Shown: positions 1 through 32,000 of the stretch, piece by piece
Layout of the letters: the number at the start of each line of letters is the position of its first letter
How positions within the stretch are numbered: the stretch's first letter is position 1
NCBI RefSeq assembly: GCF_000012805.1
Contig: NC_007484.1
Location: forward strand, 2,040,001 to 2,072,000
Reading direction: 5' to 3'
DNA length: 32,000 nt
Origin: Nitrosococcus oceani ATCC 19707
GTDB lineage: Bacteria > Pseudomonadota > Gammaproteobacteria > Nitrosococcales > Nitrosococcaceae
Program-made: the position numbers and the translations under genes
Notes under the pieces: model-generated
What the model saw: the letters and a program-made list of their open reading frames with translations, nothing else
Told to the model about the DNA's origin: nothing
The model's database searches: none

Positions 1-2946
1 ATTGTTGGCCAGGGCATCGTAGAAGGCTACTTCATCCGGGTTCAGGCCCAGGGCTTCGTCGCGCTCCAGTTCCGCCTGGAATTGCTTGGCCATGGCGATC
101 AGCTCTTCTATCACCTGGGCGGTTTCAATGCCCCGGTTGTTGTATTGGCGCAGGGTCTCTTGCAGCCGATCAGCGTATTTCTTCTCCTGCACCACGTTAT
201 TGCGGGTTTTGGCCTTGATGTTGTCTTTCAGCAGCTTTTCCAGTAGCTCCACGGCGAAATTCTTGTAAGGCATCCGCCGCACGTCTTCGAGGAATTCCTC
301 CGAGAGCAGGCCGATGTTAGGTTTATCTAATCCGCACAACGCAAACACGTCGGTCACGCCTTCCGCCACCAGGGCATTGTCCAGGATCTGCTTGAGGGCG
401 GAATTTTTTTCCTCCTGGGTCAATTTCTTGTCCACGCGGGTGTGCTTGGTAAGGGCAGCCTTCACCGCCGATAGGAAAGCGACCTCCTTATGATAGGCCC
501 GGGCCTCCTCCAGGGTGCCACACAAAGAGTAGGCCATATTCACAGCAAGAATCGTATCGAGGAAACGCTTCTTACCGCCCTCAAGGCTCAATATATAGTT
601 GGCGGTGGGAATCAGCAATCGGGTCGCCTCATGCTCAAAGCTGCTGTAATCAAAGCCAGCATTTTGGGGTGTCTTGGCAAACAGCCCGTGGATAATGTCC
701 AGCTTCTCCAGCAGCACGGCAAAGGCTTCTTCCGCGCTGTGGGTCGGCTCGCCCTTGCCCTTGGCGTCGGTATAGGTTTTCAGGGCTTGCTTGAGCGCAT
801 TGGCGATACCGATATAGTCCACCACCAGCCCGCCGGGCTTGTTCTTGAACACCCGGTTGACGCGGGCAATGGCCTGCATCAGGTTATGGCCTTTCATGGG
901 CTTGTCCACATACATGGTATGGCAGCAAGGGGCGTCAAAGCCGGTGAGCCACATATCCCGCACAATCACCAGCTTGAGGGGATCATAGATGTCCTTGAAG
1001 CGCTTCTCCAGTCGTTTCTTGGTCTGCTGGTTGTAAAGGTGCGGTTGCAACAAGGGCCTGTCAGAGGCGGAGCCAGTCATCACAATCTTGATGGCCCCTT
1101 TCTCCGGGTCCGGGTCGTGCCAGTCCGGGCGCAGGGCGACAATCTCATTATACAGATGCACGCAAATCTCCCGGCTCATGGCCACGATCATGGCTTTACC
1201 GTCCATGGACTGAGAGCGGATTTCAAAGTGCCGCACCAGATCGGCAGCCACCTGCTTAAGCCGCGGCCCAGACCCCACCAGCTTTTCCAGGCGGCTCCAC
1301 TCGCCCTTGGTTTTTTCCCGCTGGCCGAGGTCTTCCTCATCCTCCACCACTGCTTCCACTTGGTCGGATAATTTCTCAATCAGCTCCCGGTTGATATCCA
1401 ATTTGGCCAGCCGGGATTCGTAATAGATGGGCACGGTAGCCCCATCGTCCACCGCATCCTGAATGTCATAGATGGACACATAATCGCCGAACACGGCGCG
1501 GGTATCCTTATCTTCATTGGCAATGGGGGTACCGGTAAAACCGATAAAGGAGGCATTGGGCAGGGCATCGCGCATGTGCTTGGCGTAGCCGAAGGTGTAG
1601 CGGCCATCCTTCTTCAGGGTGGCCTTAAGGCCGTACTGACTGCGGTGAGCCTCGTCGGAAATCACCACGATATTATGGCGGTCGTTGAGAATGGGATGAT
1701 CGTTCTCCCCATCCAGCAGGGCGAATTTCTGCACCGTGGTGAAGATAATGCCACCGGATGCCCGCTCGGCCAGCAAGCGGCGCAGGGTATCCCGGTCTTC
1801 CGCCTGCACCGGTTCCTGCTTCAGCAGTTCCTTGGCGGCGCTGAAGGTGGCGAAGAGTTGGCCGTCCAGATCGTTGCGGTCGGTGACCACCATCAGGGTC
1901 GGGTTGTTCATCTCGGGCTGTTGCAGCAGCTTGCCCGCGTAGCAGCACATGGAAAGACTCTTGCCGGACCCCTGGGTGTGCCAGACCACGCCGGCCTTTT
2001 TGCTGCCCGGCACCAGGTCATCGGCGTAGGTGGCGCGCTTTTCACCGGCCCAGCGCTGCCTGGGCTCCTGGGCGGCAATCACGGTGGCCTTCACCGCTTC
2101 CCGCACCGCGTGGAACTGGTGATAACCGGCAATCTTCTTGCTCAGGCGACCGGAATCCGTCTCGAAAATGACGAAATAACGAAGGTAATCCAGGAACAAT
2201 TCCCGATCGAAGAAACCCCGCACCAGGGTTTCCAACTGCCAGTCCAGCAGGGGCTTGTCGTCCTCGTGCTTGAGAGTGCGCCAGGGCATAAAGCGCTCCT
2301 GGTTGGCCGTAAGCGAACCCACCCGGGCATGGTAGCCGTCGCTGATTACCAGCGCCTCGTTAAAGACGAACAGCTCGGGGATTTCGTCCTTGTAAGTCTG
2401 AAGCTGATGGAAGGCATCCCAGATGTCCACATTCTCGGCATGGGGGCTTTTCAGCTCCAGCACCGCCAAGGGCAGGCCATTGATAAAGCAAATAATATCC
2501 GGGCGGCGCAGTTGCTTGCTCCCCAAGAGGGTGAACTGATTGATGGCCCGGAAGCGGTTGGCGTTCAGATCATCGAAATCGATCAGCAACGCCCGGTCGT
2601 GGACTATTTTCTCTTCCCTTTCCCTCACCCCGGCCCTCTCCCAGGGGGAGAGGGAGGATAGGGTCTTGTATTCAACCGGCACCCCTTCCAGCAGTAACCG
2701 GTGAAAGGCTCGATTGCTGACCACGGTATCCAGGCTTTCGGGCTTACCAACCACCGCCACTACCTGCTCGATACAGCTTTCCGGCAAGTGGGGGTTGATG
2801 CGGCGAATGGCCGCTTCCAGATCGGCCAGTAACCATACTTGGCGGTAATCAGCACGCCCAGGCGCCAGATCGGAGCCGTGGGCCAGTTCCCAACCGCCCT
2901 CGGCAAACCAGGCCAGGCATTGTTGTTCCAGTTGCTCTTCGGTCAT
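1..2946 (-). CDS. hsdR: Type I restriction enzyme R subunit (HsdR); the C-terminus runs off the left edge of the window
   Basis: Absent from the ORF track because it has no stop codon inside the window. Hand translation of the minus strand from the ATG at 2946-2944 stays open to base 1 (982 codons). It begins [23 protein letters not shown]. It contains [12 protein letters not shown] (Walker A-like), [12 protein letters not shown] (DEAH box), [21 protein letters not shown] and QAIARVNR, which are typical SF2 helicase motifs of HsdR. The long plus-strand ORFs 490-1371 and 1576-2661 are its antisense shadows. Confidence 0.93.
2616..2657. repeat. Solo copy of a GC-rich hairpin element (ccctttccctcaccccggccctctcccagggggagagggagg) inside hsdR
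   Basis: It has the same sequence family as the head of the hsdM arrays at 7216-7252 and 8036-8070, and as the inverted copy at 7468-7510. It contains the inverted repeat ctctccc / gggagag. It is read through in frame as ...[19 protein letters not shown]... in the N-terminal region of HsdR. Confidence 0.7.
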
Positions 2947-2949
2947 TCC

Positions 2950-3963
2950 TCAGTCCTTATGCCCGGCGGGCTCCTTAAGCAGAATGAAATGCTCAATAAG
3001 CCGGATCATCAGGGTTTTCTGATCCGGCAAGCTTTCGGCCACCAGCAGCGCCAGGGCTACCAGGGTGTTGTCATTGATCAATTGTGCTACCGGTTTGGCT
3101 AATAGGTGCCGGTTGCGTTGCAGATACCACAAAAACAAAAATGAGCCTGTCCGTTTATTACCGTCCGCCAGGGGATGATTTTTGATCACAAAATAGAGCA
3201 AGTGGGCGGCGCGGCTTGCCACGTTCGGGTAGAACAACTCATCGCCAAAGCCCTGTTCAATGGTGGCCAAGGCCGAGGCCAACCCATCACCGCGAATCTG
3301 ACCAAACAGCTCGGTGGCTTCGTCCTTGGCGATCAAAGTTTGCTTAAGCTCGCTAATGGCCCGCAGCGCCTCATCCAGCGCTAGCGGCAGCATATCGGTC
3401 TGCTTAATGCCGATCTCTGTCAAATGTTGTTCATCATAACCCTGCAGCAGGCTCCAGGAGCGGGCGTAATCGCTGATTACTTGGGCCACGGCTTCGCCTT
3501 CGGCGGAAACCATGCCTTGGTTGGCGAGCGTGCGGCTGAGCAAATTCACCGCCTGCTCGAACTCGATGCCCCGCTCAGCTAAGCGGCGCTGGTTGAGGGT
3601 GTAGCCCTGTACCAGATGGTCTTTGAGGACTTGGGTGGCCCATTGGCGGAACTGGGTGGCGCGCTTGGAGCTGACCCGGTAACCCACGGAGATAATGGCA
3701 TCGAGATTGTAGTGTTTGATGCGGCGACGAACCTGTCGCGTGCCCTCCTGACGAACTACCGAGAAATCCTCGGTAGTTGCCGCTTCCTCCAGCTCACCTT
3801 CCTGATAGATGTTTTTCAGGTGTAAGCCAATATTGTCTGTCGAGGTATCGAACAATACTGACATCTGCGCCTGGCTCAACCACACCGTTCCCTGCTCCAG
3901 CGCCACTTCCAGCTGGGCCTGGCCATCGTTTGAGGTAAAAATCTGTATTTGCTGGTCATTCAT
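2950..3963 (-). CDS. RhuM-family protein with a C-terminal Fic/Doc-like domain
   Basis: The N-terminus (IQIFTSNDGQAQLEVALEQGTVWLSQAQMSVLF...YNLDAIISVGYRVSSKRATQFRQWAT) matches my recollection of the RhuM virulence-protein family. The C-terminus has HPLADGNKRTG, a Fic/Doc core motif of the Doc type (GNKR rather than GNGR). I prefer the ATG at 3963 (GAGG 9 nt upstream) to the ATG at 3978. The stop lies 3 nt before the hsdR ATG. Confidence 0.8.
   Translation of the reverse strand: MNDQQIQIFTSNDGQAQLEVALEQGTVWLSQAQMSVLFDTSTDNIGLHLKNIYQEGELEEAATTEDFSVVRQEGTRQVRRRIKHYNLDAIISVGYRVSSKRATQFRQWATQVLKDHLVQGYTLNQRRLAERGIEFEQAVNLLSRTLANQGMVSAEGEAVAQVISDYARSWSLLQGYDEQHLTEIGIKQTDMLPLALDEALRAISELKQTLIAKDEATELFGQIRGDGLASALATIEQGFGDELFYPNVASRAAHLLYFVIKNHPLADGNKRTGSFLFLWYLQRNRHLLAKPVAQLINDNTLVALALLVAESLPDQKTLMIRLIEHFILLKEPAGHKD
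3753..3867. repeat. 115-bp segment identical to 5209-5323; core of a longer diverged direct repeat (3551-3963 versus 5136-5419)
   Basis: Base-by-base comparison of the two rhuM N-terminal regions shows perfect identity from gaactaccgag to gacatctg. Flanking sequence is visibly diverged. Confidence 0.85.
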
Positions 3964-4048
3964 CGTTCGCGGCCTCATCTCCTTATCGGGCCAAAGATAG
4001 AATGGAAAGTCAGCGCCTCTAGGCTAACAACCACCAACAATCTCCCTG

Positions 4049-4076
4049 TTGACACTTATCAAAATATCCCTATACT
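4049..4076 (+). promoter_or_regulatory. Candidate sigma70-type promoter on the plus strand, pointing antisense into the 3' end of abi
   Basis: TTGACA (4049-4054), a 16-bp spacer, then TATACT (4071-4076). This is a sequence match only. No plus-strand gene follows it. Confidence 0.25.
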
Positions 4077-4154
4077 TCAATTTAATATGCCCGGCGCCTC
4101 TTCACAGTTTTCTGTGTACGCGTCGGCTCTCGTTTGTGGCCCTTTTTTCTCTCG

Positions 4155-5120
4155 CTAGCGCCATAGCTCCCACGTCTCCCAGCTTTCTGGCATTCCCATA
4201 TCCTGTAAGCTCACGGTGCCCGACACAGTCGCGGGAAATTCTTGCACCAATGCCTGAAAGCGCTGTGCCCACGTCGAATTGGGGCAGATATTTCGCAACA
4301 ACTTCTGGATCAGACAGAAATAGAAAAACGGTCGGGCGTTGCTCAGCGTTTGCCAATATGAATCATCGACCAGCGGTGCCGAACGCTCCAGCACGTTAAT
4401 GTTCCACAGGCGGCTGTGATGGGCGGATACGTTACGAATAAAATTCAGGCTACGCACCCACTCGGCCAGGGTACCACCATCTGTTGCCCCGTACTTGGCG
4501 GCGATCCGGCCCTTATCGGCTGGTTTCATCCCCGCATAGAGCTTAGACATCATGCCGAAATCCCAGACCTCGACAGCCACCCAAATCGGCAACTGGCCGT
4601 ACTTTTTGAGGTAATGCTCCACAAAAGGCTCGCGCCGGGCACGATGCAGATTCTGCTGGTATCTCTCAAGCCACACCTGATGCCATGTCTTGCCCTTGGC
4701 GTAACCCTTACGCTGAATCTGCTTGCTGAAATGGCCATGAAAGCAGTTAGGATTTTCATGGGCATGGATATCCTGCTTTCCCAGGAGGTGGGCGATATCC
4801 ACCCGCAAAGCCATCTCGATGCGTTCCAGGGCGTCCAGCGCCAGCAGCCGCAGCTTCTTATCGAATACGTAGAGTTGAACCACTTCCCGGAAATGGCTGC
4901 CTGCAACAAAGACGTTACTGCGGCGATCAGAAATCTTCCCCCCGTCACCCTGCTGGCGCTCAAGCTGTCGAAAGGGATACCAGTATCCACTGAGCCGGTA
5001 ATATCCGATGCGCTGAAGATAGCTCTTGGCGGCTTCGCAATCATCCACCTGTAACCCGCGCTCCATGAGGATTTCGAGCTGCTCCCCGAAGGGTTTCCAT
5101 GACTTAGGTGTTGGCGTCAC
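4155..5120 (-). CDS. Abi_2-family (AbiD/AbiF-like) abortive-infection protein
   Basis: 321-aa ORF with LQRIGYYRLSGYWYPF near the N-terminus and IRNVSAHHSRLWN near the C-terminus. I recognise both as conserved motifs of the Abi-like (Abi_2) family. The GTG start at 5120 overlaps the stop of the upstream rhuM remnant (GTGA). Confidence 0.8.
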   Translation of the reverse strand: MTPTPKSWKPFGEQLEILMERGLQVDDCEAAKSYLQRIGYYRLSGYWYPFRQLERQQGDGGKISDRRSNVFVAGSHFREVVQLYVFDKKLRLLALDALERIEMALRVDIAHLLGKQDIHAHENPNCFHGHFSKQIQRKGYAKGKTWHQVWLERYQQNLHRARREPFVEHYLKKYGQLPIWVAVEVWDFGMMSKLYAGMKPADKGRIAAKYGATDGGTLAEWVRSLNFIRNVSAHHSRLWNINVLERSAPLVDDSYWQTLSNARPFFYFCLIQKLLRNICPNSTWAQRFQALVQEFPATVSGTVSLQDMGMPESWETWELWR

Positions 5121-5419
5121 ACAGTGGCCTCCGTAGCCTGCTCAAACTCGATGCCACACTCAGTGTAGTGTTTGATGGGGCGGCGAACCTGCCGCTTTCC
5201 TTCTTGGCGAACTACCGAGAAATCCTCGGTAGTTGCCGCTTCCTCCAGCTCACCTTCCTGATAGATGTTTTTCAGGTGTAAGCCAATATTGTCTGTCGAG
5301 GTATCGAACAATACTGACATCTGACTTTGGATGAGCCACACTGTCTCCTGCTCCAGCGCCACTTCCAACTGGGCCTAGCCATCGTTTGAGGTGAAAATCT
5401 GTATTTGTTGATGCGTCAT
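5117..5419 (-). pseudogene. Degraded paralog of the N-terminal part of the RhuM-family gene
   Basis: From the ATG at 5419 it reads MTHQQIQIFTSNDG, then an in-frame TAG at 5377-5375 where the intact copy has CAG. An internal deletion of about 130 bp relative to 3580-3708 joins ...IKHY to ...GIEFEQA. Homology stops exactly at the abi start. Confidence 0.8.
5209..5323. repeat. 115-bp segment identical to 3753-3867
   Basis: See the 3753-3867 feature. Together the two copies form direct repeats bracketing abi. Confidence 0.85.
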
Positions 5420-5514
5420 AAGTTATTTCTTTCTTCCTTGAATGTGCTTGTGTGGATTACCTTATCCAATTTTCTTGTGAGCCGATTAGGTTAGCTATTC
5501 GGCTCAGAGGCCAG

Positions 5515-6966
5515 TCAGAGGAGGCTGTCCTCTGTGCAAGCGCTGACATCCATTTCGGATACCCGGCTTTCGGCGTCCGATATCGAAAGCTCACCGGAGA
5601 GGAGTTTGGGTAGGAGGGTGTCGCGTAATGTAGATAATGTGATTGATTCAAGCCGAAGCTCAATCTGCTTTTCCAGGATGTTACGTAAAGAGTTACCCGC
5701 GTCCGAGATAAGTTGCTCACAGGGAATAGCGCATAGAGCACGCTTCAGGTGTTCTCTTTTAATGTGCCCCATGGTGACGGCTTTGTCAGCTGCAATACGC
5801 TGAAAATCTTCAAGATGGTGCTGGGTGAAATGATAATAAAGCCATTTGGGGTGTGTTTCGGAGGTAACCTTAAATAGATGCTGGTTTAAGGCTGCTCTGC
5901 CTCCACACCATGTATCGACGAGTAGTGAGCCTGACCACGAAAAAACTACGTCGCCATTATCTATGATGCACTCGGGGTTGATATTTGGAGACGCTTTTTC
6001 TTCACCATCTGCATAGCCTTTTTTCAGTTGTGCGATTTTAACCACGGGCAGGTAGTCATTTTCATTCTCTGGCCTGAATTTTTGAAGAGCTAAGCCGTTT
6101 TTGTATTTGGCAATGTCATCGAGTGCGCGGCAACTCCACCCCTCCGGAATCTCCCCCAACTCACTATCTTGCATGGCCGACGGAAATAGCTCGGCGGTGG
6201 TGCGGAGTTGGGCGTATTGCTCGGGCTGTTCGGCCTGAAGGCGGGTGAGTTGTTCCGAGGATTTGCCGGAAATGGCCTGCATGGCGGCAAGCAGGGCGTC
6301 TTCCTGGCTGCCGCCGGCTTTCAGTGCGGCGATTTTGGCTTTGACCGGCTCGAAATCCACAAACCAACTTTTGAAGATGGCTTGGGCCATTTGTTCGAGG
6401 ATTTGGTTGATTTGGTGGTTTAGACTTATTTTGTCGCTAATGCTCCAAAGGATATTTGCAATGGACTGTTGCAGGTTAATTGGCGGTATTCTAGTTTCGT
6501 ATGAAGTTATTTTGTTTGGCGATGTGTGCAATATTTTTGTGCCAGTGGCACTTCCCGCCAAATAACGGTTGAAGTCATAAGAAAGAAAGACCCAATATAA
6601 AAAAGGCGCCCAAACTTTTTTGGGCTCTTTTACTATGAGCTTTCCCAACCGTTGGTTGTGAAGGTACACTTCATCGTCTTCTGGAATTATTCCCGGCAGT
6701 CCTAGAATTTCACCACCTGGGGTTTGGCACGTCATTGCAAGAAGAACATCGCCAGGTTGAAGTTGATACTCTTTGGGGTAGTCCTCTGTGTACCGCTTTA
6801 TTCTAGTGCTTGAAAAACGAAAACCACCGGAATAATCAAAGTTTCCAATTGCTACAACGATAGGTCCTTTGATCACACTCTCAGCCATGTGCTTTCCTTT
6901 GAAGGCCCAGCCATGCTTAATCTCTATCAACTTCGATAATGTCACGAGAGGCCACTCACAACTCAT
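5515..6966 (-). CDS. hsdS: Type I R-M specificity subunit (HsdS)
   Basis: It has the two-domain layout typical of HsdS. Two variable, lower-GC recognition regions are separated by a conserved helical region (QILEQMAQAIFKSWFVDFEPV...) and followed by a conserved C-terminal helix (RDTLLPKLLSGEL). The ATG at 6966 overlaps the hsdM stop (ATGAGTTGTGA). The ORF-track start at 7023 lies inside hsdM and is less likely. Confidence 0.85.
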   Translation of the reverse strand: MSCEWPLVTLSKLIEIKHGWAFKGKHMAESVIKGPIVVAIGNFDYSGGFRFSSTRIKRYTEDYPKEYQLQPGDVLLAMTCQTPGGEILGLPGIIPEDDEVYLHNQRLGKLIVKEPKKVWAPFLYWVFLSYDFNRYLAGSATGTKILHTSPNKITSYETRIPPINLQQSIANILWSISDKISLNHQINQILEQMAQAIFKSWFVDFEPVKAKIAALKAGGSQEDALLAAMQAISGKSSEQLTRLQAEQPEQYAQLRTTAELFPSAMQDSELGEIPEGWSCRALDDIAKYKNGLALQKFRPENENDYLPVVKIAQLKKGYADGEEKASPNINPECIIDNGDVVFSWSGSLLVDTWCGGRAALNQHLFKVTSETHPKWLYYHFTQHHLEDFQRIAADKAVTMGHIKREHLKRALCAIPCEQLISDAGNSLRNILEKQIELRLESITLSTLRDTLLPKLLSGELSISDAESRVSEMDVSACTEDSLL

Positions 6967-9505
6967 ATCCCAGCCTCCCCAGATTCCGCTTGATTTCAGC
7001 TTCCAATCGATCACTCTCGGCAAATTGCTCCCGCAGTTGCTCGGTCAGTCGCATCATTTTCTCGGCGAAGGGTTCGCCGTCGTCTTCCTGTTCCGGTGCG
7101 CCGACGTAGCGGCCCGGCGTCAGTACGAAGTCGTGCTTTTTGATGTCGTCCAGGCTGACGGATTTGCAGAAGCCGGGGATGTCCTGGTAGGTGGTTGCCC
7201 TCTTTGCACTCTTTGCCCTCACCCCCGGCCCCTCTCCCAGAGGGAGAGGGGTGTTTTGCTGACCCTCCCCTGCTAGAGGGAGAGGGGTATTTCGCTGGCT
7301 CTCCCCTGTTAGAGGGAGAGGGGTGTTTTGCTGGCTCTCCCCTGTTAGAGGGAGAGGGGTGTTTTGCTGACCCTCCCCTGCTGGAAGGATATGCTGATTC
7401 TCCCCTGCCGGAATGGCCTCGCTGCCCCGGTCGTCGCCCCGGGGCAAGGTGACGCGGGGTGTTGAAGCCCTCTCCCTCTGGGAGAGGGTTTGGGTGAGGG
7501 AAAGGGTGAGCGTGTTGTAGATGGACTCCAGTACGCCTTCCGTCTCGGTCAAAACCTGCCGGTTGTTAAAACGCAGCACTTGAATCCCTATTTCCTGGAG
7601 ACGTTGTGTCCGACGGGCATCCCGCTGCCTTCCTTCAGGCGTCAGGTGCTGGCTGCCATCCAATTCGACCACCAGCCGGTGTTCATGGCAATAAAAGTCC
7701 GCGATGTAATCCTCAATGGGCTGTTGGCGGCGGAACTTGGCATTGGCCATCTGGCGATTTCGCAGCAGTTGCCAAAGCAGATTTTCCCCATCGGTCTGGT
7801 TTTTTCTTAGCTCGCGGGCGAATCGCAATAGCTTGGGTGGGGTTTGGCCCTTACCCCGGCTCTCTCCCAAGGGAAGGGGGGGAATACGCTGCCAGGCATG
7901 GAAGGTGTCGGCGATTTTGGCAATATCATCCAAGGTGAAGTCCCGCAGCACCCGGTCGCGCATGTAGCCCAGGTTGCGGGCGTCGATAAACAGGAATTCC
8001 CTGCGGCGGTCCCGCTTGCTCTCTTTGCCCTCTTTACCCTCACCCCCTGCCCCTCTCCCAGAGGGAGAGGGGTATTTTGCTGATTCTCTCCCGCTGGAGG
8101 GAGAGGGGTGTTTTGCTGACTCTCCCCTGCTAGAGGGAAAGGAGTGTTTTGCTGGCTCTCCCCTACTGGAGGGAGAGGGGTGTTTTCCACCGGCTTTGTC
8201 TTTGGTCAAAAACCAGATGCAGGCCGGGATCTGGGTGTTGGTAAAGAGCTGCCCCGGCAGGGCCACCATGCACTCCACCAGATCTTCTTCAATCAGGCGC
8301 TGGCGGATTTTCCCTTCGTTGTTGGTGTGGGCGCTCATGGAGCCGTTGGCCAGCAGCAGGGCCATGCTACCGGTGGGTGCCAGATGGTGAATCATGTGCT
8401 GCATCCAGGCAAAGTTGGCGTTGCCCTTGGGCGGGGTGCCGTATTGCCAGCGGGCATCGTCCGCCAGGGATTCGCTCCACCAATCCTTCATGTTGAAGGG
8501 CGGGTTGGCCATGACGAAATCGGCCCGCAGATCCGGGTGCTGGTCGTCCAGGAAAGTGTCGGCGTTCTTTTTGCCGAAGTTGAAATCGATGCCCCGAATG
8601 GCCATGTTCATGGCGGCCAGCTTCCAGGTGGTGGGGTTGGATTCCTGGCCGTAGACGGAGATATGCTTTTTTTGCTCGGCGGGATCGTAGTGCTGTTCCT
8701 TGGCGTGCTCCTCGATGAACTTGTCGCTGGAGACAAAAAAGCCGCCGGAGCCCATGGCCGGGTCGTACACCCGGCCCGAATAGGGTTCGAGCATTTCCAC
8801 AATCAGGGTGACGATGCTCTTGGGGGTGTAATATTGGCCGCCTTGCTTGCCTTCGGCCAGGGCGAACTGGCCCAGGAAGTATTCGTATACATGGCCGAGG
8901 ATGTCTTTGCTGTGCAGGTGTAGCTTCTCCCCGCCGTACACCGGCTTGGTGAAAGAGGTATCGGAGAAGGTATTAATCAGCCCCAGCAGCTTCTCGTTTT
9001 CCAACTGGTACTGGCTGATGCGGTTGAGGATGCCCCTGAGCTTGGCGTTGCTCTTTTCGATAGCTTCCAGGGCGTTATCCATCAGCCAGGAGACGGAGCG
9101 CAGCTTGACATCATTGCCCGCATCGTCCTGCCACAGCACGGTGCCCACGGGCAGCACGGCTTTTTCTTTCACGGTATTCCAGCGGGCCGCTTTGGGCACC
9201 CAGAATACGTTGGCTTCGCGATAGTAGTCCAGGATTTCCAGCTCGTCCCGCAACGCCTGCTGATAGTCGGCGTCACCGTCGTAGTCTTCGGGAGAGAGGT
9301 AGTAGATGTCGTTGCTTTCATCCTTGAACAGTGCCAGCAGTTGCTCCTGGCGCTCTTCAAAGGCGTCAGAGACGTATTTGAGGAAGATAAGCCCGAGCAC
9401 CACGTGCTTGTAGTTGGCGGCGTCCAGGTTAGCGCGCAGCTTGTCGGCGGCCTTCCAGAGCTTATTGTCCAGGGACTTGAGAAATTGCTGTTCCGTATCG
9501 TTCAT
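6956..9505 (-). CDS. hsdM: Type I R-M N6-adenine DNA methyltransferase subunit (HsdM), expanded to 849 aa by in-frame insertions
   Basis: The HsdM N-terminal domain reads LWKAADKLRANLDAANYKHVVLGLIFLKYVSD. SAM-binding motif I is VYDPAMGSGGFF. Catalytic motif IV is FVMANPPF. The conserved C-terminus is YQDIPGFCKSVSLDDIKKHDFVLTPGRYVG. The reading frame is open across two inserted blocks, about 8021-8188 and about 7196-7888. Confidence 0.9.
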   Translation of the reverse strand: MNDTEQQFLKSLDNKLWKAADKLRANLDAANYKHVVLGLIFLKYVSDAFEERQEQLLALFKDESNDIYYLSPEDYDGDADYQQALRDELEILDYYREANVFWVPKAARWNTVKEKAVLPVGTVLWQDDAGNDVKLRSVSWLMDNALEAIEKSNAKLRGILNRISQYQLENEKLLGLINTFSDTSFTKPVYGGEKLHLHSKDILGHVYEYFLGQFALAEGKQGGQYYTPKSIVTLIVEMLEPYSGRVYDPAMGSGGFFVSSDKFIEEHAKEQHYDPAEQKKHISVYGQESNPTTWKLAAMNMAIRGIDFNFGKKNADTFLDDQHPDLRADFVMANPPFNMKDWWSESLADDARWQYGTPPKGNANFAWMQHMIHHLAPTGSMALLLANGSMSAHTNNEGKIRQRLIEEDLVECMVALPGQLFTNTQIPACIWFLTKDKAGGKHPSPSSRGEPAKHSFPSSRGESAKHPSPSSGRESAKYPSPSGRGAGGEGKEGKESKRDRRREFLFIDARNLGYMRDRVLRDFTLDDIAKIADTFHAWQRIPPLPLGESRGKGQTPPKLLRFARELRKNQTDGENLLWQLLRNRQMANAKFRRQQPIEDYIADFYCHEHRLVVELDGSQHLTPEGRQRDARRTQRLQEIGIQVLRFNNRQVLTETEGVLESIYNTLTLSLTQTLSQRERASTPRVTLPRGDDRGSEAIPAGENQHILPAGEGQQNTPLPLTGESQQNTPLPLTGESQRNTPLPLAGEGQQNTPLPLGEGPGVRAKSAKRATTYQDIPGFCKSVSLDDIKKHDFVLTPGRYVGAPEQEDDGEPFAEKMMRLTEQLREQFAESDRLEAEIKRNLGRLGYEL
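7200..7424. repeat. Hairpin-repeat array A: a ~60-bp head followed by 36-bp tandem units (three clean, two degenerate)
   Basis: The head is ctctttgcactctttgccctcacccccggcccctctcccagagggagagggg. Units lie at 7263-7298, 7299-7334 and 7335-7370 (ctctcccctgttagagggagaggggtgttttgctgg), each with the ctctccc/gggagag inverted repeat. Decayed units follow to about 7424. In the hsdM frame the array reads QQNTPLPLTGES repeats. Confidence 0.85.
7468..7510. repeat. Inverted-orientation copy of the GC-rich element, flanking the DUF559 module on its 3' side
   Basis: ccctctccctctgggagagggtttgggtgagggaaagggtgag is close to the reverse complement of the hsdR copy at 2616-2657 and of the array heads. Confidence 0.6.
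7508..7840 (-). other. DUF559 (Vsr-like / PD-(D/E)xK-fold endonuclease) module translated in frame within hsdM
   Basis: The sequence is PPKLLRFARELRKNQTDGENLLWQLLRNRQMANAKFRRQQPIEDYIADFYCHEHRLVVELDGSQHLTPEGRQRDARRTQRLQEIGIQVLRFNNRQVLTETEGVLESIYNTL. It matches the DUF559 pattern as I recall it: AR.LR...T.AE..LW..LR....KFRRQ.PI..YI.DF.C....L..ELDG..H........D..R...L...G..VLRF.N..V. The acidic and His positions (DF, ELDG, H) are retained. There is no ATG of its own directly upstream. Confidence 0.75.
7848..7882. repeat. Direct-orientation degenerate copy of the GC-rich element, flanking the DUF559 module on its 5' side
   Basis: cccttaccccggctctctcccaagggaagggggg resembles ccctcaccccggcccctctcccagagggagagggg. 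With 7468-7510 it forms an imperfect inverted-repeat pair around the DUF559 coding segment. Confidence 0.55.
8021..8188. repeat. Hairpin-repeat array B: the same head plus about three 36-bp units
   Basis: The head ctctttgccctctttaccctcaccccctgcccctctcccagagggagagggg is nearly identical to the array A head. Units lie at 8084-8119, 8120-8155 and 8156-8188. Orientation matches array A, but hsdM reads it in a different frame (GESAKHPSPSSR-type repeats). Confidence 0.85.
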
Positions 9506-9532
9506 AAATGACGTTTTAACAAGAGAAGAGGT

Positions 9533-9560
9533 AAAAAAGGCGCCACTTTTCCTCGCGCCT
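9533..9560 (-). terminator. Candidate rho-independent terminator after the nucleotidase gene
   Basis: The minus-strand transcript is AGGCGC-GAGGAAAAGTG-GCGCCT followed by TTTTTT. The stem is 9538-9543 / 9555-9560 and the U-tract is 9533-9538. It lies 23 nt downstream of the stop at 9583. Confidence 0.5.
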
Positions 9561-9582
9561 GAAGGAGATAGCGGCCTATTTA

Positions 9583-10488
9583 TCAGCCCTGATTGGAAAC
9601 GCCGTGAGGTACATGGCCCGTGGTGACATGGCGGCTAGCGGATTCACAGTGGTCCTGCTGATCATCAAAGAAGATATCAGCGCCAAAAGCCTTCAAGAAA
9701 TCTCCTTTATCCAACCCGCCCAGGAATAATGCCTCGTCAATGCGAATATCCCAGACCCTAAGCGTGCGGATCACCCGCTCATGGGCCGGTGCTCCCCGAG
9801 CCGTCACGAGGGCAGTCCGGAGGGGTGATTCTTCCGGTGGATATTCCCTTTGAATCCGCTGTAGCACCGCCAGGAAATTGCGGAATGGTCCCCCCGGAAG
9901 GGGTTGCCGGGCCGAAGTTTGCTCGCTTGTTTGAAAGGCCGCCAAGCCCTGCTCCTTGAAAACCCGCTCCGCATCATCGGAAAAGAGGACCGCATCCCCA
10001 TCAAAGGCAATTCGTAGCTGAGACGAGTGAGTATTGAGGCTTGCTTTCGAGCGCACGATCGTCGCCGCGGCCACGCCCGCTTCCAGTGCCTTTTTGACAT
10101 CCTCTGGATCGGCGGAGAGGAACAAATGGGCGCCAAATGCGGAAACGTACCGGTAGGGGCTTTCCCCGGAGGTAAATGCCGCCCGGGTCACCTCAAGCCC
10201 ATGATGTTGAATGGAATTAAACACCCGAAGGCCGGTATCCGCATTGTTTCTCGACAGCAGTATCACTTCCACCCGTGGTGGGTTCGGACGCTTCTGGTTG
10301 AGAGCCAGGAGCTTACGCACCAGCGGAAAAGCCACCCCTGGCTCCAAAAGTACATCTTCTTGTTCAATCTGGTATTTACAATAGGAATCGGTCCCTTGTT
10401 CCTCAAATACACGATGGCTTTCGTCCAGATCGAATAAGGCCCGTGAAGAGATAGCAACAACCAATTTGTCACCTAGAGTAGTAGGCAT
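9583..10488 (-). CDS. 5'-nucleotidase (cytosolic IA-like bacterial family)
   Basis: LVVAISSRALFDLDESHRVFEEQGTDSYCKYQIEQEDVLLEPGVAFPLVRKLL...VEVILLSRNNADTGLRVFNSIQHHGLEVTRAAFTSGESPYRYVSAFGAHLFLSA matches my recollection of the bacterial 5'-nucleotidase family related to cN-IA. I prefer the ATG at 10488 (MPTTLGDK) to the GTG at 10524. Confidence 0.7.
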   Translation of the reverse strand: MPTTLGDKLVVAISSRALFDLDESHRVFEEQGTDSYCKYQIEQEDVLLEPGVAFPLVRKLLALNQKRPNPPRVEVILLSRNNADTGLRVFNSIQHHGLEVTRAAFTSGESPYRYVSAFGAHLFLSADPEDVKKALEAGVAAATIVRSKASLNTHSSQLRIAFDGDAVLFSDDAERVFKEQGLAAFQTSEQTSARQPLPGGPFRNFLAVLQRIQREYPPEESPLRTALVTARGAPAHERVIRTLRVWDIRIDEALFLGGLDKGDFLKAFGADIFFDDQQDHCESASRHVTTGHVPHGVSNQG

Positions 10489-10775
10489 AATCTTTTGCTT
10501 TAAAATTAGCTCTCGTGAGCACACCAGGCTTATCCCATCAAGCCAGCCACACCGTCCTTAATGCAATTTATTATACCGCAAGAAAATACTCTGGATCTGG
10601 GGGAAGGATAGTCAGAACTTAGGCTCGCCAGGTAGCGCGCAGCCAACCCGGAGCAACCATTGGGACAAGAAACAGCGGAATTTTAAACAACAAACCTGTT
10701 ACGGTCATTATCTATATGGATAGGCCACGCAGGAAGCAACGAACGTGCTCGTAGAGTATGGAGGCCAAGGTCTGA

Positions 10776-12056
10776 TTATGCAATATTCCCATAACTTAAA
10801 AAGTTAGGAGTAACATTCTTTATCTGATAAATTTCTTTTTTAGAAACAGCATTGGTAATTACCGCCGATCTCCAAGACATTAAGCTGGTTTGCGGTTCAA
10901 AAATTCCGTGTTCATACCTGCTAAAATTCTGGGCAAAAATTCTGTTTTTGTCATGCCCTTTCCATCGTATGGAAAAATCCTTGTTGACCTTGAAACATTT
11001 ATTTTCATCAAATTCAATAAGATGTTTTATAGGCTCAATAAATCCTGGAATTCTGTTCTCAAACCCGGTACACAAAATAACAATATCAGCCTCCATGGAT
11101 TCTTCTTTTTGAGAAAAATTATTGGAAATAGTTAATTTATAACCTTTTCCATTGCTCTCTACCCCTTGAATCCTTCGATAAGGAAGTATTTTAAAATCAA
11201 TCGGTGATTGCTCTACATTTTGAATGAAATAAAGATCATTATAAAGGCTTTGCAGGTAGGTGGGGGTATTACCATCGCTAGATAATTTTTGGTAATCTAC
11301 AATATTTCTTTTGAGTTGAGGGTTTATGGAAAAAAAATCTTCTACGTAATGGGGGCTAAAATACTCATTAGTAAAAGGCGATTCATCTAAAGGCTCAAGG
11401 TTTGCCCTGCTGGAGACAAGAGTTAGGGATTTTGCATTTCCCCATTTTCTCCTAAGAGCATTTCTAAAAACTTCAACGCCTGTTTGCCCACCGCCGATAA
11501 TAACAATACGCTTGCCACTGACATCCAGATTTTTTATTGATTCTGATTTCGCATGGAAGAAAGTATCGCCAATATAGGGCACGGTAAACGACGGAATTTT
11601 AGGGCTAACTCCTGTTCCGATGCAGATATTTTTGCTTTTAAATCTTTCTTTTTGATTCTCAATAATAAAATTCTCTCCATCATAATAGAGATTTTTTATT
11701 TTTGAATTGAAAGATAATTTTTCCGGCATTTGCCGGGTAACCCACTGGCAATAAATTTCAAACTCTCTCCTAGTAATAACATGCCTTTTGGTATTCATAA
11801 ATGAATGAAAAAACCCATTCATGACAAGATAATTTAGAAAAGAATAAGGGCTCGTAGGATCAACGCCCGTTACCAGATCCTTTAGAAAAGCCGTTTGCAT
11901 ATCCGAGTCTGGAAAGATGATTTCCGAATGCCAAAGAAATAATGGTTTTTGTTCAAAAAAATGAGTTTTTAATTCTTTATTTTTTTCTGAGATAGCAGCC
12001 AAGCTTAAATTAAACGGGCCAATCCCAATACCGACTAAATCAAATACATCACGCAT
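10776..12056 (-). CDS. iucD: Lysine/ornithine N-hydroxylase (IucD/PvdA/AlcA family flavin monooxygenase)
   Basis: The N-terminal FAD fingerprint is DLVGIGIGPFNLSLA and a second dinucleotide fold is RIVIIGGGQTGVE. It is the last gene of an A-B-C-D ordered operon. Its ATG overlaps the iucC stop (ATGCGTGA). GC content is very low. Confidence 0.85.
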   Translation of the reverse strand: MRDVFDLVGIGIGPFNLSLAAISEKNKELKTHFFEQKPLFLWHSEIIFPDSDMQTAFLKDLVTGVDPTSPYSFLNYLVMNGFFHSFMNTKRHVITRREFEIYCQWVTRQMPEKLSFNSKIKNLYYDGENFIIENQKERFKSKNICIGTGVSPKIPSFTVPYIGDTFFHAKSESIKNLDVSGKRIVIIGGGQTGVEVFRNALRRKWGNAKSLTLVSSRANLEPLDESPFTNEYFSPHYVEDFFSINPQLKRNIVDYQKLSSDGNTPTYLQSLYNDLYFIQNVEQSPIDFKILPYRRIQGVESNGKGYKLTISNNFSQKEESMEADIVILCTGFENRIPGFIEPIKHLIEFDENKCFKVNKDFSIRWKGHDKNRIFAQNFSRYEHGIFEPQTSLMSWRSAVITNAVSKKEIYQIKNVTPNFLSYGNIA

Positions 12057-13785
12057 AAAGATAATCTTTTTCTATCAGCGGATTTAGCAGGGGATTTCCA
12101 AGCTGTGGTTTAGGTCTCTGGGCCGTATCTTGATAGCCAATGATAAAGCGGACCTTATTTAAAAGAACACGATGATAATTGGGCGTCAATAGGCTTGGAG
12201 TCTTTGATCTTGTTGGGTATTTTTTTTCATAATCATGAATTATCGTGCCTAATACACTATAGAATTTTTTTTCCTTATAGCCATGAGAGAGAAAAAGCGC
12301 CTGCGAAATAAATCTAAGAACTGAAATAAAATGCCCCGTGATAAGATCGTAGATAATATGATCAGAGGGTAAAATATCTAATTTTTCAATCGTTTTATCG
12401 GAAAAATATTTCCTTGTTTCCGCTGGAAAATTTTTATTTAAACGTAAGTCACCATGAAAATCCTTAATAATTAAGCCTGAAGGGGCATTATTATTTAGCT
12501 TTAGTATGGTATTTTGACCATGTGCAACCAAGCCAATTCCATAGTGAGACTGAAGGTGATAAAGGGGAATAACAACTTTTTTAAAATATTCTTCCAGCCA
12601 TTCATCAATGGTTAGAGAAGAATTTTCTATTAAGCAACCAATCAACGATTTTTTATTCCCGTCCAAATAAGAAAGCGCGCCTGTCATCAAGCATTTCTCA
12701 TTGCTTTTAAGCTTGGTTACACTCGATTCTCTCCATACTGCCCCAAGGAATTCTTTATATTGATAAGGAGCACCTGGGATATTCTTATAGGAAGGCTCCA
12801 CATAACTAAAAGCTGCAATATCCTTTAAGCAATCCACATTAGCATTGAATAAACAATCATCCTGCTTAATAATAGCTTCAACGCCTTCCGATATTTCCGA
12901 AGCAATAGAAATATAGCGAGCAGGTATTCCTCGTATACAAGAAGTATTTAAAATTGAAATGGGCAGTTTAACGTCACAAAGGTATGGATTGCTGCAATTA
13001 GAAAACGTTCTTAGGGATATATAGGGTTTATAGCTATCGCCGGCACTAGATAAAAAAATTATATTATTTTTGCTGATATCTTTCTGGAAGAAGATTTTTA
13101 TTCTATTTTCCCACTGCCAAGGATGTATGGGAATAATGTAATAAGATTCGGCGTTATATTTTTTATTCGCTAATTTTTCTTTTAATAAATTAATTTCCCG
13201 TTTTTCAAGATCAGCGTAAATAATCTCACTAAAAAATTTTTCTTTTTGGTGATTTACCGTAACTAAATTCTTTTTGATAGCTACCCGGTAGAATTGGATT
13301 TCTTTAGCATGCTCTGGCGAGAACATGGAGAGATCGTCTGGAGACCAGCCTATTCTTCCCTTGTTTAAAATAATTTTTGGATGCCCATCCAGATAACTTT
13401 CCACCTCTAAGAAACCAAGTTGGGACATTTCCTGGGAAGATATTTTCTTTTTCAAAATAGTTTGATCGCTATAAAGCGTATGTAGCATTTCTTCCATAAA
13501 ATTAGCTAAGGTAATATCATTCATTTTTGTAAGATGCTGTGTTTCCTTAAAAAAATTTGCAGCATCAAGTTCTAAACCATCACTTCTCTTTAATGATCTT
13601 TCATCTATAACAAGGTGGCACCAGACACTTTTATATGCCTCAAAAATGTAAGTTAAATTTTCCTCTATTTTTAACGCATATAATCCCTTTTTTATTTCCC
13701 GTACTTCCTGAGAAATGATCTCCTCAAAATAAAGTTCACTTATGGCTTTAGCAATAAGATTCCTATTGGCTATTTCCCAACTCAT
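12049..13785 (-). CDS. iucC: IucA/IucC-family NRPS-independent siderophore synthetase
   Basis: It shows IucA/IucC hallmarks (IPIHPWQWENRI and AHGQN). The ATG at 13785 forms an ATGA overlap with the iucB stop. The ORF-track start at 13821 would overlap iucB by 40 nt. Confidence 0.85.
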   Translation of the reverse strand: MSWEIANRNLIAKAISELYFEEIISQEVREIKKGLYALKIEENLTYIFEAYKSVWCHLVIDERSLKRSDGLELDAANFFKETQHLTKMNDITLANFMEEMLHTLYSDQTILKKKISSQEMSQLGFLEVESYLDGHPKIILNKGRIGWSPDDLSMFSPEHAKEIQFYRVAIKKNLVTVNHQKEKFFSEIIYADLEKREINLLKEKLANKKYNAESYYIIPIHPWQWENRIKIFFQKDISKNNIIFLSSAGDSYKPYISLRTFSNCSNPYLCDVKLPISILNTSCIRGIPARYISIASEISEGVEAIIKQDDCLFNANVDCLKDIAAFSYVEPSYKNIPGAPYQYKEFLGAVWRESSVTKLKSNEKCLMTGALSYLDGNKKSLIGCLIENSSLTIDEWLEEYFKKVVIPLYHLQSHYGIGLVAHGQNTILKLNNNAPSGLIIKDFHGDLRLNKNFPAETRKYFSDKTIEKLDILPSDHIIYDLITGHFISVLRFISQALFLSHGYKEKKFYSVLGTIIHDYEKKYPTRSKTPSLLTPNYHRVLLNKVRFIIGYQDTAQRPKPQLGNPLLNPLIEKDYLYA

Positions 13786-14606
13786 AAGTAGCCGCCTGTA
13801 AAAAACCTCTCCCGGGTACACTCTAGGAGGACCGCTCTTTTATGGGGAAAATCAAATTCTTTAATTCTTTTCCAAAAAGGAAGAAAATCAACGTATTTCA
13901 ACACCTTTTTATTATCGGATCGCGGCTCAGCCATAATCTTTAAAGTTCTGGGCTCATCAAGAAAAAGATAATGGATAACACTTTTTAGCATAGCGCCTGT
14001 ATTTTTTAATCCCAGAAATTTTTTTTCCCCAATCAGGAAATGGAACCCTCTATCAAAATCACCGCTTTCGTAATAGGCTCCTAAACGATCCTCTTTAACC
14101 CAATAAAGCTCAAAATAACCAGTAGGTTCATCATTAATATCTAATATGACAGGAATGATATGGGGGTCATTTAAATTTTTTTCTATATACTGAAGATGAT
14201 TTTCCCTTGTATCTTTTAATTCCCAAAATTCCGAGATACGTGGCTGATTGTGCCATCTCGAAAATGTATCGATGTCATTTTTTGGATCGATGACCCGAAA
14301 AGAAATAGTTTTATCTATTTCGTAGACAAACCTTTTGTAGAGCAGAGTTCCCCTTTCTGGATTATGCCTTATTGGATGAGAAACCCTGTTAGTTTCTGTC
14401 CAAACTACGGGGTAAAGTCCTCTTTCAGGATTCATTAGCCAATAAGGAGGAATTTGGAAAAACTCGTTTCTGCTGATTATTGTTTTTTTATCACCTGGCT
14501 TTATTTCTGCTTCTTTAACATCAGGTATAAATTTATTTTTTAAAAATTCTTCTTTTTCCTTATCTAAAAGAATATCGTTAACTCTTAATTTTTTTTTATC
14601 TATCAC
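13782..14606 (-). CDS. iucB: N-hydroxylysine acetyltransferase-like GNAT (IucB/AlcB family)
   Basis: Its position between two IucA/IucC synthetase genes and its size fit IucB-type siderophore acetyltransferases, as does the pattern FRVIDPKNDIDTFSRWHNQPRISEFWE...GFHFLIGE. It has a GTG start 6 nt after the iucA stop. Confidence 0.72.
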   Translation of the reverse strand: MIDKKKLRVNDILLDKEKEEFLKNKFIPDVKEAEIKPGDKKTIISRNEFFQIPPYWLMNPERGLYPVVWTETNRVSHPIRHNPERGTLLYKRFVYEIDKTISFRVIDPKNDIDTFSRWHNQPRISEFWELKDTRENHLQYIEKNLNDPHIIPVILDINDEPTGYFELYWVKEDRLGAYYESGDFDRGFHFLIGEKKFLGLKNTGAMLKSVIHYLFLDEPRTLKIMAEPRSDNKKVLKYVDFLPFWKRIKEFDFPHKRAVLLECTRERFFTGGYL

Positions 14607-14612
14607 GGTTTT

Positions 14613-16295
14613 TTAAAATTTTGAAGACAAGGGATTTTGAATAAAATTATAAATATCCAAAGGATTTTTCTCAGTGTTCTCGTTAATATCCTTTAGGCAA
14701 CAGAAAAAATTTCCTTTTTGTCCTATTAAATCTGAATCAAGAAGATAATCAAGAAATGATTTGTCTAAAATATCGCTATTTTTTTTGTCTAACAAATATT
14801 CAACAAGCATATGAAGAAGATCTTCTTCATTACATTTTTTTTGTATTGCTAGTGCATTTATTAAACTAAATGTCGAATTAATAATAAGATAATATCCAAG
14901 AAGTATATGAGCCATCTTTCTATCTAGGATATTTCCATTGTCCAGATCCAGCAAAGGTACCTCTTGCCTCATCTTTTCATAACCAAGGCTGGTATACCCT
15001 GTTCCCTGGCAGTCTCTAAAAATAACCCCAAAGGGATAGCTCTTATCATTTAACTGAACAATTATATTCTGCTGGTGCGCGCCAAAAAGAATGCCATGGT
15101 TAGCTTGGGCCATTATAAATGGATCAAGCACATAGTTAAGATAAAGATAGAACCATTTTTTAGCATCAATGTTACGTGATGAGAAAAAACCTTTTTCCAG
15201 ATAGGGATCAGCTTGCGCTATAGTTGATAAAACAATTGCTTCAGAACACATTTGTCCTCTAAAAGGATTGGCTCTTATGAGCACAATTGTTTCTATAATG
15301 AGATTGCTCGATTTTCCCTTAATAGCAAGAAATGAGGGTTCACATAAGATGTGAAAATTTTTATTTTTGTTAAGGAAATCTTTTCCATTACTAGAATTAA
15401 TCACATCATGAACTTGAATCCCTCTAACAATTTCAACTTCCTGCAAATGTCGGATGGAATTCGTGATTCTCAGCGACAGAGAAAATTTGAGCATATAATG
15501 GCTATTTTCACAGTAAATAGTTCTTAATGAACTTGTCGCCTTCCATTTTAAACGCCCTTCCTTTTCAATTGGTATTAAATCTTTGTCCTTTATTAATTCT
15601 TTAATTTCTTTATGGTTGCTTAGAGATTTAAACTGCCAAGGATGAAAAGGGAATGGTATATAACCGTCCTTAATGACTGTTTCATGATCTTGTTTAAAAA
15701 GATCCGCATACCAATCTATATTATTGAAATACTCAGAATTTTTCTGAATAAGGTGTTCTTTATTCAAGAAAGCCCATTTTAAATTAAAATTTCCTTTAAA
15801 TTCTGGCGCATATAAGTGGTGATCTTCTTGGCTAAATTGCTCTTTACTTTTTGGGCACGGATGGAAATTATGTCCCAGTAATAACGCCTGCTCCGCTTCA
15901 ATAAAGGACAAGGAATTTTTTTTAAAAAGCTTTTTATAATCTTGCTTTCTGTAGTCTAGTATTTGAGCAATATTATTATGGCTTTCCATAATTCTTTGGT
16001 AAAGTCCTGGCATTTCATCATTCTTATTTACCCACCTAAGAAATTCGCGAATGAAATCTTCAAAATTCAAGAATTTCTTTTTGTTTCCTAGAATTTCATA
16101 AAAGATATTTAAATAAGAATGATTTCCTACCCTTGAATAATTCTCAAGCACGATGCTCAAGGTTTGCTCGTTATTTTTAAATATGATTTCGTTATTTTCT
16201 ATTTCAAAATCACTACACTCTCTCAAAAAAGAATTTATAAGAGCGGTAACGGAGTGTTTTTCAGCAAGTTTATTTAACTCGTTATTCTCTTTCAC
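14613..16295 (-). CDS. iucA: IucA/IucC-family NRPS-independent siderophore synthetase
   Basis: It contains FPFHPWQFKSL and GAHQQN motifs and is the first gene of the operon. It has a GTG start with GAGGG 6 nt upstream. Confidence 0.85.
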   Translation of the reverse strand: MKENNELNKLAEKHSVTALINSFLRECSDFEIENNEIIFKNNEQTLSIVLENYSRVGNHSYLNIFYEILGNKKKFLNFEDFIREFLRWVNKNDEMPGLYQRIMESHNNIAQILDYRKQDYKKLFKKNSLSFIEAEQALLLGHNFHPCPKSKEQFSQEDHHLYAPEFKGNFNLKWAFLNKEHLIQKNSEYFNNIDWYADLFKQDHETVIKDGYIPFPFHPWQFKSLSNHKEIKELIKDKDLIPIEKEGRLKWKATSSLRTIYCENSHYMLKFSLSLRITNSIRHLQEVEIVRGIQVHDVINSSNGKDFLNKNKNFHILCEPSFLAIKGKSSNLIIETIVLIRANPFRGQMCSEAIVLSTIAQADPYLEKGFFSSRNIDAKKWFYLYLNYVLDPFIMAQANHGILFGAHQQNIIVQLNDKSYPFGVIFRDCQGTGYTSLGYEKMRQEVPLLDLDNGNILDRKMAHILLGYYLIINSTFSLINALAIQKKCNEEDLLHMLVEYLLDKKNSDILDKSFLDYLLDSDLIGQKGNFFCCLKDINENTEKNPLDIYNFIQNPLSSKF

Positions 16296-16381
16296 TTAAC
16301 CCTCAAGAGACTGCCGTTAAAGATCATGCGAGACGCTGCTTTAATCTATTTTAGGTACGAATACTAGCACTAGTTTATTGC

Positions 16382-16402
16382 TAATACAAATTATTTGTAT
16401 TA
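16382..16402. promoter_or_regulatory. 21-bp perfect palindrome TAATACAAAT-T-ATTTGTATTA; candidate operator in the divergent iucA / transporter promoter region
   Basis: It has 10-1-10 dyad symmetry, verified by hand. It overlaps a minus-strand TATAAT (16404-16399) upstream of iucA. It also sits between a plus-strand TTGCTA (16378-16383) and TATACC (16401-16406) upstream of the transporter ATG at 16438. Confidence 0.4.
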
Positions 16403-16437
16403 TACCTATAGTCTTTAATTTAAATCTGGATACGCCT

Positions 16438-17625
16438 ATGAGTCAATACATCACGCCCCCCGTCTCGCCCACCGCCCTTGCCTTGCCTGGTGCTTGTACC
16501 GGAGCCCTACAAAGCTTGCTCGTGATAGTGCTACCGATTATCCTCGCCCTTACGGGGCTAGAGATTGGGCAGCTAAGCCCGATATTGGGGATCGCGGCCC
16601 TGGGATTCTTGGTGGGCGGCTACGCTTGGCCACGGCGGGTAATACCGGGGCACCGTCGTCGGTTGCTAGAACGGCTCCTGCTCGCTGCTACTGTCAGCCA
16701 GGTGGTGTTTATTGCTGCCTTATCCGCTAGTGCGCTAGAGCTGATCGGGACGGCAATGTTAGCAGCCCTATTGTTCGTTGCCCGGTTCGCCTACGGGCTT
16801 ACCGCTTCAGGCGTGTTTCCCACAGCCCAGGCATGGGCGGCCAGTGAATACCCTGGGCATGCTCGTCATGGCGCCCTAACACGCATGAGCGCTACCGTGC
16901 ATACTGGTCGGGTGCTCATTCCCCTAGCGGCGGCGGCACTAGCTATGTACTGGCCGGAGGGAATACTTACCTTGCTGGTGATTCTGCCCTTTATCGCTCG
17001 GCTGTTGTTACCCCATGAACGGGCTTCCCAAGAGGATGTGCCACTCACTGCACCGACAAATCGATGGCCGGAGGCAACGATTGCCCTGCCGATAGTCCTC
17101 ATTCACATGAGCGTGGGGCTTGCGGAATTTATCATTGGCCCCTATTTGGCCGCCGAGTGGAATATCGCCCTTAGCCATGCACCGGCGTATACAGCCCTGC
17201 TCCTTGCAGGTATAGCTGCTTGCATGGTGCTTGCTCAGCTCGTCAGCCTCCATTACCGCCTCAATCCCTGTTCTCTACTGGTATGGGCTCCGGTGGGCAT
17301 GGCTCTGGGCACGGCCCTGGCCGCTGTCTATCCGCTGGCCCTGCCTGCCGGTTTGGCATTGGTGGCAGTTGCGCTTGCGCTAATATTGCCTGCCTCGGCT
17401 GCTGGCGCTGCCGCTAACCGCAGCCTGCATACTCAGCCACAGGCGGGCGCCGATCTCTACACCGCCCGCATCCTTGGGCATTTGCTTGGCGTCACGGCAG
17501 CAGGTCCCCTGTTTGAAGTCGCCACCCACCTGCCCCTTGTTACCGCAGCGGTCCTCGCGCTTATGGCTATTCCAGCCACGGCGGGGCTGCGGCGAGCCTT
17601 GACTACCCAAGCTATCTATAAATAA
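16438..17625 (+). CDS. Multi-pass membrane transporter, MFS-like (putative siderophore exporter)
   Basis: The 395 aa from the ATG at 16438 are very hydrophobic and rich in Ala, Leu and Gly, with about 10-12 predicted TM stretches. It is divergent from iucA, like the MFS gene next to aerobactin operons in enterobacteria. I did not see textbook MFS signature motifs, so the family call is tentative. Confidence 0.55.
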   Translation: MSQYITPPVSPTALALPGACTGALQSLLVIVLPIILALTGLEIGQLSPILGIAALGFLVGGYAWPRRVIPGHRRRLLERLLLAATVSQVVFIAALSASALELIGTAMLAALLFVARFAYGLTASGVFPTAQAWAASEYPGHARHGALTRMSATVHTGRVLIPLAAAALAMYWPEGILTLLVILPFIARLLLPHERASQEDVPLTAPTNRWPEATIALPIVLIHMSVGLAEFIIGPYLAAEWNIALSHAPAYTALLLAGIAACMVLAQLVSLHYRLNPCSLLVWAPVGMALGTALAAVYPLALPAGLALVAVALALILPASAAGAAANRSLHTQPQAGADLYTARILGHLLGVTAAGPLFEVATHLPLVTAAVLALMAIPATAGLRRALTTQAIYK

Positions 17626-17771
17626 TTCGACAAAAAAATTTGGCGAGCAATAATAAGGATTAATTCCCTGCTCCCCAGCCGCCCCTGGAAGGCACTAAAT
17701 AGCCTGCACGCGGCTACAAAAAAAGCTCTATTGGCCAGGGAAAATGTATTTCAAGAAAACCTAAATTAGGT

Positions 17772-17798
17772 GCTTGGCGCGAAAGTATCGCGCCAAGC
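17772..17798 (-). terminator. Strong hairpin between the convergent transporter and RTX genes
   Basis: GCTTGGCGCG-aaagtat-CGCGCCAAGC forms a perfect 10-bp stem 12 nt downstream of the RTX stop at 17810. T-rich sequence follows on the minus strand. Confidence 0.5.
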
Positions 17799-17809
17799 CT
17801 TTATGCCAA

Positions 17810-18631
17810 TCAGGCCACAGTGAAATAATCGGAAAGATTAGCGGTAACTTCGCTGGCCTCAACGCCAACCAGTTGAATGCTGCTACCTTCGCCCAAATCA
17901 ATCACGGCGCCAGGCTCGCCAACTTCGTCAGTAAAGTTGCTCACGCGGGAGGAGAGATCGTCGATACTTGCGATGCCCGTACCATTGATGTCGGCGGCAA
18001 TCACGAACTGATCGCTTTCCGCATTGAAGCGATTCACCGTATCAGTGCCATCATTACCAGTATAAAAGATTTCATTGGAGCGGTCGCCATCGTCATTACT
18101 ACCCGAACCATAAATAATATCATCACCCCCCTGACCATAAATTTGGTTATGGCCCGAGCCGCCGGAAATCCAGTCGCCGCCATCGCCTCCCAGCACCACG
18201 TCATCGTCCTCGCCACTAAAGATAACGTCCGATTGATCACCCCCCATAATTAGATCGTTACCCGTAGAACCATAGAGGGCATTGGTGCCGGTTACACCAT
18301 AGATCGTATCGTCTCCCTCCTTGCCGAAAAGCTGATCACTGCCTTCTCCGCCCCACAGGAAGTCATTGCCCTCACCCCCGTCAAGCCAATCATTGCCGCT
18401 GCCTCCATACATAAGATCATCACCGGCTTCGCCGAAGATTAGATCATTGCCCGCTTCCGCATAGGCCACATCATTGCCCTCTCCCAGATAGGCAATATCA
18501 TTGGAATAACCCATTCTAACGCCATCGTCGCCAGCACCAGCAAATACTACGGAGGGTCCAGAGGTCCGTATCACATCATTTTCTTCAGAACCAAAAACCA
18601 AACCGCTACCTTCTTGCAAAAAATCAGCCAT
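17810..18631 (-). CDS. RTX (hemolysin-type calcium-binding repeat) protein, a T1SS substrate candidate
   Basis: Almost the whole 273 aa consists of GGxGxD-type nonapeptides (YGGSGNDWLDGGEGNDFLWGGEGSDQLFGKEGDDTIYG...). The repeat-free acidic C-terminal ~70 aa ends in DYFTVA. AGGAG lies 8 nt upstream of the ATG. Confidence 0.85.
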   Translation of the reverse strand: MADFLQEGSGLVFGSEENDVIRTSGPSVVFAGAGDDGVRMGYSNDIAYLGEGNDVAYAEAGNDLIFGEAGDDLMYGGSGNDWLDGGEGNDFLWGGEGSDQLFGKEGDDTIYGVTGTNALYGSTGNDLIMGGDQSDVIFSGEDDDVVLGGDGGDWISGGSGHNQIYGQGGDDIIYGSGSNDDGDRSNEIFYTGNDGTDTVNRFNAESDQFVIAADINGTGIASIDDLSSRVSNFTDEVGEPGAVIDLGEGSSIQLVGVEASEVTANLSDYFTVA

Positions 18632-18830
18632 TTGTTAACTCCTAGTTTTATAAAATAATGCTTTCTGGGGACCATGCCATAGCTAGTAATGCCGCGAAGA
18701 TTGAAGCGCCATGGCGCCACCAGATCGCTTTAAAATTATTTGTTTCCTCCGCAGCAATAATAATTTTAACAATAATAATTAACATTTGCATTAATATTTT
18801 TTATTTAAATAAAATCCCTTACTACTATCG

Positions 18831-20198
18831 TTATTCTTCCCGTATAGTCCGCGCTAACATATCGGCAATAGGTTTGGCTACATAGCTGGCAAAGGTTCGC
18901 TCACCCGTCCTGATCATGACCTCAGCGGGCATGCCGGCAAGCAGTTGTATATTGCTACTCATGTTCTGCTTACCTGCCGCCGTCACCTTGATACGCGCCT
19001 TGTAGTAACGCCCGCCGGTGATCTCATCCTCAAAGGCGTCGGCGCTGATATGCACGACTTCACCTTCAATGACATCGGTCAACCGTTGATTAAAAGCACT
19101 GAAGCGAATCTCCGCATACTGACCGGCGTAGATATTATCGATATCCCGATCGGGAATGCGCGCTTCGACCACGAAACCGCTTCCTGAAGGCACAATAAAC
19201 ATAATGGGATCGCCAGCGTGAATTACGGCGCCAAGAGTATGCACCGTCATCCCAACCACGGTGCCAGTAACGGGCGCGGTGATGGTCGTGCGTTTGACTT
19301 GTTTATTAAGTGCGCTCATGCGTTCTTCGGCCTCGGCAATATTAGCCTGGGCCTGGCGCAACTGCTCCCCAACCTCTTTTTGAAATTCTTGCTGCTTGAG
19401 CCGCTTCTGAGTCTGATTTTCGCTGATCTTAGACCGCAGACGCAGGATCTCCGAATGATACTGGGCAACTTCCCCCTGAATCTGCAGAATTTTCCGCTCC
19501 AGCTCGCGCAGCCGCTGGTTACTCACAAAGCCCTCCTTGAACAAGTGGCGTAAGTCCTTGGCTTCTACCCTCAGTGAAGCCGCCAAGGATTGGCTCACCT
19601 TGATCATCGATTGCAGACCGTCAATCTGCTCCTCCATCTGCACAATTTGCTCGTCAAACCCATGGAGCGTTTCCGCAAGCGCTTCACGACGGGCCTGGAA
19701 CAGGGACTTCTGGACAGCCAAAACTTCTTTAACGCGGGGAAAATGACTATGGCGCAATGCTTCGGAGAACTCGATGGAACCGGCCCCCTGCTGCTCGGCC
19801 AACAAACGCATCCTGGCGACTCCGCTGGTCAAGTACTGCATGCGCGCTATTTGCAGTTGAGAGAGCGCCCGGGTTTTATCCAGGATCAGCAAAGTACTGC
19901 CAGCTTCCACATGATCACCATCTTGAACCCATATTTCTTCGACGATTCCCCCCTCAAGATGCTGGATAGTTTTTTTAAACGATTCCACGGAAACCGCCCC
20001 CGTAGCAACCACGGCAACGGCAAGATCGGCGGTGAGGGCCCAGCCTCCAAAACCGCCAAAGGCAAGCAGCAGGATGACCATTCCCAACCATCGGTAGTAT
20101 TTGTCAGAGATAGGAATTTGCCGGTCTGATGCTGACGGGGTGATTGCCTCTTGCCAGGGGGGAACAATATCAAGCGTGGGTAAGGGAGTGTTTTCCAT
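18831..20198 (-). CDS. HlyD-family type I secretion periplasmic adaptor (membrane fusion protein)
   Basis: It has an N-terminal TM anchor, a long coiled-coil middle, and the lipoyl/barrel motifs typical of AprE/HlyD adaptors (IQHLEGGIVEEIWVQDGDHVEAGSTLLILD ... ITAPVTGTVVG). Confidence 0.9.
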   Translation of the reverse strand: MENTPLPTLDIVPPWQEAITPSASDRQIPISDKYYRWLGMVILLLAFGGFGGWALTADLAVAVVATGAVSVESFKKTIQHLEGGIVEEIWVQDGDHVEAGSTLLILDKTRALSQLQIARMQYLTSGVARMRLLAEQQGAGSIEFSEALRHSHFPRVKEVLAVQKSLFQARREALAETLHGFDEQIVQMEEQIDGLQSMIKVSQSLAASLRVEAKDLRHLFKEGFVSNQRLRELERKILQIQGEVAQYHSEILRLRSKISENQTQKRLKQQEFQKEVGEQLRQAQANIAEAEERMSALNKQVKRTTITAPVTGTVVGMTVHTLGAVIHAGDPIMFIVPSGSGFVVEARIPDRDIDNIYAGQYAEIRFSAFNQRLTDVIEGEVVHISADAFEDEITGGRYYKARIKVTAAGKQNMSSNIQLLAGMPAEVMIRTGERTFASYVAKPIADMLARTIREE

Positions 20199-20205
20199 TT
20201 AGTCT

Positions 20206-21981
20206 TTAATCCTGTTCCTGGGACGAGGAATCCGCGTTGCTTATACTTCTGCCCTGAATGGCTGCTAAATGGCTGACCGTGGGCTTTCCGCCTTTCGCCA
20301 GGTTGGCCTTGGCGAGCTGGGCTAGCACTCGATCCCGGGGACCAAACATGCCCAACTGCCCCTCCCGGAGCATTAGCAACTTATCCACCTGTCTAAGAAT
20401 GCTCTGACGGTGGCTGATCACAAATAACGTGACCCCCTCGACCTTAAGCTCCGTGAGAGCCCGCCCCAGGGCGCGCTCGCCAGTATCATCAAGGTTTGAG
20501 TTGGGCTCATCGAGAACGACCAAAACAGGGTTGCCGTAAAGCGCGCGCGCCAAACCCACCCGCTGGCGCTGGCCCCCGGAGAGCGCCCCGCCAGAAGCGC
20601 TAATATAGGTATCATAGCCATTGGGCAGTTTAAGAATCATGGTATGTATGCCGGCCTTTTTGGCCGCGGTCACCACCTTGCCCGAGTCAACCTCACCAAA
20701 GCGGGCAATATTTTCGCTGATAGTACCGTCGAACAGCTCGATATCCTGGGGCAAGTAGCCGATAAAGGGACCCAGTTCATCCCGGTTCCACTGGGCAATG
20801 TCAGCCCCATCGAGACGCACCTTGCCAACCTGCGCTGGCCAGATACCCAACAGCACCCGGGCCAAGGTTGACTTGCCAGAGGCACTAGGGCCAATGATGC
20901 CGATATGCTCCCCCTTGGCCACGGCAAAATTGAGGCCACGGAGAGTCGCCATGGGAACGCCGGGCGGCGCAGCCGTTACGCTTTCCAATACAATCTCCCC
21001 CTGGGGCGCTGGCAAAGACATGGGGCGGGATTCCCTGGGTGTCTGCTCAAAGAGATCATTGAGACGCTGATAGGCGCTACGCCAGTTAGCGAAGCTTCGC
21101 CAACTGGCCATCATCTGATCAATGGGCGCCAAAGCGCGGCCCATGAGAATCGAGCCGGCAATCATCATCCCGGGGGTCAGGCTATCTTGAAGCACCAACC
21201 ATGCCCCCAAACCGAGAATCAGCGACTGAAACAACAGCCGCAGTATCTTGGAGAGATTGGTCAGTGTGGCAGCCCGATCACTGGCTTGGGACTGCAGGGC
21301 CAAGAAGGTGTGATGCTTGCCGGCCCAGCGTCCCATAAGGCCCGGCAACATGCCCATGGCATGGAGCACCTCTGCGTTCCGCAGATTGCTGTTAGCCAGC
21401 TCCTGGGCCTTGATATGGTCTTTATTGGCCGAGGCCAGCAGTGCCTTGGTGCTCTTTTCGTTGACGATGGCCAAGGACAGCAGAACAATAGCCGCACCGG
21501 TAGCAAAAAACCCCAGCCAAGGATGGAAAAGATAGAGTATTCCCAGGTAGATAGGCGCCCAGGGAGCATCGAAAAAGGCAAACAGCCCATAGCCGCTCAG
21601 AAACTGGCGAAGCTGGGTCAAGTCGCTAAGTGGTTGGGCCGTCTGCCGCCCCTGGCTCAGCACACTACGCTGGAACATGGCGCGATAGAGCCGCCCGCTG
21701 ATCAAGATATCCAGACGATTGCCCATACGAATGAGAATTCGCGAACGCACCAACTCCAGTCCGCCCAGAATAGAGAATAGAAAGATCACCACCAGGGTCA
21801 GTACTAGCAAAGTTTCTTCGCTGCGGGTAACAATGACGCGGTCATAGACCTGGAGCATGTAAAGGGGCGGCACTAACATGAGCAGGTTAATGAACAGACT
21901 GAAAAAACCCACCGAAAAAAAGGATCCCTTGCAAACCTCAAACGCTCTTCGCAGATCCGAGGGCTCTTTTCGCGGGGCCAT
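20206..21981 (-). CDS. Type I secretion ABC transporter (PrtD/AprD type, no C39 peptidase domain)
   Basis: It has an N-terminal 6-TM domain, Walker A GPSASGKST, ABC signature LSGGQRQR and Walker B VLVVLDEP. Confidence 0.9.
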   Translation of the reverse strand: MAPRKEPSDLRRAFEVCKGSFFSVGFFSLFINLLMLVPPLYMLQVYDRVIVTRSEETLLVLTLVVIFLFSILGGLELVRSRILIRMGNRLDILISGRLYRAMFQRSVLSQGRQTAQPLSDLTQLRQFLSGYGLFAFFDAPWAPIYLGILYLFHPWLGFFATGAAIVLLSLAIVNEKSTKALLASANKDHIKAQELANSNLRNAEVLHAMGMLPGLMGRWAGKHHTFLALQSQASDRAATLTNLSKILRLLFQSLILGLGAWLVLQDSLTPGMMIAGSILMGRALAPIDQMMASWRSFANWRSAYQRLNDLFEQTPRESRPMSLPAPQGEIVLESVTAAPPGVPMATLRGLNFAVAKGEHIGIIGPSASGKSTLARVLLGIWPAQVGKVRLDGADIAQWNRDELGPFIGYLPQDIELFDGTISENIARFGEVDSGKVVTAAKKAGIHTMILKLPNGYDTYISASGGALSGGQRQRVGLARALYGNPVLVVLDEPNSNLDDTGERALGRALTELKVEGVTLFVISHRQSILRQVDKLLMLREGQLGMFGPRDRVLAQLAKANLAKGGKPTVSHLAAIQGRSISNADSSSQEQD

Positions 21982-22012
21982 TATTCAGAGGTAATCTATC
22001 GGAGCGAGGGGT

Positions 22013-23125
22013 TCAAGCGTTCGATGGCGAGGGTGATTTTCCTAACCGGGCCCGGCGCTTCTGCCTCTTCCGCCACCAGGTATAGACCCCGGTGACAAAC
22101 AGCAATGTCGGCATCATACCTGCCACCAGAATGACTAAACGGCCGGGCAAGCCCAGAGCAGTCCCGATATGCAGAGGATACTTGAGATCTGCTATCTGCT
22201 GGCCAGGACCGCTGCGTGTCTCATCGTGGGCCATGAGTATTTCGCCAGTAGTGGCATCCAAGGCCACATAGCTGGTACCGTTCGGATGGGGATTATCTGG
22301 ATGCCTTAGCCTGACGATAAAAGGCACCGAGGGCTGAGCCGGAAACTGGAGCCAGGTAGCCCTTTCATCCCCCACAGCCGATTCCGCTATGTTGAGTAAC
22401 TCGGCTGGCGATTTCGATACGGACTGCAAGGGGGAAGCTTTAATGGGCGGCGGCTCCGGTAGACTCGGACCGCCAAACAGGGCAATTAGTGCGGCATTGG
22501 CTTGTTCATGAAAAACCATGGCCGCTCCCGTTAGAGCGCTGCTAAACAGCAGCAATAACGAAATTAGACCCACCGAACGATGGAGCGCAAACCAACGGGC
22601 TACCCGCGCTTCCGTACGAGGCAGACGCAAGGTTTTTAATAACCGCCGCCAGCCAGGCCAGGCAAGCCACAGCCCGGTTACAACCATCAACAGCAGGATC
22701 AGGCCTAGTATGCCATTAGCGAGTAGACCTTGTGCTCCTGCTAATAAATGCACATGCAGATCATGTAGAAATCCCAGCAGCCCGGCATGCTCTCCTCGAA
22801 CGCCGAGAATATCCAAACGCCAAGGATCAATATAAACCCGCTGCAGCGCCTCGTCCTTTACCCAGTATTCGATGCTGTGATTGGGCTCGCGGGGCAAACG
22901 CGCATAGAGCAAAACAGAACTTGGAAACGCAGACCGAATCTTAGTGGTTGCTTCATTGAGCCGAATGGGGCCAGGTTGGGGTTCGACTTGCCAAAGTTCC
23001 GAATTAAAATAAGCATCGAGTTCATCATCGAATACCAGCACGCTGCCGGAGAGTCCGGAGATACAAAATAATGCTCCCGCCATCAACCCGATCCAGAGAT
23101 GCGTTTTCTGCAGCAAACGATACAT
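22013..23125 (-). CDS. PepSY-associated TM-helix protein (PiuB-like iron-regulated membrane protein)
   Basis: The N-terminus MYRLLQKTHLWIGLMAGALFCISGLSGSVLVFDDELD is typical of the family, with four TM segments and a basic C-terminal tail. Confidence 0.8.
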   Translation of the reverse strand: MYRLLQKTHLWIGLMAGALFCISGLSGSVLVFDDELDAYFNSELWQVEPQPGPIRLNEATTKIRSAFPSSVLLYARLPREPNHSIEYWVKDEALQRVYIDPWRLDILGVRGEHAGLLGFLHDLHVHLLAGAQGLLANGILGLILLLMVVTGLWLAWPGWRRLLKTLRLPRTEARVARWFALHRSVGLISLLLLFSSALTGAAMVFHEQANAALIALFGGPSLPEPPPIKASPLQSVSKSPAELLNIAESAVGDERATWLQFPAQPSVPFIVRLRHPDNPHPNGTSYVALDATTGEILMAHDETRSGPGQQIADLKYPLHIGTALGLPGRLVILVAGMMPTLLFVTGVYTWWRKRQKRRARLGKSPSPSNA

Positions 23126-23149
23126 GTTCGTAAATAAACGTGTGTTTTT

Positions 23150-25243
23150 CTACCAATTCAGCGCATAACTGATGCGGACGGTGCGGCCCGGACCTGTAGA
23201 GAAAGCATAGGGTAAGCGGCCAGCCTGACTAACAAGGGGGAAATAATCGTTATTGAGCAAGTTTTTCACCGCCACGCCCAAATAACCTGGCCCCACTTTA
23301 AAGCGGCTGATCAAATCAACGATGGTGTAGTCATCCACCTCACCGCCGCCGAATTGAGTCGAATCCGGGCTTCGATCACCCACATACAGCACCTGCATCC
23401 GGTTATCCCACCACCTCCAAGGGCTATATTCCAGGAAACCGGTTAATTTCACCGGTGGAACACGGGTGTTGGGCAAATCTTCTTCATAGTCGTCATCATC
23501 ATTGAGATCCACTTCACCGGCTACCCAGGTAACAGTGCCACCGGTATTCCACTGAGAGTTGAAGCGGTAAGCCAGAGTGCCCTCAGCGCCCCAGATGCGC
23601 TCAGGCTGTTTCACGATACTCAGATCCTGGTTAAAAGTCGTCCCGTTATTGGAGGTGCTGTAGAAACCAGCGGCGGAAGCTTGTAGCGGGCCTCTGCCGC
23701 CCCGCAAGCCGATTTCGTAACTGTTGACCTTCTGTGCATTGGATTCAAGTTGGCCAGCGCTAGTAATGGATGAGTTCGCATCCCGGATAGCGCGACCAAT
23801 ATCTGCCACCGAAAAGCTCTGGGAAAAACTCCCGAATGCCTCAATTTCATCAGTCAGATAAAATACGGCGCTGGCATTGAAGAGAGGTTTGCCGTAATTT
23901 AGGGTATCACCTCGCACAAGCGTGCCGCCCCGATTGACTATATCGTCAATATCCACTGAAATATGTTCATATCGGAACCCCCCTCGCAGCAGGCCAAGGT
24001 CGCTCAACGGCAATTCCAATTCCAGAAAGCCCGCGAGAGCATTTTCCTGCATATTCGGAACCACCGTGGGACCATCTATACCCGCCTGAACGGTCTCATC
24101 CCGCAGAAAGTCGATCCCCCAAATGAGGCTAAAATCATAATCTCGCACAGCCAGGGGCGTATCAATGGTCAAGCGGGTGCCATATTTCTGTGACTGAATT
24201 TCAGTCTGGGCAAAACCAGGAAATTTGGAAAAACGCGCAGTCAAATCCCCATAGTAAGCATTGAGCTTAACGTGGCTACCCAGCAAGTCACGGTTAATGT
24301 AGTGCATGCTAGCAAGGGTATTGGTAGTACCGGGATCAGCAGCGTTGAAACTGCCTGGCACAGCGGGTGTTTTAATACCCTGATTCGGATCGCCGAAGGC
24401 GAAGGTAAAATCCGTGTCTTGCTTGATATTGAAATGGTTAACAAAAAACTGCAAACGCTGGCGATCTTGATCGAAATTGAAGCCGAATTTACCTAATATA
24501 TTGTATTCATTAGTATCCGCTAGTCCACCCTGGTTGCCGAGGGGATCGGGAGGAATGCGATCACCATCAGCATCGAAGTAGCCATTGCGCTGAATAAAGG
24601 TTCCGGAAGCCAAGTAATCAATATTATCCTTGGTGCCGGAAACTCGCTGGGTGGTTTGCCAAGCGGCGGAATCATCCAGGTGCTCGGTTGAAACGCGGAC
24701 GCTAGCTTGAGAATAGCCCGCCAGAGCCTCTTTAGCAGGCTTCTTGGTAATGATATTGATAAGCCCCCCAGCCGCGCCAAAGCCATAGGCTGCGGTCCCT
24801 CCCCGTATCACTTCGATGCGTTCTATCGCGTCCACGTCAATGGTGTTGAGATCCCGGCTGGATGATCGCAAGGGGGTAGACTGGGGAATACCATCAATCA
24901 ACACCAGGAAATCACGGCCCCGTAATGTCTGACTAAAAGAGGACAGCGCCTCCGAGCTAGGACCAAGGCCCGGCACAGTTTTCGCTAGGACATCACCTAA
25001 ATTCCGGGCTAGGCCCGCTTGTTGCTGGATTTCCTGGTTGGTCACCACAGTTACTGAACGAGTCAGTTGGGAGATAGGGGTTTCAGTACGGGTCGCCGTG
25101 ACCACCATCTGCTCCAGCCCCACGCTCTCATCCTCTGGAGCGTTCTGCGCCAGTGCACTACCTGGAAGAATCCCCCCCACAAGCAAAAAATTAACGATGG
25201 GTAAAATACGCCGCTTATTATTGGAATGAAATATTTTGGGCAT
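23150..25243 (-). CDS. TonB-dependent siderophore receptor
   Basis: It has a signal peptide, a TonB-box-like MVVTATR, plug-domain motifs (RVEVIRGGTAAYG), a long beta-barrel, and a C-terminal aromatic residue (...YALNW). Confidence 0.9.
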   Translation of the reverse strand: MPKIFHSNNKRRILPIVNFLLVGGILPGSALAQNAPEDESVGLEQMVVTATRTETPISQLTRSVTVVTNQEIQQQAGLARNLGDVLAKTVPGLGPSSEALSSFSQTLRGRDFLVLIDGIPQSTPLRSSSRDLNTIDVDAIERIEVIRGGTAAYGFGAAGGLINIITKKPAKEALAGYSQASVRVSTEHLDDSAAWQTTQRVSGTKDNIDYLASGTFIQRNGYFDADGDRIPPDPLGNQGGLADTNEYNILGKFGFNFDQDRQRLQFFVNHFNIKQDTDFTFAFGDPNQGIKTPAVPGSFNAADPGTTNTLASMHYINRDLLGSHVKLNAYYGDLTARFSKFPGFAQTEIQSQKYGTRLTIDTPLAVRDYDFSLIWGIDFLRDETVQAGIDGPTVVPNMQENALAGFLELELPLSDLGLLRGGFRYEHISVDIDDIVNRGGTLVRGDTLNYGKPLFNASAVFYLTDEIEAFGSFSQSFSVADIGRAIRDANSSITSAGQLESNAQKVNSYEIGLRGGRGPLQASAAGFYSTSNNGTTFNQDLSIVKQPERIWGAEGTLAYRFNSQWNTGGTVTWVAGEVDLNDDDDYEEDLPNTRVPPVKLTGFLEYSPWRWWDNRMQVLYVGDRSPDSTQFGGGEVDDYTIVDLISRFKVGPGYLGVAVKNLLNNDYFPLVSQAGRLPYAFSTGPGRTVRISYALNW

Positions 25244-25278
25244 CTTGTTTTTAGAAATATAGAAAGTAATTATTAATT

Positions 25279-25297
25279 GCTAATGATTAGCTTTTAC
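25279..25297. promoter_or_regulatory. Fur-box-like site upstream of the TonB-dependent receptor gene
   Basis: GCTAATGATTAGCTTTTAC matches the 19-bp Fur consensus GATAATGATAATCATTATC at 13 of 19 positions (hand count). It contains the perfect dyad GCTAAT-G-ATTAGC. It lies 36-54 nt upstream of the ATG at 25243. Confidence 0.35.
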
Positions 25298-25340
25298 ATT
25301 ATCTAGCATATTATTATGCACGTCAATATAAGTACTATGA

Positions 25341-25520
25341 ATGCTTGAAAAAAGCCAGTGCCCCGACGGTATTCAGTCAGAAGCTAGGGGACAAAATACA
25401 GCGTTCAAAATTTTCTTTGTAGGCAGGGCAAAATACCCCTGCTTCAAAAGGAAGGTTCAACGGCAGCTATCGCGCAAGGTTGAAGGCAGTCAACAGAACG
25501 GCTCCATAAGCTTATGGCTG
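25341..25520 (+). pseudogene. N-terminal fragment of an IS200/IS605-type tnpB (orfB)
   Basis: The plus-frame translation ...SEARGQNTAFKIFFVGRAKYPCFKRKVQRQLSRKV... fits the TnpB pattern ..AF.NFF....a.yP.FK.K....S.r. The upstream ~90 codons and the downstream RuvC core are missing. Confidence 0.45.
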
Positions 25521-25540
25521 ACTTATACCATTCCTAATAA

Positions 25541-26230
25541 TTAGGGCTCCCAAGTAGCCCAGGAGCGCGTACCCAACTGGTGGAGTGTGCCGGGGAGCGC
25601 GGTGAGCCCATTCCAAGCCTGGCAACAGGCCTGCATAAAGTCCTCATCGTTCTTAAAGCATCGGTTAGCAAGGTAACGCTGGCGAAGTTGTCGCCACAGC
25701 AACTCCACGGGGTTGAGCTCCGGGGAAGCGGGCGGGAGCTTTAGCAGCGAAAGGTTGTTCCTCCCTTCGGCCGCCCGTTCCATCGACGAGGACGACCGCA
25801 TGAGGGCCTTCGGACACTCGCTCGGAATCAGCGAAGTTTTTTTAAACGCCTCTTGCGCCTGGGAATTTCGCTGGGGTGCTTGGAACGGGCGCTGATCCAG
25901 GAGAACCCGGCCCGGTGCACTACCCCCTACACCCCGCTAAGGGAGTACGCCACGCCAAAGGGTTCAGCGAGCAAGGTCCGGAGCTCTTCTCCCCTGAGCC
26001 GTCCACCCGAGCCCTTCGCCTGTGCTTGGGCTAGGAGGGGCTCCTGTTCAGCTTTCAACCGCCCTTTAGCTCCACGACCCGGCTGCTCGGCCATTCCCTC
26101 TACACCCTCGGCCCTAAAATGCCTGAGCCACTTTAGCACCGTCTTCTCATGGACCTGGAGCATCATCCCCTCTTCCCAAGGGCTTTGCCCCTTCTGAAAA
26201 TGCGCCAAGGCCAACCACCCCACTTGGAAT
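25541..26230 (-). mobile_element. Decayed IS630-family transposase gene (HTH part plus C-terminal part; internal deletion and frameshift)
   Basis: The 25927-26230 minus frame reads VHEKTVLKWLRHFRAEGVEGMAEQPGRGAKGRL...LAEPFGVAYSLSGVYRGVVHRAGFSW (HTH and linker). The 25541-25800 minus frame reads LKLPPASPELNPVELLWRQLRQRYLANRCF (the LPPYSPELNP-type motif after the second catalytic Asp). Only about 130 bp separate the two parts, where about 400-500 bp of DDE core are expected. Confidence 0.65.
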
Positions 26231-26472
26231 ATTAAGATCAAGCGGTATGGCCAAGAGTTCTTCCAGGTGGACACCCACAAGTAAAGTATGTTCGGTGTGA
26301 GGAACCATGCAAGAGTCCATGCCATTGAAAGTCAGAGTGGAGTTGTGAGTGTGGCGTTACCCATAATCGGAATATCAATGCGGCCAGGAATATTTTGAGT
26401 TTAGCTACCAGCAGGAGGCCAGGAAGATATCCGCGTGGAAGGGTACACAAACCGGAGGCAGTAACCGTATGA
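26198..26472 (+). pseudogene. C-terminal fragment of tnpB (zinc finger and RuvC-III region), with a nonsense codon and frameshifts
   Basis: Three plus frames were read and joined by hand: KIKRYGQEFFQVD / TSKVCSV*GTMQESMPLKV / WSCECGVTHNRNINAARNILS. This reproduces the TnpB pattern yTSq.Cs.CG......R.w.C..CG...DRD.NAA.NIL. A TGA (26298-26300) replaces the second Cys, and Asn replaces the catalytic Asp. Confidence 0.55.
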
Positions 26473-26640
26473 TTACCGCCTATGGCCTCCGGCGAAACGC
26501 GGATTGTAGCAAGGCGAGCGAGTTTGTTGGGAACAAACGAGTGAGACTTAGCCGTAAACTCCAAAAGGTTTCTCCAAGCCCATCAAGCTATACCGATCCC
26601 CGCTACTGCTCCGCATAAGCGAAATAACTAGAGCTACCTA
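26400..26640 (+). ncRNA. Hairpin-rich tract where the omega-RNA (right-end RNA) scaffold of the tnpB element would be expected; probably a relic
   Basis: It starts in the tnpB 3' end and runs to just before the next gene. It contains a perfect 8-bp stem ccggaggc/gcctccgg (26452-26459 / 26485-26492) and the hairpin gtttgtt-ggg-aacaaac (26522-26538). The call rests on position and structure only, with no covariance evidence. Confidence 0.2.
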
Positions 26641-26681
26641 TCTCCTGAAGGATGGAAGCAGATTTCTTAAGAATGACATTG

Positions 26682-27470
26682 TCATTGAACTCTTTGTTGG
26701 TCGAGTTGTGTTACTTGGGGCAAGTCGTAGCCATCTCGGGCTAAATACATCACCATGCTGACACTTCCATCCGCTTGCTGTTCATAGAGATAATTAATCT
26801 GAGGAAGCGCCTCAGCCATTTGCATGGGAAACTGAAGTTGAAATTCCTCAGCGACGGCGGCATCCTGATGATTGACAGCAACGCGACATAATGTTGCGCG
26901 GCAATCCACATCTTCTAAGTTAGTTTTTGTCTGCTCCCCTTTCTCTAAATGCTGAGTAATCAGGCCGCTCGTCTTAGTTGACCATTGAGGATCAATATTC
27001 TCTGATAAAAAAACACGCTCCATGATTTCCATGCGCTTACGATATTTATAATCCTCTTCCTCGGCCGCCGCGATCATGTCTTGCTCAGTAAGCTGCGCCG
27101 AAGCAGGGGAATCCCCTTCATTCTCTACATTACTACCGTATTCGCCTTTACCAGGAAGGCTTTCAACTCTTCCCCGCAAAACCATAACTTCTTTCTTTAG
27201 CTTCACTATTTCCTGTTGCAAACGGTTTGAGCTAGTACTTGTTTGCTTTAAGGCAGCCAGCTCCATCTTGAGTAGAGCCATCTCTTGCTCTAAAGCCACT
27301 AAGGAAGGAACAGATTCATCCCCCTCATCATTCCTTACGCCCTCCTCCGTTAATATCATGTTGCTCGAATGCGAAGTTACATCGTCTGGAGTACTAAACA
27401 AAGTGATATAAACGCCGATAGATAGCACAGCAAGACCGCTAATAACGATCAAGAGGTGGAATGTTTTCAA
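26682..27470 (-). CDS. Hypothetical membrane-anchored coiled-coil protein
   Basis: 262-aa ORF with an N-terminal TM segment (LLIVISGLAVLSIGVYITLF) and a heptad-like stretch (LEQEMALLKMELAALKQ...LQQEIVKLKKEVMVLRGRVE). The C-terminal domain has a CRATLC pair. I recognise no family. GC is lower than in the neighbouring genes. Confidence 0.5.
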   Translation of the reverse strand: MKTFHLLIVISGLAVLSIGVYITLFSTPDDVTSHSSNMILTEEGVRNDEGDESVPSLVALEQEMALLKMELAALKQTSTSSNRLQQEIVKLKKEVMVLRGRVESLPGKGEYGSNVENEGDSPASAQLTEQDMIAAAEEEDYKYRKRMEIMERVFLSENIDPQWSTKTSGLITQHLEKGEQTKTNLEDVDCRATLCRVAVNHQDAAVAEEFQLQFPMQMAEALPQINYLYEQQADGSVSMVMYLARDGYDLPQVTQLDQQRVQ

Positions 27471-27520
27471 TAGGTACTCTCCCCCTTTATATCACCCGGA
27501 TGATGCATCCACTAATCCTT

Positions 27521-27604
27521 CTCACCTATCCAGATAATATTCAAGACACCTTGGGGAAAAATAGCAGTAGTACATCGAATAGCTACCCCAATAATCATCA
27601 CCGG
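27521..27604. repeat. Diverged duplicate of the 3' end of the 27598-28065 gene (copy of 27616-27700)
   Basis: ctcacctatccagataatattcaagacaccttgggg...ccccaataatcatcaccgg aligns with ctcacctacccagatagtattcaagacaccttggggg...ccccaataatcatcgtcgg. The offset is 95 bp and identity is roughly 85% by eye. The duplicate is out of frame. Confidence 0.6.
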
Positions 27605-28065
27605 TTGACATTCGTCTCACCTACCCAGATAGTATTCAAGACACCTTGGGGGGGAAGGTAACAATACATCGAATAACTGCCCCAATAATCATCGTCGGTG
27701 ATATTCGGAATCGAGAGCCAACCGCTATTAGTGCGGCTAGCTGTTCTAGACTGGCGCGTCGAACCATCCGCATTTTGACTAAACAGGACGCAACTAACGG
27801 TACCCGTCCCCGTGTAATACAGTGCTACCTTATCAGTACCATCAATATTGCCACTTTCATCCACTAGGACGGGGCAGGAAATATATCGACCAGCGTTGGC
27901 ATTATTTTTGATTCCATTGAAGCCGCGAGTAAAATCCCCCACCTCAGCACCATGATAATTATCACAATAACTGCCATTATAGGCATGCGCGTTTAGGGCA
28001 TAAGCGTTACCATAGAGGACGAAGCCTCCAAGTCCGACAAGCAATAGCAGCGTAATTGATTTCAT
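27598..28065 (-). CDS. Hypothetical small secreted protein
   Basis: 155-aa ORF with a clear signal peptide (MKSITLLLLVGLGGFVLYGNAYA) and four Cys in the mature part. I recognise no family. Confidence 0.55.
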   Translation of the reverse strand: MKSITLLLLVGLGGFVLYGNAYALNAHAYNGSYCDNYHGAEVGDFTRGFNGIKNNANAGRYISCPVLVDESGNIDGTDKVALYYTGTGTVSCVLFSQNADGSTRQSRTASRTNSGWLSIPNITDDDYWGSYSMYCYLPPQGVLNTIWVGETNVNR

Positions 28066-28344
28066 TTACCTTCTCCTTAGATAATGTAGTCATGAAAAAA
28101 TATGGAATTTCCGTAAAGAAATGGGGAAAGCTTATATGGCGGCATCATATCGTAGGCATGATATTTCAGACAAGAGGTAAGATTGTTCGAGGCGCATTTG
28201 CAGGGCCACAAGGGCTGTTGGGGCCCCAACAAGAGATAACCTGCTCGGGTAAGAGATTGGCGGGTTACCAAACAGCTATTCTCTATCATCTTTCCCGTAA
28301 TATTTCCTTTACCAAATACTGATGATGTATTTACGGACACTCCT

Positions 28345-31038
28345 TCAACGCTCCATTTCTTTTTTACGCCAGAACAAAGGAATGTCCTTGCGGTAGTGGC
28401 GCAGGATTAAATTGGCGGCTAAACCGCTCCAGCCGGTCTGATGGGCCGCGCCTAAACCTTGCCCGGTCTCGCCATGAAAATATTCACAAAATAGCAGCAA
28501 ATCCTGCCAGTGGGGATCATTTTGGAAGGGGCTATCCGCCGGAAAGAGAGGCCGGTTGCCCTGGGGTGAGCGGCGAAAAATATTCGCTAGACGGTCCGCG
28601 AGCAGGTGGGAAATAGCTTGCAGGGTCAATTCCTGGCCTCCGAGGCATGGCACCGGGACTTTAAAATTATCCCCCAAATAACGGTGAAATTTTTCTAAGG
28701 TCTGGAGCAAGTAATAATTGGCAGGCATCCATATTGGCCCGCGCCAGTTGGAGTTGCCGCCAAATAGGGGCGATCGCGACTCGCCAGGCTCATACTTAAT
28801 GAGCGCCTCGCCAATCCCCGGCAGCATCCCCAGATCGTGCTGGGTGGCATGGAGACGACTCAGGCTGCGGATACCATAAGGAGATAAGAATTCCTCCTCC
28901 CTCAATAACCGCTGCAACAGAGCGGGTAACATGGTGTGGTCCACTAGGGATAAAAGATGCTCGCCCCGATCATTAACCCGCGCTGGGCAAGCGCAAATCG
29001 TATGGCCATCAAAAAATCCTCCTGGGTACCTCTCTAATAGGGCCTGAAAGCGGGGCGCCTTGGCAAGCAAGCGGGAATCGACAATCTCACAGGCAAAAAG
29101 GGGAATGAGTCCCACCCAGGAAAACACATCAATGCGCCGGTACTGACCGTTTGGCTCCAGAATAAGATCCTTGAAAAAATTGTCCTTGGGATCCCACAGG
29201 GAGGGGCCATCGGCACTATGGCCGCCAATCACATTGGCAATCGCCAGAAACTGGGCATAACATTGAATGGCGATGTCCTCGTAACCCGGGTCCTCGGTGG
29301 TAATTTCCAAAGCCATGACCGTGAGATTTAAGGCGAACATGGCCATCCAGCCCGTAGCGTCCGCTTGCTTCAGTCGATAGCCCGGCGGCAGGGGCTGGGA
29401 ACGATCATAGACCGAAATATTGTCCAGTCCCAGAAACCCGCCCTCAAACAAACCGTTTCCTTCACTATCCTTGCGATTGAGCCACCAGGCATAGTACAGC
29501 AGGAGTTTGTGTAGCACCCGTTGCAGGAAGCCCAAATCGCCTTGGCCCCGTTGGACCCGCTCGGCCCGAAAGACCTTGAGGGCGCCGGCGGCATGGACCG
29601 GTGGGTTCACATCGCCAAAGGCCCACTCATAGGCAGGAATCTGCCCATTAGGGTGTAAATAATCTTCCCGCAATAGCAACTCCATCTGCCGTTTGGCAAA
29701 ATCCACGTCCATCAAGGCCAGCACACCGCAGTGAAAGGTGAGATCCCAAGCGGCAAACCAAGGAAATTCCCAGCTATCGGGGACCGAAAGCACATCGGCC
29801 GCCTTGAAATGCCGCCATCGCCGGTTACGTCCCTTCTTCCGGTTTGCCGGTGGCGGAAATTGGTCCCCGTCCAGCCAGCGGGCTACATCGTAATGAAAAA
29901 ATTGCTTGTTCCAAATCATCCCTGCCAGGGCTTGGCGCAAAATCTGCTGGTCCTCGCCAGTCCCCTCCGGCAGTAATTGCCGAAAAAAATCATCCGCCTC
30001 GGCTTGCCGTTGGGTTAACCTTTCAGAAAACCCGGCAAAAGGAGCTTCCAGGGGCTGGGCCGAGAGCATGAGTTCCATGCTTGCTTGCCCTCCGCCTACC
30101 ACTGTCACTTGATGCCAAGCGGCAAACTTTGTCCCCTCCCCGGCTTCATTAACTGCCTTTTCCTCCCCCTGGATCACATAGCGGTGAAAAGCATCTTTTA
30201 CCCAGGGCGAAGGGTTGGGCTGATCCCATAAACGCTGGGCATGACTTTCATTTTCCGTGTAGAGACTCTGGGCAACTTGCCGTCCATAGAGAAAATAGGT
30301 TCCCAGGGTGGGATGCACGGCACGCACCGCCCACTCTGCGCCCCCTGGAGCCGGGATCCCCTGCAAGCGGGGTTTTTCCTCTTCCCCACCCCAGGACCAG
30401 GTGTTCCGGAACCATAGCGTGGGCAAGAGATGGAGGGTGGCTTCCTCTGGACCACGATTGTGGGCCAGGATCCGCATCTGGATCTGCGCCGGCGTTACCT
30501 TGGCATATTGGACCGCCACATCCCAGTAACGGCTATCGTCAAAAACCCCCATATCCAGCAGATTTAACGTAGGCTGCTCCCGGCTTCGCCGGGCGTTTTC
30601 CGCCACGATTTGAGCATAAGGATACTCGGCCTGAGGATATTTATAGAGATAATGCAACCAACTATGGCTAGGGGTTCCATCCAGGTAAAAATAGTATTCC
30701 TTCACATCTTCCCCATGATTGCCCTGGTTACCGGTCAGACCAAAGGCCCGTTCCTTGAGAATAGGATCGCAGCCATTCCACAGGGCCAGGGCCAAACACA
30801 ACCGCTGTTGTTCATCGCAGATACCGCCCATGCCGTCCTCGCTCCAGCGATAGGCTCTGGAGCGGGCTTGATCATGGTCAAAATATTCCCAGGCGGTGCC
30901 CGCTGGGCTATAGTCTTCCCGCACGGTGCCCCAGGCCCGCTCGGCCAAGTAAGGTCCCCACAGGGACCAATTCTCCTGGCCCTGGCGCTGAGCGGCAAGA
31001 CGCTGCTGTTCGGCTGGAATTATTTTTTTCTCGGCCAT
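28345..31038 (-). CDS. GH63-like (MGH1-type) glucosidase
   Basis: 897-aa ORF. The N-terminus WSLWGPYLAERAWGTVREDYSPAGTAWEYFDHDQARSRAYRWSEDGMGGICD and the C-terminal (alpha/alpha)6-type region resemble the roughly 880-900 aa bacterial proteins annotated as glucosidase or MGH1-like glycoside hydrolase. The call is from memory of that family. Confidence 0.7.
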   Translation of the reverse strand: MAEKKIIPAEQQRLAAQRQGQENWSLWGPYLAERAWGTVREDYSPAGTAWEYFDHDQARSRAYRWSEDGMGGICDEQQRLCLALALWNGCDPILKERAFGLTGNQGNHGEDVKEYYFYLDGTPSHSWLHYLYKYPQAEYPYAQIVAENARRSREQPTLNLLDMGVFDDSRYWDVAVQYAKVTPAQIQMRILAHNRGPEEATLHLLPTLWFRNTWSWGGEEEKPRLQGIPAPGGAEWAVRAVHPTLGTYFLYGRQVAQSLYTENESHAQRLWDQPNPSPWVKDAFHRYVIQGEEKAVNEAGEGTKFAAWHQVTVVGGGQASMELMLSAQPLEAPFAGFSERLTQRQAEADDFFRQLLPEGTGEDQQILRQALAGMIWNKQFFHYDVARWLDGDQFPPPANRKKGRNRRWRHFKAADVLSVPDSWEFPWFAAWDLTFHCGVLALMDVDFAKRQMELLLREDYLHPNGQIPAYEWAFGDVNPPVHAAGALKVFRAERVQRGQGDLGFLQRVLHKLLLYYAWWLNRKDSEGNGLFEGGFLGLDNISVYDRSQPLPPGYRLKQADATGWMAMFALNLTVMALEITTEDPGYEDIAIQCYAQFLAIANVIGGHSADGPSLWDPKDNFFKDLILEPNGQYRRIDVFSWVGLIPLFACEIVDSRLLAKAPRFQALLERYPGGFFDGHTICACPARVNDRGEHLLSLVDHTMLPALLQRLLREEEFLSPYGIRSLSRLHATQHDLGMLPGIGEALIKYEPGESRSPLFGGNSNWRGPIWMPANYYLLQTLEKFHRYLGDNFKVPVPCLGGQELTLQAISHLLADRLANIFRRSPQGNRPLFPADSPFQNDPHWQDLLLFCEYFHGETGQGLGAAHQTGWSGLAANLILRHYRKDIPLFWRKKEMER

Positions 31039-31069
31039 GGGGCGCTCCCGTTATTTTAGTGATTTATCT

Positions 31070-32000
31070 TTAATCTTTAGTCTGTTCAAGCTGCCACCAG
31101 GCTTGGAGTACACAGGCTACCGACCAGGCTTGAGCGGGCGCCCCCCGGGGCCGATGGGGAGGCGCTCCATCGAAAATTTCGCTCACCGTGCCAAGGCCAG
31201 CGTCCAGAAGGTGATCCCCCACAGGCGCAAGCAGATTCTGGGCCGCTGCTCCATCCCCATGGACTCGATAGTGGGCCAGGGCGTAATGGCCCAACAGCCA
31301 GGCCCATACCGTCCCCTGGTGATAAGCCCCATCCCGGGCCCAAACATCCCCCTGATAGTGGGGCTGATAAGCCGGGTGGGCGGGAGAGAGGGAACGCAGT
31401 CCATAGGAGCACAGCAACTCCCGTCCACACTGGCGCACTATCCCAGCCTGGGCGGTGGCATCAAGGGGACTGTGGGGCAAACTCACCGCCAAAATCTGAT
31501 TGGGCCGGACGGCCCTATCCGCTCCTTCAGGTCCATCGATGACATCGAATAAACCCTCCCCTTCCGGCCTTATAAAACGTTGGAAGCCCCGCTGGGTCTT
31601 CCTAGCCAAGTCCCGGTAAGGTAAATCGGACTGGCCCAGTGCTTCCGCCAAGGAGGCCAGGGCCCACAAGGCATTGAACCACAAGGCATTGATCTCCACT
31701 GGCTTGCCCTGGCGGGGCGTGACCACCCATTCACCCACCTTGGCATCCATCCAGGTAAGCTGCAATCCTGGTGCCCTGATAGCAATCAACCCATCCGCCA
31801 GGTCCATGCCAATGCCATGGCGAGTCCCTTGTTGGTATTTCCGCACAATTTCTTCGAGCACCCCAAACCAGCGCTTGAGCGCCATTCGGTCATCCGTGGC
31901 CGCCACATAAGCCCGCCAGGCTTCAATAAACCAAAGGGCACCATCGGCGCTATTATATTCCGGCGTCTCGCCTTTGCCTGGAAACCAATTCGGCAATAGT
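31070..32000 (-). CDS. Glycogen debranching enzyme-type protein (amylo-alpha-1,6-glucosidase C-terminal domain); the N-terminus lies beyond the right edge
   Basis: The frame is open to the window edge. The sequence ...NSADGALWFIEAWRAYVAATDD...LTWMDAKVGEWVVTPRQGKPVEINALWFNAL...GDVWARDGAYHQGTVWAWLLGHY...APPHRPRGAPAQAWSVACVL is typical of bacterial and archaeal GDE_C-domain proteins. Confidence 0.78.
   Translation of the reverse strand, partial: LLPNWFPGKGETPEYNSADGALWFIEAWRAYVAATDDRMALKRWFGVLEEIVRKYQQGTRHGIGMDLADGLIAIRAPGLQLTWMDAKVGEWVVTPRQGKPVEINALWFNALWALASLAEALGQSDLPYRDLARKTQRGFQRFIRPEGEGLFDVIDGPEGADRAVRPNQILAVSLPHSPLDATAQAGIVRQCGRELLCSYGLRSLSPAHPAYQPHYQGDVWARDGAYHQGTVWAWLLGHYALAHYRVHGDGAAAQNLLAPVGDHLLDAGLGTVSEIFDGAPPHRPRGAPAQAWSVACVLQAWWQLEQTKD

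Follow-up and report, generated by a model that had tools for sequence, protein, structure and literature searches.

The position between hsdS and hsdR in type I restriction-modification (R-M) operons is known to host additional defence genes, and one of the closest described counterparts of the locus analyzed here is EcoprrI of Escherichia coli. There, the effector gene prrC is flanked by hsdS and hsdR and shares their strand; PrrC combines an N-terminal ABC ATPase with a HEPN-type RNase domain carrying an Rx4-6H motif, is silenced by the R-M proteins without an RNA partner, and is near-exclusive to type I R-M operons. In a broader survey, Abi2 was listed as "embedded in R-M operons", R-M neighbourhoods containing both a HEPN protein and a DOC toxin were described, and a multi-pronged defence was proposed by analogy with PrrC (Anantharaman et al., 2013). 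A catalogue of genes embedded in type I R-M systems includes RhuM (Payne et al., 2024); the 'guilt by embedding' approach of that study yielded the RhuM-family PADLOC candidates PDC-S23 and PDC-S05. TgvAB, a GmrSD-like system in the type I R-M operon of Vibrio cholerae VPI-2, defends without HsdR and represents an independent, type IV restriction system directed at modified DNA.

Two of the protein families discussed below have been studied outside this context. AbiF is the toxin of a toxin-antitoxin (TA) system of type III with an RNA antitoxin (PMC12373285, PMC12737573, PMC13064643). Members of this group include PbAbiF-AbiFr (PDB 8VZ6), AbiFCd-RCd22 of Clostridioides difficile and the lactococcal proteins AbiD, AbiD1 and AbiF. 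They share the full-length Abi_2 fold with conserved catalytic arginine and histidine residues, and their genes are preceded, on the same strand, by a short GC-rich hairpin RNA with conserved unpaired CUCU-type bases, a U-tract and its own promoter. Doc, the toxin of Phd-Doc, is a Fic-fold kinase of EF-Tu with the active-site signature HxFx[D/N][A/G]NKR.

The DNA analyzed here, referred to as the window, is a stretch of 32,000 nt from Nitrosococcus oceani ATCC 19707 (NC_007484.1, positions 2,040,001 to 2,072,000). Its type I R-M operon comprises the following features:

1–2946, minus strand: hsdR, type I restriction subunit (Pfam HSDR_N, SWI2_SNF2, T1R_D3-like and T1RH-like_C; PADLOC REase_I, 1068.7 bits)
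2950–3963, minus strand: rhuM-fic/doc, 337 aa, N-terminal RhuM module and C-terminal Doc-type Fic domain (Pfam; PADLOC PDC-S23)
4049–4076, plus strand: sigma-70-type promoter of the small RNA, TTGACA-16 nt-TATACT (11/12 consensus matches)
4084–4135, plus strand: abi-associated structured small RNA, about 52 nt (model R1, 68.4 bits, E = 2.4e-15)
4155–5120, minus strand: abi, Abi_2 (AbiD/AbiF-type) HEPN RNase family, 321 aa, GTG start (Pfam Abi_2; PADLOC AbiD; PDB 8VZ6)
5117–5419, minus strand: rhuM remnant, a pseudogene (nucleotide identity to the intact copy; N-terminal parts of the PDC-S05 and PDC-S23 models)
5515–7023, minus strand: hsdS, specificity subunit (Pfam Methylase_S; PADLOC Specificity_I, 6.9e-121)
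6956–9505, minus strand: hsdM, methyltransferase, 849 aa (Pfam HsdM_N, N6_Mtase and DUF559, the last at 1.6e-37)

The reading frame of hsdR runs past the window edge at base 1 (the full protein in the source contig has 1068 aa), and the hsdS start lies at about 6966 according to the source annotation (483 aa), the longest frame beginning at 7023. The gene order hsdM, hsdS, rhuM remnant, abi, rhuM-fic, hsdR on the minus strand, which had been given in a preliminary description of the locus, is borne out. Its domain assignments (Abi_2 and RhuM-Doc) hold in Pfam and PADLOC profile searches, the latter as RhuM plus Fic, and the two toxin-like genes stand where prrC does in EcoprrI, flanked by hsdS and hsdR and sharing their strand. 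Two of its statements apply in part. A common strand is found for all protein genes, but the promoter and RNA gene in the gap behind abi lie on the plus strand. Tight junctions are present where the remnant's stop codon shares a GTGA (5120–5117) with the GTG of abi and where 3 bases (2949–2947) separate the rhuM-fic stop from the hsdR ATG. The gap behind abi, however, measures 176 nt (4154–3979) up to the ATG at 3978 that opens the longest rhuM-fic frame, and 191 nt if the annotated ATG (3963) is used; hsdS and the remnant are 95 nt apart.

The abi product matches Pfam Abi_2 (PF07751) at 8.3e-58, PADLOC AbiD at 1.7e-61 and, over its full length (residues 3–321), PbAbiF bound to its ncRNA (PDB 8VZ6) at 1.5e-31. 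R229, H234 and H235 are invariant, and the HEPN Rx4H pair R229/H234, unchanged among 16 sequences, aligns with the segment that holds the catalytic R210/H215 of PbAbiF; the protein is a putative RNase. A HEPN-type RNase domain with an Rx4-6H motif is shared with PrrC, whereas a Pfam search of the protein returned Abi_2 as its only domain, with no ABC or AAA match. This abi clade seems, like PrrC, to be nearly confined to type I R-M operons: in 17 of 20 informative loci it lies within an hsd operon upstream of hsdR, and the embedded copies directly precede hsdR except where rhuM-fic intervenes.

Within the 176-nt gap behind abi, the plus strand has a promoter and a gene for a structured RNA, both convergent with abi. 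The promoter points to the 3' end of abi, and the RNA of about 52 nt forms a hairpin of two helices whose internal loop is conserved and whose tail is rich in U (minimum free energy −17.9 kcal/mol, z = −2.6 for the window RNA). Across 49 distinct loci the promoter hexamers are kept while their spacer varies (mean of 8.9 of 12 positions, compared with 3.1 in shuffles); the −10 element ends 7 nt ahead of the RNA in 41/48 loci, and in 40 loci the RNA element is located at −26 to +45 nt relative to the abi stop. An alignment made by hand (A4) has 99.3% paired cells and a compensatory change in 7 of 12 pairs, a value reached by 0 of 500 shuffles, while slid controls give 18–45% pairing; RNAalifold independently yields the same helices. 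A covariance model (R1) returned 58 matches at E ≤ 1 in 891 kb, every one adjoining an abi gene. In the model-based alignment of the 51 matches at E ≤ 0.001, pairing amounts to 99.1% and 8 of 10 pairs covary; the number of doubly changed cells is 78 compared with 13 ± 3 in shuffles, and the observed covariation was again reached in 0/500. The orientation of the matches differs between homologues: close ones have the RNA downstream and convergent, and 11 distant ones have it upstream on the same strand, with its own promoter and a terminal U-tract.

Being rich in GC, placed behind a gene, carried by a mobile cassette and without a match to any Rfam family, the hairpin could also be a mere terminator, a REP-like element or an attC-like recombination site that travels with the cassette. 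This explanation is regarded as highly improbable in view of several observations. A conserved −35/−10 pair stands at a fixed distance from the hairpin, on the strand opposite abi. In the strand test, 290 of 292 cells are paired when read antisense to abi, against 276 on the other strand; all G-U pairs fall on this antisense strand, which is that of the promoter and also carries the U-tract. The unpaired bases of the internal loop are invariant. The distant relatives have this RNA, together with a promoter of its own, upstream of abi, where an abi terminator is impossible, and an integron integrase and the GTTRRRY core are absent. The three candidates (abi terminator, REP element and integron attC) were rejected for three of these reasons: the promoter on the strand opposite abi, the confinement of the G-U pairs and the U-tract to that strand, and the location of the RNA upstream of abi in the distant relatives. 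Altogether, this is a well-supported structured RNA family that is absent from Rfam and marks a large proteobacterial clade of Abi_2 genes.

Since the layout in the distant relatives matches that of the AbiF type III TA system (PDB 8VZ6), abi probably has its own RNA antitoxin, and the small RNA would be the antidote that is transcribed next to the gene and binds a toxic Abi. The window agrees with characterized AbiF/AbiD systems in its full-length Abi_2 likeness, the Rx4H residues and a structured ncRNA adjoining the gene, and the RNA itself is likewise a short GC-rich hairpin with unpaired CUCU-type bases, a U-tract and its own promoter. It differs from these systems in several respects. The window and its close relatives have the RNA downstream and convergent rather than upstream on the same strand, and their abi is translationally coupled to the operon gene before it; the RNA consists of one hairpin, whereas RCd22 has two motifs. 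An Rfam scan of the window region and 12 related loci returned no family for the RNA. The abiF motif (RF03085) in particular went unmatched, both in the window (E ≤ 10) and in the 12 related loci (E ≤ 1 or E ≤ 10), whereas phage phiC2, used as a positive control, gave RF03085 at 37.6 bits; the RNA therefore reaches no RF03085 threshold, and its tie to the characterized AbiF RNAs is drawn only from architecture and weak model hits. In addition, there is an overlap between the 3' end of the RNA and the abi stop codon, and the loop sequence of the RNA, CCUCU, resembles an anti-Shine-Dalgarno sequence, so that an antisense or translational mechanism is possible in place of protein binding. The convergent layout constitutes a modest new variant, and the small RNA gene was previously unannotated. 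As four loci outside hsd operons share the convergent arrangement, the inversion is not specific to embedding.

The second gene encodes a protein with matches to Pfam Virulence_RhuM (3.1e-26) and Fic (PF02661, 2.9e-11). It is a full-length member of PDC-S23 (PDLC04964, 2.5e-174, residues 6–335 on profile positions 1–330 of 331), embedded in a type I R-M operon as the candidate was defined. No ABC or AAA domain was matched in Pfam besides RhuM and Fic, and the protein is unrelated to PrrC. The motif H263-P-L-A-D-G-N-K-R271 is invariant in all 14 aligned sequences (the window protein and 13 homologues) and fits the Doc-type NKR class, with leucine in place of phenylalanine. It is preceded by a pattern, RD..L..AL...G..YP...AA, which we take to be typical of COG3654 Doc proteins. 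Unlike in Phd-Doc, the Fic domain is fused to an N-terminal RhuM module of about 200 aa, and no small ORF for a Phd-type antitoxin was found beside the gene at the locus. The score against DOC_P1 (TIGR01550) is 29.1 bits, below the curated cut-off of 38.65, and PDB sequence searches returned marginal SoFic matches (E 0.4–0.7) and no Doc; an AlphaFold2 model built from the 14-sequence alignment reached a pLDDT of 48, too poor for a fold search. Judged by their family memberships, both abi and rhuM-fic can credibly be linked to toxicity and phage defence. A RhuM-domain protein expressed alone protects E. coli B, with plating efficiencies for T7 and T5 reduced about 1000-fold, a result that belongs to a representative of PDC-S05, while the window protein is a PDC-S23 member.

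In sister operons, the interval between hsdS and hsdR is a cassette hotspot holding one to four genes. In the 27 hsd operons with rhuM-fic, the space from hsdS to rhuM-fic contains Mrr_cat (PDC-S02), DUF4268/PD-(D/E)XK (PDC-S11), FRG (PDC-S15), GmrSD (HEC-05) or a DSPc phosphatase, with at least one extra gene in 14 of the 20 operons that have a recognizable hsdS. Close abi homologues upstream of hsdR follow DUF4268, a 312-aa ORF, or a 312-aa ORF with AAA_21 and a 166-aa ORF. The exact order abi, RNA, rhuM-fic, hsdR recurs in a Halomonas operon (L088), and the reverse order, with rhuM-fic before abi, in a Nitrincola operon (L038). The suggestion in the preliminary description that a dual-effector arrangement would be new fails on these two cases and on the precedents in Anantharaman et al. 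(2013) and Payne et al. (2024). The locus itself is ordinary and adds one example to the published pattern of HEPN and Doc toxins nested in R-M operons. Scars are also found in the interval, namely the rhuM remnant before abi in the window and an N-terminal fragment of hsdR before abi in another locus (L011).

By analogy with PrrC, it had been proposed that Abi, RhuM-Doc or both are held latent through contact with HsdMSR and released by a phage anti-restriction protein. Several features speak for such a guard: both genes are in the prrC position, the embedding of the abi clade upstream of hsdR resembles that of prrC and leaves room for a functional tie, HEPN RNase domains are common to PrrC and Abi_2, and rhuM-fic stands immediately before hsdR in 23 of 26 embedded cases. 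Moreover, in sister operons this slot can hold FRG-domain proteins that share a C-terminal segment with HsdR, which hints at docking for at least some occupants. However, a segment of this kind was looked for in Abi and RhuM-Fic and found in neither, and both lack the PrrC-type ABC ATPase domain. Close RhuM-Fic homologues (72–88% identity) are mostly located outside any hsd operon, among housekeeping genes (53/80, against 27/80 embedded), the PDC-S05 protein defends by itself, and abi has a conserved RNA partner of its own, as in the self-contained AbiF TA systems. The idea is, in addition, not a new one. Guarding by the R-M complex is thus not supported and is considered unlikely. A role of RhuM-Fic as a dedicated HsdR regulator was likewise rejected, two thirds of its close homologues having no hsd neighbour.

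Doc and type III TA systems were originally described as maintenance systems, and the two modules might accordingly stabilize a mobile R-M island as addiction modules while contributing little to phage defence. The hsd operons with these cassettes do occur in mobile contexts (integrases, transposases, HipA and PIN toxins, AlpA), and the cassettes turn over through recombination. Against this stand the measured anti-phage phenotypes of AbiD, AbiF, AbiD1 and the RhuM-domain protein as well as the nature of the other slot occupants, which are restriction-type nucleases and not addiction modules, and this reading is viewed as quite improbable.

The reading that is favoured here, and held to be probable though well short of certain, is that the slot contains two autonomous second-line defence or toxin modules and a scar, with Abi controlled by its RNA partner and not gated by HsdMSR. 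Embedding would then most likely reflect co-inheritance and layered defence, as in the nesting of TgvAB, which, as a type IV restriction system, is not itself a toxin or abortive-infection module. In the proposed mechanism, abi is one half of an AbiF/AbiD-type TA pair, its toxin being translated from the hsd transcript, while on the opposite strand, just beyond the abi stop, a strong promoter of its own would drive the 52-nt hairpin RNA. By analogy with PbAbiF-AbiFr and AbiFCd-RCd22, the RNA may bind the Abi dimer and block its active site; an infection that stops host transcription or degrades RNA would free the RNase and be aborted. In the hsd-embedded copies, placing the RNA gene downstream and inverted would keep an intrinsic terminator out of the operon, such that hsdR is still transcribed. 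RhuM-Doc would be a single-protein system: sensing or regulation may fall to the N-terminal RhuM module, and modification of a host target, perhaps a translation factor, to the Doc-type Fic domain. A coupling to R-M through transcription is conceivable but doubtful: the RNA would then be more than an antitoxin, as transcription from its strong promoter would meet the hsd transcript head-on just ahead of hsdR (or of rhuM-fic plus hsdR) and link the levels of Abi, antitoxin and HsdR. The abi clade, with its near-confinement to hsd operons, would in this case be an R-M-coupled, RNA-locked failsafe that derives PrrC-like logic from a type III TA.

If the RNA is an antitoxin, Abi_2 genes of hsd operons that are annotated as single genes are really two-component TA modules, and cloning abi without the 100 nt past its stop codon would probably fail or mislead. 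The locus would also show how an operon can accommodate a TA module that contains a terminator and yet keep its downstream restriction gene from being cut off. The part of this analysis worth keeping is the RNA with both of its architectures, same-strand upstream and convergent downstream.

The rhuM remnant is a true pseudogene. It retains the N-terminal 135 codons or so, has lost everything beyond and ends where abi begins; it carries a clean 129-nt in-frame deletion and an in-frame TAG at 5377–5375, where the intact copy has CAG. Identity to the intact copy is 91% over 247 nt plus 28 nt, and the remnant may be the scar of the event that brought one of the two modules into the slot. A separate observation concerns hsdM, whose product of 849 aa exceeds its homologues (568–574 aa) and has about 280 aa inserted in frame, made up of a DUF559 domain between arrays of 36-nt repeats.

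The interval between hsdS and hsdR of the hsd operon (the slot) holds abi, an Abi_2 (AbiD/AbiF-type) HEPN RNase gene, and rhuM-fic, in which a RhuM module is fused to a Doc-type Fic domain (RhuM-Doc). All protein genes of the hsd locus lie on the minus strand, and its proteins are identical in N. oceani ATCC 19707 and C-27.

9505-6956, minus strand, hsdM, 849 aa
7023/6966-5515, minus strand, hsdS
5419-5117, minus strand, rhuM remnant, a decayed copy
5120-4155, minus strand, abi, 321 aa (Pfam Abi_2 8.3e-58; PADLOC AbiD 1.7e-61)
3963-2950, minus strand, rhuM-fic, 337 aa (Virulence_RhuM 3.1e-26 and Fic 2.9e-11)
2946 to beyond base 1, minus strand, hsdR, 1068 aa in the source contig

Of the tight junctions in the preliminary description, two are confirmed: abi begins within a GTGA overlap, and 3 nt separate rhuM-fic from hsdR. 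The abi/rhuM-fic junction, however, is loose, measuring 176 nt (4154-3979) if the longest rhuM-fic frame is taken and 191 nt if the annotated ATG (3963) is taken. The observation as a whole is real but incomplete; this gap with its promoter and RNA was missed.

The gap carries a sigma-70 promoter with 11 of 12 consensus matches (TTGACA-16 nt-TATACT, 4049-4076, plus strand), 3' of which lie a GC-rich hairpin and then a U-rich tract. The approximately 90 nt behind the abi stop codon are conserved better than the Abi protein, and an nhmmer profile places the element at -26 to +45 nt from this codon in 40 loci. On the strand opposite abi, each copy has a -35/-10 pair and a variable spacer, and the RNA runs 5'-AAUAyG, a 7-bp stem, unpaired CUCUk, a 3-5-bp stem-loop of variable length, unpaired UAC, the closing stem and yUyUCAUUU. 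The best promoter match scores 8.9/12 on average over 49 distinct upstream regions, compared to 3.1 in shuffles, and in 41 of 48 exactly 7 nt separate the end of the -10 element from the RNA. When 27 copies are aligned with MAFFT, 99.3% of cells are paired and compensatory change occurs at 7 of 12 pairs, values reached by none of 500 shuffles, with slid controls 18-45% paired; RNAalifold independently gives the same two helices. One position presents five pair types (G-U, A-U, G-C, C-G and U-G), and the G-U pairs all fall on the strand opposite abi, where 290 of 292 cells pair versus 276 on the sense strand. The window copy has a folding energy of -17.9 kcal/mol (z -2.6).

A covariance model of the RNA, R1, was built and run against 891 kb of loci. 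All 58 matches at E ≤ 1 adjoin an abi gene, and the window RNA is placed at 4084-4135 (plus strand, 68.4 bits). The 51 matches at E ≤ 0.001 are 99.1% paired, with 8 of 10 pairs covarying and 78 doubly changed cells versus 13 ± 3 in shuffles, in a model-fitted alignment that favours the model by construction. The RNA lies downstream of abi and convergent to it in the window and closer homologues, and just upstream on the same strand in 11 remoter homologues (about 45% identity), where it has its own promoter 5' of the RNA and a U-tract ending 10-25 nt before the abi start codon. Since the RNA stays tied to abi despite the change of side and strand, an action solely in cis is unlikely, and the RNA behaves like a trans-acting partner. 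The invariant unpaired CCUCU (4098-4102, plus strand) is also the complement of GGAGG, the Shine-Dalgarno sequence that precedes the abi GTG by 9-13 nt, a match through which the RNA could additionally act by masking the ribosome-binding site. The convergent layout is found in 18 of 18 RNA-positive loci with a visible hsd gene, and hsd embedding in none of four informative upstream-RNA loci (one-sided hypergeometric p about 0.005, shared ancestry ignored); four convergent-layout loci lie outside hsd operons, and the link between layout and embedding is therefore not absolute. We infer that the hairpin and U-tract of the upstream layout form a putative intrinsic terminator, which inside an operon would cut off abi and hsdR; behind abi the inverted RNA has its U-tract on the other strand, so that read-through to hsdR would still be possible.

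The window Abi matches the Prevotellaceae AbiF-ncRNA complex (PDB 8VZ6) over its whole length (1.5e-31), and its invariant R229 and H234 align with the stretch bearing the AbiF catalytic R210 and H215. AbiF is a HEPN RNase of a type III toxin-antitoxin system, in which a cis-encoded hairpin RNA binds the enzyme and blocks its active site. In the Prevotellaceae, C. difficile and lactococcal systems this RNA precedes the gene, whereas the window RNA is downstream and convergent; both the window-type RNA and the Rfam abiF RNA have a GC-rich outer stem and unpaired CUCU. The Rfam abiF motif RF03085 gave no match in the window or 12 related loci and matched its positive control, phage phiC2, at 37.6 bits. 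Weak R1 matches, of 15.1 and 10.0 bits, occur in two gut phage-like contigs, immediately 5' of abi. From these sequence likenesses, we take the window RNA to be an AbiF-type antitoxin whose lineage is missing from Rfam; the RNA may already be contained in a Cell 2025 paper.

Among the closest abi relatives (56-83% identity; 20 loci with informative flanks), abi lies in a same-family hsd operon upstream of hsdR in 17, directly so unless rhuM-fic intervenes. The co-occurrence of Abi_2 and RhuM/Doc in hsd operons, which the preliminary description proposed to survey, recurs in an uncultured Halomonas (L088: exactly hsdM-hsdS-abi-rhuMfic-hsdR, no remnant) and in Nitrincola tapanii (L038: rhuMfic-abi-hsdR), and the pair is therefore not unique to N. 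oceani. Ahead of abi stand DUF4268 in locus L089, a 312-aa ORF in L090 and three further genes in L091; locus L011 has an N-terminal hsdR fragment immediately before abi, a scar comparable to the N. oceani rhuM remnant. From these differing occupants and scars it follows that the contents of the slot are exchanged by recombination. The remnant itself is, judged from its sequence, a genuine pseudogene: it matches the N-terminal models of the PADLOC candidates PDC-S05 and PDC-S23, shares 91% identity with its intact counterpart across 247 nt, and has a clean in-frame deletion of 129 nt and an in-frame TAG (5377-5375) where the intact copy reads CAG; its homology stops about 15 nt ahead of the abi GTG. 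The two copies also share a 117-nt stretch at 100% identity, including a perfect 10-bp inverted repeat, AACTACCGAG-gattt-CTCGGTAGTT, at 3754-3778 and 5210-5234; gene conversion or a functional hairpin could explain this identity.

For RhuM-Fic, one genome per GTDB species yielded 80 loci (homologues 72-88% identical), annotated using the window's Hsd proteins. rhuM-fic is inside an hsd operon in 27, and directly before hsdR in 23 of the 26 embedded loci with a visible downstream side. Where hsdS is recognisable, 14 of 20 embedded loci have an extra gene between hsdS and rhuM-fic, so that operons of this family usually hold at least two embedded genes; the extra genes encode Mrr_cat (PDC-S02), DUF4268/PD-(D/E)XK (PDC-S11), FRG (PDC-S15), GmrSD (HEC-05) and a DSPc-type phosphatase. 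In a Marinobacter operon (L035, 1645-2139), a small DSPc-like ORF (2.2e-08) lies between an FRG protein and rhuM-fic; the phosphatase could counteract the Doc-type putative kinase that it adjoins. The remaining 53 loci are outside hsd operons, 51 of them without an hsd gene within 10 kb, and the neighbours sampled are housekeeping genes (TauE, AraC, PQQ dehydrogenase, HrpB, TetR, MCP). A PDC-S05 RhuM-domain protein, of another subfamily than the window RhuM-Fic, alone lowers T7 and T5 plating approximately 1000-fold in E. coli B (bioRxiv 10.1101/2024.09.26.614923). Together with the non-hsd loci, this argues that a cognate R-M enzyme is not needed for RhuM-type proteins to function. The Doc-type motif HPLADGNKR is invariant in RhuM-Fic and, with a sub-threshold DOC_P1 match, suggests that RhuM-Doc modifies a host protein.

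Abi2/AbiF/AbiD proteins were described as "embedded in R-M operons" by Anantharaman et al. (2013; PMC3710099), who reported neighbourhoods in which R-M genes occur with both a HEPN protein and a DOC toxin, and proposed a multi-pronged defence with PrrC-PrrI as the explicit analogy. From a survey of the genes nested within type I R-M, BREX and DISARM systems, Payne et al. (2024) obtained 145 phage-defence candidates; RhuM is in their family tables, and the window RhuM-Fic matches their PDC-S23 profile full length (2.5e-174). The supposed novelty of two effectors is thus lost, with HEPN and DOC alongside R-M already in print and the pair also outside N. oceani, and the backup-toxin idea is reasonable but dates from 2013. 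What is new is the unannotated convergent RNA gene, a modest variant of the AbiF toxin-antitoxin kind, which would make abi a two-component module.

In the mechanism we propose, Abi would be translated from the hsd transcript, its start overlapping the preceding reading frame, and would be held inactive by RNA in excess from its own promoter; an infection that escapes restriction, with host transcription shutdown or RNA degradation, would release the RNase. RhuM-Doc would be a separate single-protein module. FRG-domain proteins (PDC-S15) occupy the slot in sister operons (L022 3367-4602, L039 8598-9866, L077 4646-5920), and their final ~57 aa show homology to the C-terminus of HsdR (T1RH-like_C positions 255-321; E 8e-7 by blastp against N. 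oceani HsdR 993-1049), a hint of HsdR-like docking to the methyltransferase core. This segment is absent from Abi and RhuM-Fic and rhuM-fic lies mostly outside hsd operons, so the claim that the type I enzyme guards one or both effectors in a PrrC-like manner lacks support. Given its tight hsdR linkage, abi may be gated by HsdMSR, a step for which the sequences nowhere call.

The hsdM product is longer than its homologues (849 versus 568-574 aa) through an in-frame insert of ~280 aa (about 7195-8186) encoding a DUF559 domain of Vsr-like endonuclease fold (1.6e-37), bordered on both sides by 36-nt repeat arrays containing the palindrome CCTCTCCCnnnGGGAGAGG; hsdR has one in-frame copy of this palindrome at 2635-2653. 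Directly after hsdR, just past the window's left edge, lies a 137-aa Cas12f1-like_TNB (TnpB-type) fragment (L001, the source contig, 15387-15800), a further sign of island mobility. A low-GC island (10776-16295; 31-35% versus about 55%) encodes an aerobactin-like siderophore pathway with a lysine/ornithine N-monooxygenase, two IucA/IucC synthetases and an acetyltransferase, and beyond it, at 18831-25243, are a TonB-dependent receptor, a PepSY-TM protein and ABC/HlyD exporters.

What the first reader, a model, noticed from the sequence alone, without database searches (positions are those of the whole stretch)
7196..7888. A DUF559 endonuclease-fold module with inverted-repeat flanks is threaded in frame through hsdM
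**What the sequence shows.**
- HsdM sequence stops after ...IADTFHAWQ (the Q codon at 7891-7889). It resumes at TTYQDIPGFCKS... (about 7195).
- About 693 bp (231 codons) lie in between with no stop codon.
- This block holds a complete-looking DUF559 domain (7508-7840) in the same orientation and frame as hsdM. The DF / ELDG / H positions are retained.
- The domain is bracketed by imperfect inverted copies of a GC-rich hairpin element (7468-7510 and 7848-7882). Array A lies next to it.
- Removing this block and array B leaves about 560 aa, a normal HsdM size.

**Why this is unlikely to be chance.** For random sequence, 231 stop-free codons would have a probability of order 1e-5 by a rough (61/64)^231 estimate. 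The low-complexity repeats relax that estimate. The module also had to land in the right strand and frame.

**Two readings.**
- (a) A selfish nuclease-bearing element that inserts or survives only as a translated surface loop. This would be analogous to the in-frame Rickettsia palindromic elements, but carrying its own nuclease.
- (b) A genuine HsdM-nuclease fusion that gives the methylase complex an extra DNA-cleaving or nicking domain.

I am not aware of either being described for type I R-M systems.
Basis: partly seen in the sequence, partly recalled or inferred. Interest (0 to 1): 0.85.

Follow-up and report, generated by a model that had tools for sequence, protein, structure and literature searches.

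The report
Read-through nuclease cassette inside hsdM
The type I methylase gene of Nitrosococcus oceani carries, in frame and uninterrupted, a small nuclease gene bounded by hairpin repeats; the same kind of cassette turns up read-through inside many unrelated bacterial proteins, so it looks like a selfish element that survives in genes by being translated rather than spliced out.

Summary
hsdM (6956-9505, minus strand) is one 849-aa ORF. Codons 540-770 (7196-7888) are foreign to HsdM and include an intact DUF559 nuclease domain (Pfam E=1.6e-37).

The block has two parts. The first is a ~426-bp cassette of DUF559 between inverted ~30-bp hairpin repeats. The second is a 267-bp hairpin-repeat array. 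A near-copy of that array, read in a different frame, fills a second HsdM loop.

The closest HsdM orthologs (up to 91% identical, plus PDB 3khk) have both loops empty. Related cassettes sit in frame at the same loop in at least five other hsdM lineages. Parsimony needs at least 5 gain or loss events. One filled/empty pair shows a local mosaic tract around the insert.

The phenomenon is general. DUF559 cassettes are read through in frame in a second HsdM loop, HsdS, HsdR, MmeI, Type ISP enzymes, MetRS, MetH and RecJ.

The predicted fold matches 3hrl, then the I-Bth0305I homing-endonuclease domain. No intron, intein or defence-model signal was found.

Best reading: a selfish, homing-endonuclease-like cassette tolerated as an extra domain on disordered linkers. 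A functional HsdM-nuclease fusion is not excluded. I found no description of this in the searchable literature.

The parts
6956..9505 (-). hsdM, a single 849-aa ORF (type I R-M methylase subunit) carrying two in-frame insertions
8195..9505 (-). HsdM residues 1-437: HsdM_N domain plus the N6_Mtase catalytic core (contains NPPF), ending at ...CIWFLTKDK
   Evidence: Pfam; 3khk alignment
8018..8194 (-). Site-1 insertion (residues 438-496, 177 nt): array B (36 bp x 3.5, 8061-8186), terminal perfect hairpin 8051-8071, then a GGGGGTGAGGG + A-rich tail. Read as HPSPSSRGE.../PSPSGRGAGGEGKEGKES. Absent from close orthologs and from PDB 3khk.
   Evidence: pLDDT ~30
7889..8017 (-). HsdM residues 497-539 (KRDRRREFLFIDARNLGY...IADTFHAWQ), the conserved segment between the two insertion loops
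7841..7888 (-). Left terminal repeat of the cassette: degenerate hairpin (7860-7880) followed by CCGGGGTAAGGG, read as RIPPLPLGESRGKGQT
7508..7840 (-). DUF559 (Vsr/EDxHD-fold) nuclease core, residues 556-666, 111 aa, with all family-conserved residues kept (D601, E612, D614, H618, D627, R630, R643)
   Evidence: Pfam; models; Foldseek
7463..7507 (-). Right terminal repeat: CCCTCACCC-AAA-CCCTCTCCC-AGA-GGGAGAGGG (perfect palindrome 7468-7488), inverted relative to the left repeat, read as (T)LSLTQTLSQRERAS. Stems are nucleotide-invariant across 7 loci.
7196..7462 (-). Spacer plus array A (36 bp x 4.2, 7239-7389), terminal hairpin 7230-7250 and tail. 89% identical over 171 nt to the site-1 element but read in a different frame (NTPLPLxGE...GEGPGVRAKSAKRA).
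   Evidence: (family D1); pLDDT ~30
6956..7195 (-). HsdM C-terminal region, residues 771-849 (TTYQDIPGFCKS...LGYEL), overlapping the hsdS start
5515..7023 (-). hsdS (Methylase_S, two target-recognition domains), intact
1..2946 (-). hsdR, open for at least 982 codons and cut by the window edge. Together with Abi_2 (4155-5120) and RhuM/Fic (2950-3978) it completes an apparently intact operon.
2615..2665 (-). Solo hairpin element (palindrome 2634-2654 + CCGGGGTGAGGG + A-rich tail) read in frame inside the HsdR N-terminal loop (...[21 protein letters not shown]...). The loop is empty in L003 and holds a larger hairpin pair in L006.

Best explanation
The 693-bp block is foreign DNA of two kinds, sitting in a permissive, indel-prone loop of HsdM between the methylase core and the C-terminal HsdS-binding region.

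Part 1 (7463-7888) is a compact, autonomous-looking selfish cassette. It encodes a 111-aa DUF559 nuclease (Vsr/EDxHD fold) bounded by ~30-bp inverted repeats. Each repeat consists of a 9-10 bp hairpin plus GGTGAGGG. Part 2 (7196-7462) is a non-autonomous derivative: a tandem array of the hairpin unit. A sister copy of that array occupies a second HsdM loop (8018-8194), and a solo copy sits in hsdR.

Shown here:
- The cassette is intact and under purifying selection.
- It is missing from the closest orthologs.
- It recurs at the same loop in divergent hsdM lineages with incongruent phylogeny.
- It is accompanied by a local mosaic tract of flanking hsdM sequence.
- It belongs to a family that is found standalone in most loci but is read through in frame in many unrelated host proteins at inter-domain linkers.

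Inferred:
- The element spreads between alleles of a host gene by nuclease-stimulated or ordinary homologous recombination, in a homing-like way. It occasionally jumps to new sites.
- Inside genes only read-through copies survive. This is made easy by G+C-rich palindromic ends that lack stops in most frames and encode Pro/Gly/Ser/Glu-rich flexible linkers, and by a 36-bp (12-codon) repeat unit.
- Instead of being removed by RNA or protein splicing, the nuclease stays attached to the host protein as an extra folded domain on disordered tethers, and it uses the host gene's promoter and ribosome-binding site.
- HsdM function is probably retained, because the whole operon is intact.
For: Foreign origin:
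- Most of 120 close homologs are ~570 aa without DUF559. Both sites are empty in P0022, P0027, P0041 and PDB 3khk.
- The nearest HsdM relatives of each of P0001, P0002 and P0003 are empty. Fitch parsimony needs at least 5 changes for 6 filled alleles among 98.

Intact nuclease:
- Pfam E=1.6e-37 and 25 of 25 conserved positions kept.
- The core is exactly 111 aa in four loci, with dN 0.16-0.27 and dS saturated.
- The module model has pLDDT 86. It matches 3hrl (TM 0.91) and the I-Bth0305I catalytic domain 3r3p (TM 0.81, E=2e-4), ahead of Vsr.

Mobile-element anatomy:
- The ends are inverted hairpin repeats.
- Stem third positions are invariant in 7 loci although DUF559 dS is saturated.
- The same repeat pair flanks DUF559 in 38 of 80 genome loci from many phyla, with the expected orientations and 41-fold local enrichment.

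Movement:
- DUF559 and HsdM trees disagree. L006+L010 group at 100% for DUF559 but fall in different HsdM clades supported at 100 and 84.
- L001 (filled) versus L089 (empty) are 88-99% nt identical except for codons ~420-500 around both sites (69-79%). In that stretch L001 is closer to N. oceani, at 80-87%.
- Host switching: the HsdR copy in L013 is nearest to the HsdM copy in L014 (72%), and the two MetRS copies are not sisters.

Generality, against a dedicated HsdM domain:
- In-frame DUF559 occurs at HsdM site 1 (P0241, P0253, P0304), in HsdS (L080) and in HsdR-type, MmeI, Type ISP, MetRS x2, RecJ, MetH x4, RlmL and EpmA hosts.
- Close relatives also exist as separate ORFs within R-M operons (L004, L006, L010, L012).
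- Decayed copies exist (L007 internal deletion, L016 frameshifted hsdM).

No peptide-level selection on the repeats: arrays A and B are 89% identical DNA read in different frames, and 2 of 3 sense frames are stop-free. They are predicted disordered.

Not splicing: there is no Rfam intron or ribozyme and no intein/Hint Pfam hit.
Against: - No nuclease activity, cleavage site or mobility has been demonstrated. No target-site duplication was seen.
- The mosaic tract could come from ordinary allelic recombination, which is frequent in R-M genes, and it does not give the direction (gain versus loss).
- Support for tree incongruence among the strictly in-frame site-2 copies is only moderate (L002+L003 at 64%), and the DUF559 alignment is short (106 columns).
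- Strong purifying selection, a constant 111-aa length and over-representation of R-M enzymes among in-frame hosts would also fit a useful domain.
- The protein sequence is recorded on 5 contigs, whose strain origin I did not check, so there is no evidence of presence/absence polymorphism within N. oceani.
- The genome scan was seeded with the hsdM copy and capped at 80 loci, so host frequencies are biased.
- Most in-frame examples outside R-M come from MAGs.
Confidence: 0.65

Rival explanations
1. Functional fusion (exaptation). In R-M hosts the DUF559 domain has been recruited. Tethered to the M2S1 or R2M2S1 complex by flexible linkers, it would add a nicking or cleaving activity, or a repair or anti-anti-restriction role, at or near the recognition site. 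It would be kept for that reason.
For: - dN/dS is about 0.1, and the domain is a constant 111 aa with all conserved residues.
- The operon is fully intact.
- The closest DUF559 clade (57% identity or more) is largely confined to type I R-M loci.
- Five to six independent in-frame host/site combinations are R-M enzymes.
- No separate start codon or RBS is evident for DUF559 inside N. oceani hsdM (direct reading of the sequence), so it is probably made only as part of HsdM.
Against: - About 97% of close HsdM orthologs, including the nearest ones, lack it.
- The same clade also exists as separate ORFs beside hsdM or hsdS.
- It stays intact in L003, where hsdM is broken by another element, and it decays elsewhere (L007, L016).
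- The same cassette type sits in MetRS, MetH, RecJ, RlmL and EpmA, where a nuclease has no evident role.
- It has conserved inverted-repeat ends, typical of a mobile unit.
- It matches no PADLOC defence model.
Confidence: 0.2
2. Hairpin-directed transposition rather than homing. DUF559 would be the dedicated nuclease of a family of hairpin repeats, in a REP/RAYT-like or MITE/transposase-like relationship. It would recognise the hairpin ends and mobilise both the cassette and the solo or arrayed hairpins to new sites. Intragenic in-frame copies would simply be the survivors.
For: - The hairpin repeat is 41-fold enriched next to DUF559, in a consistent inverted orientation.
- The stems are nucleotide-invariant.
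- Solo hairpins and arrays lie in neighbouring loops and genes of the same operon. A 171-nt near-duplicate (89%) sits at a second site in another frame, which indicates recent copying.
- Host switches between unrelated genes have occurred.
Against: - No target-site duplication was found.
- A ~110-aa Vsr-fold nuclease is not a known transposase.
- The co-conversion-like tract of flanking hsdM sequence points to homologous recombination for allele-to-allele spread.
- Empty hsdM alleles carry no hairpin landing pad at site 2.
Confidence: 0.25
3. The block is an ancestral, vertically inherited part of a described HsdM subfamily and is not an insertion.
For: It occupies the same loop in Noc, L001, L002, L003, L008 and L014.
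Against: - The nearest relatives of each filled allele are empty, and at least 5 events are required.
- The trees are incongruent and there is a mosaic tract.
- A different DUF559 subfamily occupies a different loop.
- The solved homolog 3khk lacks both inserts.
Confidence: 0.03
4. hsdM is a disrupted pseudogene or an assembly artefact, and the open frame is accidental.
For: The repeats are low in complexity and partly stop-free by composition.
Against: - The ORF is 849 stop-free codons, with conserved HsdM sequence in the same frame on both sides.
- An identical protein is recorded on 5 contigs.
- hsdS and hsdR are intact.
- The same read-through architecture appears independently in L001, L002, L008 and L014.
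Confidence: 0.02

Closest known systems
EDxHD (Vsr-like) homing endonucleases, prototype I-Bth0305I (PDB 3r3p; PMC3239194, PMC2677866, PMC3384342)
   Same: - The catalytic fold is the same. The modelled DUF559 core matches 3r3p at TM 0.81, E=2e-4.
- The spacing of the conserved D...H...D residues (D601, H618, D627: 17 and 26 residues) equals that of D196, H213 and D222 reported for I-Bth0305I. This is my inference from the numbering in the paper.
- It is a selfish nuclease gene sitting inside conserved host genes.
- There is evidence here for allele-to-allele transfer with flanking sequence.
   Different: - Known members carry N-terminal NUMOD/HTH DNA-binding modules. They live in group I introns or split inteins, or are free-standing.
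- Here the cassette is essentially the ~110-aa catalytic domain only. It has hairpin inverted repeats at its ends, no intron and no intein, and it remains part of the mature reading frame.
- Cleavage of an empty site has not been tested.
Rickettsia palindromic elements and other in-frame MITEs (Ogata et al. 2000/2002, as reviewed in PMC10969869)
   Same: These are palindromic repeats inserted in frame into unrelated protein-coding genes and translated as extra, tolerated peptide segments. The solo hairpins and arrays here (hsdR loop, HsdM site 1, array A) behave the same way.
   Different: - RPEs are ~150-bp non-autonomous elements confined to Rickettsia, and they encode no enzyme.
- Here the repeat flanks an intact nuclease gene, and the system spans many phyla.
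- No sequence relationship to RPEs was tested.
Inteins carrying homing-endonuclease domains
   Same: Both are in-frame insertions in conserved host proteins. The nuclease is expressed as part of the host polypeptide and is often found in DNA-metabolism genes.
   Different: There is no Hint/intein domain and no Cys/Ser/Thr...His-Asn junction residues at the borders (junctions). At ~140 aa the insert is too small. The insert is presumably never excised from the protein.
REP/RAYT and MITE/transposase partnerships (my own knowledge)
   Same: A small nuclease gene is flanked by, and genomically associated with, short hairpin-forming repeats that also occur as solo copies and clusters.
   Different: RAYTs are HUH Y1 transposase homologs, and REPs are extragenic. 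Here the enzyme is a Vsr-fold PD-(D/E)XK-type nuclease, and both enzyme and repeats are frequently intragenic and read through.
Type I R-M HsdM of the 3khk type
   Same: HsdM_N plus N6_Mtase with the NPPF motif, followed by hsdS and, further downstream, hsdR. It is up to 91% identical to ordinary ~570-aa HsdM proteins.
   Different: It carries 290 extra residues in two loops.

Membership tests
DUF559 (Pfam PF04480) | Match to the family HMM above the gathering score | tested here: met
   128.2 bits against a cutoff of 20.6, E=1.6e-37, profile positions 4-108 of 109. NCBIfam PRK09767 'DUF559 domain-containing protein' scores only 79.8 bits, below its equivalog cutoff of 218.
DUF559 (Pfam PF04480) | Conserved residues and fold of solved members | tested here: met
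   25 of 25 positions that are at least 90% conserved are retained. The model (pLDDT 86) superposes on 3hrl with TM 0.91 and rmsd 1.5 A. phmmer against 3hrl_A gives E=2.9e-16.
EDxHD / Vsr-like homing endonucleases | Vsr-like catalytic domain with conserved acidic and histidine residues | tested here: met
   3r3p is the second-best PDB match (TM 0.81, E=2.4e-4), ahead of Vsr 1vsr. D601, E612, D614, H618 and D627 are conserved. The residue correspondence is inferred from spacing, not from a printed structural alignment.
EDxHD / Vsr-like homing endonucleases | N-terminal NUMOD/HTH DNA-binding modules | tested here: not met
   Pfam finds only DUF559 and the related MTES_1575 and DUF2726 on the insert. 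The cassette has only ~15-20 residues before the core.
EDxHD / Vsr-like homing endonucleases | Residence in a self-splicing intron or intein, or as a free-standing gene | tested here: not met
   No Rfam intron or ribozyme at E<=1 beyond chance-level hits, and no intein/Hint domain. In N. oceani it is read through within hsdM. Relatives elsewhere are free-standing.
EDxHD / Vsr-like homing endonucleases | Site-specific cleavage of the empty allele, and homing | not testable with these tools
   Only indirect evidence: multiple gains or losses, incongruent trees and a mosaic tract around the insert.
Type I R-M methylase subunit HsdM | HsdM_N plus N6_Mtase domains with the catalytic NPPF motif | tested here: met
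   PF12161 E=2e-21 and PF02384 E=2e-105. ANPPFNMKDW is visible in the translation. 3khk gives E=1e-260. TIGR00497 scores below its equivalog cutoff (142 against 243).
Type I R-M methylase subunit HsdM | Operon with hsdS and hsdR | tested here: met
   hsdS 5515-7023 (Methylase_S). hsdR starts at 2946 and is open for at least 982 codons.
In-frame palindromic elements (RPE-like / in-frame MITEs) | Short palindromic repeat inserted in frame in unrelated genes and tolerated in the protein | tested here: met
   Hairpin units are read in frame in HsdM site 1, HsdM site 2 and HsdR, and in loops of other loci (P0004, P0253, L006, L017).
In-frame palindromic elements (RPE-like / in-frame MITEs) | Non-autonomous: encodes no enzyme | tested here: not met
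   The cassette encodes an intact DUF559 nuclease.
Inteins | Hint splicing domain and conserved junction residues | tested here: not met
   No Hint/intein Pfam hit at E<=0.1. The junctions are ...HAWQ|R/S/K... and ...RER[GA]|Y..., without Cys/Ser/Thr or His-Asn.
TIR-bounded DNA transposons / MITEs | Terminal inverted repeats | tested here: met
   Left CCTCTCCC-N3-GGGAGAGG-N5-GGTGAGGG and right CCCTCACCC-N3-4-CCCTCTCCC-N3-GGGAGAGGG in 7 hsdM loci. Both sides are present in 38 of 80 loci.
TIR-bounded DNA transposons / MITEs | Target-site duplication and a recognised transposase | tested here: not met
   No duplication appears at filled versus empty junctions. DUF559 is not a known transposase family.

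The most novel reading that the evidence does not exclude
DUF559 cassettes with hairpin ends are a distinct, widespread class of autonomous mobile element that colonises coding sequence without any splicing machinery. The element would be built to be read through: stop-poor palindromic ends encode flexible linkers, and the nuclease folds as a compact domain. It borrows the host gene's transcription and translation. The nuclease, displayed on the host protein, drives copying of the cassette into empty alleles, and solo hairpins and arrays are its non-autonomous satellites. R-M enzymes, which travel horizontally and act on DNA, would be its preferred but not exclusive niche.
Probability: 0.4. 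Interest if true: 0.85.

Novelty: new variant of a known kind. Interest (0 to 1): 0.75.

Why it matters
- **A third way for selfish nucleases to live in genes.** Besides introns and inteins, a selfish nuclease gene could persist inside essential or conserved genes by being tolerated as an extra domain.
- **Unexplained annotations.** It would account for thousands of 'endonuclease domain-containing' annotations and for odd Pro/Gly-rich segments in otherwise conserved proteins.
- **Annotation and structure work.** It identifies permissive insertion points in HsdM, HsdS, HsdR, MetRS, MetH and RecJ, and explains split or over-long gene calls there.
- **R-M biology.** It raises a testable question: does a type I methylase complex carrying two tethered Vsr-fold nucleases behave differently from an ordinary one?
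- **Tools.** A ~110-aa nuclease with a conserved ~30-bp hairpin partner is a compact system whose recognition rules could be useful.

Tried and rejected
- **Self-splicing intron:** Rfam on 6800-8400 at E<=1 gave only chance-level hits.
- **Intein:** no Hint domain, and the junction residues are wrong.
- **Known defence component:** the DUF559 module matches no PADLOC model.
- **Target-site duplication:** none was seen at filled versus empty junctions.
- **Strict vertical inheritance:** rejected by parsimony, trees and the mosaic tract.
- **Plasmid carriage of R-M-embedded copies:** 39 plasmid records hold only standalone DUF559 genes at under 60% identity. Phages were not searched.
- **Full-length AlphaFold model:** the methylase core was poorly predicted (mean pLDDT 58). 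I used it only for the DUF559 and linker confidence contrast, and relied on the 3khk sequence alignment for loop positions.
- **Literature:** 25 open-access papers mention DUF559, and none describes in-frame cassettes or hsdM insertion. Subscription literature and the InterPro architecture tables were not searchable.
- **The 36-bp array unit elsewhere:** it is absent from all 88 fetched loci.

Full report
The window comes from Nitrosococcus oceani: the 849-aa product of ORF 6956..9505 (minus strand) is 100% identical to a protein annotated 'N-6 DNA methylase [Nitrosococcus oceani]', recorded on five contigs, the longest 3.48 Mb. Pfam places HsdM_N at residues 12-180, N6_Mtase from 199 (split into three stretches) and DUF559 at 560-666 (E=1.6e-37). 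HsdM sequence ends at FHAWQ (Q539, 7891-7889) and resumes at TTYQDIPGF (7195), so 231 codons lie between. A second, 59-codon insertion (8018-8194) lies between FLTKDK and KRDRR. Both insertions contain 36-bp tandem arrays (7239-7389 and 8061-8186). The palindrome CCCTCTCCC-NNN-GGGAGAGGG occurs five times in the window against 0.02 expected.

**2. Anatomy.** The 693-bp block is composite.
- The DUF559 core (7508-7840) is flanked by two copies of an asymmetric element, a 9-10 bp hairpin followed by CCGGGGTGAGGG. The two copies are in inverted orientation: a degenerate one on the left (7841-7888) and a perfect one on the right (7463-7507).
- Downstream lie a spacer and array A, ending in a perfect hairpin plus a GGGGGTGAGGG/A-rich tail (7196-7462).
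- A 171-nt stretch of array A is 89% identical to the site-1 element. However, the two are read in different frames: NTPLPLxGE in array A and HPSPSSRGE in array B.
- Two of the three sense frames of this DNA have no stops.
- A solo copy of the same element is read in frame inside the N-terminal loop of hsdR (2615-2665). That loop is empty in one ortholog and holds a larger hairpin pair in another.
- The operon looks intact: hsdM, hsdS, a small ORF, Abi_2, RhuM/Fic and hsdR.

**3. The nuclease looks functional.**
- All 25 positions that are at least 90% conserved among 87 DUF559 copies are retained.
- Across four hsdM-embedded copies the core is exactly 111 aa. dN is 0.16-0.27 and synonymous sites are saturated.
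- Modelled alone it is confident (pLDDT 86). It superposes best on the solved DUF559 protein 3hrl (TM 0.91), then on the catalytic domain of the homing endonuclease I-Bth0305I (3r3p, TM 0.81, E=2e-4), ahead of Vsr.
- In the full-length model the DUF559 segment scores 81-96, while both repeat-derived segments score about 30. That is the pattern of a folded domain on disordered tethers. The methylase core was poorly modelled there and I do not use it.

**4. It is an insertion, not a conserved part of HsdM.**
- Among the 120 best HsdM homologs only three carry DUF559. Typical orthologs are about 570 aa, and their N-terminal regions are up to 91% identical to N. oceani.
- They run straight from FHAWQ through 3-4 residues to YEDI.GFC. 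PDB 3khk (E=1e-260) does the same.
- The two loops are the indel-prone spots of the family.

**5. It recurs and moves.** Related cassettes sit in frame at the same loop in L001 (a Halothiobacillaceae MAG), L002, L003 (Methylomonas rosea), L008 and L014. They also occur in a frameshifted hsdM (L016) and in an hsdM remnant with an internally deleted DUF559 (L007). The clean form of the insertion is:

[FY]HxW[QR]x | SPLPxGExLGEG - DUF559 - LTPTLSQRER[GA] | YxDIxGFC

- The stem nucleotides of the right repeat are invariant in seven loci, although neighbouring synonymous sites are saturated.
- On a 98-sequence HsdM tree, six filled alleles need at least five gain or loss events. The nearest relatives of each of P0001, P0002 and P0003 are empty.
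- DUF559 and HsdM trees conflict. L006+L010 group at 100% for DUF559 yet fall in different HsdM clades supported at 100% and 84%. L002+L003 group at only 64%.
- The filled L001 and the empty L089 are 88-99% identical in nucleotides, except for codons ~420-500 spanning both insertion sites (69-79%). There L001 is closer to the filled N. oceani allele, at 80-87%. This is the pattern expected if cassette and immediate flanks are transferred together by homologous recombination, although it proves neither nuclease involvement nor the direction of change.

**6. The phenomenon is general.**
- A different DUF559 subfamily is inserted in frame at HsdM site 1 in P0241, P0253 and P0304. The last is only 42% identical to the N. 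oceani protein.
- In a scan of one genome per species, 80 loci encoding relatives were retrieved. In 20 of them the DUF559 lies inside a long stop-free frame.
- Pfam identifies the hosts as an HsdR-type helicase, MmeI, a Type ISP enzyme, HsdS, methionyl-tRNA synthetase (two lineages, between the anticodon and tRNA-binding domains), RecJ (between DHH and DHHA1), methionine synthase MetH (pterin | B12; Pfam-confirmed for L030, with three further Anaerolineales MAGs judged from similar long frames and closely related DUF559), RlmL and EpmA.
- The hairpin repeat flanks DUF559 on both sides in 38 of 80 loci. Orientations are as expected and density is 41 times background.
- Copies closest to the N. 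oceani one (57% identity or more) are mostly in type I R-M operons, either in frame or as separate ORFs between hsdM and hsdS or between hsdS and hsdR.
- DUF559 lineages are intermixed among hosts. The HsdR copy is nearest to an HsdM copy, and the two MetRS copies are not sisters. The MetH copies form one clade.

**7. What it is not.** There is no intron or ribozyme signal, no intein domain or junction residues, no match to known defence-system models and no target-site duplication. Plasmid-borne relatives are all standalone genes.

**8. Interpretation.** The best-supported account is a selfish, homing-endonuclease-like cassette with hairpin inverted repeats. It survives inside genes by being read through at permissive loops or inter-domain linkers, and it is accompanied by non-autonomous hairpin satellites. 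I give this 0.65.
- Shown: the foreign origin, the integrity of the nuclease, recurrence at the same site, generality across hosts, and the signatures of lateral movement.
- Inferred: nuclease-driven spread, retained HsdM function, and expression of the nuclease only as part of HsdM (no separate start is evident).
- A functional HsdM-nuclease fusion (0.2) remains possible for R-M hosts. The excess of R-M enzymes among in-frame hosts is unexplained.
- Whether spread is by homing or by hairpin-directed transposition is open.

**9. Comparison with what is known.**
- Vsr-fold EDxHD homing endonucleases are known from group I introns, split inteins and free-standing genes. They carry extra DNA-binding modules (PMC3239194, PMC2677866, PMC3384342).
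- In-frame translated palindromic repeats are known as RPEs and other MITEs, but they encode no enzyme (PMC10969869).
- The thing described here combines the two: an enzyme-encoding, repeat-bounded cassette that stays in the reading frame.
- Among 25 open-access papers mentioning DUF559, none describes this. The N. oceani comparative-genomics paper does not mention it either.
- I therefore rate it a new variant of a known kind. The caveat is that domain-architecture databases surely list N6_Mtase+DUF559 proteins, and subscription literature could not be searched.

Noticed in passing
window 2615-2665 (-), inside hsdR (1-2946): A solo hairpin element (palindrome 2634-2654 + CCGGGGTGAGGG + A-rich tail) is read in frame in the HsdR N-terminal loop (...[21 protein letters not shown]...). 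The same loop in L006 hsdR holds a larger hairpin pair, and L003 has it empty.
   Followed up: yes
window 10776-16295 (-): A low-GC island (31-36% GC against ~55-59% around it) encodes an aerobactin-type siderophore set: a lysine/ornithine N-monooxygenase (10776-12056), two IucA/IucC-FhuF proteins (12049-13821 and 14613-16295) and a GNAT acetyltransferase (13782-14606). An MFS transporter lies on the other strand (16378-17625).
   Followed up: partly
window 2950-5368 (-): Abi_2 (4155-5120), a RhuM/Fic protein (2950-3978) and an 83-aa ORF (5117-5368) are nested between hsdS and hsdR of the same type I operon.
   Followed up: partly
L003 5170-5442: In Methylomonas rosea, hsdM is interrupted inside the methylase domain (after ...IRGIDFNF) by a separate ~250-bp stop-containing element. 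The DUF559 cassette further downstream stays in frame with both HsdM flanks.
   Followed up: partly
P0005, P0010, P0031, P0093 (HsdM site 2): Several Marinobacter/Ectothiorhodospira-type orthologs share another in-frame filler at site 2 (RRAGAQVSRSPGMDESD), unrelated to the hairpin element. It may be a different in-frame repeat using the same loop.
   Followed up: no
L006 2154-2693; also P0128, P0144, P0153 (L010, L012 by position only): In L006 the DUF559 ORF lying between an intact hsdM and hsdS ends with a duplicate of the last ~14 HsdM codons (KKNLMGLGYEC) and overlaps the hsdS start. Proteins P0128, P0144 and P0153 end the same way. L010 and L012 also have DUF559 between hsdM and hsdS, and L010 carries an extra HsdM C-terminal fragment. 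This suggests either a remnant of an older filled hsdM or a carried-along coupling sequence.
   Followed up: partly
L002 ~7341, L003 8143/8302, L006 6244/6313, L012 501/617 and 2667/2756: Right-type then left-type hairpin elements occur as pairs 70-160 nt apart without any DUF559 between them, including inside the hsdR of L006. This may be the form of the non-autonomous element.
   Followed up: no
window 7215-7252 and 8036-8075 (-): There are weak Rfam matches of the terminal hairpins to the whalefall-1 RNA motif (16 bits against a gathering score of 37, E~0.7). They are probably chance.
   Followed up: no
literature: PMC9881135, table of gene families: 'DUF559 domain-containing protein' and 'endonuclease domain-containing protein' are listed as enriched (odds ratios 14 and 9.6) among predicted programmed-inversion targets. 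The hairpin inverted repeats flanking DUF559 could be the reason.
   Followed up: no
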